DNA of 33,657 nt, from IMG/VR virus record IMGVR_UViG_2939152649_000001; one strand, 5' to 3'. Shown here piece after piece: positions 1-33,657 of the stretch. Origin of the DNA: a virus (lineage: Duplodnaviria > Heunggongvirae > Uroviricota > Caudoviricetes). A program made the translations under genes and the position numbers. The notes under the pieces are model-generated. The model did no database searches. It was not told where the DNA came from and saw only the letters and a list, made by a program, of their open reading frames with translations. How positions within the stretch are numbered: position 1 is the stretch's first letter; the number at the start of each line of letters is the position of its first letter.

Positions 1-251
1 ATGAGCGGTAAGCGTTATCCCGAAGAGTTTAAAACTGAAGCAGTCAAACAGGTTGTTGATCGCGGTTATTCTGTTGCCAGCGTTGCAACACGTCTCGATA
101 TCACCACCCACAGCCTTTATGCCTGGATAAAGAAGTACGGTCCGGATTCTTCCACTAATAAAGAACAGTCAGATGCTCAGGCCGAGATCCGCCGTCTCCA
201 GAAAGAGCTGAAACGGGTTACCGACGAACGGGACATATTAAAAAAAGCCGC
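1..251 (+). pseudogene. IS3-family transposase OrfA, split by the IS30 insertion (last ~10 codons resume at 1473..1502)
   Basis: Translation MSGKRYPEEFKTEAVKQVV...ERDILKKAA; joining the flanks after removing IS30 and one copy of the GC duplication gives ...KKAAAYFAKLSD-stop, a typical IS3-family OrfA terminus. Confidence 0.8.
240..247 (+). other. A AAA AAG programmed -1 frameshift motif of the IS3-family element (OrfA to OrfAB)
   Basis: Run of seven A then G at the end of orfA; the -1 frame downstream reads ...RYAFIRDNSCCWPVRLLCRVLDVHPSGFYAW, continuous with OrfB. Confidence 0.6.
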
Positions 252-1472
252 TGTAGATTCAATTGGTCAACGCAACAGTTATGTGAAAACATGGGGTTGC
301 GGAGGTTTTTTGAATGAGACGAACATTTACAGCAGAGGAAAAAGCCTCTGTTTTTGAACTATGGAAGAACGGAACAGGCTTCAGTGAAATAGCGAATATC
401 CTGGGTTCAAAACCCGGAACGATCTTCACTATGTTAAGGGATACTGGCGGCATAAAACCCCATGAGCGTAAGCGGGCTGTAGCTCACCTGACACTGTCTG
501 AGCGCGAGGAGATACGAGCTGGTTTGTCAGCCAAAATGAGCATTCGTGCGATAGCTACTGCGCTGAATCGCAGTCCTTCGACGATCTCACGTGAAGTTCA
601 GCGTAATCGGGGCAGACGCTATTACAAAGCTGTTGATGCTAATAACCGAGCCAACAGAATGGCGAAAAGGCCAAAACCGTGCTTACTGGATCAAAATTTA
701 CCATTGCGAAAGCTTGTTCTGGAAAAGCTGGAGATGAAATGGTCTCCAGAGCAAATATCAGGATGGTTAAGGCGAACAAAACCACGTCAAAAAACGCTGC
801 GAATATCACCTGAGACAATTTATAAAACGCTGTACTTTCGTAGCCGTGAAGCGCTACACCACCTGAATATACAGCATCTGCGACGGTCGCATAGCCTTCG
901 CCATGGCAGGCGTCATACCCGCAAAGGCGAAAGAGGTACGATTAACATAGTGAACGGAACACCAATTCACGAACGTTCCCGAAATATCGATAACAGACGC
1001 TCTCTGGGGCATTGGGAGGGCGATTTAGTCTCAGGTACAAAAAACTCTCATATAGCCACACTTGTAGACCGAAAATCACGTTATACGATCATCCTTAGAC
1101 TCAGGGGCAAAGATTCTGTCTCAGTAAATCAGGCTCTTACCGACAAATTCCTGAGTTTACCGTCAGAACTCAGAAAATCACTGACATGGGACAGAGGAAT
1201 GGAACTGGCCAGACATCTAGAATTTACTGTCAGCACCGGCGTTAAAGTTTACTTCTGCGATCCTCAGAGTCCTTGGCAGCGGGGAACAAATGAGAACACA
1301 AATGGGCTAATTCGGCAGTACTTTCCTAAAAAGACATGTCTTGCCCAATATACTCAACATGAACTAGATCTGGTTGCTGCTCAGCTAAACAACAGACCGA
1401 GAAAGACACTGAAGTTCAAAACACCGAAAGAGATAATTGAAAGGGGTGTTGCATTGACAGATTGAATCTACA
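252..1472 (+). mobile_element. IS30, complete 1221-bp copy
   Basis: Terminal inverted repeats TGTAGATTCAATTGGTCAACGCAAC (252..) and its imperfect reverse complement ending ...GAATCTACA (..1472); flanked by 2-bp GC direct duplication (250-251 and 1473-1474); single 383-aa transposase ORF. Confidence 0.9.
314..1465 (+). CDS. insI: IS30 transposase
   Basis: 383-aa ORF MRRTFTAEEKASVFELWKNGTGFSEIANILG... recognised as the IS30 transposase; fills the element between the inverted repeats. Confidence 0.93.
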   Translation: MRRTFTAEEKASVFELWKNGTGFSEIANILGSKPGTIFTMLRDTGGIKPHERKRAVAHLTLSEREEIRAGLSAKMSIRAIATALNRSPSTISREVQRNRGRRYYKAVDANNRANRMAKRPKPCLLDQNLPLRKLVLEKLEMKWSPEQISGWLRRTKPRQKTLRISPETIYKTLYFRSREALHHLNIQHLRRSHSLRHGRRHTRKGERGTINIVNGTPIHERSRNIDNRRSLGHWEGDLVSGTKNSHIATLVDRKSRYTIILRLRGKDSVSVNQALTDKFLSLPSELRKSLTWDRGMELARHLEFTVSTGVKVYFCDPQSPWQRGTNENTNGLIRQYFPKKTCLAQYTQHELDLVAAQLNNRPRKTLKFKTPKEIIERGVALTD

Positions 1473-1558
1473 GCGGCGTACTTCGCAAAGCTGTCCGACT
1501 GAGGTACGCCTTTATCCGTGACAACTCCTGTTGCTGGCCTGTTCGCCTGCTCTGTCGG

Positions 1559-2371
1559 GTGCTGGATGTTCATCCCAGTGGTTTTTACGCCTGGCTTCAG
1601 CAGCCGCATTCACAACGCCATCAGGCAGACCTGAGACTGACAGGACAGATTAAACAGTTCTGGCTGGAATCGGGATGCGTCTATGGTTATCGCAAAATCC
1701 ATCTGGATTTGCGTGACAGCGGGCAACAGTGCGGAGTAAACAGAGTCTGGAGACTGATGAAACGTGTCGGAATAAAGGCTCAGGTCGGATACCGAAGCCC
1801 GCGGGCACGTAAAGGCGAGGCCAGTATCGTGTCACCCAACAGGCTCCAGCGACAGTTCAATCCGGATGCTCCTGATGAGCGTTGGGTAACGGACATAACC
1901 TACATCAGGACCCACGAAGGCTGGCTGTATCTTGCCGTTGTTGTTGATCTGTTCTCACGCAAAATTATCGGCTGGTCCATGCAATCCCGGATGACAAAGG
2001 ACATTGTCCTGAACGCACTGCTGATGGCTGTATGGCGGCGTAATCCCGAAAAACAGGTGCTGGTTCATTCGGATCAGGGCAGTCAGTACACAAGCCATGA
2101 GTGGCAGTCGTTCCTGAAATCACACGGCCTGGAGGGTAGCATGAGCCGTCGCGGTAACTGCCATGATAATGCGGTTGCAGAAAGTTTTTTCCAGTTGTTG
2201 AAACGTGAACGGATAAAGAAAAAGATCTACGGAACGCGGGAAGAAGCCCGCAGTGATATTTTTGATTACATCGAAATGTTTTATAACAGTAAGCGTCGGC
2301 ATGGTTCTAGCGAACAGATGTCACCGACAGAATATGAAAACCAGTATTATCAACGGCTCGGAAGTGTCTAG
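1559..2371 (+). CDS. IS3-family transposase OrfB (integrase catalytic core); normally made as OrfAB fusion by -1 frameshift
   Basis: 270-aa ORF with WVTDITYI...LAVVVDLFSRKIIGWS...HSDQGSQYTS...NAVAESFF motifs typical of DDE integrase-core transposases; reading frame extends upstream of the first Met to the slippery site. Confidence 0.85.
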   Translation: MLDVHPSGFYAWLQQPHSQRHQADLRLTGQIKQFWLESGCVYGYRKIHLDLRDSGQQCGVNRVWRLMKRVGIKAQVGYRSPRARKGEASIVSPNRLQRQFNPDAPDERWVTDITYIRTHEGWLYLAVVVDLFSRKIIGWSMQSRMTKDIVLNALLMAVWRRNPEKQVLVHSDQGSQYTSHEWQSFLKSHGLEGSMSRRGNCHDNAVAESFFQLLKRERIKKKIYGTREEARSDIFDYIEMFYNSKRRHGSSEQMSPTEYENQYYQRLGSV

Positions 2372-2389
2372 ATTATCCGTGGCGATTCA

Positions 2390-2674
2390 GTTATGAACTT
2401 GGGGGTCTATACCATTTGTAAGCAACGACAAGTATTCATCACGTAAAGCTCGTGCCTTCGCAAGTGTAAGGTGAGGATAGGTTCCTAAGCTCACCTTAGT
2501 TCGCTTTTTGGTCACAGGCACTGCATATCTGAAATACCAATTTTTCTTCCCTCCCTTCGCCAGGGGAGCGATTCGCAACAGCAAACCATCGCCGTCAAAA
2601 AGGTTAACCTCTTTTTCGGCAGGTTTGGTGCTTTTGATTTCAGTGTCAGTGAGCTTCTTAGCGATTTTGGCCAT
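2390..2674 (-). pseudogene. P4-type (CP4-57 IntA-like) tyrosine integrase, N-terminal arm-binding domain only; 3' part removed by the IS3-family insertion
   Basis: MAKIAKKLTDTEIKSTKPAEKEVNLFDGDGLLLRIAPLAKGGKKNWYFRYAVPVTKKRTKVSLGTYPHLTLAKARALRDEYLSLLTNGIDPQ matches the conserved N-terminus of P4-family integrases; the ORF runs into IS sequence after ~95 codons, and no catalytic domain follows. Confidence 0.75.
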
Positions 2675-2772
2675 GTTTGGGACCCTCGATTTTAGGACCC
2701 ATCTTCGTGGGTCCCATTCAGGGTGCCATAACTCGTAGTTCTCAGCAATTCTCACTAGACTACAATAGACGT

Positions 2773-2804
2773 AAAAAAGCCCGCAGAGCTTGTGCTGTGC
2801 GGGC
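2773..2804 (-). terminator. Rho-independent terminator downstream of the displaced ssrA 3' end copy
   Basis: Perfect 7-bp stem GCCCGCA/TGCGGGC (2779-2785 and 2798-2804) with 12-nt loop, followed on the minus strand by a run of six T (plus-strand A6 at 2773-2778). Confidence 0.5.
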
Positions 2805-2836
2805 TTAGTAGACTTTACTGAACTTCAGTACATCAA

Positions 2837-2885
2837 TATTTGGTGGAGCTGGCGGGAGTTGAACCCGCGTCCGAAATTCCTACAT
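2837..2885. repeat. 49-bp direct repeat of the ssrA 3' end (att core; prophage attL)
   Basis: TATTTGGTGGAGCTGGCGGGAGTTGAACCCGCGTCCGAAATTCCTACAT is identical to 32594..32642 at the 3' end of the intact ssrA; the sequences diverge immediately outside. Confidence 0.9.
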
Positions 2886-3002
2886 ACCATTTTTACACTA
2901 ACGAAATCATATTTTTTCATTTTAAATCATGATGTTAGTGTTAATCTGTGTTTGCTTGTTTTACTTGTTTTTAGTGCTCTGCCGCCAAAGTGCCGCCATT
3001 TA

Positions 3003-4028
3003 TTAGCGATGCCAGTTGAGGTTATGAAGTGGATTTTTGGTAACGGCATCTTCCAGATGATCCGGTGCAAAATGGGCATAAATCATGGTCATTTTAATAT
3101 CAGCGTGCCCTAAAATATCCCTCAATACTAAAATGTTTCCGCCGTTCATCATAAAGTGGCTGGCGAAAGTGTGGCGCAGAACGTGGGTACATTGACCTTC
3201 AGGTAGTTCAATTCCAGCTCGTTTTACCGCACGCTCAAAAGCCTTTCGGCATGGTGTGAATAACTTTCCTCTGTTTTTGGGTAATTCTTCATACAGTTCC
3301 TGAGAAATAGGAACAGTTCGGTTTTTCTTTCCTTTTGTTTTGGTATAGGTAATTCGATACTTTGATATCTGGTTACCTTGCAGGTTTTCGGCTTCGCTCC
3401 ATCTTGCCCCGGTTGCCAGACAAATCTTGGCAATCATTAGCAGACTGGGACTTTGAGATTCAGCACAAGCGTCAAGCAGGCGTTTGATTTCATCAGCAGC
3501 AAGGAACGCCAGTTCACCCTCTGCAATTTTGAAAGTTGGCAGACCGGCGAGAGGGTTGGGTGCAGACCAATGTCCCAGCTTTTTCAGTGTGCCAAAAACT
3601 GAGGATAGGTTACGTTGTTCAAGGTTCACCGTTCTGGGCTTAACTGGTGACATGAGCACACCATCTTCGTTTTTGACCTCACCTTTTAATCTGGCTTCCC
3701 GGTATTTTGTGAAATCACCTGCTGTCAATTCAGAAGCGATGGGATCGCCAAGCCCATTACAAATGATTTTTAACTTAGCCATTAATCGCTTAGGGTCAGC
3801 GAGTGTCTGACCGTACAGGGAATACCATTGCTCAATCACTTCTGACAGTTGTCGCCGATCTTCCTTTTCTCCCAGCCAAGGTTTCTTGTTTACCTCGTCC
3901 ATGGTGAAATTCTCAAACGCAATGGCTTCGCCTTTCGTCGCAAATTGTTTGCGTACGCGTTTGCCATCTCGCCCGTTTGGGTAGCATTCACATAACCACT
4001 TTCCGTTCGGCTGTTTTCTGATGGTCAT
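3003..4028 (-). CDS. int: Phage integrase (tyrosine recombinase), P2/186 type
   Basis: 341-aa ORF next to attL; C-terminal catalytic region ...ATGARWSE...HVLRHTFASHFMMNGGNILVLRDILGHADIKMTMIYAHF carries the R..H-x-x-R..Y signature of tyrosine recombinases. Confidence 0.93.
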   Translation of the reverse strand: MTIRKQPNGKWLCECYPNGRDGKRVRKQFATKGEAIAFENFTMDEVNKKPWLGEKEDRRQLSEVIEQWYSLYGQTLADPKRLMAKLKIICNGLGDPIASELTAGDFTKYREARLKGEVKNEDGVLMSPVKPRTVNLEQRNLSSVFGTLKKLGHWSAPNPLAGLPTFKIAEGELAFLAADEIKRLLDACAESQSPSLLMIAKICLATGARWSEAENLQGNQISKYRITYTKTKGKKNRTVPISQELYEELPKNRGKLFTPCRKAFERAVKRAGIELPEGQCTHVLRHTFASHFMMNGGNILVLRDILGHADIKMTMIYAHFAPDHLEDAVTKNPLHNLNWHR

Positions 4029-4029
4029 A

Positions 4030-4662
4030 TCAAAGGCTCTTAATGATTTTCAGTGCGCGGCCTATTACCTTAATGTCATCCAGTTCGCACTCAAACGATG
4101 AATCATCCTGATGCACTACTAATCTGTTTCCCGGGAGTCGTGTCAATTTTACAATGCTTTTTATCCCGTCGATGTCCACTAACCACGTACCATTTACTGG
4201 TGGTGTTTGGTTGCGATCTATTAAATAAGAATCACCAGAAGTAGTCACCAGCAGCAGGTTGCTTGAGTCTGAGGGGAGTATGCTGCTATCAATGATTGCT
4301 TTTCCAGCATCGACCAATAAACCACCGTTGAGAGTTGCCTTTTCAATTTCAGGAGATACAAGCTCAGAAAGAGGTTTAACCTTGCTGGGGTTCACGGAAT
4401 TGATATTTTTTTTAGGGTCAATGTTTGAACCTGGCTCGCCCTGTCCGGTGGTTAGCCATAGTAAAGAAACTCCTGTTTCCAAGGCGCACTGAATCACCCA
4501 TTCTGCGGGAAAGCTATCTCTTAAGTATCTGTTTGCCATAGTGCTTTTTGATGCACCTAAGTGATCGCAAAGTTGCTGTCTGGACTTGAAATCATAGGCT
4601 GCCATTAGTCTATGGATAGCCTCTCTTCCCCCTGTATTCTCGCCAGCTTTTACCTGTATCAT
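4030..4662 (-). CDS. cI: Immunity repressor CI, 186 type
   Basis: 210-aa ORF directly upstream of int, divergent from the early operon; N-terminal HTH region with ...ANRYLR...CALETGVSLLWLTTGQG resembles 186-family CI; no obvious Ser/Lys autopeptidase dyad. Confidence 0.8.
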   Translation of the reverse strand: MIQVKAGENTGGREAIHRLMAAYDFKSRQQLCDHLGASKSTMANRYLRDSFPAEWVIQCALETGVSLLWLTTGQGEPGSNIDPKKNINSVNPSKVKPLSELVSPEIEKATLNGGLLVDAGKAIIDSSILPSDSSNLLLVTTSGDSYLIDRNQTPPVNGTWLVDIDGIKSIVKLTRLPGNRLVVHQDDSSFECELDDIKVIGRALKIIKSL

Positions 4663-4679
4663 TTCTTAATCCTATTGAC

Positions 4680-4726
4680 GTATCAAATATTGGATCGTAG
4701 TATCTCGATGTATCAAATATTGAATC
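4680..4726. promoter_or_regulatory. Lysis-lysogeny switch region with two 17-bp direct repeats (candidate operators) between cI and apl/cox
   Basis: GTATCAAATATTGGATC (4680..4696) and GTATCAAATATTGAATC (4710..4726), 30 bp apart, in the 119-bp divergent intergenic region. Confidence 0.5.
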
Positions 4727-4781
4727 TAATAAAACAAGATAAAACTACATAAACCAAACCTTAATCGAGAGATACTGCACT

Positions 4782-5030
4782 ATGAGCAACGATATTTCAA
4801 TTCGTGTACCAAAAGTGATGGCGACACCTGCAGAGTTCGCGGAATGGGAAGGCCGCTCTCGCGGTTCGGTATATCAAATGATTCATAATGGTAAACTCGC
4901 TAAGTTTTTGGAAAGAAAGGAAAAACCGAAAGACAGAGTATGTATACGTTACCTTGAGTACAAAAAGGAACAAGTCAGGAAAAACATGGGCCAATCCAAT
5001 TTCAACTTTAATGTCATCGTTGGTGACTAA
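4782..5030 (+). CDS. Apl/Cox-like small DNA-binding regulator (excisionase / early repressor)
   Basis: 82-aa first gene of the rightward early operon, the position of cox (P2) or apl (186); basic, HTH-like segment AEFAEWEGRSRGSVYQMIHNGKL. Confidence 0.6.
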   Translation: MSNDISIRVPKVMATPAEFAEWEGRSRGSVYQMIHNGKLAKFLERKEKPKDRVCIRYLEYKKEQVRKNMGQSNFNFNVIVGD

Positions 5031-5062
5031 GTTCAATTATGAGAACTTTCTAAGGTGGCAGC

Positions 5063-5572
5063 ATGTTTGATTACAAAATTTCCAAACATCCGCATTTTGA
5101 TGAAGCCTGTAGAACTTTTGCACTACGTCACAATATGGCGAAGCTGGCAGAACGTGCAGGAATGAATGTTCAGACACTGAGAAACAAACTCAACCCAGAT
5201 CAACCGCATCAGCTCACCGCACCAGAAATCTGGCTGCTTACCGATCTGACTGAAGATTCAACGCTGGTAGATGGTTTTCTGGCTCAGATTCACTGCCTGC
5301 CATGCGTACCGATTAATGAGGTGGCAAAAGAGAAACTGCCACATTACGTCATGAGTGCAACCGCAGAGATCGGGCGTGTTGCTGCAGGTGCGGTATCTGG
5401 CGATGTAAAAACCAGTGCAGGTCGTCGTGATGCTATCAGCAGCATTAACTCTGTAACACGACTGATGGCGTTGGCTGCTGTTTCATTGCAGGCCCGTTTA
5501 CAGGCTAACCCTGCGATGGCGAGTGCAGTTGATACCGTGACTGGCCTCGGTGCTTCATTCGGTTTGCTGTGA
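5063..5572 (+). CDS. cII: CII-like regulatory protein
   Basis: 169-aa ORF right after apl/cox, matching the position and size of 186 CII; N-terminal HTH-like region ...LAERAGMNVQTLRNKLNPDQ. Confidence 0.65.
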   Translation: MFDYKISKHPHFDEACRTFALRHNMAKLAERAGMNVQTLRNKLNPDQPHQLTAPEIWLLTDLTEDSTLVDGFLAQIHCLPCVPINEVAKEKLPHYVMSATAEIGRVAAGAVSGDVKTSAGRRDAISSINSVTRLMALAAVSLQARLQANPAMASAVDTVTGLGASFGLL

Positions 5573-5579
5573 GGTGCTT

Positions 5580-5780
5580 ATGCTGACGAAAGAACCATCA
5601 TTTGCATCGCTGCTGGTAAAGCAAAGCCCGGCAATGCACTACGGTCACGGCTGGATCATGGGTGAGGATGGAAAACGCTGGCATCCGTGCCGTTCACAAG
5701 ATGAATTGCTGGCAGAACTATCTACGAAGAAACGGGGGAACAAATGGCTATTGAAGGCGCTGCGGCGACTGTTCCATTAA
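5580..5780 (+). CDS. Hypothetical early protein
   Basis: 66-aa ORF from the Met of MLTKEPSFASLL..., with GAGGTG ribosome-binding site 7 nt upstream; position corresponds to the fil/dhr/orf78-83 region of 186/P2. Confidence 0.45.
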   Translation: MLTKEPSFASLLVKQSPAMHYGHGWIMGEDGKRWHPCRSQDELLAELSTKKRGNKWLLKALRRLFH

Positions 5781-6085
5781 GCCCCGGTGAACGCCTGAAT
5801 GGACTTAATCACATTGCGGAGTTAAGGGCGAAAGTATTTGGCCTGAATATTGAGTCAGAGCTTGAGCGGTTTATTAAAGATATACGTGATCCACGGGATG
5901 TTAATTATGAACGAAATAAACGAGCACTGGCTGCTATATTCTTTATAGCAAAAATTCCAGCTGAACGTCATAGCATCAGCATTAATGAGCTGACCACTGA
6001 CGAAAAGCGGGAGTTGATTAAAGTAATGAATCATCTTCGTGCAGTGGTGAGCTTATTTCCCAGACGGCTAGCCATGCCGAATTAA
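5744..6085 (+). CDS. Hypothetical early protein
   Basis: 113-aa ORF in the early operon, overlapping the preceding ORF; no recognisable motif. Confidence 0.45.
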   Translation: MAIEGAAATVPLSPGERLNGLNHIAELRAKVFGLNIESELERFIKDIRDPRDVNYERNKRALAAIFFIAKIPAERHSISINELTTDEKRELIKVMNHLRAVVSLFPRRLAMPN

Positions 6086-6146
6086 CCAATTAATGAAATT
6101 CATGGCGTAAACCCGCCGGGCATTCCTTTATCTAAATTCAGGAGAA

Positions 6147-6386
6147 TTGATTATGCGTAATATTGAAACCCTCTCGACTAAAACCGGACCGGATGACGCA
6201 GGACTTAATATTTTACTGACAGAGGCTCGTCTGGAAGAACGTCGGGCAAGAGCTGAAGCAATGGCAGCTCGCCTTGATAGCCTTGCGTGCCATATCACAT
6301 CCCGCCAGCTAAACCACGTTGAAGCGGCTGAACTGCTGCGTGTGGCAGCTGAAGCAATCCAGAACGAAGCGCAGGAGATCCACTAA
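6147..6386 (+). CDS. Hypothetical early protein (small, alanine/arginine-rich helical)
   Basis: 79-aa ORF co-oriented in the early operon; stop overlaps the start of the next gene. Confidence 0.5.
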   Translation: MIMRNIETLSTKTGPDDAGLNILLTEARLEERRARAEAMAARLDSLACHITSRQLNHVEAAELLRVAAEAIQNEAQEIH

Positions 6387-6613
6387 TGGCTGATGCAATG
6401 GATCTCGTACAGCAGCGCGTTGAAGAAGAACGCCAGCGTCATATCCGTGCTGCCCGTGCCAAAACGCCGGGCGTGTCCCGCGTGCTTTGCATTGAGTGTG
6501 AAGCGCCAATTCCGCCAGCACGCCGCCGTGCCATTCCGGGTGTGCAGCTTTGCATTACCTGTCAGGAAATCGCAGAGCTGAAAGGCAAACATTACAACGG
6601 AGGTGCTGTATGA
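6386..6613 (+). CDS. TraR/DksA-family C4 zinc-finger protein
   Basis: 75-aa ORF with CIECEAPIP...(17 aa)...CITCQ (Cys-x2-Cys ... Cys-x2-Cys) at the C-terminus, as in P2-family early zinc-finger ORFs. Confidence 0.7.
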   Translation: MADAMDLVQQRVEEERQRHIRAARAKTPGVSRVLCIECEAPIPPARRRAIPGVQLCITCQEIAELKGKHYNGGAV

Positions 6614-7467
6614 GCACCATCCTGAAATGGGCGGGAAATAAAACCGCCATTATGTCCGAACTGAAAAAGCATCTTCCTGCTGGCCCGCGACTGGTTGAAC
6701 CTTTCGCGGGTTCCTGTGCAGTGATGATGGAGACGGAGTACCCCAGCTATCTTGTTGCGGATATTAATCCTGATTTAATCAACCTCTATAAAAAGGTTGC
6801 TGCTGATTGTGAATCGTTTATATCTCGCGCCAGAGTTTTATTTGAGATCGCAAACAGGGGGGTGGCTTATTACAACATAAGGCAGGAGTTTAATTACTCA
6901 ACTGAAATTACTGATTTCATGAAAGCGGTATATTTCCTGTATCTCAATCGTCACGGTTACCGTGGTTTATGTCGCTATAACAAGAGCGGGCATTTCAACA
7001 TTCCCTACGGTAATTATAAAAATCCGTATTTCCCTGAAAAAGAAATTCGCGCATTTGCAGAAAAAGCCCAGCGAGCAACGTTTATCTGCGCCAGCTTTGA
7101 TGAAACGCTGGCGATGTTGAAGGCGGGGGATGTGGTGTATTGCGATCCGCCGTATGACGGTACGTTTTCCGGCTATCACACTGATGGTTTCACTGAAGAT
7201 GACCAGTATCACCTGGCATCCGTTCTTGAACATCGGTCATCAGAAGGACATCCGGTCATTGTTTCTAACAGTGATACATCCCTGATCCGTTCGCTGTATC
7301 GCAATTTTACTCACCACTATATCAAGGTAAAACGCAGCATCGGTGTGGCAGCTGGCGAGGGTAAATCAGCAACAGAAATCATTGCTGTTTCCGGGCCGCG
7401 CTGCTGGGTGGGATTTGATTATTCGCGTGGCGTGGATAGTTCTGCCGTGTACGGAGTACGTGCATGA
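6610..7467 (+). CDS. dam: DNA adenine methyltransferase (Dam family, N6-adenine)
   Basis: N-terminal LKWAGNK and VEPFAGS (AdoMet binding), [16 protein letters not shown], and catalytic DPPY (VYCDPPYDG); ATG at 6610 overlaps the upstream stop (ATGA). Confidence 0.9.
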
Positions 7468-9878
7468 GCCATGCCGATATGAACAACTGCTGCGGCTTTA
7501 ACGAGGCTGCCGCAGCGTTCTCATGGAACAGCCCGAAAAAGGCCATTAACCCTTATCTGGACCCGGCGGAAGTTGCGCCGGTTTCTGCGCTTTCAAACCT
7601 GATCGCTCTGTACGCTGCCGATAACGAGCAGGAACACCTGCGCCGCGAGGCACTGAGTGATCAGGTCTGGGAGCGTTATTTCTTTAATGAATCCCGTGAT
7701 CCTGTCCAGCGCGAAATGGAGCAGGATAAGCTCATTAGTCGGGCAAAGCTGGCGCATGAGCAGCAGCGTTTTAATCCAGATATGGTCATTCTGGCGGACG
7801 TCAATGCCCAGCCTTCCCATATCAGCAAGCCGCTGATGCAACGTATTGAATACTTCAGCAGCTTGGGCAGGCCAAAGGCTTATTCCCGCTATTTGCGTGA
7901 GACGATTAAGCCATGTTTGGAGCGACTGGAGCATGTACGCGACAGCCAGCTATCTGCATCTTTTCGTTTTATGGCAAGCCATGTAGGGCTGGACGGCCTG
8001 CTGATTCTGCCTGAAATGAGTCAGGATCAGGTGAAACGCCTGTCTACTCTTGTCGCTGCGCATATGAGCATGTGTCTTGATGCCGCTTGTGGTGATTTGT
8101 ACGCCACCGATGATGTTAAGCCAGAAGAAATCCGCAAGACATGGGAAAAGGTGGCAGCAGAAACCCTGCGACTGGATGTTATCCCGCCTGCGTTTGAGCA
8201 ACTTCGTCGGAAAAGAAACCGCCGTAAACCCGTGCCCTATGAACTCATTCCGGGTTCGCTGGCGCGTATGTTGTGCGCCGATTGGTGGTACCGGAAATTA
8301 TGGAAGATGCGTTGCGAATGGCGGGAAGAGCAGTTGCGTGCTGTTTGCCTGGTCAGCAAAAAAGCATCTCCCTATGTCAGCTATGAAGCCGTGATGCATA
8401 AACGTGAGCAGCGCCGTAAGTCGCTGGAGTTTTTCCGTTCTCATGAACTGGTGAACGAAGACGGCGACACGCTGGACATGGAGGATGTGGTAAACGCCAG
8501 CAGCAGCAACCCGGCGCATCGCCGCAATGAGATGATGGCCTGTGTTAAAGGTCTGGAGCTTATCGCTGAAATGCGCAGTGACTGTGCCGTTTTCTACACT
8601 ATCACCTGTCCGTCGCGTTTCCATTCCACGCTCAATAACGGCAGACCAAACCCGACCTGGACAAACGCGACGGTAAGACAAAGCAGCGATTATCTGGTCG
8701 GCATGTTTGCTGCATTTCGTAAGGCTATGCACAAAGCCGGGTTGCGCTGGTATGGCGTGCGGGTGGCTGAACCGCATCATGACGGCACAGTTCACTGGCA
8801 CCTGTTGTGTTTCATGCGCAAAAAAGACCGCCGCGCCATTACTGCATTGTTGCGTAAGTTTGCCATCCGTGAAGACCGCGAGGAGCTGGGCAATAACACG
8901 GGGCCACGCTTTAAGTCTGAGCTGATAAACCCGCGCAAAGGTACGCCAACAAGCTACATCGCGAAATACATCAGTAAGAACATTGACGGGCGTGGTCTGG
9001 CTGGCGAGATCAGCAAGGAAACGGGTAAATCCCTGCGTGATAACGCTGAATACGTTAATGCCTGGGCGTCTCTGCATCGTGTTCAGCAATTCCGCTTCTT
9101 TGGCATTCCGGGGCGTCAGGCTTACCGTGAACTGCGATTGCTGGCTGGTCAGGCGGCAAGGCAACAGGGGGACAAAAAAGCAGGTGCGCCGGTACTGGAT
9201 AACCCGCGCCTTGATGCAATCCTGGCTGCTGCTGATGCTGGTTGTTTTGCCACCTACATCATGAAGCAGGGCGGCGTACTGGTTCCCCGCAAATATCACC
9301 TCATCAGAACTGCTTATGAAATCAACGAAGAGCCGACCGCCTATGGCGATCACGGTATTCGTATTTATGGCATCTGGTCACCCATTGCAGAGGGCAAGAT
9401 CTGCACTCATGCGGTGAAGTGGAAAATGGTTCGTAAGGCCGTTGACGTTCAGGAGGCGGCAGCCGACCAGGGCGCTTGCGCCCCTTGGACTCGTGGCAAT
9501 AACTGTCCCCTTGCTGAAAATTTGAACCAACAGGAGAAAGATAAATCAGCTGATGGGGACCCCAGAACGGACATTACCAGCATGGATGACAAGGAGTTGC
9601 ACGAATACCTGCACAGTATGAGCAAAAAAGAGCGCCGGGAACTGGCAGCAAGGTTACGCCTGGTGAAACCGAAACGGCGTAAAGACTACAAACAGCGAAT
9701 TACAGACCATCAGCGACTGCAGCTCGTGTATGAGCTGAAGTCCAGAGGATTTGATGGCAGCGAGAAAGAGGTCGATTTACTCCTTCGCGGAGGCAGTATT
9801 CCGTCAGGAGCAGGCCTGCGTATCTTCTATCGGAACCAGCGTTTGCAGGAAGATGATAAGTGGCGAAACCTGTATTAA
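7464..9878 (+). CDS. A: Replication initiation protein A (rolling-circle HUH endonuclease)
   Basis: 804-aa ORF with HUH motif (TVHWHLLCF) and active-site tyrosine region [12 protein letters not shown]; position after the early regulatory genes as in P2/186. Confidence 0.93.
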
Positions 9879-9970
9879 TTACGCGGGTTAACAATTCGTG
9901 CTCTTAATAATACCAGGCATATCAGGCTGATGAACGTAAAAAATCGTTTTACATCAGTAAGATTATTATA

Positions 9971-9990
9971 TACTGTAAATATAAACAGTG
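9971..9990. promoter_or_regulatory. LexA operator (SOS box) over the promoter of the tum/dinI module
   Basis: TACTGTAAATATAAACAGTG fits CTGT-N8-ACAG with an AT-rich centre; TTACAT at 9949..9954 is a possible -35 element about 40 bp upstream of the first ORF. Confidence 0.75.
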
Positions 9991-10031
9991 GTTATGCATA
10001 CAGCATTGCGTGTGGTGTCATAGGAGGAAAG

Positions 10032-10220
10032 ATGCAGGACTATTTTTTGGAGTCTTTGAAGCTCCAGCGCATTGATTTTTTTCTTAAGCTTGTAGCGGCT
10101 AGTGAGTGTAGTGATGAAGAGAAGGGGCTGGCTCTGCAGTGGGTTTCTGAATTGACTGATGAACTCATGGCAAAAATCAGAACCCACGAATACAACCGCT
10201 CAATGGATGTCATCAGCTGA
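10032..10220 (+). CDS. Small acidic protein at the tum locus (putative Tum-like antirepressor)
   Basis: 62-aa ORF starting MQDYFLESLK with AGGAGG ribosome-binding site, directly downstream of the LexA box and coupled to the DinI-like gene; function inferred from position only. Confidence 0.5.
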   Translation: MQDYFLESLKLQRIDFFLKLVAASECSDEEKGLALQWVSELTDELMAKIRTHEYNRSMDVIS

Positions 10221-10230
10221 GGTGACTTTT

Positions 10231-10464
10231 ATGCGCATTGAAATAATGATCGATAAAGAGCAGAAGATTAGCCAGTCTACCCTGGACGCCCTTGAATCCG
10301 AGCTTTACCGCAATCTGCGCCCCCTGTATCCCAAAACGGTAATTCGCATTCGCAAAGGTAGCTCTAACGGTGTGGAACTAACCGGACTGCAACTGGACGA
10401 AGAAAGAAAACAAGTGATGAAAATTATGCAGAAGGTGTGGGAAGACGACAGCTGGCTGCATTAA
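10231..10464 (+). CDS. DinI-family protein
   Basis: 77-aa ORF MRIEIMIDKEQKISQSTLDALESELYRNLRPLYPKTVIRIRKGSSNGVELTGL...KIMQKVWEDDSW aligns along its length with E. coli DinI as recalled; GAGGTG ribosome-binding site overlaps the upstream stop. Confidence 0.75.
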   Translation: MRIEIMIDKEQKISQSTLDALESELYRNLRPLYPKTVIRIRKGSSNGVELTGLQLDEERKQVMKIMQKVWEDDSWLH

Positions 10465-10598
10465 GAAACGTTGCTGGCGTCTGAACTTGCTTCTGGCGTC
10501 AGCAAGGTTGAACAACGAGCCCTTGCGAGGCGTTAGCTCTGTAGTGCATGTCTATGCCGCATGAGATCGCATGATCGTTTGAGGATCGTTTTTGCTAA

Positions 10599-10624
10599 GG
10601 CCCGCCAGAACTGGCGGGCTTTTG
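10599..10624 (+). terminator. Rho-independent terminator after the tum/dinI operon
   Basis: GGCCCGCCAG-AA-CTGGCGGGCT hairpin (perfect 9-10 bp stem, 2-nt loop) followed by TTT. Confidence 0.6.
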
Positions 10625-10668
10625 CGTAGATCATGCAGGTGCATGAAAACCACTACATAAAGCGGGCA

Positions 10669-10687
10669 GGCGTGGCGGGGATACGAG
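10669..10687. other. Candidate cos (cohesive end) site
   Basis: GGCGTGGCGGGGATACGAG shares its first 13 nt with the P2/186 cos 19-mers as recalled (GGCG-A/T-GGCGGGGAAAGCA-); lies between replication/tum genes and portal gene Q as in P2-family genomes. Confidence 0.45.
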
Positions 10688-10757
10688 CGCGCGCAACGGG
10701 GTAAAATGGCCAAAATCCGGCACAGCCTCTGGCCCGCTGGCGGCCTCATTTAGTGGA

Positions 10758-10767
10758 GGGGGGGGGG
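10758..10767. repeat. G10 homopolymeric tract
   Basis: Ten consecutive G between the candidate cos site and the 3' end of Q. Confidence 0.9.
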
Positions 10768-10849
10768 AGATTCAGGGCAAAAAGAAACGCCCCGCAGAAT
10801 GCTGCTGAGGCGTTGTGAGAGTTGGTCGGGTTTTGATGTTATGAGTATG

Positions 10850-11893
10850 TCAGCCTCGTTTGCCCTTAAGCCCTAAGTCATAAGCTTCAAAACGGATCAC
10901 CTCTTCATTCAGCCAGTCATTCAGCTCCTGCAGTCGCTTTTGCAGTGGCATCAGTTCATTGCGGACGAAGACACGGCTCGCTTTTTCCACATCACCAAAG
11001 CCGCCAGTGTTGTTGGGAATGATGCCCATCATTTGCGGCGGTACGCGGTGAGCCGCCATCATGTCATCGCGGCTGACGTTCTTGATGTTCAGAAATTCAT
11101 CCTTCGCCGCGACTTCCGACAACGGGATAATCTGAATGCCATCTTTTTTGCCGTTAGGCGAGTACATAAACAGGTTGCGGAAGTTGCCCGGCCCTTTAGC
11201 ACTTTTCATTGCCTTGCGGATGTTGTTCACATCCTCCTGGTTCTGCGCGGCGTCGGTCATGTACATGATGAAGCCTGCGTGGCTGCCGTTAATGTAATAC
11301 TTGCGGCGGAACAGCGTGGCGGATTCGTTGAGCAGAGCTGACGGAATGGCAGAAAGGTAACCCGGCAGACCATAAATCTCCTGGTTGATATCCGGCTCCA
11401 TCAGGTGGAAGACGTTACCTTTTGTGAACTGATACGGCTGTGTCGTCAGGCTGTATTGCACAAACCAGTATGTTTCAAGGTCAAGCCCGCGCCGGGTGTA
11501 TTTTGCCAGTGCAGGCTCCAGCGAAATAACTTCACCAAAGCGATTCGTGCGCTTCTCCAGATAGGCGTTACCAAAAACCAGATAGTCCTGCACAAAACGG
11601 GTAAATGCCTGCTGGCTGAGAAGGCGATGTGGAATATAGGTACTGCTGATGATGTCACGTTTAACACTGATCGGGGAGCTGTGGTGCACGGCGGCGCGGA
11701 AGGTTCGTGCCAGTCCGTCAAAACTGACGGGCGGCTCATACCAGCGATCCATCTGTACGCATTCCACATAGTCCAGCAGTTCGCGGCGGTCCAGTACAGG
11801 AATGGGATCACCAAAGCTGAAAGCCTCAGCAACGGGTTTTTTAGTTTCTTCTGCAGTTACGGTTTCGCCTGGCGCGATATGTTCTTTCATCAA
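10850..11893 (-). CDS. Q: Portal protein
   Basis: 347-aa ORF next to cos, transcribed toward it, same size and position as P2 gpQ; overlaps the terminase gene by 4 nt. Confidence 0.93.
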   Translation of the reverse strand: MMKEHIAPGETVTAEETKKPVAEAFSFGDPIPVLDRRELLDYVECVQMDRWYEPPVSFDGLARTFRAAVHHSSPISVKRDIISSTYIPHRLLSQQAFTRFVQDYLVFGNAYLEKRTNRFGEVISLEPALAKYTRRGLDLETYWFVQYSLTTQPYQFTKGNVFHLMEPDINQEIYGLPGYLSAIPSALLNESATLFRRKYYINGSHAGFIMYMTDAAQNQEDVNNIRKAMKSAKGPGNFRNLFMYSPNGKKDGIQIIPLSEVAAKDEFLNIKNVSRDDMMAAHRVPPQMMGIIPNNTGGFGDVEKASRVFVRNELMPLQKRLQELNDWLNEEVIRFEAYDLGLKGKRG

Positions 11894-13656
11894 AAAATCT
11901 CCACAATATTGCTGGTATTGGCGGACTCGCCCTGCAGCGGTTCGTTAAACAGTGCGTGCATGGTTGCCCATGCCAGATCGGCATGGCTGGCTTCTTCGCT
12001 GCGGCTGGCTTCGTAGGTCGGGCGGTTGCCACTGGCGGTGGTGGCGCGACGGATTGCCATGAATGACTGCGCAATGTCGGTATGTCCGGCGTCAAACTCC
12101 AGACGGCGGTGGCTGATAATGTCGTAGGCCTTGAGTACCAGGGCGTTTTTAACGTTGGGGTTGTAGACAAACTCCCGGACGGCAGGAAAGAACGCTTTCA
12201 CGTTCTCGTAAACCCCGTGACCGACGCCGGTTGAGTCGATACCGATATAGGTCACGTTGTACTGTTCAGTCAGTTTTTTGATGGCGTCCGCCTGGGCGCG
12301 GAAGTCCATCCCGCGCCACTGGTGACGCTCAAGAATGCGAAACTTACCGCCCGGCACGGCTGGCGGAGCCACCACCACGCATCCGGCGCTGTCGCCGTTC
12401 TGCGTACCTTTTGCCGGGTCATAACCGATCCACACTTCGCGCCAGCCAAACGGGCGCAGGGCCAGTGCATGAAAGTCGGTCCAGACTTCCCAGCTGTCCA
12501 CCATGCACGCCTGCAATTCGCTGAGCGGGAACACAGATGCGAGATCGTCAACGAACTCGCACATCAGCAGGTTCTGGTATTCGTCCGGGCTGTACTCCAT
12601 GCGCAACTGGTCGAGGTCGAACAGGTTACAGCCGCCGCGCACCGCATCTTCCACGGTGACTATCTGGCGGTATTGCCCGTCTGCGCACAGCAGGCCGGGG
12701 GCCAGATTGCTGTGGGACAGGTCGATGTCCACCTTGTCGGCTTTGTTGCGCCCACGGTTGAACAGCGCACCGGACCAGAACGGATAAGCACTGTGTGTCA
12801 GGCTGGATGGCGTGGAAAAATAGGTCTGTCGCCATTTCTTGTGAATAGCCATACCGGAAGCCACTTTGCGCAGCTCCTGGAATTTCGGTATCCAGAAATA
12901 TTCATCCAGATACAGGTTGCCGTGGTAACTCTGGGCCGTGCGGGCATTGGTGCCGAGGAAATACAGTGTGGCCCCGTTGGGAAGCACCATCGGATCGCCT
13001 TTCAGCTCCACCTCCACTTCTTTGGCGAAGTCGATGATGTACTGCTTAAAGACGTGAGCCTGTGCCTTACTGGCAGAAAGGAAAATCTGGTTACGTCCGG
13101 TAAGCAGGGCGTCAATCAGGGCTTCACGGGCAAAGTAAAAGGTCGCACCGATCTGGCGTGACTTCAGCAGGTTGCGGATGCGGTTGGTTTTTCCGGCTTC
13201 CCACCAGTGGCGCTGATAGTTGAACATGGAGGAATGGAAGATTTCTTCCAGCTTCTCAATCTGTTCATCGGTGAAAACGTTCTTTTCCGGCTGACGACGC
13301 GGGCCTTTGTTTCGGTTGGCGACGTTAGGGTTTAAGTCGGCTTCGTTGCCGCCATTGTTAAACTTGCCGATCCGCGCATGGCGCTCCGACTGGCGCGCCA
13401 GCAGGTCAATCTCTTTGAAATCTTTCCCTTCTTTGTGCTCCTTCATAATGAGCTGGCAGTAGCGTGCGGCGGTGGTGAGCTGCATCTGATCCAGCGGCCC
13501 ATAGTCACCCCACTTGTCGCGTTTTTTCCAGCTGTGAACGGTTGCAACTTTCTCGCCCAGCATTTCAGCAATGCGGGCTACGCGGTATCCCTGAAAGTAC
13601 AGCAGCATGGCCTGCCGACGGGGATCGAGATCTGCGGGTGTCAGTGTGGTGTTCAT
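11890..13656 (-). CDS. P: Terminase large (ATPase) subunit
   Basis: 588-aa ORF upstream of Q on the same strand; N-terminal region with ...SRQIGATFYF... (Walker A-like) and acidic ...LYLDEYFWIP... segment; P2 gpP position and size. Confidence 0.93.
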   Translation of the reverse strand: MNTTLTPADLDPRRQAMLLYFQGYRVARIAEMLGEKVATVHSWKKRDKWGDYGPLDQMQLTTAARYCQLIMKEHKEGKDFKEIDLLARQSERHARIGKFNNGGNEADLNPNVANRNKGPRRQPEKNVFTDEQIEKLEEIFHSSMFNYQRHWWEAGKTNRIRNLLKSRQIGATFYFAREALIDALLTGRNQIFLSASKAQAHVFKQYIIDFAKEVEVELKGDPMVLPNGATLYFLGTNARTAQSYHGNLYLDEYFWIPKFQELRKVASGMAIHKKWRQTYFSTPSSLTHSAYPFWSGALFNRGRNKADKVDIDLSHSNLAPGLLCADGQYRQIVTVEDAVRGGCNLFDLDQLRMEYSPDEYQNLLMCEFVDDLASVFPLSELQACMVDSWEVWTDFHALALRPFGWREVWIGYDPAKGTQNGDSAGCVVVAPPAVPGGKFRILERHQWRGMDFRAQADAIKKLTEQYNVTYIGIDSTGVGHGVYENVKAFFPAVREFVYNPNVKNALVLKAYDIISHRRLEFDAGHTDIAQSFMAIRRATTASGNRPTYEASRSEEASHADLAWATMHALFNEPLQGESANTSNIVEIF

Positions 13657-13702
13657 GGCACAAACCTACAGCCTTGAATGAAGGCTTTCCCCGCCTGCGG
13701 TT

Positions 13703-13720
13703 TGTGTGGCTGTCGGTACA
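13703..13720. promoter_or_regulatory. Candidate late-promoter activator site (TGT-N12-ACA) in the P/O divergent region
   Basis: TGTGTGGCTGTCGGTACA about 80-95 bp upstream of the O start codon; P2-family late promoters carry a TGT-N12-ACA element for Ogr-type activators. Confidence 0.5.
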
Positions 13721-13798
13721 AATACCGCGCATTGTTTCACTGCCCCCATCACCGCAACCATAAGGCTCCAGTAAGTTTTTTCTAACGGAGCACGGCTC

Positions 13799-14632
13799 AT
13801 GACAGTGAAAGCAAAGCGTTTTCGCATCGGGGTGGAAGGTGCCACCACCGACGGACGCGAAATCCAGCGTGAATGGCTGGAACAGATGGCAGCCAGCTAC
13901 AACCCGGCGGTGTATACCGCGCTGATTAACCTTGAGCACATCAAGTCTTATCTGCCGGACAGCACCTTTAACCGCTACGGCAAGGTGACGGCGCTGTTTG
14001 CTGAAGAAATCACGGAAGGTCCGCTGGCAGGCAAGATGGCGCTGTATGCCGACGTTGAGCCAACGGAGTCCCTGGTGGAACTGGTGAAAAAAGGCCAGAA
14101 ATTATTCACCTCTATGGAAGTCAGCCCGAAGTTCGCTGATACGGGCAAAGCCTATCTGGTCGGCCTGGCTGCAACTGATGACCCTGCCAGTCTGGGTACG
14201 GAAATGCTGACATTCAGCGCCAGTGCAGCCCATAACCCGTTGGCAAACCGCAAGCAGAATCCTGCCAATCTCTTTACCGCTGCAGAGGAAACGGTGATCG
14301 AACTGGAAGAAATCCAGGACGACAAACCGTCCCTGTTTGCCCGCGTCACGGCGCTGTTTACCAAAAAAGAGCAGTCCGATGACGCCCGGTTCTCTGATGT
14401 GCATAAGGCCGTGGAGCTGGTCGCCACTGAGCAGCAGAACCTGAGCGCACGCACCGAAAAATCCCTGTCTGAGCAGGAAGAACGCCTGTCTGAGCTGGAG
14501 ACTGCCCTGCACGCACAGCAAACCGCCTTTAACGAACTGGTGGACAAGCTGAGTCATGAAGACAGTCGCCAGGACTACCGCCAGCGTGCAACAGGCGGTA
14601 ACGCCCCCGCTGACACTCTGACCAATTGCTGA
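13799..14632 (+). CDS. O: Capsid scaffolding protein
   Basis: 277-aa ORF, first gene of the rightward head operon divergent from P; acidic coiled-coil-rich C-terminus; P2 gpO position. Confidence 0.85.
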   Translation: MTVKAKRFRIGVEGATTDGREIQREWLEQMAASYNPAVYTALINLEHIKSYLPDSTFNRYGKVTALFAEEITEGPLAGKMALYADVEPTESLVELVKKGQKLFTSMEVSPKFADTGKAYLVGLAATDDPASLGTEMLTFSASAAHNPLANRKQNPANLFTAAEETVIELEEIQDDKPSLFARVTALFTKKEQSDDARFSDVHKAVELVATEQQNLSARTEKSLSEQEERLSELETALHAQQTAFNELVDKLSHEDSRQDYRQRATGGNAPADTLTNC

Positions 14633-14648
14633 TGGAGCACAAAACCCG

Positions 14649-15707
14649 ATGAAGAAGAATACCCGCTTTGCTTTTAACGCTTACCTGCAGCAGCTGGCGC
14701 GTCTGAACGGTGTGGCAGTTGAAGAACTGTCCAGCAAGTTCACCGTGGAGCCGTCTGTGCAGCAGACGCTGGAAGACCAGATCCAGCAGTCCGCCGCTTT
14801 CCTGACGCTGATTAACGTCACGCCAGTGACTGAGCAGTCCGGTCAGCTGCTGGGGCTGGGAGTTGGCAGCACCATTGCCGGAACCACTGACACCACCGCG
14901 AAAGAGCGTGAACCTGTCGATCCGACGCTGATGGTCGATGTGGAATACAAATGCGAGCAGACCAACTTTGACACGGTGCTGACCTACGCGAAGCTGGACC
15001 TGTGGGCGAAGTTTCAGGATTTCCAGGTGCGCATCCGTGACGCCATCGTGAAACGTCAGGCTCTGGACCGCATCATGATCGGCTTTAACGGCGTGAAGCG
15101 TGCGAAAACCTCCAACCGTAGCGAAAACCCACTGCTGCAGGATGTGAACAAAGGCTGGCTGCAGAAAATCCGTGAAGATGCACCGGATCACGTCATGGGC
15201 AGCACCACCACGGGCGGTGAAACCACACCGGGTGCGGTGAAAGTCGGGAAAGGTGGCGAATATGCCAACCTGGACGCCGTGGTGATGGATGCCGTCAATG
15301 AGCTTATCGATGTGGTCTACCAGGACGATGACGATCTGGTGGTGATTTGCGGTCGTGAACTGCTGTCTGACAAGTATTTCCCGCTGGTCAACAAAGAGCA
15401 GGAAAACAGTGAAAAACTGGCTGCCGATATGATCATCAGTCAGAAACGCATGGGTGGCCTGCAGGCCGTGCGTGCGCCGTTCTTCCCGCCGAATGCACTG
15501 CTGATCACCCGTCTGGATAACCTGTCCATCTACTGGCAGGAAGACACCCGCCGCCGCTCAGTTATCGACAACCCGAAACGTGACCGGATTGAAAACTTTG
15601 AATCCGTTAACGAAGCCTATGTGGTTGAGGACTACCGCTGCGCCGCACTGGTGGAAAACATCCAGATTGGCGACTTCAGCGCCGCAGCAGCAGAAACCGG
15701 AGCGTAA
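14649..15707 (+). CDS. N: Major capsid protein
   Basis: 352-aa ORF with close similarity along its length to P2 gpN as recalled (...TRFAFNAYLQQLARLNG..., ...VKRAKTSNRSENPLLQDV..., ...ISQKRMGGLQAVR...). Confidence 0.93.
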   Translation: MKKNTRFAFNAYLQQLARLNGVAVEELSSKFTVEPSVQQTLEDQIQQSAAFLTLINVTPVTEQSGQLLGLGVGSTIAGTTDTTAKEREPVDPTLMVDVEYKCEQTNFDTVLTYAKLDLWAKFQDFQVRIRDAIVKRQALDRIMIGFNGVKRAKTSNRSENPLLQDVNKGWLQKIREDAPDHVMGSTTTGGETTPGAVKVGKGGEYANLDAVVMDAVNELIDVVYQDDDDLVVICGRELLSDKYFPLVNKEQENSEKLAADMIISQKRMGGLQAVRAPFFPPNALLITRLDNLSIYWQEDTRRRSVIDNPKRDRIENFESVNEAYVVEDYRCAALVENIQIGDFSAAAAETGA

Positions 15708-15710
15708 TTC

Positions 15711-16361
15711 ATGAGCCTGAGTCCCGCACGGCAGCATCGCCTGCGCGTTCAGGCTGAACAGGCCGCCCGCGAGGGCGGCAGCGTTCGCCACGCGTCGGGC
15801 TATGACCTGATGCTGCTGCAACTGGCGGAAGACCGCCGCCGTCTCAAGGGCGTTCAGTCCACGGTCAAAAAAGCGGAAATAAAGGTGGAGCTGCTGCCGA
15901 AGTACGCCGCCTGGGCAGAGGGCGTCCTGGCTGCCGGAGGCACTCAACAGGATGACGTGCTGATGTACGTGATGCTGTGGCGCATTGATGCCGGAGATTA
16001 TGCCGGGGCGCTGGAGATCGGGCGTCATGCCCTGCGTCATGGCTGGGTGATGCCGCTGGGTAACCGCAACGTGCAGACCGTGCTGGCAGAGGAAATGGCA
16101 GATGCGGCGCAGAGCGCAATGCTTGCCGCCACCGGCTTTGATGCCGATCTGTTGCTGCAGACGCTGGAGCTGACAGACGGTCTGGATATGCCGGACCAGT
16201 CACGGGCGCGTCTGCATAAAGCGATTGGCGCTGTCCTGAGTGAAAGCAACCCGGCTTCCGCCCTTAATCATCTCAACCATGCGTTACAGCTCGATCCCCG
16301 CTGTGGCGTGAAAAAAGACAAACAGCAGCTGGAGCGCAGACTGCGCAATGACAGCCGCTGA
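15711..16361 (+). CDS. M: Terminase small (endonuclease) subunit
   Basis: 216-aa ORF following N, in the position of P2 gpM. Confidence 0.85.
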   Translation: MSLSPARQHRLRVQAEQAAREGGSVRHASGYDLMLLQLAEDRRRLKGVQSTVKKAEIKVELLPKYAAWAEGVLAAGGTQQDDVLMYVMLWRIDAGDYAGALEIGRHALRHGWVMPLGNRNVQTVLAEEMADAAQSAMLAATGFDADLLLQTLELTDGLDMPDQSRARLHKAIGAVLSESNPASALNHLNHALQLDPRCGVKKDKQQLERRLRNDSR

Positions 16362-16456
16362 CAGAACGTGCCCCCGCGCACGGGCGGCACGGGGTGGCGA
16401 AAGGCACTGCCACATCAAAGCCCCGTCCACCGCCCTCTATTTCAGGAGAAAGCAGC

Positions 16457-16921
16457 ATGAAGTTTGTTGCGCCAGAACAGGCACCGGAACAGGCGGAAAT
16501 CATCAGGAATACGCCGTTCTGGCCTAATGTGGACCTGTCGGAGTTTCGCAGCGTGATGCGCACTGACGGCACGGTGACGCAGCCGCGTTTAAAACAGGTT
16601 GCCCTGTCGGCAATTTCGGAGGTCAACGCAGAGCTGTATGAGTTTCGCAGACGCCAGCAGATGCTGGGATATGCCTCGCTGGCAGAGGTTCCGGCAGAAC
16701 AGCTGGATGGGAAAAGTGAGCGTATTCAGCACTATTTCAACGCGGTTTACTGCTGGGCACGCGCCATGCTCAACGAACGTTACCAGGACTATGACGCCAC
16801 GGCATCCGGTGTTAAGCGGGGCGAGGAACTGGCGGAAGCCAGCGGTGATTTATGGCGTGACGCCCGCTGGGCCATCAGCCGGGTACAGGACGCGCCGCAC
16901 TGCACAGTGGAGCTTATCTGA
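16457..16921 (+). CDS. L: Head completion/stabilisation protein
   Basis: 154-aa ORF from the Met of MKFVAPEQAPEQ...; P2 gpL position. Confidence 0.85.
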   Translation: MKFVAPEQAPEQAEIIRNTPFWPNVDLSEFRSVMRTDGTVTQPRLKQVALSAISEVNAELYEFRRRQQMLGYASLAEVPAEQLDGKSERIQHYFNAVYCWARAMLNERYQDYDATASGVKRGEELAEASGDLWRDARWAISRVQDAPHCTVELI

Positions 16922-17124
16922 TGAAAGTGCGTGCGCATCAGTATGACACGGTGGACGCGCTTTGCTGGCGTCATTACGGGCGCACGCAGGGTGTCACGGA
17001 GCAGGTACTGAAGGCAAATCCGGGGCTTGCCGAATACGGCCCCTTTTTACCTCACGGGCTGCAGGTGGAGCTGCCGGACATTCCGACCACCACCACCGTG
17101 CAGACCGTCCAGCTATGGGACTGA
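16921..17124 (+). CDS. X: Tail protein X
   Basis: 67-aa ORF overlapping the L stop, same size and position as P2 gpX. Confidence 0.8.
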   Translation: MKVRAHQYDTVDALCWRHYGRTQGVTEQVLKANPGLAEYGPFLPHGLQVELPDIPTTTTVQTVQLWD

Positions 17125-17127
17125 ATT

Positions 17128-17343
17128 ATGACGCTTGAGCGAATCAGCGCCTTTATCACGTATTGCATCGCCGTCGTGCTGGCCTGGCTGGGCGATTTGT
17201 CCATCAAGGATGCCTCAACGCTGGGCGGCCTGATGATTGGTGTGCTGATGCTGGCTATCAACTGGTACTACAAACACAAAGCCTACCAGCTTCTGCGCGA
17301 CGGGCAGATCTCGCGGGAGGATTATGAATCCATCAATCGTTAA
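17128..17343 (+). CDS. Holin
   Basis: 71-aa protein with two hydrophobic segments (ISAFITYCIAVVLAWLG and LGGLMIGVLMLAINWYY) and a charged C-terminus, immediately upstream of the endolysin. Confidence 0.7.
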   Translation: MTLERISAFITYCIAVVLAWLGDLSIKDASTLGGLMIGVLMLAINWYYKHKAYQLLRDGQISREDYESINR

Positions 17344-17836
17344 ACGCTGCCTTGTCGGGACCGTGCTGGCTATTGCTGCCACGCTGCCGGGTTTTCAGCA
17401 GCTTCACACCTCCGTGGAGGGGCTGAAACTGATTGCCGATTACGAAGGCTGTCGTCTGCAGCCGTATCAGTGCAGCGCGGGTGTCTGGACCGATGGCATT
17501 GGTAATACATCGGGCGTCATTCCCGGCAAAACCATCACGGAACGACAGGCAGCGGAAGGGCTGATCTCCAACGTGCTGCGTGTGGAGCGGGCGCTGAAAA
17601 GGTGTGTGAAGCAACAGCCGCCGCAGAAGGTGTATGACGCTACGGTGTCGTTTGCCTTCAACGTGGGGACGGGCAATGCCTGTAGTTCCACGCTGGTGAA
17701 ATTGCTCAATCAGCGGCGCTGGGCGGATGCGTGCCGACAGTTGCCGCGCTGGGTTTATGTGAAAGGTGTTTTTAATCAGGGGCTGGATAACCGCCGTGCG
17801 CGGGAGATGGCCTGGTGCTTACAGGGAGCAAACTGA
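17324..17836 (+). CDS. K: Endolysin, T4-lysozyme-like (GH24), with N-terminal hydrophobic signal-anchor-release-like segment
   Basis: LKLIADYEGCRLQPYQCSAGVWTDGIGNT carries the E-x8-D/C-x5-T catalytic arrangement of T4-type lysozymes; N-terminal CLVGTVLAIAATLPGF is hydrophobic. Confidence 0.85.
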   Translation: MNPSIVKRCLVGTVLAIAATLPGFQQLHTSVEGLKLIADYEGCRLQPYQCSAGVWTDGIGNTSGVIPGKTITERQAAEGLISNVLRVERALKRCVKQQPPQKVYDATVSFAFNVGTGNACSSTLVKLLNQRRWADACRQLPRWVYVKGVFNQGLDNRRAREMAWCLQGAN

Positions 17837-17837
17837 A

Positions 17838-18215
17838 ATGAAAAAGAAATTAATCAGCGGACTGTTTCTGATGTTATGGATGGCGCTGTTAATCGCAGCA
17901 ATGGTTTATCCGCAGGGGATTTTTCCGGTGCTGGCAGCGTCCGGCGTTTGGGTAGCCTGTTTGCTGACATGGGCGGTAATTCCGGTAGCACTGGCTGCGT
18001 TAATTAAGAATGGCCCGCTCTGGCAGGAGTTAAGGGCATCTTTGCTGAAGACAATTACCCGAAAAGAAAACGTATTTACCAGTTGGGTGATGCGATTGCT
18101 GATTGTTGTAAGTCTCGCCTGGACGGGGTGGGCTATTACCCTGGTCTTTTATCTACTGACCGTTATTGCCTTCTGGATCACCCGTAATCAGATGGCGCAA
18201 CAGGTAGCAGCATGA
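17838..18215 (+). CDS. lysA: LysA-like polytopic membrane protein (lysis timing)
   Basis: 125-aa protein with about four predicted transmembrane helices, in the position of P2 lysA. Confidence 0.7.
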   Translation: MKKKLISGLFLMLWMALLIAAMVYPQGIFPVLAASGVWVACLLTWAVIPVALAALIKNGPLWQELRASLLKTITRKENVFTSWVMRLLIVVSLAWTGWAITLVFYLLTVIAFWITRNQMAQQVAA

Positions 18216-18640
18216 ACCGGTTGCTGCTGGTTGTGCTGACGTTATTACTGGCGGCGCTGGGCTGGCAGACGTGGCGGCTGGCTGATGCCAGCCAGACCAT
18301 CAGCACGCAGGCAGACGAGCTGCAGAGCAAAAGCCAGGCACTGGCAAAGAGCAATAGCCAGCTTATCAGCCTGTCCATTCTGACTGAAACCAATAACCGG
18401 GAGCAGGCGCGGCTCTATGCCGAAGCAGAACAGACCAGCACTCTGCTGAGACAACGACAACACCGGATCGAGGAACTGAAACGTGAGAACGAGGATTTAC
18501 GCCGCTGGGCTGATACTCCTTTGCCTGCTGACATTATCCGGCTGCGGAAACGTCCGGCACTCACCGGAGGTATGGCTTACCGTCAGTGGTTGTCCGCGAG
18601 TGACGCCGTGTCGGCTGGATCAGACAACGCCGCGCACTAA
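18212..18640 (+). CDS. lysB: LysB, Rz-like inner-membrane spanin
   Basis: 142-aa ORF with N-terminal transmembrane segment (LLLVVLTLLLAALGW) followed by a coiled-coil-prone region. Confidence 0.7.
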   Translation: MNRLLLVVLTLLLAALGWQTWRLADASQTISTQADELQSKSQALAKSNSQLISLSILTETNNREQARLYAEAEQTSTLLRQRQHRIEELKRENEDLRRWADTPLPADIIRLRKRPALTGGMAYRQWLSASDAVSAGSDNAAH

Positions 18641-18773
18641 CGGTGATCTGAACGCGTTGCTGGATGAAACGGAGGCCGCCTGGGCGGTCTGTGCAGACAA
18701 AGTGGACATGATTATTGCGTGTCAGGAGCGAAATAGTGAACAAACCACAATCCCTGCGCCACGCCCTCAATAA
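18483..18773 (+). CDS. lysC: LysC, Rz1-like outer-membrane lipoprotein spanin, nested in the +1 frame of lysB
   Basis: Signal peptide with lipobox (LLCLLTLSGC); ORF begins inside lysB in another frame and extends past its stop; 96 aa as recalled for P2 LysC. Confidence 0.65.
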   Translation: MRTRIYAAGLILLCLLTLSGCGNVRHSPEVWLTVSGCPRVTPCRLDQTTPRTNGDLNALLDETEAAWAVCADKVDMIIACQERNSEQTTIPAPRPQ

Positions 18774-19167
18774 AGCGGTGCCTTATGTCCGCAATAACCC
18801 GGACAAACTGCATCTGTTTGTGGATAACGGTTCGCTGGTTGCCACGGGGGCCAGCTCCATGTCGTGGGAGTACCGTTACACACTGAACGCGGTGATTGAG
18901 GATTTCAGCGGCGACCAGAATCTGCTGATGGCCCCGGTTTTGCTGTGGCTGAGGGATAACCAGCCCGATGCCATCAATAACCCGGCGTTACGGGAAAAGC
19001 TATTCACCTTTGAGGTGGATATTCTGCGCAACGATGTCTGTGATATCAGCCTGAACCTGCAACTGACGGAACGTGTGCTGGTCAGCACTGACGGCAGTGT
19101 GTCGAGCGTTGAAGCTATAGCGGAACCTGATGCACCTGAAGAAATGTGGACGGTGAAACGTGGCTGA
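18736..19167 (+). CDS. R: Tail completion protein R
   Basis: Start placed at the in-frame GTG at 18736 preceded by AGGAGC; translation VNKPQSLRHALNKAVPYVRNNPDKLHLFVDNGS... resembles P2 gpR as recalled. Confidence 0.8.
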   Translation: MNKPQSLRHALNKAVPYVRNNPDKLHLFVDNGSLVATGASSMSWEYRYTLNAVIEDFSGDQNLLMAPVLLWLRDNQPDAINNPALREKLFTFEVDILRNDVCDISLNLQLTERVLVSTDGSVSSVEAIAEPDAPEEMWTVKRG

Positions 19168-19606
19168 ACTGCAGAAGGTGGACGACTGGCTGAGTGCCTT
19201 GCTGGCGAATCTGGAACCAGCCACGAGAAGCCGCATGATGCGCCAGCTGGCGCAGGAACTTCGCCGGACACAGCAGCAGAATATCAGGATGCAGCGCAAC
19301 CCTGACGGCAGCAGCTATGAACCGCGACGGGTAACAGCACGCAGTAAAAAAGGCCGTATCAAACGTCAGATGTTTGCAAAGCTGCGCACCACAAAATACC
19401 TGAAAACTGCCGCCAGCACCGACTCTGCCAGCGTGCAGTTTGAAGGCAAAGTGCAGCGCATTGCCCGCGTTCACCATTACGGCCTGCGAGATCGCGTCAG
19501 TCGTAAGGGACCGGAGGTGCGTTACGCAGAGCGTCGCCTTCTGGGTGTAAATGATGATGTTGAGGCAATGACTCGCGACATGATTCTGCAATGGCTGGCG
19601 GGGTGA
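19160..19606 (+). CDS. S: Tail completion protein S
   Basis: 148-aa ORF with GTG start overlapping the R stop; P2 gpS position and size. Confidence 0.8.
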   Translation: MAELQKVDDWLSALLANLEPATRSRMMRQLAQELRRTQQQNIRMQRNPDGSSYEPRRVTARSKKGRIKRQMFAKLRTTKYLKTAASTDSASVQFEGKVQRIARVHHYGLRDRVSRKGPEVRYAERRLLGVNDDVEAMTRDMILQWLAG

Positions 19607-19610
19607 TCTT

Positions 19611-19628
19611 TGTATCAGCACTGATACA
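19611..19628. promoter_or_regulatory. Late-promoter activator site upstream of V
   Basis: Perfect dyad TGTATCAG-CA-CTGATACA (TGT-N12-ACA), about 47-64 bp upstream of the V start codon. Confidence 0.6.
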
Positions 19629-19674
19629 AGTTGCAGCACTGCCGCCTTTCTTCCCCTGATGGCAACCTTTCCCT

Positions 19675-20253
19675 ATGAACGCACAATTAACCGAAATCAT
19701 GCGCCTTATCACCAACCTGATCCGCACAGGGGTAGTCACCGAAGTGGACAGGGAAAACTGGCTTTGCCGGGTGAAAACGGGCGAGCTTGAAACCAACTGG
19801 ATCAGCTGGCTGACGCTGCGTGCCGGGAATGCCCGTACATGGTGGCGACCATCGGAAGGTGAGCAGGTGGTGCTGCTGAGTCTGGGCGGCAATCTGGAAA
19901 CCGCCTTTGCGCTGCCCGCTGTCTATTCGAATCAGTTCGCACCACCGTCGACGTCGGCGGACGCCTGCGTGACAGAACATCCTGACGGTGGCTGGTTTGA
20001 ATACGAACCCGCCACCGGGCGCTGGTATGTCAGGGGCATCAAATCAATGGTCATTGAGGCTGCTGACAACATCACCATGAAAACCAGTGAGTTTGTACTG
20101 GAGGCTGACCGCACGCGCATTAACAGCGAAGTGGTGATCAATGGTGGCGTTACCCAGGGCGGCGGAGCGATGAGTTCTAACGGGATCGTGGTTGATGCGC
20201 ATCAGCATACTGGCGTCCTGAAAGGCGGCGATACAACCGGAGGCCCGGTATGA
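19675..20253 (+). CDS. V: Baseplate spike/assembly protein V
   Basis: 192-aa ORF with glycine-rich C-terminus, first gene of the baseplate operon. Confidence 0.9.
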   Translation: MNAQLTEIMRLITNLIRTGVVTEVDRENWLCRVKTGELETNWISWLTLRAGNARTWWRPSEGEQVVLLSLGGNLETAFALPAVYSNQFAPPSTSADACVTEHPDGGWFEYEPATGRWYVRGIKSMVIEAADNITMKTSEFVLEADRTRINSEVVINGGVTQGGGAMSSNGIVVDAHQHTGVLKGGDTTGGPV

Positions 20254-20609
20254 CGCTTTATAGCGGGATGAACAATACCAGCGGCAAAGTCATTACTGAT
20301 ATTGATCATCTGCGCCAGTCGGTGCGGGACATTCTGCTGACACCGCAGGGTAGCCGTATTGCCCGCCGGGAATATGGTTCCCTCCTGTCGGTTTTAATAG
20401 ATCAGCCACAAAATCCGGCATTACGCCTGCAGGTCATGTCGGCAGTGTATGTGGCGCTGAGTCGCTGGGAGCCACGGCTGACGCTGGATTCCATCACCAT
20501 CAACAGCAACTTTGACGGTTCTATGGTGGTGGAGCTGACCGGGCGGCGGAATAACGGTGTGCCTGTGTCCCTTTCCGTATCAACAGGAGCAGAGAATGGC
20601 AGTGATTGA
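20250..20609 (+). CDS. W: Baseplate wedge protein W (gp25-like)
   Basis: 119-aa ORF overlapping the V stop; P2 gpW size and position. Confidence 0.9.
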   Translation: MTLYSGMNNTSGKVITDIDHLRQSVRDILLTPQGSRIARREYGSLLSVLIDQPQNPALRLQVMSAVYVALSRWEPRLTLDSITINSNFDGSMVVELTGRRNNGVPVSLSVSTGAENGSD

Positions 20610-21504
20610 CCTTTCGCAGTTGCCTGCACCGCAGATTGTGGATATGCCGGACTTTGAGACGCTGCTTGCCGAACGCAAGGCAGAATTTGTGGCGCTTCAT
20701 CCGAAAGATGAGCAGGAAGCCGTGATCCGAACGTTGGAACTGGAATCTGAACCCGTCACTAAATTGTTGCAGGAGAACGCTTACCGTGAGTTGCTTCTGC
20801 GCCAGCGCATTAACGAAGCCGCGCAGGCGGTGATGGTGGCTTACGCGATGGGCGGCGATCTTGACCAGCTCGCAGCCAACTACAACGTGACACGCCTGAC
20901 GGTGACGCCTGCTGATGATGATGCTGTGCCGCCCGTTGCAGCTGTGATGGAAAGCGATGAAGCGTTACGCCTGCGTGTGCCTGCAGCCTTTGAAGGGCTT
21001 TCTGTTGCGGGGCCAACTGCAGCTTATGAATTTCATGCCCGAAGCGCCGACGGTAGGGTGGCGGATGCCAGTGCAACCAGCCCGGCACCTGCAGAGGTGG
21101 TGCTGACTGTCCTTAGCCGCGAAGGCGATGGAACTGCAGAAAAAGACCTGCTGGACGTGGTGGAAAAAGCTCTGAACAGTGAGAACGTCCGCCCGGTGGC
21201 TGACCGTCTGACGGTTCGCAGCGCAGAAATCATCCCGTATCGCGTGGAAGCCACCATTTTTCTCTATCCGGGACCGGAAGCAGAGCCGGTAATGGCAGCG
21301 GCAAAAGCCAGCCTGCAGAAGTACATCGCCAGTCAGACGCGTCTTGGTCGGGATATTCGCCGTAGCGCCATCTTTGCCGCCCTGCATGTTGAGGGTGTGC
21401 AGCGTGTGGAGCTGGCTTCTCCTCTGGCGGATGTGGTCCTGAACAAAACACAGGCGGCATCATGTACGCAGTGGAGCGTAACCAACGGAGGAACGGATGA
21501 ATAG
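20596..21504 (+). CDS. J: Baseplate assembly protein J
   Basis: 302-aa ORF from the Met of MAVIDLSQLPAP..., start overlapping the end of W. Confidence 0.9.
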   Translation: MAVIDLSQLPAPQIVDMPDFETLLAERKAEFVALHPKDEQEAVIRTLELESEPVTKLLQENAYRELLLRQRINEAAQAVMVAYAMGGDLDQLAANYNVTRLTVTPADDDAVPPVAAVMESDEALRLRVPAAFEGLSVAGPTAAYEFHARSADGRVADASATSPAPAEVVLTVLSREGDGTAEKDLLDVVEKALNSENVRPVADRLTVRSAEIIPYRVEATIFLYPGPEAEPVMAAAKASLQKYIASQTRLGRDIRRSAIFAALHVEGVQRVELASPLADVVLNKTQAASCTQWSVTNGGTDE

Positions 21505-22102
21505 TCTGCTGCCACCGGGTTCAACTTCACTGGAGCGCCGACTGGCGCAAACCTGTAGCGGGATTTCTGATCTGCAGGTGCCGCTGCGTGACTTGTGGAA
21601 TCCGGCTACCTGTCCGGTCAGCTTCCTGCCTTATCTCGCCTGGGCGTTCTCTGTGGATCGCTGGGACGAGGGCTGGACAGAAAGCGTCAAACGCCAGGTA
21701 GTGAAGGATGCTTTTTATATTCATCAGCATAAAGGAACCACCAGTGCCGTGCGGCGGGTGGTGGAACCGTTCGGATTCCTGATCCGCATTATTGAGTGGT
21801 GGCAGACCGGAGAGGCTCCGGGCACGTTTCGCCTGGATATCGGCGTGCAGGACCAGGGCATCACTGAAGATACCTATCTGGAACTTGAGCGACTGATAAG
21901 CGATGCCAAACCATGTAGCCGCCACATGATCGGCATGTCCATCAATCTGCAGACCAGCGGCCCGCATTGGGTGGGAGCCGCCAGCTATCTTGGCGAAGAA
22001 ATCACGATCTATCCGTATATCAACGAAACAATTATTTCTGGCGGCACCGCGCATGAAGGCGGGGCGGTCCATGTTATTGACACAATGAGAGTGAATCCAT
22101 GA
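21497..22102 (+). CDS. I: Baseplate/tail-fibre attachment protein I
   Basis: 201-aa ORF between J and H, overlapping both. Confidence 0.85.
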   Translation: MNSLLPPGSTSLERRLAQTCSGISDLQVPLRDLWNPATCPVSFLPYLAWAFSVDRWDEGWTESVKRQVVKDAFYIHQHKGTTSAVRRVVEPFGFLIRIIEWWQTGEAPGTFRLDIGVQDQGITEDTYLELERLISDAKPCSRHMIGMSINLQTSGPHWVGAASYLGEEITIYPYINETIISGGTAHEGGAVHVIDTMRVNP

Positions 22103-23496
22103 GCACAAAATTTTATACCCTGCTGACGGATATTGGCGCGGCGAAACTTGCCAGCGCCGCCGCGCTCGGTGTGCCGCTAAAAATTACCCATATGGCGGTG
22201 GGCGATGGTGGCGGAACATTGCCGACGCCGGACGCAAAGCAGAGTGCACTGGTAAATGAGAAACGTCGGGCTGCGCTGAATATGCTCTATATCGACCCAC
22301 AGAACAGCAGCCAGATTATTGCTGAACAGGTGATCCCTGAAAATGAGGGTGGTTGGTGGATACGTGAAGTGGGTCTGTTTGATGAGTCCGGGGCATTGAT
22401 TGCCGTAGGCAACTGCCCGGAAAGCTATAAGCCGCAACTGGCTGAAGGCAGCGGGCGCACCCAGACCGTGCGCATGGTGCTGATTACCAGCAGCACGGAC
22501 AATATCACCCTGAAAATCGACCCTGCCGTCGTGCTGGCAACCCGCAAGTATGTGGATGACAAGGTACTGGAGCTGAAGGTGTTCGTGGATGATAAGATGG
22601 CAAAACATCTTGCCGCACCGGACCCGCATTCACAGTATGCACCCAAAGAAAGCCCGACATTGACCGGAACACCCAAAGCGCCAACGCCAGCGGAGGGGAA
22701 TAACACCACGCAGATTGCGACCACCGCGTTTGTTCAGGCGGCACTGATGGCCCTTATTAATGGTGCGCCAGCCACACTGGATACGCTGAAAGAAATTGCC
22801 GCTGCCATTAATAATGACCCGAAATTCAGTACCACCATTAACAATGCGCTGGCACTGAAAGCGTCGCTGTCAAGTCCGGCACTCACCGGAACGCCAACAG
22901 CCCCCACTGCCGCACAGTCGGTTAACAATACACAGATTGCCACCACGGCTTTTGTGAAATCGGCAATTGCGGCAATGGTGGGGTCTGCACCTGCTGCACT
23001 GGATACACTGAACGAACTGGCTGCGGCGCTGGGGAATGACCCGAACTTTGCCACGACAATGCTTAATGCGCTGGCAGGTAAACAACCGCTGGACAATACG
23101 CTGACTAATTTGAGTGGAAAGGATGTAGCTGGTCTTCTCGCATACCTTGGTTTGGGAGAGGGAGCAAAATTAGGCGCAGCGGTGTGTGTGACCGGCTCTA
23201 CAGGCTATATGACTATCCCGGCAATGGTCGCCGGGAAAGAACGGGTGATCATATTGCAGTGGTTTGGTGCTGCTACAACTGATTATGTGACACCAGTAAC
23301 TGCGAATTTCCCTATTGCATTCCCAAATGAGTGCATGATTCCGTTATTTAGTGATGTATCAACTGGGGCAGTTGATTTGAGTTCTACAGCCGCATATAGC
23401 TTAGCGGTGGGCCGATCATACTATACGACGGTAACAAGAACTCAGATTACATGTGCTGGCTACGGTGGCTTTAGAGTTTTCGCGATTGGATGGTGA
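22099..23496 (+). CDS. H: Tail fibre protein H; C-terminal ~115 codons lie inside the invertible cassette
   Basis: 465-aa ORF with conserved N-terminal baseplate-binding part ([24 protein letters not shown]...), tandem 74-aa fibre repeats and a variable C-terminus. Confidence 0.9.
22651..23094 (+). repeat. Tandem duplication (2 x 222 bp, encoding 74 aa each) inside H
   Basis: [59 protein letters not shown]... is followed by [59 protein letters not shown]... Confidence 0.7.
23136..23159. promoter_or_regulatory. hix/gix-like recombination site (left) inside H
   Basis: TCTCGCATACC-TT-GGTTTGGGAGA: imperfect dyad around a central TT, resembling crossover sites of Hin/Gin/Cin/Pin invertases (AAACC-NN-GGTTT core); inverted copy at 24682..24705. 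Confidence 0.6.
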
Positions 23497-23501
23497 TTAA
23501 T

Positions 23502-23921
23502 ATGTTTTATTCTGCAAAAGAAAATGCGTTCTACGCTGATGAGCTAAAAAGTATTTATGAAAATGCAGGTAGCTGGCCTGACGATGCCGTTGAAGTAGAC
23601 TATTCCGTATTCGTTGAGTTTGCCGGAGAATCACCTAACGGAAAATTACGCGCTCCTAATTCTGATGGTTTACCTGAATGGATAGATATTCCCGAACCAA
23701 CTGAAGAGGAAATTATTGCGTTGGCAGAAGCCGAAAAATCGCGACTGCGTGCTTCAGCTGACTCTGAAATAGAATGGCGGCAGGACGCCGTTGATGCGGG
23801 GATCGCGACGGAAGAAGAAACTGTTTCATTAGCCGAATGGAAAAAATACCGGGTGCTGCTGATGCGAGTTGATACAGCAGACCCGGACTGGCCTACTCCT
23901 CCGGCGACTCAGGCCAGTTGA
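23502..23921 (+). CDS. Tail fibre assembly protein (chaperone) for the expressed fibre variant
   Basis: [28 protein letters not shown]... with C-terminal DWPTPP motif; immediately follows H (alternative in-frame ATG at 23490). Confidence 0.8.
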
Positions 23922-24324
23922 TATCTGGTGCGCTGGATATGTCCACAGATTCCAGCGCATCGAGATAATCCAGCCACTCGTTATACTGGGCCTTCTCGTC
24001 GTCTGTAAGTCGCCCCAGCGCAGCTTTACCCGGCCACTGCTTGCTGTTTATATACTCATTAGCCTGATCGATACGATACTGTTTTTCAGCTTCAGCTGCT
24101 GCGATTTCCTCCTCATGGCTTAAAGGTGGAATGTCTACCCATGCCGGCATTCCATCCTCAGTAGCTCCACGAGTTTTACCCTCTGGTGGCATCCCCGAAT
24201 ATTCAGTGAATGTCTCATCTGAGACGGCTATGAGATCGTCAGGCCAGTTTCTACTCGCTTCATAAACATCTCTGAGCTCATCAGGGTAGAAAGCGTTATT
24301 TAATGCTGAATAAAAATAAGCCAT
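23893..24324 (-). CDS. Tail fibre assembly protein, alternative copy in inverted orientation
   Basis: [30 protein letters not shown]... is a paralogue of the plus-strand chaperone; the two converge and overlap by 29 bp, as U and U' do in Mu-type G segments. Confidence 0.8.
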
Positions 24325-24327
24325 TTA

Positions 24328-24692
24328 TTAATACCCCACAGCAAAATAGTTAAACCCGCCAGCGCCGATGGATGATTCAGCGTTGGTTCCTGTCTGATAA
24401 GCGCGTAGCTGGAAATTAGTTCTCGTAAAATTCTGGGCGGTTAACGCAAAACCTTGACCTGTACCCCCAACACTCTGGTCTGTTGCAACAACACATAGCG
24501 CCCTGGTTGGAAACGCAATCGGGAATGATACTGTTTCTGGGGATGTTTTCGTTTTGGCTATTGCCCATTGAAGAATTAACCCGCCTGGCAGGTATTGATA
24601 CCCCGAATCGGCTCGCTGATTACCAAATGAAGACATGTCCGGAATCTGTCCGGAACCAGTGCCAACATTTTTTTTGCCGCATCTCCTAAACC
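24328..24692 (-). other. Silent alternative tail-fibre C-terminal cassette, promoterless, minus strand
   Basis: Minus-strand translation ...LILQWAIAKTKTSPETVSFPIAFPTRAL...GGFNYFAVGY parallels the C-terminus of H (...[28 protein letters not shown]...[10 protein letters not shown]); the six-frame ORF 24328..24765 extends spuriously upstream of the recombination site. Confidence 0.7.
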
Positions 24693-24705
24693 AACGTTTA
24701 TAAAA
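24682..24705. promoter_or_regulatory. hix/gix-like recombination site (right), inverted relative to the site in H
   Basis: Reverse complement TTTTATAAACG-TT-GGTTTAGGAGA matches the left site in the core (TT-GGTTT-GGAGA); the two delimit a ~1.55 kb invertible segment. Confidence 0.6.
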
Positions 24706-24746
24706 ATGCAGAGATTTTTCCTGCAAGCGGACAAATACCGTTATTT

Positions 24747-24764
24747 TGTGTGAATAACGGTACA
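24747..24764. promoter_or_regulatory. Candidate late-promoter activator site upstream of FI
   Basis: TGTGTGAATAACGGTACA (TGT-N12-ACA), near-identical in its ends to the O-promoter site, about 77-94 bp upstream of the FI start. Confidence 0.5.
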
Positions 24765-24840
24765 ACTGCGCTTAGCTGTTTGTCAGGCACAATCACTTCA
24801 ACATAGGGCGAAGCCTAATCCAATCAGGAGGTTCGCCACT

Positions 24841-26013
24841 ATGGCTCAGGATTACCACCACGGGGTGCGCGTTGTTGAAGTTAACGAAGGCACCCGATCC
24901 ATTACCACGGTGAGCACCGCCATCGTGGGTATGGTCTGCACGGGCGATGATGCCGATGCAAAAATGTTTCCTCTTAATAAACCCGTGCTGATCACTGATG
25001 TGCTGACTGCCAGCGGTAAAGCGGGTGAGTCCGGCACGCTGGCCCGTTCGCTGGATGCCATCGCTGACCAGGCAAAACCCGTGACCGTTGTTGTGCGTGT
25101 GCCGCAGGGTGAAACGGAAGAAGAAACCACGACCAATATCATCGGCGCAGTGACTGCTGAAGGTAAAAAAACAGGCATGAAAGCCCTGTTATCTGCCCAG
25201 ACACAGCTCGGCGTTAAACCGCGCATTCTCGGCGTGCCAGGTCACGATAACAAAGCCGTTGCTACTGAGTTGCTGAGTGTGGCGCAAAGCCTGCGTGGGT
25301 TTGCTTACCTGTCAGCGTATGGCTGCAAGACGGTGCAGGAGGCGATCACTTACCGTGAAAACTTCAGCCAGCGCGAAGGAATGCTGATCTGGCCCGACTT
25401 TACTGGCTGGGACACGGTGCTGAATGCCGAAGCAACGGCATATGCCACCGCCCGTGCGCTTGGTCTGCGTGCCAAAATTGATGAGCAGACCGGATGGCAC
25501 AAAAGCCTGTCCAACGTGGGCGTGAACGGTGTCACCGGAGTTTCTGCAGATGTGTTCTGGGATCTGCAGGACCCGGCAACCGATGCAGGTCTGCTGAACC
25601 AGAACGACGTCACCACGCTTGTGCGTAAAGACGGTTTCCGCTTCTGGGGTTCCCGCTGCCTGAGTGATGACCCGCTCTTTGCCTTCGAAAACTACACCCG
25701 CACGGCGCAGGTGCTGACGGACACAATGGCAGAAGCGCACATGTGGGCAGTGGACAAACCGCTGAACCCGTCGCTGGCCCGCGACATTATCGAAGGTATC
25801 CGCGCCAAAATGCGCAGCCTGGTCAGTCAGGGGTATCTCATTGGTGGTGATTGCTGGCTGGATGAGTCGGTGAACGATAAAGACACGCTGAAAGCCGGGA
25901 AGCTCACCATTGACTACGACTACACGCCAGTGCCGCCACTTGAAAACCTGATGCTGCGTCAGCGCATCACCGATCAGTACCTGGTGAATTTTGCCAGCCA
26001 GGTCAGCGCGTAA
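24841..26013 (+). CDS. FI: Contractile tail sheath protein
   Basis: 390-aa ORF with strong similarity to P2 gpFI as recalled ([19 protein letters not shown]..., ...[21 protein letters not shown]..., ...[13 protein letters not shown]...). Confidence 0.93.
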
Positions 26014-26022
26014 GGGGACAAC

Positions 26023-26538
26023 ATGGCTTTACCACGCAAATTAAAACATCTGAACCTGTTTAACGACGGGAACAACTGGCAGGGGATCGTTGAGTCGCTG
26101 ACACTGCCGAAATTCACCCGCAAATATGAGAAGTATCGCGGCGGCGGAATGCCGGGTGCAGTGGATGTGGATCTGGGACTTGATGACAGTGCTCTGGACA
26201 CAGAATTTTCCATTGGTGGTACTGAACTGCTGCTGTTTAAGCAGATGGGCAAAGCCACTGTGGATGGCATCCAGTTGCGCTTTACCGGCTCTATCCAGCG
26301 TGACGATACCGGAGAAGTGCAGGCCGTAGAGCTTGTAGTGCGTGGGCGTCACAAAGAAGTGGATTCCGGTGAGTGGAAGACGGGCGAAAGCAACACCACC
26401 AAAGTGACCAGCACTAACAGCTACGCGAAGCTGACAATCAATGGTGAGGTGCTCTATGAAGTGGACCTCATCAACATGGTGGAAATCGTGGACGGTGTGG
26501 ACCTGATGGAAGCACACCGTAACGCCCTCGGCCTCTGA
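26023..26538 (+). CDS. FII: Tail tube protein
   Basis: 171-aa ORF immediately after the sheath gene; P2 gpFII position and size. Confidence 0.9.
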   Translation: MALPRKLKHLNLFNDGNNWQGIVESLTLPKFTRKYEKYRGGGMPGAVDVDLGLDDSALDTEFSIGGTELLLFKQMGKATVDGIQLRFTGSIQRDDTGEVQAVELVVRGRHKEVDSGEWKTGESNTTKVTSTNSYAKLTINGEVLYEVDLINMVEIVDGVDLMEAHRNALGL

Positions 26539-26592
26539 TGTATCTGAACGGCGCGGAATACCGCGCCAGAACCTAATTTACAGGACAGCAAA

Positions 26593-26895
26593 ATGAGCGA
26601 TAAGCAGACTGAAAAGACCATTCAACTGGATACCCCTATCAAGCGTGGTAAAACAGAAATCACCGAAATTGTGCTGCGCAAACCGCATTCCGGTGCGCTG
26701 CGCGGTACACGCCTGCAGGCGATTATGGATATGGATGTGAACGCGATGATGACCGTGATCCCCCGCATCTCCAGCCCGGCACTGACTGCACAGGAAATTG
26801 CAGAGATGGACCCGGCAGATCTCACTGCCATGTCGGTTGAGGTTGTCACTTTTTTGTTGAAGAAGTCGGTGCTTGCCGGTTTACCGACAGCCTGA
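26593..26895 (+). CDS. E: Tail assembly chaperone E
   Basis: 100-aa ORF upstream of the tape-measure gene containing a T TTT TTG slippery heptamer. Confidence 0.85.
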   Translation: MSDKQTEKTIQLDTPIKRGKTEITEIVLRKPHSGALRGTRLQAIMDMDVNAMMTVIPRISSPALTAQEIAEMDPADLTAMSVEVVTFLLKKSVLAGLPTA

Positions 26896-27029
26896 CGGTT
26901 GACGATCTGGTGGCAGATATCGCCACCATTTTTCACTGGCCGCCATCCGTTACTGACGTTATGCCGCTGACCGAAGTGCTGGAATGGCGGTATAAAGCGA
27001 TTCAGAGAAGCGGGGCCAACGATGAGTGA
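26593..27029 (+). CDS. Tail assembly chaperone E+E' (extended product by programmed -1 frameshift at 26850..26856)
   Basis: T-TTT-TTG lies in the zero frame (codons ACT TTT TTG); the -1 frame stays open for ~57 codons to a TGA at 27027..27029 overlapping the T start, the conserved chaperone arrangement. Confidence 0.7.
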
Positions 27030-30000
27030 TAACAACCTGCGTCTGCAGGTCATTCTTAATGCGGTTGACAAGCTCACCCGCCCATTTCGATCTGCGCAGG
27101 CCAGTTCAAGAGAACTGGCTGCTGCTGTCAAAAAATCCCGCGATGCAATAAAGCAGCTTGATCAGGCCGGGAGCAGTCTGGACAGCTTCCGAAAGCTGCA
27201 GGCAGAAAATCAGAAATTAGGCGACAGGCTGAACTATGCCCGCCAGCGTGCAAATTTGCTCAGTCAGGAACTGGGAGCGATGGGGCCGCCTTCGCAACGT
27301 CAGGTTGTTGCTCTGGGCCGTCAACGGCTGGCTGTTCAGCGCCTGGAAGAACGCCAGAAAAAGCTGCAGCAGCAGACGGCGCTTGTGCGTGCTGAACTGT
27401 ACCGGGCGGGAATTTCTGCGAAAGACGATGCGGGAGCAACTGCCCGTTTAGCCCGTGAAACATCACGTTATAACCAGGAACTTTCGAAACAGGAGGCGCG
27501 GCTGAAGCGACTGGGGGAAGCTCAGCGCAGGATGAATGCAGCGCGTGCCAGTTATGCCAGCTCGCTGGAGGTGCGTGATCGTATTGCAGGTGCCGGAGCC
27601 ACCACCACGGCTGCAGGGCTGGCAATGGGTGCGCCAGTGATGGCGGCAGTAAAAAGCTATACCAGCATGGAAGATGCCATGAAAGGTGTGGCAAAGCAGG
27701 TCAATGGTCTGCGTGACGATAATGGCAACCGCACTGCACGTTTTTATCAAATGCAGGATGCCATCAAGGCTGCCAGCGAACAGTTGCCGATGGAAAACGG
27801 TGCGGTGGACTTCGCTGCACTGGTTGAAGGTGGTGCGCGCATGAACGTCGCAAACCCTGACGACAGCTGGGAAGATCAGAAACGTGACCTGCTGGCCTTC
27901 GCCAGTACGGCAGCAAAGGCGGCAACAGCCTTTGAGCTGCCAGCGGATGAACTGTCAGAAAGTCTGGGGAAAATCGCCCAGCTCTACAAAATCCCCACCC
28001 GCAATATTGAACAGCTCGGTGATGCGCTGAACTATCTGGATGATAACGCCATGTCGAAAGGGGCAGACATCATTGATGTGATGCAACGTCTGGGCGGTGT
28101 GGCTGATCGTCTGGATTATCGTAAAGCGGCGGCGCTGGGTTCCACCTTCCTGACACTGGGCGCTGCGCCAGAGGTTGCAGCCAGTGCAGCAAACGCGATG
28201 GTGCGTGAATTGTCCATTGCCACCATGCAAAGCAAGAGTTTCTTTGAAGGGATGAATCTGCTGAAACTCAATCCTGAAGTGATTGAAAAGCAGATGACGA
28301 AGGATGCGATGGGAACCATCCAGCGCGTGCTGGAGAAGGTAAACACGCTGCCGCAGGATAAGCGTCTGTCTGCCATGACCATGTTGTTTGGTAAAGAGTT
28401 TGGCGATGACGCGGCGAAACTGGCAAACAACCTGCCGGAACTGCAGCGCCAGCTAAAACTGACAGCGGGCAATGATGCGCTCGGCTCCATGCAGAAAGAA
28501 TCCGACATCAACAAAGACTCACTTTCTGCGCAGTGGTTGCTGGTCAAAACCGGAGCGCAGAACACCTTCAGCAGCCTGGGCGAAACGCTGCGCCAGCCGC
28601 TGATGGATATTCTGTACACGGTGAAAAGCGTCACGGGGGCGTTGCGTCGCTGGGTGGAAGCTAACCCGGAACTGACAGGCACACTGATGAAAGCGTCGGC
28701 CGTTGTGGCTGCGGTTACCGTCGGCCTCGGCACCTTAGCGGTGGCGCTGGCTGCAGTGCTGGGGCCGCTGGCAGTGATCCGTCTGGGATTCTCTGTGCTG
28801 GGTATCAAAACGTTACCTTCCGTTACGGCAGCAGTAACACGAACCAGCAGCGCGTTGTCCTGGCTGGCTGGCGCTCCACTGGCACTGCTGCGACGCGGGC
28901 TTGCTTCATCGGGCAATGCTGCGGGTTTACTTACTGCGCCGTTGTCATCTTTGCGCCGTACGGCATCACTGACGGGAAATGTCCTGAAAACTGTAGCAGG
29001 TGCGCCAGTTGCACTGTTGCGGTCTGGATTATCCGGTTTACGTGCGGTTGCTGTGATGTTTATGAATCCACTGGCGGTACTGCGCGGTGGACTGACCGCC
29101 GCAGGCGCGGTGCTGCGAGTGCTGGCATCTGGTCCGCTGGCGATGCTGCGCGTTGCTCTGTATGCCGTATCTGGTCTGTTAGGTGCTCTGCTCAGTCCGA
29201 TAGGTCTTGTGGTTACTGCACTGGCGGGCGTGGCGCTGGTTGTCTGGAAATACTGGCAACCCATCACCGCATTTCTCGGTGGCGTGGTGGAAGGATTCAA
29301 AGCGGCGGCAGGTCCCGTCAGTGCTGCATTCGAACCACTTAAGCCTGTGTTTCAGTGGATTGGCGACAAAGTACAGGCGCTGTGGGGCTGGTTTACTGAT
29401 CTGCTTACGCCCGTTAAGTCGACCTCTGCCGAACTGCAGAGTGCAGCGGCAATGGGGCGACGATTCGGGGAGGCACTGGCGGAAGGGCTGAATATGGTCA
29501 TGCATCCGCTGGACTCCCTGAAATCCGGCGTTTCCTGGTTGCTGGAGAAGCTCGGCATTGTCAGTAAAGAGGCCGCAAAGGCAAAACTGCCGGAAAGCGT
29601 GACGCGTCAGCAACCTGCGACGGTGAATGCAGACGGTAAAGTGATGATGCCATCGGGTGGTTTTCCATCATGGGGATATGGCTTTGCGGGAATGTATGAC
29701 AGCGGCGGGTATATCCCGCGCGGGCAGTTTGGCATCGTCGGTGAAAACGGGCCGGAAATTGTTAACGGCCCGGCAAATGTGACCAGCCGGAGAAATACAG
29801 CTGCACTGGCTGCCGTTGTTGCCGGAATGATGGGCGTTGCTGCCGCGCCTGCAGAGCTTCCACCGTTGCACCCTTTGGCACTTCCAGCGAAAGGCGGCGA
29901 AGCGATGGTGAGTCGTGCAGCCACTGTGCCGCCCGTTCAACGGATTGAGGCACCGATGCAGATCATCATTCAGACGCAGCCAGGACAAAGTGCGCAGGAT

Positions 30001-30099
30001 ATTGCGCGGGAGGTGGCCCGCCAGCTTGATGAACGTGAACGCAGGCTGAAAGCAAAAGCCAGGAGTAACTACAGCGATCAGGGGGGATACGACGCATGA
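27022..30099 (+). CDS. T: Tail tape measure protein
   Basis: 1025-aa ORF with N-terminal coiled-coil region and a hydrophobic, Ala/Leu/Gly-rich repetitive central region, placed after E/E'. Confidence 0.9.
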   Translation: MSDNNLRLQVILNAVDKLTRPFRSAQASSRELAAAVKKSRDAIKQLDQAGSSLDSFRKLQAENQKLGDRLNYARQRANLLSQELGAMGPPSQRQVVALGRQRLAVQRLEERQKKLQQQTALVRAELYRAGISAKDDAGATARLARETSRYNQELSKQEARLKRLGEAQRRMNAARASYASSLEVRDRIAGAGATTTAAGLAMGAPVMAAVKSYTSMEDAMKGVAKQVNGLRDDNGNRTARFYQMQDAIKAASEQLPMENGAVDFAALVEGGARMNVANPDDSWEDQKRDLLAFASTAAKAATAFELPADELSESLGKIAQLYKIPTRNIEQLGDALNYLDDNAMSKGADIIDVMQRLGGVADRLDYRKAAALGSTFLTLGAAPEVAASAANAMVRELSIATMQSKSFFEGMNLLKLNPEVIEKQMTKDAMGTIQRVLEKVNTLPQDKRLSAMTMLFGKEFGDDAAKLANNLPELQRQLKLTAGNDALGSMQKESDINKDSLSAQWLLVKTGAQNTFSSLGETLRQPLMDILYTVKSVTGALRRWVEANPELTGTLMKASAVVAAVTVGLGTLAVALAAVLGPLAVIRLGFSVLGIKTLPSVTAAVTRTSSALSWLAGAPLALLRRGLASSGNAAGLLTAPLSSLRRTASLTGNVLKTVAGAPVALLRSGLSGLRAVAVMFMNPLAVLRGGLTAAGAVLRVLASGPLAMLRVALYAVSGLLGALLSPIGLVVTALAGVALVVWKYWQPITAFLGGVVEGFKAAAGPVSAAFEPLKPVFQWIGDKVQALWGWFTDLLTPVKSTSAELQSAAAMGRRFGEALAEGLNMVMHPLDSLKSGVSWLLEKLGIVSKEAAKAKLPESVTRQQPATVNADGKVMMPSGGFPSWGYGFAGMYDSGGYIPRGQFGIVGENGPEIVNGPANVTSRRNTAALAAVVAGMMGVAAAPAELPPLHPLALPAKGGEAMVSRAATVPPVQRIEAPMQIIIQTQPGQSAQDIAREVARQLDERERRLKAKARSNYSDQGGYDA

Positions 30100-30581
30100 T
30101 GATGGTGCTGGGATTGTACGTGTTTATGCTGCGCACCGTGCCGTATCAGGAGCTGCAGTATCAACGCAGCTGGCGACATGCGGCAAACAGCCGGGTAAAC
30201 CGACGTCCGTCCACGCAGTTTCTGGGACCGGACAACGACATGCTGACGCTTTCCGGTGTTCTTATGCCGGAGATAACAGGTGGCAGGCTGTCGTTGCTGG
30301 CACTGGAGCAGATGGCAGAACAGGGGAAAGCATGGCCCCTGATTGAAGGCAGCGGCACGATTTATGGCATGTATGTGATTGAGGGACTGAATCAGACTAA
30401 AACGGAGTTTTTCCGCGACGGTATGCCGCGCCGGATTGAGTTCACCCTGTCGCTCAAACGGGTGGATGAATCCCTGTCCGATATGTTCGGTGATCTCAGT
30501 GCGCAACTGAATAATCTGCAGGAAACGGCAACGTCTGCCTTAAGCGATATCAGTAAAACGGTGGGAGGGCTGCTGTCGTGA
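30096..30581 (+). CDS. U: Tail protein U
   Basis: 161-aa ORF overlapping the T stop; P2 gpU position and size. Confidence 0.85.
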   Translation: MMMVLGLYVFMLRTVPYQELQYQRSWRHAANSRVNRRPSTQFLGPDNDMLTLSGVLMPEITGGRLSLLALEQMAEQGKAWPLIEGSGTIYGMYVIEGLNQTKTEFFRDGMPRRIEFTLSLKRVDESLSDMFGDLSAQLNNLQETATSALSDISKTVGGLLS

Positions 30582-31678
30582 ATTTCAGCTCTGAACTGCT
30601 TAACAAAGGCAACAAAACTCCCGCATTCAGCATCAGTATTGAGGGCAGGGATATCACCACTGTGCTGGATAACCGCCTGATGAGTTTGACGCTGACGGAT
30701 AACCGGGGCTTTGAAGCGGACCAGCTTGATCTGGAGCTGGATGACGCTGACGGAAAAATCGTGCTGCCGCGCCGTGGTGCGGTCATTACGCTGGCGCTGG
30801 GCTGGAAGGGGCAGCCGCTTTTCCCTAAAGGGGCATTCACAGTGGACGAGATTGAACACACTGGCGCACCGGACCGCCTGACTATCCGGGCGCGAAGTGC
30901 TGATTTTCGGGAAACGCTGAATACCCGCCGTGAAAAATCGTGGCATAAGACCACCGTCGGGGAAGTGGTGAAGGAAATAGCCGCGCGGCACAAGCTGAAG
31001 ATGGCACTGGGTAAAGACCTGTCGGATAAGCCCGTGGAGCATATAGACCAGACTAATGAGAGTGACGGCAGTTTTCTGATGCGGCTGGCGCGACAGTACG
31101 GTGCCATCGCGTCGGTGAAAAATGGCAATCTGTTATTCATCCGGCAGGGGCAGGGCAAAAGCGCCACTGGTAAACCTCTGCCAGTGATCACTATCACACG
31201 CAAGGACGGCGACAGTCACCGATTTACCCTGGCAGATCGCGGAGCCTACACGGGCGTAATTGCCAGCTGGTTGCATACCCGCGAACCTGCGAAGAAAGAA
31301 AGCACCACGGTGAAGCGTAAGCGCAGAACTAAGAAGCAGAAGAAAGAGCCAGAAGCGAAGCAGGGCGATTACCTGGTGGGTACGGATGAAAACGTGCTGG
31401 TACTTAATCGCACTTATGCCAACCGGAGCAACGCCGAACGAGCGGCGAAAATGCAGTGGGAACGCCTGCAACGCGGCGTTGCGTCATTTTCGCTACAACT
31501 GGCAGAAGGGCGGGCAGATCTCTACACGGAAATGCCTGTGAAGGTCAGTGGTTTTAAACAGCCGATAGATGATGCGGAATGGACCATTACGACTCTGACA
31601 CATACCGTCAGCCCGGATAACGGTTTTACAACCAGTATTGAACTCGAAGTGAAGATTGATGATCTTGAAATGGAATAA
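30578..31678 (+). CDS. D: Tail protein D (late control D family)
   Basis: 366-aa ORF, last structural gene before ogr, with an internal basic KRKRRTKKQKKEPEAK segment. Confidence 0.9.
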   Translation: MNFSSELLNKGNKTPAFSISIEGRDITTVLDNRLMSLTLTDNRGFEADQLDLELDDADGKIVLPRRGAVITLALGWKGQPLFPKGAFTVDEIEHTGAPDRLTIRARSADFRETLNTRREKSWHKTTVGEVVKEIAARHKLKMALGKDLSDKPVEHIDQTNESDGSFLMRLARQYGAIASVKNGNLLFIRQGQGKSATGKPLPVITITRKDGDSHRFTLADRGAYTGVIASWLHTREPAKKESTTVKRKRRTKKQKKEPEAKQGDYLVGTDENVLVLNRTYANRSNAERAAKMQWERLQRGVASFSLQLAEGRADLYTEMPVKVSGFKQPIDDAEWTITTLTHTVSPDNGFTTSIELEVKIDDLEME

Positions 31679-31746
31679 AGCGTTCTCAATATTGATATTT
31701 TGTGTATCATTACAATAATTCTGATAGCAAAGGTAGGGATCTGGAT

Positions 31747-31965
31747 ATGATGAATTGTCCAAAGTGTGGTCATGCGGCACACACAAGGAGCAGTTTTCAA
31801 GTAACTGAAAGCACCAAAGAGCGTTACTGCCAGTGCCAAAATATTAACTGCGGGAGCACTTTTGTTACCCATGAAACAGTGGTCCGGTTTATTGTGACAC
31901 CCGCACTGATTGCTACTGCTCCTCCACATCCATTGCCAGGTGGTCAGGGGCATATGAATTTTTGA
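31747..31965 (+). CDS. ogr: Ogr/Delta/B-family zinc-finger late-gene transcriptional activator
   Basis: MMNCPKCGHAAHTRSS...KERYCQCQNINCGSTFVTHETVVRFIV...HPLPGGQ closely parallels P2 Ogr as recalled (Cys-x2-Cys ... Cys-x4-Cys zinc finger). Confidence 0.85.
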   Translation: MMNCPKCGHAAHTRSSFQVTESTKERYCQCQNINCGSTFVTHETVVRFIVTPALIATAPPHPLPGGQGHMNF

Positions 31966-31972
31966 GAAAGAG

Positions 31973-31996
31973 AACCTGCTACGGCAGGTTTTTATT
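31973..31996. terminator. Bidirectional rho-independent terminator between ogr and the convergent cargo gene
   Basis: AACCTGC-TACG-GCAGGTT hairpin (7-bp stem, 4-nt loop) followed by TTTTTATT on the plus strand and a CT-rich tract on the minus strand. Confidence 0.6.
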
Positions 31997-32474
31997 CATC
32001 TGGGATCTCACCCGTTTCAAGAAAATGTATAAAGCCAGGCTCATCTATGATGATTGTGCCTTTCATCCTGGCTGCCGATACTTTTGATGGGCCTGCATTG
32101 TAACCGCAACAGAGCATCTGAAGGCTTTGGGTTACAGAGGTTCTTACCGTTAATCCTTGTTCATTCGCCTTATCAACCAATCTTTCTTTATCTGCTTTCT
32201 TAAATCCGGTGAAACACACATCGAATGTATTTTTTTTCGGACCAGACTGCTTAGTGAGATGTGAGTAGTTTTCGGGGAGGAATGATGTGCATTCCTGAAT
32301 GGCTTGTTCTGGTGAATCGTACTGTTTAAGAATGCGGTCTTTTCGGAAGGTTTTTATTCGATCGGTGTTCTTACAAATGCCCTGTATATGATTTTCGCTA
32401 TAACTGATGCTCTGTATAGAGTGAACACCGATACGACCATTTGCATTGATGTAAACAAAGTGAAGTTCTTCCAT
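31992..32474 (-). CDS. Cargo protein of unknown function: N-terminal WYL-like region and C-terminal BRCT-like region
   Basis: 160-aa ORF with AGAGG ribosome-binding site. Residues ~5-47 (FVYINANGRIGVHSIQSISYSENHIQGICKNTDRIKTFRKDRI) fit the WYL pattern, including the R-x-F-R-x-D-R-I hallmark; residues ~83-150 (TFDVCFTGFKKADKERLVDKANEQGLTVRTSVTQS...GTIIIDEPGFIHFL) fit a BRCT-like pattern as in NAD-ligase C-termini. Domain calls by eye, not profile search. Confidence 0.8.
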   Translation of the reverse strand: MEELHFVYINANGRIGVHSIQSISYSENHIQGICKNTDRIKTFRKDRILKQYDSPEQAIQECTSFLPENYSHLTKQSGPKKNTFDVCFTGFKKADKERLVDKANEQGLTVRTSVTQSLQMLCCGYNAGPSKVSAARMKGTIIIDEPGFIHFLETGEIPDE

Positions 32475-32500
32475 GTCAAACCTCTTTGCATGATTTCAAG

Positions 32501-32539
32501 ATGGCGACAGGCAAGATGGACGCAAAAGTCTGTCGCCAT
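32501..32539. promoter_or_regulatory. Perfect 10-bp inverted repeat with 19-bp spacer in the leader of the cargo gene (candidate operator or RNA structure)
   Basis: ATGGCGACAG (32501-32510) and CTGTCGCCAT (32530-32539); lies 27 bp upstream of the cargo gene start codon on the minus strand. Confidence 0.5.
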
Positions 32540-32554
32540 TTTGCCGCCACTACC

Positions 32555-32589
32555 TAAGAAAAAGGGGCTACGCTTTCACGTAACCCCTT
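32555..32589 (-). terminator. Rho-independent terminator of ssrA, supplied by the prophage side of the att site
   Basis: On the ssrA strand: AAGGGGUUACG-UGAAAG-CGUAGCCCCUU (11-bp stem including one G-U pair) followed by UUUUUCUU, 9 nt past the mature CCA end. Confidence 0.7.
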
Positions 32590-32593
32590 GATT

Positions 32594-32642
32594 TATTTGG
32601 TGGAGCTGGCGGGAGTTGAACCCGCGTCCGAAATTCCTACAT
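32594..32642. repeat. 49-bp att core at the 3' end of ssrA (attR), direct repeat of 2837..2885
   Basis: Exact identity to the left copy. Confidence 0.9.
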
Positions 32643-32960
32643 CCTCGGTACTACATGCTTAGTCAGTCTTTACATTCGCTTGCCAGCTGCGGACGGACAC
32701 GCCACTAACAAACTAGCCTGATTAAGTTTTAACGCTTCAACCCCAGGCAGGACTTCCACGCGATCTCTTTTGGGTTTGACCTCTCTTGATCCCCGTCCTA
32801 AGAGCGGAGGCTAGGGAGAGAGGGCTCTAAGCAGGTTATTAAGCTGCTAAAGCGTAGTTTTCGTCGTTTGCGACTATTTTTTGCGGCTTTTTACGAGGCC
32901 AACCGCCCCTCGGCATGCACCTTGGGTTTCGCAAATCCCGTCGAATCCAGAATCAGCCCC
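32598..32960 (-). ncRNA. ssrA: tmRNA (transfer-messenger RNA), 363 nt
   Basis: Reverse complement reads GGGGCTGATTCTGGATTCGACGGGATTTGCGAAACCC ... GCAAACGACGAAAACTACGCTTTAGCAGCTTAA (ANDENYALAA tag) ... GGGTTCAACTCCCGCCAGCTCCACCA, matching E. coli tmRNA as recalled. Confidence 0.97.
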
Positions 32961-33174
32961 AATGTGTAAAGGTAAGTATACCAGATTTATGAGCGCCATG
33001 ACCAGCCTCAATGGCGTTATCGTTAAAGATTTAGCACCCATGTAGCCTGATTTTTATTCGATTAAGCAATGGGATGGCAACATTTGTGTCGGATGTGATA
33101 GCCAATAAGATGTTCATTCGCGCCGCCGGAGAGGGAGGCGCGGTGAGGAACTGGTCAATAATTGGAGTGCAGGT

Positions 33175-33657
33175 TTAACGGTGGGCGTTTTTCATGATAC
33201 GCGCTTTATCCACCTGCCATTCGCGCTCTTTGATATCTGAACGTTTATCGTGCTGTTTCTTACCTTTGGCGACGCCGATTTTCACTTTGCACCAGGCATT
33301 TTTCCAGTACAGGGAGAGCGCCACTACGGTATAGCCTTCTCGATTGACGCGACCGTACAATGAGTCCAGTTCGCGCTGGTTGAGAAGTAACTTGCGGGTA
33401 CGGGTAGGATCGCACACCACATGCGTGGAGGCCACTGCCATTGGCGTGATGTTTGCGCCAAACAGGAACGCTTCTCCGTCACGCAGAAGGACATAGCTGT
33501 CGCTGATATTGGCTTTTCCTGCGCGCAGGGATTTAACTTCCCAGCCTTGCAGGGCAAGTCCCGCTTCGAACTCTTCTTCGATAAAGTATTCGTGACGGGC
33601 GCGCTTGTTAAGCGCGATGGTCGCTGAACCAGGTTTATGTGCTTTTTTCTTCGTCAT
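33175..33657 (-). CDS. smpB: SsrA-binding protein SmpB
   Basis: 160-aa translation [72 protein letters not shown]... matches E. coli SmpB as recalled; start codon is the last triplet of the window. Confidence 0.97.

Follow-up and report, generated by a model that had tools for sequence, protein, structure and literature searches.

The two small genes between replication gene A and cos form, with a probability that we put at roughly 85%, the SOS induction operon of a Fels-2/186-like P2-family prophage adjoining ssrA. The anatomy of this operon, its homologies, its conservation, the purifying selection on it and its gene context were established here (Table 1; the window is the whole stretch of DNA that was analysed, 33,657 nucleotides). 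The gene order in the window is int-CI-apl-cII-...-dam-A-tumA-tumB-cos-portal, and tumA occupies the same position, between gene A and cos, in 186, PSP3 and Fels-2. In a Pfam scan the window CI matched PF07022 and PF16452, Apl and CII/CP76 were also found to be encoded, and no Peptidase_S24 match was present in CI (i.e. the autocleavage domain is absent). This bears out the sequence-only reading, which had placed the DNA in a 186-type prophage. In the PDB the window CI matched 186 CI (2FJR, E = 2e-26). As CI carries no autocleavage domain, SOS induction of the prophage needs an antirepressor route. The sole Rfam match over the whole window was tmRNA. Of 5,426 complete E. coli genomes, ∼956, roughly one in six, contained the 6.7-kb early region with the module.

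Table 1. Features of the tumA-tumB operon and of the region up to cos (positions in the window)
Feature	Position	Strand	Basis
−35 hexamer TTTACA, p95 equivalent (putative)	9948..9953	+	analogy with annotated 186 p95, no start mapping
−10 hexamer TACTGT, within LexA box 1 (putative)	9971..9976	+	same hexamer and position as 186 p95
LexA box 1, TACTGTAAATATAAACAGTG	9971..9990	+	17/20 to consensus; conserved
LexA-like box 2, CAGTGGTTATGCATACAGCA	9986..10005	+	GTG-N10-CAG core 9988-10003; overlooked in the sequence-only reading
Shine-Dalgarno AGGAGG of tumA	10022..10027	+	sequence read; TAGGAGG conserved in related loci
tumA-like gene, 62 aa, putative anti-CI antirepressor	10032..10220	+	phrog_698, E = 3.6e-38
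Shine-Dalgarno GAGG of tumB, overlaps tumA stop codon	10219..10222	+	sequence read
tumB, DinI-family, 77 aa	10231..10464	+	Pfam PF06183, E = 6.6e-23
Covarying RNA hairpin directly 3' of tumB, no U tract	10467..10509	+	17 pairs; folds in window
Conserved leader GAACAACGAG..GCGAGGCGTTAGCT, remnant	10510..10541	+	alignment of related loci
Intrinsic terminator: GC-rich stem 10597-10622, GAAC loop, UUUU	10597..10623	+	RNA fold
cos sequence, 19 nt	10669-10687		sequence

Upstream of tumA lies a putative promoter equivalent to 186 p95. Its −35 and −10 hexamers are separated by 17 nt (186 p95 reads TTCACA-18-TACTGT), and in nearly all related loci either TTTACA or TTCACA stands at equal distance from TACTGT. 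A generic sigma-70 scan called no promoter at the module because TACTGT agrees with TATAAT at only three of six positions. The predicted −10 hexamer lies inside LexA box 1, so that the candidate operator overlaps the promoter. The earlier claim of a LexA box over a promoter-like region after gene A thus held, in a layout like that of 186 p95. We compared this region across 38 related loci, drawn from several genera of Peduoviridae and many genera of enterobacteria. In 35 of them a CTG-N10-CAG box (at least 15/20) precedes the homologous ORF by 38–69 nt; CTG and CAG of box 1 are invariant in the related loci, the spacer between them varies and the flanks diverge. A second box overlaps the first: the two cores (9973–9988 in box 1 and 9988–10003 in box 2) share one base, as in colicin operators, and 22 of 36 loci have a box 2, likewise offset by +15. 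The copy in the window agrees with the consensus at 13 of 20 positions, the weakest match among the double operators. By this layout the predicted operator is a colicin-type double operator with two overlapping LexA boxes. In the Fels-2 copy (L002) box 1 is identical to that of the window and box 2 differs at four positions, and on Col plasmids the operators in front of the colicin N and tRNase-colicin genes are 85–92% identical to this Fels-2 operator. Colicin operators are described as being occupied cooperatively by two LexA dimers, so that repression is tight and induction late; by analogy, this may also hold here.

An acidic 62-aa ORF followed by a 77-aa DinI-family ORF had been proposed, and we recovered both genes. 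TumA begins with ATG and has a pI of 4.6 (12 acidic and 7 basic residues). Its identity is 61–100% across many genera, and it is 98% identical to Fels-2 STM2728. The median dN/dS of tumA was 0.07 over 195 pairs at a dS of ∼1.1, which means strong purifying selection and indicates that tumA is a real gene. The comparison with 186 Tum suggested in the sequence-only reading was negative by BLAST and positive by profile. Pairwise BLASTP gave no alignment of TumA with 186 Tum or with PSP3 TumA, nor of PSP3 TumA with 186 Tum, whereas residues 1–70 of 186 Tum matched phrog_698, the family of TumA, with an E value of 5.9e-6 (residues 6–44 on positions 6–44, collinear). In profile searches TumA also matched phrog_8554 (2.4e-8) and phrog_1993, the family of PSP3 TumA (0.0022), and a C-x7-A-L motif is invariant in an alignment. 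Residues E7, L20, C26, A34 and E40 of TumA are invariant. At the level of profiles, and at this level only, TumA and the N-terminal half of 186 Tum are distantly homologous. Neither Pfam nor NCBIfam holds a family for TumA, and the public RefSeq annotation of tumA is 'hypothetical protein'. An AF2 model of TumA (pLDDT 86) predicts a helical hairpin with helices 2–23 and 28–61. A Foldseek search with this model against the PDB returned generic hairpins only, with E values above 2, and when 186 Tum and the profile of the TumA family were searched against PDB sequences, no solved structure related to the N-terminal half came up. tumA and the LexA box are found without any dinI in ESSI-2-type phages and in ∼14 genome loci, and they are also kept where dinI is truncated, indicating that the small ORF and the operator are the conserved core of the module. 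By analogy, the putative function of TumA would be to bind CI and induce the prophage.

TumB matches PF06183 with 81.3 bits (cut-off 24.2) over profile positions 1–63 of 63, and it aligns to residues 1–77 of DinI in the PDB (1GHH, E = 2.7e-6). Consistent with the statement in the sequence-only reading that the C-terminal part of Tum is DinI-like, TumB also aligns to residues 71–145 of 186 Tum (41% identity, E = 3e-24). It is 77% identical to PSP3 TumB and, in protein, 100% identical to Fels-2 STM2726.1. Against the NCBIfam equivalog for chromosomal E. coli DinI (NF007893) TumB scored 42.7 bits, below the cut-off of 111; TumB is a phage TumB-type paralogue and not dinI itself. The gap between tumA and tumB measures 10 nt in the window; related genome loci have 9–13 nt here, and PSP3 has 3 nt. 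The two cistrons had been called translationally coupled, a term that would fit only loosely given a 10-nt gap and a GAGG of tumB's own. DinI is missing from ∼14 of 33 related genome loci, and since so many relatives are without TumB we regard it as an accessory and not a core part of the module. From its family membership, TumB may act on RecA filaments and modulate the coprotease. In the Gifsy prophages, deletion of the dinI homologue caused no measurable change in induction (Lemire et al. 2011, PMC3121763), which makes the role of TumB uncertain.

The region 3' of tumB begins with an RNA hairpin in which 9 of the 17 pairs show compensatory changes across 16 loci; Rfam gave no match over positions 9850–10900, even at E values up to 1. 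The hairpin is followed by a conserved leader that in relatives carries the Shine-Dalgarno sequence and the ATG of a third operon gene. This gene (85–96 aa, phrog_2100) was found in L013, L023, L025 and L028. The leader ATG is also retained in L012 and L016 (the 63-aa ORF of L012 was compared with Pfam only), and the window has CTG TAG at the ATG position. Judged from this alignment, the third operon gene has been lost in the window and its leader persists as a remnant. The canonical terminator lies 135 nt past the tumB stop codon and 46 nt before cos. A generic terminator scan missed it, and folding was used instead. The strong terminator that had been described after the DinI-family gene therefore exists, but it is not adjacent to the gene. 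Downstream of the module, relatives carry variable cargo that reaches 4.7 kb; in the window this slot is empty. The identification of the locus with the tin/old cargo site of P2 was correct, as P2 carries orf91-tin-old in the same A-to-cos interval. The contrast drawn there between an induction module and a defence system is a false one, as cargo in the relatives sits downstream of the module.

These elements suggest how the module could work. In an undamaged cell LexA would occupy the double operator (9971–10005) and cover the −10 and start region of the promoter, which would keep the operon silent. DNA damage would activate RecA, LexA would cleave itself and the operon would be transcribed, with the transcript probably ending at about 10597–10623, shortly before cos. 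TumA, an acidic and predicted helical hairpin, would bind the 186-type CI and stop it from binding its operators; with CI binding lost, the early lytic promoter would be freed and the prophage induced. TumB may at the same time act on RecA filaments and tune the SOS response. In this scheme LexA binding, inducibility, the binding of TumA to CI and any effect of TumB are predicted from analogy with 186, PSP3 and Fels-2.

We asked whether TumA varies together with the repressor that it is thought to inactivate. A TumA identical to that of the window was paired with 18 CI clusters, which are 37–92% identical to the window CI and include an L006-type CI at 43% identity, Fels-2 CI at 57% and the 186-like CI of L026, and TumA and CI did not covary within the Fels-2-type family (Mantel r ∼0). 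As one TumA occurs with 18 CI types, TumA is not matched to one immunity type, which one would not expect of a tightly matched pair of repressor and antirepressor. For the antirepressor reading to fit with this lack of covariation, which by itself decides neither for nor against binding, TumA would have to contact a part of the CI surface that is conserved. The N-terminal DNA-binding domain of CI, residues 1–80, is far better conserved than the C-terminal oligomerisation domain, residues 100–210. TumA may thus be a class-wide and not an immunity-specific antirepressor, one that docks where the surface of the CI N-terminal domain is conserved, an idea that we advance tentatively and rate at somewhat below even odds. 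If it is true, immunity regions could be swapped while SOS inducibility is kept, and one induced P2-like prophage could switch on heteroimmune co-resident relatives. A colicin-type double LexA operator would then put a high damage threshold on a common trigger.

The same lack of covariation can also be read differently, with the LexA operon real and TumA an SOS-induced protein that has another target (RecA, LexA, Apl or a host factor) and is no CI antirepressor. The prophage would then be induced by another route, or not at all. Identical TumA proteins beside 18 CI types would agree with this, as would a generic helical hairpin fold without a Pfam or NCBIfam family or a solved relative, and the direct evidence on the split-form antirepressor is second-hand. 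However, TumA is homologous to the non-DinI half of 186 Tum, an established anti-CI factor, and with a CI that has no autocleavage domain SOS induction needs some antirepressor. TumA/Tum subfamilies also associate, if coarsely, with CI classes: Fels-2-type TumA goes with CIs that are ∼30–36% identical to 186 CI, and 186-type Tum is found mostly with CIs that are 41–100% identical to it. The Gifsy phages offer examples of broad antirepressors (Lemire et al. 2011, PMC3121763). We consider a TumA with a target other than CI unlikely.

Two further explanations would do away with either the small ORF or its regulation. The DinI-like gene could be the functional product, an SOS-modulating cargo that benefits the host, and the 62-aa ORF a leader or incidental. 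DinI is indeed the sole part with a curated family, and the 62-aa ORF is labelled hypothetical in public annotation, but an incidental ORF would hardly show a dN/dS of 0.07 at a dS of ∼1.1, be 61–100% identical across many genera and remain together with the LexA box where dinI is missing or truncated. This explanation is already disfavoured and we hold it to be very improbable. Still less probable, in our estimate, is that the LexA match is a chance AT-rich palindrome and that expression is constitutive or comes from the upstream early operon. The CTGT-N8-ACAG core, of which box 1 is the sole instance in the window, is not significant alone: this 16-nt core is expected 0.43 times per window and occurred at least once in 37 of 100 shuffles, and the generic scan saw no promoter. 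The complete 20-mer of box 1, in contrast, is within three mismatches of TACTGTATATATATACAGTA, which was equalled in 0 of 100 shuffles. A chance palindrome also sits poorly with a box present in 35 of 38 loci with CTG and CAG invariant between diverging flanks, with the near identity of the Fels-2 operator copy to colicin SOS operators, and with the annotation of the homologous 186 promoter as SOS-dependent. An SOS induction operon with TumA as antirepressor remains our preferred reading.

As a biological finding this adds little, since Fels-2-like prophages carry this operon as their standard module for SOS induction. Its practical value lies in annotation. Since RefSeq labels the putative antirepressor gene a hypothetical protein and neither Pfam nor NCBIfam offers a model for it, predictions of inducibility that seek only cleavable repressors would misclassify these very common prophages. 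The shared TumA, the colicin-like double operator and the covarying hairpin after tumB also raise testable questions on the triggering of 186-type switches and on cross-induction between co-resident P2-like prophages.

Finally, we compared the module with known systems. In Fels-2 of Salmonella LT2, STM2728 and STM2726.1 likewise follow gene A behind a double operator and have an equal intercistronic gap. Fels-2 differs from the window in its CI, which is only 57% identical, and in carrying two cargo genes, of 243 aa and 565 aa, that separate dinI from the portal gene; the window has none there. Like the prophage described here, Fels-2 presumably integrates at ssrA. PSP3 resembles the window in having tumA and tumB as two cistrons after gene A behind a LexA box, with a hairpin and a leader after tumB; its GenBank annotation describes tumA as 'similar to 5' end 186 tum; UV induction of prophage' and tumB as 'similar to dinI and 3' end of 186 tum'. 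It differs in that its TumA belongs to the phrog_1993 subfamily and is ∼15% identical to TumA of the window; its LexA box is single, its leader is short and its intercistronic gap is 3 nt. Fels-2 and PSP3 have been described as having tum split in two, and the upstream gene of PSP3 was named, from a personal communication, as the carrier of the antirepressor activity (Lemire et al. 2011, PMC3121763). The division of tum into two cistrons, to which the sequence-only reading had drawn attention, is therefore supported by profile homology but not noteworthy: the split arrangement is already known from both phages (PMC3121763) and is very common.

In 186, Tum made from the LexA-regulated p95 inactivates CI after UV (PMC7708051). 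The p95-tum-orf97 region is like the window in that the −10 TACTGT lies inside the LexA box, at the same genome position and with a 186-type CI as target, and the N- and C-terminal halves of Tum are homologous to TumA and TumB, respectively. However, 186 Tum is one polypeptide of 146 aa, from which internal starts also yield the DinI-like part alone, and 186 has a single LexA box and a terminator, t95a, directly after tum, which is followed by orf97. Clusters of fusion length with a DinI domain numbered 2 among the 150 representative clusters listed, so the fused Tum of 186 is the exception.

The dinI-antirepressor-irsA operons of Gifsy-1/2/3 are also LexA-controlled, and in them a homologue of DinI is paired with a small antirepressor whose target is a non-cleavable repressor. 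In contrast to the window, dinI comes first in these operons, the phages are lambdoid, and GfoA/GftA and their repressors belong to unrelated families. The Gifsy antirepressors work in trans on several repressors (Lemire et al. 2011, PMC3121763). The closest likeness of the operator is to colicin operons (colicin N and the tRNase colicins), in which overlapping LexA boxes stand in the same register with nearly the same sequence (TATACTGTA.ATA.AA.CAGTGGTTAT..TACAG). For such double operators, occupancy by two LexA dimers and a very tight repression have been described. They control a plasmid bacteriocin gene and have another −35 region and leader, and their likeness to the operator of the window is limited to ∼40 nt.

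We asked whether the small acidic ORF preceding the DinI-family gene (tumA and tumB, respectively; see the table) is the other half of Tum, the fused 146-aa antirepressor of phage 186. By BLASTP, the 62-aa product matched neither 186 Tum nor PSP3 TumA, and PSP3 TumA did not match 186 Tum; at the divergence between TumA and Tum, pairwise comparison is too weak. In profile searches the ORF matched phrog_698 (E 3.6e-38), phrog_8554 (2.4e-8) and phrog_1993 (0.0022). PSP3 TumA fell into phrog_1993 (2.7e-32), and residues 1-70 of 186 Tum matched phrog_1993 (1.5e-23), phrog_8554 (3.4e-12) and phrog_698 (5.9e-6), with Tum residues 6-44 collinear with phrog_698 positions 6-44. At the level of sequence, the profiles settle the question. 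The split tum proposed in the sequence-only reading is thus borne out by comparison with 186 Tum: the 62-aa ORF is related to the Tum N-terminus at profile level only, and the DinI ORF to residues 71-145 by pairwise alignment (41% identity, E 3e-24). A multiple alignment showed an invariant C-x7-A-L motif (a Cys, with an Ala-Leu pair eight residues on) and a common hydrophobic pattern. The AlphaFold2 model of TumA is a helical hairpin (helices 2-23 and 28-61, pLDDT 86) with the cysteine in the turn.

Features of the window that bear on the SOS module
Feature	Position	Strand	Remarks
int	3003-4028	minus	
CI	4030-4662	minus	
apl, cII, several small genes	between CI and dam		
dam	6610-7467		
replication gene A	7464-9878		
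SOS module (operator/promoter, tumA, tumB)	between gene A and cos		
LexA box 1	9971-9990		TACTGTAAATATAAACAGTG
LexA-like box 2	9986-10005		CAGTGGTTATGCATACAGCA; directly after box 1
tumA (62-aa ORF)	10032-10220		AGGAGG 4 nt 5' of ATG
tumB (DinI ORF)	10231-10464		Pfam DinI, 81 bits, E 6.6e-23
hairpin without U tract	10467-10509		directly past tumB stop; stable fold
canonical terminator	stem 10597-10622, then UUUU		135 nt after tumB stop, 46 nt before cos
cos-like 19-mer	10669-10687		GGCGTGGCGGGGATACGAG
portal and terminase	past cos	minus	

The tumA product has a pI of 4.6 (12 acidic and 7 basic residues). Since the median dN/dS was 0.07 (dS ∼1.1, 195 pairs), tumA is a constrained protein gene. 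Many database entries use upstream starts (84-130 aa), and only the 62-aa form is conserved; the 96-aa version would start at 9930 and read across the promoter and both LexA boxes. Between tumA and tumB there is a gap of 10 nt, and a GAGG overlaps the tumA stop codon; translational coupling is possible. Among 33 related genome loci, dinI followed tumA after 9-13 nt in ∼18, was absent in ∼14 and truncated in two, and ESSI-2-type phages carry tumA without dinI. DinI is therefore an optional part of the SOS module.

The claimed LexA box also held up, as a predicted site. The bare core CTGT-N8-ACAG is expected 0.43 times per window, so its chance occurrence alone would not be improbable; the 20-mer of box 1, however, differs from the LexA consensus at no more than three positions, a fit that was not equalled in any of 100 shuffles. 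We then compared the control regions of 38 loci (186, PSP3, Fels-2, two ESSI-2-type phages and 33 genomes spread over many genera of enterobacteria). In 35 of them a CTG-N10-CAG box with at least 15/20 matches to the consensus lay 38-69 nt 5' of the tumA-type start. Of the remaining three loci, one is cut off by a contig end, one lacks a box and one has a frameshifted gene. Across 26 distinct boxes the spacer varied, but CTG and CAG were invariant. At nearly all related loci a −35 element, TTTACA or TTCACA, stands 17 nt from TACTGT, which is the layout of p95, the annotated LexA-regulated promoter of 186.

Box 2 was found in a fixed register to box 1 in 22 of 36 loci, the window included, and the 16-nt cores of the two boxes have one G in common, as in the colicin register. 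Of these double operators, the window's has the weakest box 2 (13/20 to consensus). The colicin comparison was made with the Fels-2 copy of the operator, whose box 1 is the same as the window's and whose box 2 has 4 differences; this copy (∼40 nt) was 85-92% identical to the operators of colicin N and tRNase colicins on >1,000 small Col plasmids. In colicin genes, the double SOS operator is described as binding two LexA dimers, which gives very tight repression with few cells expressing (PMC2994835). In 186, PSP3 and the ESSI-2 types there is a single LexA box, whereas the window's operator is double.

Downstream of tumB, a strong terminator had been claimed. A canonical terminator is indeed present, but it is not adjacent to tumB. 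The hairpin directly 3' of the dinI stop is common to 16 loci (17 pairs, with compensatory changes in 9 of 17) and is followed by a conserved leader, GGTTGAACAACGAG, then 4-6 variable nt, then GCGAGGCGTTAG; hairpin and leader together span 10467-10541 in the window. No Rfam match was found for this element. In six loci the SD and ATG of a third gene lie within the leader; ORFs of 85-96 aa from four of the six were scanned and belong to phrog_2100 and to no Pfam family. Because the window reads CTG and then TAG where relatives have the ATG, it has lost the third gene and keeps just the leader. The element, which occupies the position of the partial terminator t95a in 186, could act in processing, stability or partial termination.

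From the module end to the portal gene, relatives have 375-4,749 nt with varied ORFs inside, and the window has 386 nt (10465-10850). Its sole ORF (10552-10749, minus strand, 65 aa) covers both terminator and cos and is probably not a real gene. The stretch 5' of the cos-like 19-mer resembles the sequence that flanks cos on the left in 186 and P2. P2 carries orf91-tin-old in the same A-to-cos interval. With the variable cargo beyond the module in relatives, this places the hotspot downstream of the SOS module. The proposal that the module occupies the tin/old hotspot is thus right about the interval; by this comparison, though, the module has replaced no defence system, and the cargo slot is empty in the window.

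The P2-family prophage adjoins ssrA, with the tmRNA gene (32598-32960, minus strand) near its late end, and a tRNA-like 3' fragment lies at ∼2790-2860, near the int end; both are consistent with integration at ssrA, presumably also the Fels-2 site. Outside the prophage, window 1-2755 looks like a decayed island beside ssrA. From their translations, we take its ORFs 1-357 and 1559-2371 to be an IS3-family element, a 383-aa gene inserted between them (314-1465) to be a transposase, and a 122-aa N-terminal fragment (2387-2755, minus strand) to come from a second integrase. The dam gene encodes a D12-class DNA adenine methylase and lies immediately 5' of gene A, overlapping it. Fels-2 and ESSI-2-type phages also have a methylase gene upstream of A, whereas 186 has orf84 there and the inspected A-upstream region of P2 has orf80-orf83, without a methylase. 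The window's CI has Pfam domains PF07022 and PF16452 and matches the solved 186 CI structure (2FJR, E 2e-26), a Pfam scan found no Peptidase_S24 domain in it, and CII is of the CP76 type. The switch is therefore 186-type and not P2-type or lambda-type.

Does TumA then follow the CI beside it? Across 24 genome loci with a Fels-2-type TumA (TumA identity 61-100%, CI identity 28-99%), the expected covariation was not found (Mantel r −0.02). In 70 viral contigs that share the window's TumA at 100% identity, CIs (37-92% identical to the window's) fell into 18 different 85%-identity clusters, and only 7 of the 70 belonged to the window's own. Similarly, the CI of Fels-2 is 57% identical to the window's although its TumA is 98% identical, and 186-type Tum N-termini with 83-99% identity were paired with 11 CI clusters. 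What is left is a coarse association: partner CIs of Fels-2-type TumA are ∼30-36% identical to 186 CI and those of 186-type Tum mostly 41-100%. Some pairs break this pattern, among them that of a Pantoea stewartii prophage, in which a Fels-2-type TumA goes with a CI resembling that of 186 (60% identical). Among partners of Fels-2-type TumA, the mean major-residue frequency was 0.73 in the N-terminal DNA-binding domain of CI versus 0.47 in the C-terminal domain. The simplest reading is that TumA would recognise a surface conserved in the N-terminal domain of CI and act class-wide, not immunity-specifically; the alternative, a target other than CI, seems unlikely to us. Class-wide action has been shown experimentally for Gifsy antirepressors (PMC3121763).

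The observation is confirmed and its interpretation as a split-tum SOS module is supported; we infer LexA binding, damage inducibility, TumA-CI binding and any TumB effect on RecA from 186, PSP3, Fels-2 and family membership. This arrangement has been described before and is very widespread: the 6.7-kb early region including the module was found in 956 of 5,426 complete E. coli genomes (at least 80% coverage), with tumA labelled 'hypothetical protein' in RefSeq. In Fels-2, STM2728 is 98% identical to the tumA product and STM2726.1, whose record remarks on similarity to PSP3 TumB, is 100% identical to the tumB protein. The PSP3 annotation likens tumA to the 5' end of 186 tum, with UV induction of the prophage, and tumB to dinI and the 3' end of tum. 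A passage in Lemire et al. 2011 (PMC3121763), citing Bunny et al. 2002, has tum split in two in Fels-2 and PSP3 and assigns the antirepressor activity in PSP3 to the upstream gene, on the basis of a personal communication; in 186, Tum made from p95 inactivates CI after UV (PMC7708051). The split-tum inference was therefore right and had already been published. When 1.84 billion representative proteins were searched with a TumA profile, 155 clusters matched, nearly all of 50-100 aa and stand-alone. As only two clusters among the matches listed carry DinI (146 and 157 aa), it is the fused Tum of 186 that is the unusual form.

Follow-up and report, generated by a model that had tools for sequence, protein, structure and literature searches.

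The region between the tail-fibre gene H and the tail sheath gene FI of this P2-like Escherichia coli prophage is very probably a genuine invertible tail-fibre cassette of the Din family, which no longer has its recombinase and is fixed in a single orientation. The anatomy of the cassette, the homology of its crossover sites, the deletion of the invertase gene, the single orientation and a frameshift in the silent copy are direct observations, made in the window (the whole stretch of 33,657 nucleotides that was analysed) and in related genomes.

In the cassette, H and the chaperone gene tfa on the plus strand are followed on the minus strand by tfa' and a silent H end, in an arrangement delimited by two 26-bp sites (Table 1). 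Pfam matches place both sets, each comprising a fibre end and a chaperone, in opposite orientation, in line with the first-pass annotation, which had recognized the architecture of the Mu G and e14 P segments. The two chaperones share 41% identity and the silent and expressed H ends 31%, and the convergent tfa and tfa' genes overlap by 29 nt at their 3′ ends. Public assemblies contain the exact Tfa protein in 353 indexed blocks. In regard to the surroundings, PGAP annotation of identical or near-identical records together with Pfam gives a late-gene order of the P2 type (V-W-J-I-H-G ... FI-FII-E-T-U-D-ogr), in which the stretch separating the chaperone gene from FI varies in content. In P2-like phages the Z/fun hotspot, often with an invertase, is located between the G position and FI, and fibre swapping is described there (bioRxiv 10.1101/2024.10.15.618418); the position of the cassette between Tfa (P2 gene G) and FI agrees with the earlier proposal that it occupies this hotspot. 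PGAP also calls a 132-aa "gp53-like domain-containing protein" (24328-24726) that runs across the crossover site; this is a by-product of ORF calling and not a stand-alone gene.

Table 1. Features of the tail-fibre cassette and its right flank, in window coordinates.
Feature	Position	Strand	Evidence or remark
H	22099-23496	+	Pfam Phage_tail_fib N-terminus and Gp53-like_C
H constant part, up to crossover core (350 codons)	22099-23146	+	Pfam Phage_tail_fib, 1.3e-64
Left site TTCTCGCATACC-TT-GGTTTGGGAGAG	23135-23160, core TT 23147-23148	+	inside H; 22/26 identical to e14 pixL
Sv, expressed variable H C-terminus, receptor-binding end	23149-23496	+	Pfam Gp53-like_C; in frame with H
Tfa, tail-fibre assembly chaperone for the expressed end	23490-23921	+	Pfam Caudo_TAP, 1e-33
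Tfa', paralogous chaperone for the silent end	23893-24324	-	Pfam Caudo_TAP, 1.9e-38
Sv', silent alternative H C-terminus	24328 to about 24692	-	Pfam Gp53-like_C, 1.1e-18
T8 homopolymer (A8 on coding strand), frameshift site in Sv'	24668-24675		comparison with relatives
Right site ATCTCCTAAACC-AA-CGTTTATAAAAA	24681-24706, core AA 24693-24694	+	23/26 identical to e14 pixR
Deletion scar …ATGCAGAG/ATTTTTCC…	24711-24716, junction 24713/24714		alignment to L004, L013, L021, L022
TGT-N12-ACA dyad upstream of FI, which we take to be the P2 Ogr-type late-promoter element	24747-24764	+	read from sequence
FI, tail sheath gene, right neighbour of the cassette	24841-26013	+	Pfam Phage_sheath_1, Phage_sheath_1C, Gp18_domIII_N

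The inverted hix/gix-type sites noticed at the first pass held up in a formal alignment with e14 pix (22/26 and 23/26) and with gix, and they have the half-site core of Mu gix. When the 33.6 kb were scanned with the Din-family crossover-site pattern TCNNAWACSNNSGTWTNNGA, allowing at most one mismatch, the left and the right sites were the only matches in the window, with 0.02 expected by chance, and none of 100 shuffled sequences produced two matches. The right site is inverted relative to the left one and has the complementary core. The coordinates first given for the pair, 23136-23159 and 24682-24705, were one base short at each end and otherwise right. The left site is in frame in H (codons ...LLAYL/GLGE...), with the core between L350 and G351, and the H genes of L007, L013 and L021 remain similar exactly as far as this site, as expected from its proposed location inside H at the boundary between the constant and the variable part. 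The distance of about 135 bp from the right site to FI was likewise reproduced, the end of the site being 135 bp from the FI start codon. The possibility of the two sites being a chance inverted repeat was ruled out by the pix/gix alignment, the pattern statistics and the exact core-to-core exchange seen in relatives. As a counterpoint to a frozen cassette, both sites look competent and are close to those of working relatives, with a single position of the right outer half-site being different, where T replaces the C of all invertase-bearing relatives (TTTTT- vs TTTTC-ATAAACG).

The absence of a serine recombinase from the window, claimed already at the first pass, was upheld by a tblastn search with five Din invertases, which returned short matches only (best E = 0.012), and by a blastn-short search for a DNA remnant of the gene, which found nothing beyond 12-17-mers. 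In NCTC11023, which matches the window at 100%, the annotation shows no invertase in the 50 kb to the left or to the right. Aligned with its invertase-bearing relatives, the window shows a single clean gap of 630 bp with a 3-nt microhomology (G-AT), its ends lying 48 bp ahead of the invertase ATG and 15 bp past the invertase stop. The deletion took the invertase gene together with its promoter, and retained the right site and the FI late-promoter element; the FI-side flank with the TGT-N12-ACA dyad is conserved in the invertase-bearing relatives. The resulting junction is common to only six of 5,426 complete genomes. The Fis enhancer is located inside the invertase gene in Hin, Gin, Cin and Pin and, because this applies to all characterised members, the internal enhancer was probably lost along with the gene. 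Fis sites are so degenerate that another enhancer might escape a computational search. The enhancer of Hin-type invertases, 65 bp in length, is needed in cis (PMC3798978).

The same cassette, 98.3-99.9% identical and inserted in the same P2-like backbone, is present in other E. coli genomes together with a 188-aa Pin-like invertase. The invertase gene of these relatives lies between the right site and FI, and its product belongs to the resolvase family and is 86% identical to PinE. Invertase-bearing copies are found in the orientation of the window (L021, L022) as well as flipped (L013, L014, L026, L027, L030), and on a different P2-like backbone the cassette is flipped and accompanied by the invertase in L002 and L003. 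The exchange point in the flipped copies coincides with the core dinucleotide exactly in every case, and in the flipped L002, L003 and L025 the left outer half-site is followed by the other inner half-site. L013, L026, L027 and L030 express Sv' as the terminal part of a 471-aa H. The flipped L025, which has T8 and 1-bp deletions in its invertase, may be either a further decayed copy or a noisy assembly, and was set aside as evidence.

While both orientations are found among invertase-bearing copies, only one was seen among those devoid of the invertase. All five complete genomes with the cassette on the invertase-less backbone have the orientation of the window. The same is true for 24 of the 24 contigs read with the exact H protein, all of them without the invertase, although such a look-up finds the unflipped form only, by design. 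The absence of the flipped form rests on searches for its junction, found in none of the 5,426 complete genomes, and for three predicted flipped H proteins, absent among about 15 billion proteins. Assemblies present the majority orientation only, so flipping at low frequency would be invisible in them; inversion is presumably lacking in living cells. A scan of metagenomes for the 38-nt deletion junction gave no match, and hence no orientation information from that source.

The silent end itself has decayed. In the window, as was missed at the first pass, Sv' is out of frame with the right site due to a homopolymer that is 1 nt shorter: all intact invertase-bearing copies examined (L002, L003, L013, L014, L021, L022, L026, L027, L029, L030) have T9, which is in frame, while the tract of invertase-less copies is T8, T9 (L017) or T7 (L019). 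As T8 in place of T9 puts the silent end out of frame, flipping would truncate H, and simulated inversion of the segment indeed gives an H of 388 aa. With T8 in its silent end, the window does not hold two alternative sets that each yield a complete fibre gene. As another counterpoint to a frozen cassette, the T9 variant L017 represents an intact silent copy in part of the lineage. Two amino-acid changes of Sv' that looked specific to the window, K47 and K49, are not taken as a sign of relaxed selection, since the same residues occur in the expressed copies P0121, P0123 and P0126.

In regard to the events leading to such a structure, the ancestor would have encoded a Pin-like serine invertase between the right site and FI. 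DNA exchange by this enzyme at the 2-bp core of each 26-bp site would have given the constant part of H one of two ends, Sv with Tfa as its chaperone or Sv' with Tfa'. The invertase gene would then have been lost in an illegitimate 630-bp deletion at a 3-nt microhomology, together with its promoter and presumably the Fis-dependent enhancer, both sites and the FI late promoter being spared. From that point on, H-Sv would have been the sole fibre made by the phage, and the silent Sv', no longer under selection, would have gained homopolymer frameshifts, with T9 becoming T8 here and T7 elsewhere; the right outer half-site would have undergone its C-to-T change. The first-pass annotation had considered the switch to be either frozen or dependent on an invertase acting in trans. 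We favour the frozen state because of the 630-bp scar, the single orientation on invertase-less copies and the frameshifted silent copy, and leave a small probability for the dependence in trans.

According to that second option, the switch would be orphan but live, with a Pin-like invertase from another prophage in the same chromosome flipping the cassette and host range thus being controlled in trans. Din invertases cross-complement one another, and the Fels-2 invertase Fin is said (Kutsukake, in 2006) to act in trans on hix. The crossover sites hardly differ from those of invertase-bearing relatives, the in-frame variant L017 exists, and programmed inversions without a nearby recombinase gene are known in general (PMC9881135). 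The search for pin/hin/gin homologues elsewhere in the genome, suggested at the first pass, was made by comparison of a chimeric query (segment plus invertase gene) with the segment alone, with loci counted as places, and revealed one to four extra pin-like loci in each of five host chromosomes, but none within 50 kb in NCTC11023. We nevertheless regard this option as unlikely, as the enhancer-bearing gene is deleted, flipped invertase-less copies appear in no assembly or protein collection whereas invertase-bearing copies show both orientations, and the flipped H would be truncated in the window, so inversion would give no host-range switch. In an extended form, which we consider very unlikely, co-resident Pin-like invertases would flip the orphan cassette at low frequency without a cis enhancer, and slippage between T7, T8 and T9 would form a second level of control, itself reversible, on whether a functional fibre results from flipping. 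If this were so, trans activity at the crossover sites might explain why the window and L007 hold unrelated cassettes on one invertase-less junction.

Two further explanations concern single elements of the structure. Homopolymer indels are a common error of long reads, and the several 1-bp deletions of L025 may be assembly noise, so T8 could be taken for an assembly error in a silent copy that is otherwise intact, with the invertase deletion as the sole lesion. Against this, T8 is the same in five independent complete genomes and is also present in L016, a Logan contig assembled from public sequencing runs (5 samples), and the assemblies do resolve the tract, since T9 (17 samples) or T7 is read in other contigs of this lineage; such an error is therefore highly improbable. 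Alternatively, the arrangement could be primary, in that the backbone never had an invertase and acquired the two-headed cassette by recombination. L007, the sixth genome with the identical junction, has a completely different cassette, and cassettes therefore do move onto the invertase-less backbone. However, both flanks of the junction align with invertase-bearing relatives, one clean 630-bp gap with microhomology is the signature of a deletion, and the retained right site is useless without a recombinase, which leaves a primary arrangement scarcely credible.

Taken as a frozen cassette, the segment has its closest counterparts among well-characterized switches. The P segment of e14, a cryptic prophage of E. 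coli K-12, shares with it the succession of constant part, Sv, tfa, inverted tfa' and inverted Sv', the 29-nt overlap of the convergent tfa genes, sites with 22 and 23 of 26 positions identical, and PinE as the 86% identical counterpart of the relatives' invertase. Unlike the window, which lacks an invertase and was seen in one orientation, e14 has kept pinE beside the right site and undergoes flipping in culture (PMC4272514). Among P2-like prophages, invertible tail-fibre segments such as that of EPEC E2348/69 and those of the Z/fun hotspot with an invertase have the phage family and the H/G-FI position in common with the window (PMC4272514; bioRxiv 10.1101/2024.10.15.618418). Their mechanism is the same as in the invertase-bearing relatives L004, L013, L021, L022, L026, L027 and L030, while the window differs by the 630-bp invertase deletion and the frameshifted silent copy. 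The Mu G segment with Gin and the P1 C segment with Cin resemble the window in architecture and in the layout of the 26-bp sites, with AAACC-NN-GGTTT around a 2-bp core, and Gin is 75-80% identical to the invertases of the relatives. They differ in having other fibre domains, a larger segment (3 kb in Mu) and the invertase present, and the Mu core is TC/GA compared with TT/AA in the window. P2 itself has one H, one chaperone and no switching. Fixed-fibre P2-like phages with this constitution, for example Klebsiella phage 4LV2017, are now functionally equivalent to the window, which differs in keeping a silent second gene set and both crossover sites.

The cassette is thus a frozen and decaying member of a well-known system, an ordinary relic rather than a working host-range switch, and its importance beyond annotation is little. 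It does provide a clear and datable example of how a host-range switch decays after loss of the recombinase, with a microhomology deletion first and homopolymer frameshifts in the unexpressed copy afterwards. For host-range prediction in this prophage family, the H-Sv/Tfa pair alone should be counted. Flipping in trans, if true, would be relevant to cross-talk among prophages; the data speak against it. A different deletion inactivating the inversion system on the same backbone was found in other E. coli genomes (the L008 class), where tfa' is truncated, the whole of Sv' and the right site have disappeared, most of the invertase gene is missing, and a 108-nt HTH pseudogene fragment remains.

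The gene layout described in the first-pass annotation, namely the tail-fibre gene H and its chaperone followed by an inverted second chaperone and an inverted alternative H end, was recovered in full by Pfam assignments. The two chaperones share 41% identity and the two fibre ends 31%, and a consensus scan of the minus strand ahead of the silent end found no promoter-like site, in agreement with the description of this end as promoterless. The chaperone genes converge and their 3′ ends overlap by 29 nt (23893-23921); the same overlap is present in e14 (tfaP/tfaE) and in the related locus L004 and is thus conserved among such cassettes. A 94-nt direct repeat inside the constant part of H (22650-22743 and 22872-22965, 70% identical, 222 nt apart) stems from a fibre shaft motif (...TGTPxAPT...) that was duplicated within the gene.

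Features of the tail-fibre cassette and the right neighbour of the prophage
Feature	Position	Strand	Remarks
H, tail fibre	22099-23496	+	Pfam: Phage_tail_fib N-terminus, Gp53-like_C end
Left crossover site	23135-23160		TTCTCGCATACC-TT-GGTTTGGGAGAG, 26 bp
Tfa, chaperone	23490-23921	+	Pfam: Caudo_TAP
Tfa′, second chaperone	23893-24324	-	Pfam: Caudo_TAP
Silent fibre end	from 24328	-	Pfam: second Gp53-like_C
Right crossover site	24681-24706		ATCTCCTAAACC-AA-CGTTTATAAAAA, 26 bp
FI, tail sheath	start 24841
ssrA, tmRNA gene	32598-32960	-	right neighbour of prophage

The crossover sites lie in inverted relative orientation and have complementary cores. A degenerate crossover-site pattern matched the window twice, at exactly these sites (0.02 matches expected; none of 100 shuffles gave two). 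Alignment with crossover sites taken from reference records showed 22 and 23 of 26 positions in common with the e14 pix sites, as well as the AAACC-NN-GGTTT layout of the Mu gix sites, so that the proposed hix/gix-type assignment withstands the comparison on which it had been staked. The left core falls in frame between H codons 350 and 351, and similarity to other H alleles ends at this site. One position of the right outer half-site is T in the window and C in every invertase-bearing relative and in e14, while T is also found there in one Mu gix half-site.

In regard to the working of the cassette, many public assemblies encode the exact Tfa protein, and relatives were found with the same P2-like backbone, a cassette 98.3-99.9% identical, and, in the space from the right site to FI, an additional gene for a resolvase-family protein of 188 aa. 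Invertase-bearing copies on this backbone stand either in the window's orientation (L021, L022) or flipped, with a 471-aa H ending in the otherwise silent variable part (L013, L014, L026, L027, L030); on another P2-like backbone, the cassette is flipped and accompanied by a 197-aa invertase (L002, L003). The relatives' invertases are 85-87% identical to PinE of e14 and 75-80% to Gin. All flipped copies show the outer half-site on the H side fused, precisely at the core dinucleotide, to the other inner half-site, which is the product expected of serine-invertase strand exchange. The invertase, both orientations and the core-exact exchange in relatives show the cassette to be a genuine Din-family invertible segment, as the suggested likeness to the Mu G, P1 C and e14 P segments implied. 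Inversion of such segments in P2-like prophages was demonstrated experimentally in EPEC (PMC4272514), and an invertase at this P2 hotspot was noted in a survey (bioRxiv 10.1101/2024.10.15.618418). The 1.5-kb cassette is not confined to P2-like phages, as copies 99.2-99.9% identical lie in two other settings. In L024 (GCA_052874175.1) it stands behind another baseplate module and a fibre of 228 aa and runs directly up to a tyrosine integrase, with neither right site nor invertase; in L029 (GCA_052258885.1) it adjoins PAAR, DUF4123 and VgrG (type VI secretion) genes and carries a resolvase of 193 aa that shares only 67% identity with the P2 type.

The reported absence of a serine recombinase from the window was borne out: tblastn searches with Gin, PinE and three invertases of the P2 type as queries gave only short matches (E >= 0.012), and a blastn-short search of its DNA for an invertase remnant returned only 12-17-mers. 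In alignment with L004, L013, L021 and L022, the window is short of exactly 630 bp; the missing stretch begins 48 bp ahead of the invertase start codon and ends 15 bp beyond the stop. G-AT is common to both breakpoints of the junction (...ATGCAGAG/ATTTTTCC..., at 24713/24714), and the gap bears the signature of an illegitimate deletion at microhomology; it is not that of site-specific recombination, as 19 nt separate the left breakpoint from the core. The right crossover site was left intact. A TGT-N12-ACA dyad (24747-24764), 33 bp right of the scar and ~80-90 bp before the start codon of FI, was also kept and is conserved in invertase-bearing relatives; we take it, by resemblance, to be the Ogr-dependent late-promoter element of P2, so FI expression is presumably unaffected. 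In gin, cin and pin, the enhancer sits inside the invertase gene, and by homology the deletion would have removed the Fis-dependent enhancer together with the invertase gene while the right site stayed. In all characterised Din systems this enhancer, located within the invertase gene ~100 bp from a crossover site, is required in cis (PMC3798978). The deletion junction was found in only 6 of 5,426 complete E. coli genomes, five of them with the window's cassette. The sixth, EcE.CRE.COL (L007, NZ_CP191804.1, 2036-3910), combines the identical junction and the same right outer half-site with an unrelated cassette (H of 519 aa, chaperones of 200 and 145 aa, silent end in frame), so cassettes or flanks were swapped at crossover-site boundaries after invertase loss.

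The homopolymer in the silent fibre end consists of nine T (T9) in L002, L003 and the intact invertase-bearing L013, L014, L021, L022, L026, L027, L029 and L030, a tally leaving out L004, which has a different cassette. Among invertase-less prophages that are otherwise near-identical, it is T8, a frameshift, in the window (24668-24675), L015, L016 (a contig from Logan assemblies of public sequencing runs) and L023, T7 in L019, and T9 in L017, which was seen in 17 samples; T8 also occurs in L024 and in the flipped L025 with a damaged invertase. As all three lengths exist within one invertase-less lineage, the tract appears to have been drifting since invertase loss, and the deletion would be older than the frameshifts. 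PGAP calls a 132-aa ORF (24328-24726, minus strand; "gp53-like domain-containing protein", WP_165843458.1) that starts with TTG in the FI upstream region and runs across the right crossover site; without the T8 frameshift there would be no such ORF, and it is in all likelihood an artefact of annotation. In the invertase-less L028 (GCA_045618965.1, 2111-3507), the expressed H itself is split into ORFs of 285 and 180 aa, which suggests further prophage decay or an assembly error.

The first-pass annotation had proposed that the switch is either frozen or dependent on an invertase acting in trans. All five complete genomes with both the deletion junction and the window's cassette have it in the window's orientation, and the invertase is absent from all 24 contigs read with the exact 465-aa H. 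When the flipped junction was simulated for the invertase-less backbone, it matched none of the 5,426 genomes over >68% of its length. The H predicted after flipping would measure 471 aa (T9), 388 aa (T8) or 373 aa (T7), and none of the three occurs among ~15 billion proteins, a collection that does contain flipped H of invertase-bearing relatives (cluster of protein P0002). The single orientation favours the frozen state. Candidates for the pin/hin/gin homologues sought elsewhere in the genome do exist, at one to four places per host: counted as places matched by a chimeric query (segment plus invertase gene) minus those matched by the segment alone, extra pin-like loci number four in Ecol_224, three in CH468, two each in MS6192 and MS6193, and one in NCTC11023. 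Since Din invertases cross-complement, rare inversion by a Pin-like invertase from elsewhere in the host chromosome is conceivable. However, the 50 kb on either side of the prophage in NCTC11023 contain none of these loci, inversion in trans would have to proceed without a nearby enhancer, and it left no trace in the comparative data. In the window it would yield a truncated fibre, as simulated inversion with T8 keeps only 358 residues of correct H sequence. We therefore regard such inversion as quite improbable. The cassette is very probably a frozen relic of a known system, made by the 630-bp deletion and with its unused half now frameshifted; the original observation is confirmed, and its interpretation is both supported and sharpened.

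The cassette once worked as do the invertible segments found in other P2-like prophages and those of e14 (P), Mu (G) and P1 (C). It has kept both crossover sites, one of them in frame within H, and its place in the P2 late operon; what it lacks is an invertase next to it, a second fibre reading frame that is complete and, among its invertase-less copies, the occurrence of both orientations. It is best filed as a degenerate family member, functionally equal to a fixed-fibre P2-like phage. In other E. coli P2-like prophages (L008 and many others), the system was lost by a different deletion that left a 108-nt fragment of the invertase HTH, and these separate deletions indicate that decay of the switch is recurrent.

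The window is 100% identical to E. coli NCTC11023 (NZ_LS483297.1) over 1-11000, starting at 1154822 of that genome, and over 18599-26996 (locus L018). It holds a complete P2-like prophage with integrase, CI, CII, replication gene, portal, terminase, capsid, lysis, baseplate, H, tail genes, D and ogr. The left end (1-2674) adjoins an IS30 copy, an IS3 transposase fragment, a second transposase fragment and a truncated integrase arm-binding pseudogene, which look like debris of an older ssrA-associated island. A prophage at ybjL in MS6192 pairs the same tail module with a different early region, so that the invertase-less tail module is common to mosaic prophages at different attachment sites.

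Follow-up and report, generated by a model that had tools for sequence, protein, structure and literature searches.

The 33,657-nt segment of the Escherichia coli chromosome analyzed here (the window) most likely carries an invertible tail-fibre module of the Gin/Pin/Hin type that has decayed in two independent ways, and the A-tract beside its right crossover site is probably a mutational hot spot under weak selection. A 627-bp deletion at a 3-bp microhomology removed the serine invertase gene, probably locking the segment with the fibre at 22099-23496 expressed. The silent cassette also carries a heritable -1 frameshift in an A9 run and, even if flipped, would yield a fibre ending 35 codons after GLG without its Gp53-like domain. 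The A-run itself would be an accidental hot spot, whose length likely varies because selection on silent cassettes is weak in lysogens. With its invertase deleted and its reading frame shifted, the cassette thus appears to be disabled twice, the invertase deletion probably leaving it permanently unexpressible.

The prophage in the window is P2/186-like, with head and tail genes of the P2 type (Table 1). Copies of IS30 and IS3-family elements abut its integrase end (1-2391), and its other end abuts a BRCT-domain ORF, ssrA and smpB (31992-33657). This second junction places the prophage at the ssrA site, unlike four relatives found in complete genomes, in which the prophage adjoins ybjL and which show 174 mismatches to the window over 16.4 kb (1% divergence). 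Compared with these relatives, the region 20300-27482 contains a single difference, at position 25540; the cluster of SNPs located right beside it in the tape-measure gene (27483-28803) points to a recombination mosaic. A sister prophage from E. coli CH468 (L011, Pakistan), which has the same A8 tract and invertase-deleted module, carries an ISEcp1-blaCTX-M-15 unit inserted in its baseplate V/W region (L011 1695-4969).

The overall organization of an invertible switch is readily recognizable in the window. A constant fibre N-terminus is followed by two opposed Gp53-like_C cassettes and two Caudo_TAP chaperone genes in the layout H, U, U', S', and two inverted sites of about 26 bp share an identical 2-bp core at which natural recombinants join. 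In H, the constant part is joined at ...AYLGLG to the C-terminal cassette currently expressed; an identical H copy in L003 is annotated 'phage tail protein'. The motif TTGGTTTRGGAGA is present in two exact inverted copies (23147-23159 on the plus strand, 24682-24694 on the minus strand), one inside each of the 26-bp sites hixL and hixR, and a search with the same motif revealed no third hix-like site in the window that would allow another in-frame crossover. The junctions of the natural recombinants L001 and L002 fall at hixL, whose central TT occupies 23147-8. The product of U' is WP_060615093.1, a protein shared with L002, which expresses the cassette, and a promoter scan found no sigma-70-like promoter reading into the silent cassette of the window. 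Once its frame is restored, this cassette contains a Gp53-like_C domain (PF21882, E 6.5e-19) and is 31% identical to the C-terminus of the expressed H (E 1e-9), which bears out the homology with the H C-terminus that an earlier, sequence-only reading of this DNA had seen in the offset frame.

Table 1. Positions of the fibre module and of selected prophage and host features in the window.
Feature	Position	Strand	Basis or remark
Integrase gene	3003-4028	-	Prophage gene
186-type CI repressor gene	4030-4662	-	Prophage gene
Tail-fibre gene H, 465 aa	22099-23496	+	ORF; Phage_tail_fib 1-150, Gp53-like_C 384-465 (Pfam)
Left crossover site, hixL-like, TTCTCGCATACC TT GGTTTGGGAGAG	23135-23160		Inside H; inverted repeat, exact motif match
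Tail-fibre assembly chaperone gene (U/Tfa), expressed cassette	23490-23921	+	Pfam Caudo_TAP, E 1e-33
Tail-fibre assembly chaperone gene (U'), silent cassette	23893-24324	-	Intact; Pfam Caudo_TAP, E 1.9e-38
Silent alternative fibre C-terminal cassette (S'-like)	24328-24692 (right end approximate)	-	Promoterless, no proper start, frameshifted relative to the crossover
T8 (A8 in the cassette sense)	24668-24675		-1 relative to the A9 tract of in-frame alleles
Right crossover site, hixR-like, ATCTCCTAAACC AA CGTTTATAAAAA	24681-24706		Centre AA 24693-4; inverted repeat, exact motif match
Deletion junction, GAT microhomology	24713-24715		627 bp missing, including the whole serine-invertase gene; blastn against L004 and L006
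TGT-N12-ACA motif, P2 late-promoter type	24747-24764	+	Pattern match; upstream of the sheath gene
Tail sheath gene FI	24841-26013	+	ORF; sheath annotation in L003; right boundary of the module
tmRNA gene ssrA	32598-32960		smpB at the right end of the window

The T8 run was confirmed at the positions reported earlier, 18 nt from the hixR crossover centre. Its length is not unusual in itself, since the window contains four homopolymer runs of at least 8 nt, the longest of which is a G10 (10758-10767) in non-coding cargo DNA that separates the replication module from the portal gene. The tract matters because it falls precisely in the interval from the crossover to the homologous frame, and because A9 alleles occur naturally. 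Inversion in silico at the central dinucleotide produces, with A8, a fibre that reads ...AYLGLGDAAKKMLALVPDRF... and stops 35 codons after GLG, close to the 40 or so codons anticipated by the sequence-only reading; such a fibre would end before the receptor-binding Gp53-like domain. With one additional A, the same inversion gives the anticipated in-frame fusion, an open 471-aa fibre (...GLGDAAKKNVGTGSGQIPDMSSFGNQ...FNYFAVGY). The two cassettes of the window are not both in frame across the crossover, whereas A9 alleles are. The 132-aa 'gp53-like domain-containing protein' WP_165843458.1 predicted by RefSeq/PGAP corresponds to 24328-24726 on the minus strand; its first ~17 residues (MQEKSLHFYKRWFRRCG) derive from junction and hix DNA translated in a frame other than the true one, and the annotation is an artefact or relic of the frameshift.

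Natural A9 alleles confirm the in-frame arrangement. The complete E. coli genomes CUWW10 (L001) and 02B21CPO003B (L002) carry this module inverted, on a different P2-like backbone; H and the cassette are joined there at the crossover used in the simulation, the run is A9, and the product is an intact 397-aa fibre (...AYLGLGDAAKKNVGTGSGQIPDM...). Silent copies with A9 include L024, L007-L009 (IMG/VR and metagenomes) and L061-L064, which lie on contigs of one draft genome, one ENA metagenome and two Logan assemblies. A9 is also present in many database proteins, among them the in-frame P0003, P0024, P0026 and P0028, which are fusions to other fibre N-termini. Given that A9 alleles are in frame and encode intact fibres, A9 is the functional state and A8 its -1 allele. 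The window cassette differs from the A9 allele of L007 by only a 1-nt deletion and one substitution and its U' gene is intact, from which we infer that the frameshift is recent and a single event. These comparisons support the earlier suggestion of a decayed alternative receptor-binding domain. They also speak against an offset shared by relatives that recombine elsewhere: the relatives revealed no different in-frame crossover position, and natural recombinants use the same one. An exact-pattern scan of the GTDB species representatives returned 0 matches, and a looser pattern applied to IMG/VR returned 32 loci, of which L007 was the sole true match. In sister cassettes, AAKRNVGTG is encoded as GCA AAA CGG AAT, without any run (GCAAAACGGAATGTG in L005, GCAAAACGGGGGGTG in L004), and in functional alleles having the run the corresponding codons are GCA AAA AAA AAT (AKKN). 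The A9 run hence looks like a by-product of an R-to-K codon change and not like a conserved feature.

The second lesion becomes apparent upon comparison with L004 and L006, two close relatives sharing the same backbone. In both, the interval from the right site to the sheath gene is occupied by a gene for a 189-aa serine recombinase, giving the layout H-U-U'-S'-invertase-FI. By blastn, the window matches these loci up to 24715 and again from 24713, revealing a clean 627-bp deletion with GAT microhomology; the deleted stretch corresponds to 4045-4671 of L004 and 3374-4000 of L006. The serine DNA invertase gene expected next to the segment is thus missing, and tblastn with three invertases found no invertase- or resolvase-like sequence in the 33.6-kb window. 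Only 5 of the 657 complete E. coli genomes having sheath-upstream sequence contain the deletion junction. The 627-bp deletion is found with two different cassette sets, that of the window and that of L005. Independent lesions of the invertase gene exist elsewhere: it is truncated after 67 residues in L008 (12127-12369) and L009 and frameshifted in L061/L062 (2433-2971), the tract being A9 in all four. The tail operon of the window is probably unaffected, a TGT-N12-ACA motif surviving to the right of the junction; we presume that this motif acts as a promoter by analogy with the Ogr-dependent promoters of P2.

Hin-type invertases require a Fis-bound enhancer located about 100 bp from one hix site (PMC3798978), and a Fis-dependent enhancer was probably lost along with the 627 bp. 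An invertase encoded elsewhere in the host genome may act in trans, yet with the enhancer DNA inside the deletion even such an enzyme should work poorly. In drafts of the window lineage, contigs of 100-500 kb assemble straight through the module, and no record of a protein from the inverted orientation of the window backbone was found. Invertase-bearing backbones occur in both orientations (L022 versus L025; L026-L028 versus L029; L001 and L002 versus L007-L009). Collectively, these observations fit a locked segment. The sequence-only reading had assumed a working inversion switch; because the invertase gene is deleted, the window offers no switch on which a second layer could be built.

Tract length is polymorphic in nature: most alleles have A9, two or more cassette alleles have A8 (KTK and TKTIK, the latter in L068, L069 and P0005), and A10 occurs once, in P0012, whose MRQKKNVGTG requires ten A residues. 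Length and invertase status vary independently. L024 has A9 together with the same invertase deletion as the window; L005 has the same deletion, no A-run at the site and a different, intact silent cassette; L020 and L021 have A8 and no invertase found adjoining the cassette; L008 and L009 (invertase truncated) and L061 and L062 (invertase frameshifted) keep A9. Eight copies in Citrobacter farmeri (L022, L023, L025-L029) have A8 beside intact invertases, although A8 calls in the C. farmeri and JAIOO* assemblies are uncertain, those of C. farmeri because Mb-sized contigs may derive from long reads only. Two of the C. farmeri A8 copies are in the expressed orientation and encode truncated fibres of 312 aa and 201 aa; by exact look-up, 3 contigs were found to encode the truncated C. 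farmeri fibre. Among 5.8 billion cluster representatives, the out-of-frame tail peptide had 0 matches, a weak result since truncated fibres cluster under other representatives. We rejected a strict rule by which A8 would arise only after loss of the invertase, as A8 is present beside intact invertases and on stand-alone segment contigs and A9 is present in the deleted backbone of L024. Considering A8 beside intact invertases, the A9 of L024 and the run-less L005, relaxed selection after locking is not the sole possible route to A8.

Such polymorphism is what gives substance to a different interpretation, in which the A-run is a selected contingency tract whose slipped-strand mispairing would turn one arm of the inversion switch on and off at random, as a second layer of variation. 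Natural assemblies show lengths of 8, 9 and 10, which change the frame on near-identical cassettes as in a contingency locus. The presence of A8 on at least two different alleles implies recurrent change, some A8 copies adjoin intact invertases or lie in the expressed orientation, and the invertase-deleted lineage contains both A8 and A9. Phage-encoded hypermutable polyG tracts offer a precedent, as indicated by the entry for that work in the references of PMC10877375 (Sorensen, 2021). In the window, however, the cassette has no invertase and is not expressible at any tract length. The tract is not conserved either, given the AAA CGG AAT of sister cassettes, and repeat conservation in homologues, typical of contingency loci, is lacking. 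A9 is the length in almost every distinct allele and in every clearly functional fusion, and the invertase-deleted lineage is almost entirely A8 (37 contigs versus one A9 locus), which suggests rare and not rapid switching. A 9-nt A-run also stands at the low end of the range for contingency tracts. We consider a selected tract unlikely; for invertase-bearing copies, an adaptive switch of this kind is possible. Of the earlier proposal, the polymorphism stands, and no sign of selection or regulation accompanies it. A wider version, in which the A8/A9/A10 run would form a second stochastic layer on a widely exchanged enterobacterial fibre module, with A8 possibly rescued leakily by -1 frameshifting or transcriptional slippage, likewise seems improbable to us. 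An accidental hot spot within a locked module remains our preferred reading.

The sequence-only reading had also raised the possibility of a homopolymer sequencing error, with a true tract of A9. Homopolymers are prone to error, and other A8 copies (L020, L022-L029) lie on Mb-sized contigs that may be based on long reads only. Nevertheless, the A8-specific 132-aa ORF spanning the deletion junction of the window is present on 37 contigs, many of which have the size of typical short-read drafts. Four complete genomes from Vietnam, India (two) and Pakistan agree on A8 together with the junction, and the window, with its prophage at ssrA, represents a further A8 assembly. A8 is also found on a Logan contig from SRA run SRR33118277 and on five stand-alone 1.5-kb draft contigs, such segment contigs beginning and ending exactly at the hix cores. 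Moreover, assemblies of the same kind report A9 at other loci (L024, L061-L064), and therefore the callers do resolve nine A residues. The breadth of these occurrences argues for A8 as a real heritable allele, and sequencing or assembly error, now very improbable, is effectively refuted.

Hardly credible, finally, is a functional A8 rescued by recoding, through -1 ribosomal frameshifting on A_AAA_AAA or one-A transcriptional slippage that would restore the A9 protein AAKK-NVGTG: after inversion, the H frame GCA AAA AAA ATG does hold an X_XXY_YYZ heptamer in the zero frame, a -1 slip, as derived from the sequence, would read AAT GTT GGC like the A9 product, and an AGGAG lies 7 nt upstream of the tract, but this AGGAG belongs to the conserved hix half-site, the downstream 81 nt form no stimulatory structure (fold z = -0.83, with 41 of 200 shuffles folding at least as well), A9 is the majority state and the out-of-frame A8 arrangement a minority one that is not conserved, and in the window the cassette is not joined to H, which makes recoding irrelevant there. 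Fibres are thought to be trimers, hence frameshifting at the percent level would leave very few complete ones. Overall, we found no evidence for recoding or for an adaptive slipped-strand switch.

Beyond the window, the 1.55-kb module, with near-identical chaperones and cassettes, occurs on at least five tail backbones, including P2-like, Mu-like (Phage_Mu_Gp48) and Phage_Wedge1 types. The loci concerned (L020-L029, L061-L064, P0003, P0020 and P0024) belong to E. coli, E. albertii and C. farmeri; the module is always joined at the GLG/hix boundary, and some genomes have two copies. Variants of the chaperone gene were also encountered. In P0015 (163 aa, EPO4457723.1), the first 42 residues of the chaperone (...DYSVFV) run straight into the cassette sequence GLGDAAKKNVGTG..., a chimera which suggests that recombination went astray at a hix-like pseudo-site in tfa. 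In L018, a GCTGAA (Ala-Glu) tandem repeat of the U' gene is expanded by 30 bp at ~3600-3630, and the 153-aa product of the gene has no Pfam match on record.

The locked module has practical consequences, as one invariable receptor specificity should be assumed for this prophage, both in annotation and in host-range prediction. Fibre inversion modules decay repeatedly: the window lineage has lost its invertase by deletion, L008 and L009 have a truncated one, L061 and L062 have a frameshifted one, and in L020 and L021 none was found beside the cassette. The A-run is a recurrent failure point within them, of relevance to the inference of tropism from prophage sequences and to the engineering of such modules. 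The feature described here is ordinary prophage decay of a known kind at a mutation-prone spot.

The closest functional models are the G segment of Mu with Gin (S-U, S'-U') and the C segment of P1 with Cin. Shared with the window are a constant N-terminus, a 26-bp site, two opposed cassettes, one chaperone gene per cassette and inverted sites with a 2-bp core. In Mu and P1, the invertase gene adjoins the segment and both cassettes are in frame. In contrast, the invertase of the window is deleted, one cassette is frameshifted and the backbone is P2/186-like; lacking both the adjacent invertase and a second in-frame cassette, the window is to be seen as a decayed relic and not as a working member of the family. 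The invertible segments of P2-like prophages, found in enteropathogenic E. coli (EPEC) E2348/69 and as Fin in Salmonella Fels-2, are nearer still, being carried by the same type of phage and placed between H/G and the sheath gene. Related loci occur in both orientations and those of E2348/69 and Fels-2 are active in culture (flipping in the prophages of E2348/69 is described in PMC4272514), whereas the copy of the window has no enzyme gene and is found in one orientation only. A further fibre inversion module carried by a prophage is the P segment of e14 with Pin, in E. coli K-12; pinE is retained there and inversion continues, whereas the prophage of the window, otherwise complete-looking, lost its invertase. 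As for the tract, the polyG runs of Campylobacter phages (Sorensen et al., 2021) are also homopolymers in receptor-binding genes whose isolate-variable length sets the frame, but the run of the window is a short A-run that is not conserved in sister cassettes.

Follow-up and report, generated by a model that had tools for sequence, protein, structure and literature searches.

In temperate phages, the genes co-transcribed with the immunity repressor typically serve exclusion or defence; lambda rexAB, HK022 nun and BTP1 bstA are examples. A 2026 survey described the regions adjoining int and att in P2-like phages as minor defence hotspots (PMC13586616). WYL domains are found in wHTH-WYL-WCX regulators, which include CapW, BrxR, DriD and PafBC. 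In CapW, single-stranded DNA (ssDNA) is contacted by R164 and R168 of the stretch RWHVR, which flank the WYL strand, and both CapW and BrxR depart from the W-Y-L triad by having WHV (PMC11662680). BRCT domains that bind phosphate share a signature of Ser or Thr followed by Gly in the beta1-alpha1 loop, plus a Lys at the start of alpha2 (PMC10386641). In yeast Rfc1, K208 of the AGPKK stretch is part of the wall of the cavity that receives the recessed 5' end; the human RFC1 BRCT on its own has a Kd of ~10 nM for recessed 5'-phosphate DNA (PMC9293004). The survey of Makarova et al. in 2014 listed BRCT among the domains fused to WYL (PMC4012209). That listing is a catalogue entry with no family definition, phage context or function, and our literature search on BRCT and WYL in phages returned it as the only work that bears on the WYL-BRCT architecture. 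None of the papers retrieved by the search describes the family as such, mentions that it occurs in repressor operons or reports an assay of its function. Here we describe a WYL-BRCT gene at the edge of a prophage, the family to which it belongs, and the position of that family in phage genomes.

Prophage setting and distribution of the family

The window, by which we mean the whole 33,657-nucleotide stretch of DNA that was analysed (IMG/VR record IMGVR_UViG_2939152649_000001), contains a 29.7-kb 186-like prophage (Peduoviridae, Elveevirus-type) inserted at the 3' end of ssrA. Its attL and attR cores (2837-2885 and 32594-32642) form a 49-nt perfect direct repeat, with the attR core being the 3' end of the tmRNA gene (ssrA, 32598-32960, minus strand), next to which lies smpB. 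The lysogeny unit is composed of a 186-type cI (4030-4662, minus strand; Pfam Phage_CI_repr and Phage_CI_C) and a co-directional int (3003-4028, minus strand; Pfam Int_N and Phage_integrase), and comes to lie upstream of the WYL-BRCT gene once the phage DNA circularises. At the right end of the prophage is the late activator gene ogr (31747-31965, plus strand; Ogr_Delta E 9e-21).

The WYL-BRCT gene is located inside the prophage between ogr and attR, 119 nt from the attR core and convergent with ogr. Its coding sequence in the open reading frame list (31992-32474, minus strand, stop codon included) has an ATG start and encodes 160 amino acids. A Shine-Dalgarno sequence, AGAGG, can be read at 32481-32485 on the minus strand, 6 nt before the ATG, and relatives of the gene have AAAGGTGA at this position. 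The stop codons of the two genes are separated by 26 nt, a space taken up by a hairpin terminator common to ogr and the WYL-BRCT gene (31973-31990, both strands). It folds at -17.7 kcal/mol with a U-run on the plus strand and at -11.8 kcal/mol with an interrupted U-run on the minus strand, and is therefore stronger for ogr than for the WYL-BRCT gene. The first-pass annotation had described a 160-aa minus-strand reading frame with its own ribosome-binding site, convergent and between ogr and attR, followed by a bidirectional terminator; the coordinates, the AGAGG and the att repeat agree with this description, and the hairpin does fold on both strands, more weakly on the minus. The GC content of the gene is 41% versus 53% for the prophage. 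Since cI, int and ogr are likewise AT-rich, we did not take the low GC to prove that the gene was acquired recently.

Clustered at 50% identity, the family amounts to 2,627 clusters with a cut-off of E<=1e-3 and to 889 with E<=1e-10. It is carried by 28 of 50,697 phage records, all of them temperate and none virulent. All but one of these carriers are P2-like phages (27 of 28, from Escherichia, Yersinia, Vibrio, Burkholderia and Mannheimia), and the remaining one is a lambdoid Pseudomonas phage. The copies of the isolated phages 500465-1 and Cartapus are 98-99% identical, and that of Yersinia phage MLG42 ~73%. The ogr-WYL-BRCT-ssrA junction is present in 171 of the 5,426 complete E. coli genomes (~3%), and E. 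coli LS4 matches the window with 100% identity over this junction (31700-32620). Purifying selection is evident from dN/dS values of 0.09 against the Cartapus copy and 0.07 against a Plesiomonas copy. Based on the near-identical phage copies, the occurrence in E. coli and these dN/dS values (0.07-0.09), the gene is functional and not a relic.

At the same time, the gene is optional accessory cargo, as the first-pass annotation had supposed for this locus. RE-2010, SEN8 and a Klebsiella Gegavirus have the same ogr-ssrA att junction with only tiny open reading frames in place of the gene, and Klebsiella phage Kp4845-2 lacks it despite an int-cI module that is 92% identical to that of the window. 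With such relatives at hand, it is not a conserved core component of P2/186 genomes. About half of 49 species-level loci lie outside recognisable prophage lysogeny modules. The 27 non-prophage loci are heterogeneous, with mixed neighbours (some integrases, one AbiTii, and otherwise housekeeping genes), and a survey for co-occurring genes across them revealed no constant partner or defence neighbour. Some relatives are tandem duplications or membrane-anchored forms. Others, from marine MAGs, are fused to or located beside a recurrent domain of ~200 residues that is missing from the window and has no Pfam or PDB match.

Domain architecture and the phosphate pocket

We built an AlphaFold (AF2) model of the protein on an alignment of 56 relatives. 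Its mean pLDDT is 91, with the residue block 71-80 at a mean of 68. Residues 3-52 (32319-32468, minus strand) form a WYL-type five-stranded Sm-like barrel in the model. Because a PDB sequence search for WYL relatives of the protein gave BRCT matches only, we used a domain-only structure model for the WYL part; in the fold comparison, this N-terminal five-stranded Sm/SH3-like barrel superposes on solved WYL domains. The structurally closest of these are from CapW, DriD and PafBC, which sense ssDNA. The barrel retains Y8 and [KR]41-T-F-R44, and the translation includes the WYL-typical motif [KR]TFRxDRI as K41-T-F-R-K-D-R-I48 (32331-32354, minus strand); the stretch KTFRKDRI that had been picked out earlier as a WYL hallmark is located in a barrel whose fold agrees with solved WYL domains. 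Across the 56 relatives T42 is invariant, F43 and R44 are conserved in at least 90%, and position 41 is K or R in 96%.

Pfam WYL (PF13280) does not match the window protein even at E<=10; it does match 4 of the 56 same-length relatives, the best at 1.5e-5, and 23 of 44 extended ones, the best at 1.2e-8. In comparison with the wHTH-WYL-WCX regulators, the W-Y-L triad of the third strand is absent and reads N28-H29-I30, with a family consensus of x-H-x in which H29 is the majority residue and positions 28 and 30 have no residue reaching a 50% majority. The flanking ssDNA arginines of CapW are also missing: the equivalents of R164 and R168 are E27, a position that is acidic in 82% of the relatives, and Q31, as matched by motif position and not by residue-level structural alignment. 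With these arginines replaced, the ligand may not be ssDNA.

Downstream of the barrel are two short helices (residues 55-73; 32256-32312, minus strand, from the AF2 secondary structure) and a lower-confidence linker (residues 74-84), followed by a single BRCT domain (residues 85-154; 32013-32222, minus strand, from the AF2 model). With the barrel starting at residue 3 and only the helices, linker and BRCT after it, all 160 residues are accounted for. Family and profile searches and the AF2 model contain no HTH, WCX or catalytic domain in the protein, in line with the earlier statement that it has neither an HTH nor a catalytic domain. It thus differs from CapW, BrxR, DriD and PafBC in lacking the wHTH and WCX, with BRCT as its output domain, and therefore is not a transcription factor. 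Profile searches and structure prediction recovered both the WYL barrel and the BRCT, and placed the protein in no characterised family with a different fold. The architecture is almost certainly that of a stand-alone two-domain WYL and BRCT protein with no effector or enzyme domain.

The translation includes the strings VCFTGF and GTIIIDEPGFIHFL, from which a C-terminal BRCT-like pattern had been proposed, and the model confirms a BRCT fold with the order beta-alpha-beta-beta-alpha-beta-alpha, as in BRCT (PF00533). Pfam BRCT scores the window protein at 19.6 bits (E 1e-3), below the gathering cut-off of 21.3, and matches 40 of the 56 relatives (E<=0.01) and 37 of the 44 extended relatives (best 7.5e-21). 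Among solved structures, the family profile has its best matches in the BRCTs of RFC1 and bacterial LigA (E 5e-5). Its FTG and AGPxK motifs correspond in the alignment to FTG and AGPKK of yeast Rfc1 and to the matching positions in LigA. The 56-sequence alignment has T89, G90 and K131 without exception and only basic residues in column 96 (K/R, mostly K); T89-G90 together with K131 make up the phosphate-pocket signature of the RFC1/LigA/BRCA1 type.

The mean pI of the family is 7.1, the mean net charge of its BRCT is -0.7, and the BRCT of the window copy has a pI of 5.3. A near-neutral protein is unusual for a DNA binder, yet the conserved K/R residues cluster at the BRCT pocket. The likeness to the BRCTs of RFC1 (p140/Rfc1) and LigA thus extends to the best profile match, the two motifs and the fold, while the domain here sits on a sensor barrel instead of a clamp-loader or ligase core, is neutral to acidic, and has DNA binding as a prediction. 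Since the pocket signature is kept but the CapW arginines are missing and the BRCT is acidic, we consider DNA a reasonable yet insecure candidate for the ligand, at about even odds.

Linkage to the immunity repressor and signals around the gene

We assessed synteny in 49 species-level genome loci and in phage and prophage genomes. A CI, S24 or XRE repressor is directly upstream of the homolog in 14 of the 49 loci, and six further loci have the E. coli layout smpB-ssrA-gene-ogr. Homologs are co-directional with and immediately downstream of an immunity repressor in seven phage or prophage lineages, and no lineage of the carrier phages departs from the co-directional placement downstream of the repressor. 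Y. ruckeri, S. ficaria, X. bovienii and one further contig have a tight cI-gene-int block, in which the gene is spaced 2-35 nt from cI and int follows after another 2-22 nt (3-23 bp start-to-end). In Mannheimia PHL101 the order is cI-gene, the gene starting 4 nt past the cI stop with its annotated ribosome-binding site within cI. The order is cI-gene-orf-int in Vibrio PV94, XRE-orf-gene in Burkholderia phages, and S24-type cI-orf-gene in the lambdoid Pseudomonas phage, and most other phages with the family have the homolog between cI and int. The circular genomes of Cartapus and MLG42 have the order cI-int-attP-gene, with a RES gene between int and attP in Cartapus.

In the circular form of the phage, the WYL-BRCT gene closes the co-directional series that begins with cI and int, and it very probably belongs to this lysogeny unit. 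Given the repressor-linked synteny in relatives, the gene at the ogr/attR edge of the window is very probably a passenger of the lysogeny unit that was displaced beyond int-attP. It sits at this edge after integration because it moved to the far side of int-attP, and integration puts the whole prophage between it and cI-int. The earlier view of an isolated antisense acquisition gives way here to that of a co-directional member of the lysogeny unit, whose homologs mostly have the order cI-gene-int. Like lambda rexAB, BTP1 bstA and HK022 nun, the gene is optional and, in the relatives, is located just downstream of the repressor and co-directional with it. Its product resembles BstA in being one protein that has a domain of a nucleic-acid-binding type but no obvious enzyme. 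In contrast to these genes, with which it has no sequence or fold kinship, the copy in the window is displaced beyond int-attP, and exclusion is here a proposal.

Directly upstream of the leader is a phage-supplied ssrA terminator (32562-32589, minus strand) with a 12-bp stem and a T-run (-19.8 kcal/mol, z -5.9), which in the circular order is also located between int and the gene. A scan of the 87-nt leader between this terminator and the ATG identified no sigma-70-like promoter, and the leaders of relatives have by eye at best a weak TGTAAT element. There is no CI operator in the leader, the CI operator repeat being found only at 4680 and 4710, and inspection by eye revealed no LexA box (CTGT-N8-ACAG). 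The transcript of the window copy may originate from a weak unrecognised promoter, from ssrA readthrough in the lysogen, or from cI-int readthrough on circular DNA. With the order cI-int-attP-gene, cI-int readthrough reaches the gene only before integration or after excision. The suggestion that the gene is positioned for expression in the lysogen is at most tentative for the integrated copy, which is cut off from cI-int, behind the strong ssrA terminator and without a recognisable promoter.

The leader inverted repeat that had been described as bracketing the gene is present, with arms at 32497-32510 and 32530-32543 that are complementary at 13 of 14 positions and share a 10-nt perfect core, CTGTCGCCAT. 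It is built from copies of TG(T/C)CGCCA: a tandem pair at 32531 and 32542 (11-bp spacing) and an inverted copy at 32502. An identical 11-bp-spaced pair is found on the other att arm (2980-2998; copies at 2980 and 2991). The tandem TGGCGRCA-N3-TGGCGRCA shows no variation among 15 aligned leaders, some of which come from loci with a different att core, whereas the other arm of the inverted repeat is specific to individual lineages and not conserved. In Cartapus and MLG42, and also in SEN8, which lacks the gene, copies of the tandem lie on either side of attP at a distance of ~206 bp; in PV94 the tandem adjoins int. From this arrangement, we predict that the leader repeats, comprising the tandem TGTCGCCA-N3-TGCCGCCA at 32531-32549 and the inverted copy at 32502-32509 (together 32502-32549), are probably arm-type Int sites on the P arm of attP. 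A regulatory hairpin or operator was rejected as an explanation since conservation is limited to the tandem, which is also present on the opposite att arm and in phages that lack the gene. As RNA, the inverted repeat has an unremarkable fold (z -2.5). The repeat is accordingly best taken as a feature of attP and not as a regulator of the gene.

Proposed function and alternatives

Since related temperate phages have the same gene right after their immunity repressor, the WYL-BRCT protein probably acts in the lysogen, as a binder of DNA structures. The most likely reading of the full chain, with a probability of roughly 35%, is that of a non-enzymatic binder of gapped or nicked DNA that serves superinfection exclusion; the exclusion or defence role is proposed because of the analogy with optional genes in the position of rexAB, nun and bstA. 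In phages, the family is very probably an optional passenger of the cI transcription unit, in the position that rexAB has in lambda, and the protein would be produced with or just after the repressor. Its BRCT is of the RFC1/LigA class, whose members bind 5'-phosphate DNA ends, and its WYL would be a ligand-sensing barrel. The protein would bind gapped, nicked or resected DNA that presents a single strand and a 5'-phosphate end, with the barrel holding the single strand and the BRCT pocket (T89-G90, K96, K131) capping the adjacent 5'-phosphate end. By sitting on such structures when foreign DNA enters or replicates, the protein could then block their sealing or processing, giving the lysogen superinfection exclusion without an enzymatic effector. 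We infer the ligand, the timing of expression of the window copy and the phenotype.

This proposal is favored by the two folds with no further domain, the RFC1/LigA-type BRCT and its conserved pocket residues, the ssDNA sensing of the structurally closest WYL domains, the repressor synteny, the exclusively temperate carriers, the optional status of the gene, its purifying selection, and the defence hotspots next to int and att in P2-like phages. Several observations argue against it. E27 and Q31 replace R164 and R168 of CapW, and the protein is not basic; the window gene has no detectable promoter or CI operator and lies behind the ssrA terminator; and roughly half of the species-level loci are outside lysogeny modules, with no constant defence neighbour. 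In addition, PADLOC matches only the BRCT segment of the candidate system PDC-S48 (residues 83-153 on positions 335-406 of 411), and we rejected assignment to a known defence system. In PDC-S48, as in the BRCT-bearing subunit B of the split ligases of T5-like phages (PDB 9hu3_B), the remainder of the protein is unrelated and there is no WYL barrel.

A more open version of the proposal, which we hold only tentatively and consider doubtful, describes the protein as a minimal reader of DNA lesions in the repressor operon that recognises ssDNA beside a 5'-phosphate and either aborts superinfecting phages or signals damage. It would act by plain occupancy, or might use the BRCT and the acidic ETGEIP tail to recruit repair factors of the host. 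The outcome would be either to abort the replication or circularisation of superinfecting phages, or to signal damage to the lysis-lysogeny switch independently of RecA. Once the phage is integrated at ssrA, the upstream source of transcription would shift from cI-int to the host tmRNA gene.

The protein could instead tune prophage induction or the DNA-damage response by binding host ssDNA gaps or 5' junctions. It would then raise or lower RecA-filament or SOS signalling, or sense damage independently of RecA, and so set the threshold for repressor inactivation. The tight operon link to both types of inducible repressor, S24/LexA-like and 186-type CI, agrees with such a role, and every solved WYL relative that we found is a sensor of DNA damage or ssDNA. 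Moreover, the 5'-phosphate ds/ss junction bound by RFC1-type BRCTs is also the entry point of RecFOR-mediated RecA loading. However, the gene is dispensable in close relatives with near-identical cI-int modules, is found outside prophages too, and encodes a protein with no evident interaction surface for CI or RecA that has not kept the ssDNA-contacting arginines of CapW. Overall, we consider this role unlikely.

We find it rather improbable that the protein serves counter-defence or genome protection during establishment, expressed early from the circular cI-int transcript. In such a role it would shield phage ends, nicks and gaps (e.g. annealed cos) from host nucleases or sensors, or soak up a phosphate-bearing signalling nucleotide. 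The circular order cI-int-attP-gene fits early expression, and a small effector-less protein is reminiscent of sponges and decoys. WYL domains can bind nucleotides, with c-di-GMP as an example (PMC11880434), and BRCT pockets bind phosphate ligands (PMC10386641). Against this, the order is mostly cI-gene-int, from which continuous expression in the lysogen is expected, whereas anti-defence genes are usually early lytic. The 50,697 phage records include no virulent carrier, and the ssrA terminator separates int from the gene.

An accessory factor for Int-mediated integration or excision at the adjoining attP is very improbable: the gene is always beside int and/or attP and its leader overlaps the predicted P-arm Int sites, but SEN8, RE-2010 and Kp4845-2 do without it despite the same arm-site motif and a near-identical int, the homolog follows the repressor and not int in lambdoid and Burkholderia phages, and neither domain is known in recombination directionality factors.

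The names given to family members in databases, DNA ligase (PHROG 2561 and RefSeq phage records) and exonuclease (the Cartapus annotation), are almost certainly incorrect. They derive from the C-terminal BRCT that LigA and the DEDDh exonuclease family carry. The match to phrog_2561 'DNA ligase' is strong (E 4e-77), and NCBIfam models of LigA and a DEDDh exonuclease also match. Yet the NCBIfam matches score at most 26 bits versus cut-offs of 369-1051 and cover only the C-terminal BRCT of those enzymes: positions 550-650 of 652 in TIGR00575 (LigA; 19.5 bits against a cut-off of 444) and 229-307 of 331 in the DEDDh exonuclease model. In a BFVD fold search, the matches were BRCTs of the LigA type and a 162-aa protein of Vibrio phage SSP002 named 'putative DNA ligase'. 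The two non-catalytic folds, the helices and the linker leave no space for another domain, and an NAD+-dependent DNA ligase is refuted by domain content, with the KxDG adenylation domain, OB fold, Zn finger and HhH all absent.

The combination of WYL and BRCT was already known; judging from the literature search, what is new is the definition of the family, its size, and its place in repressor operons. The recurrent misannotation as 'DNA ligase' or 'exonuclease' is also corrected. WYL domains have so far been understood only as ligand sensors on transcription factors or enzymes, and the bacterial BRCTs known to date are nearly all attached to LigA or to one of a few repair enzymes. The system is tractable, with a single 18-kDa gene product, the isolated phages Cartapus, 500465-1 and MLG42, and natural gene-less relatives as controls. 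If superinfection exclusion or the tuning of induction proves true, a widespread WYL-BRCT protein in the rex position would represent a new coupling of DNA-structure sensing to lysogeny, in which it could either exclude other phages without an enzyme or feed into the induction switch.

Tail, fused domain and annotation of the WYL-BRCT family

The WYL-BRCT protein ends in an acidic C-terminal tail, ETGEIP[DE]x (residues 153-160; window 31995-32018), which is conserved family-wide, with T154 and G155 at least 90% conserved and some members ending in PDF. Speculatively, this tail faintly recalls the C-terminal protein-interaction tip of SSB. In environmental Gammaproteobacteria, an uncharacterised domain of ~200 residues with the motif W.F.V..F..AL...WTQGH.F.F..GD...LQV is fused to the N- or C-terminus of the WYL-BRCT module or produced from an adjacent gene. 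Its carriers are relatives of the protein (P0121, P0124, P0129, P0130, P0158, P0172 and P0182) and the comparison loci L113 (5502-6098), L130 (2174-3163) and L146 (3587-4036). The domain has no sequence match in Pfam or PDB and is absent from the window. In several RefSeq/GenBank phage records (NC_049342, NC_008201, NC_028898, NC_047750 and NC_070909), as well as in PHROG 2561, the family is wrongly labelled ‘DNA ligase’ or ‘putative exonuclease protein’; it has nothing but its BRCT domain in common with those enzymes.

Candidate operators and attP arm repeats

Between cI and apl, a 17-nt direct repeat, GTATCAAATATTGRATC, is found in two copies 30 bp apart (4680-4696 and 4710-4726), which presumably serve the pR/pL switch as CI operators. 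The whole window has no third copy, and none lies upstream of ogr or of the WYL-BRCT gene.

Both attP arms carry the tandem TGGCGRCA-N3-TGGCGRCA, with a spacing of ~206 bp between arms. The repeats are located at 2980-2998 and 32502-32549 in the window, at 3720-3738 and 3926-3944 in phage Cartapus, and at 3502-3520 and 3708-3726 in comparison locus L009. The tandem is kept across phages whose att cores differ, and also in phages that lack the WYL-BRCT gene; these are probably the arm-type binding sites of this family of integrases. A 25-nt stretch of the late region (12813-12837), containing a perfect CTGTCGCCAT, has 80% identity to the sequence at 32517-32541 in the attP arm within the WYL-BRCT gene leader. 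This likeness may be due to chance, because the window is enriched in the 8-mer TGYCGCCA, with 17 copies where 3.5 would be expected.

Gene content around the attachment sites

To the left of attL (window 1-2755) lie nested IS elements, in which an IS30-type transposase (314-1465) interrupts an IS3-type OrfA (1-357) and OrfB (1559-2371). Beside them, adjoining attL, is a 122-aa N-terminal remnant of an Arm-DNA-bind_3 integrase (2387-2755, minus strand). It looks like the truncated integrase of an older island integrated at ssrA and since displaced by the 186-like prophage, with the two elements apparently having used ssrA in tandem.

Close relatives have other cargo between int and attP: Cartapus encodes a RES-domain (NAD+-binding) protein of 402 aa there (2508-3713), and Klebsiella phage Kp4845-2 has an unannotated 506-aa ORF (133-1653). 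On either side of attP, then, is a region that behaves as a slot for accessory genes.
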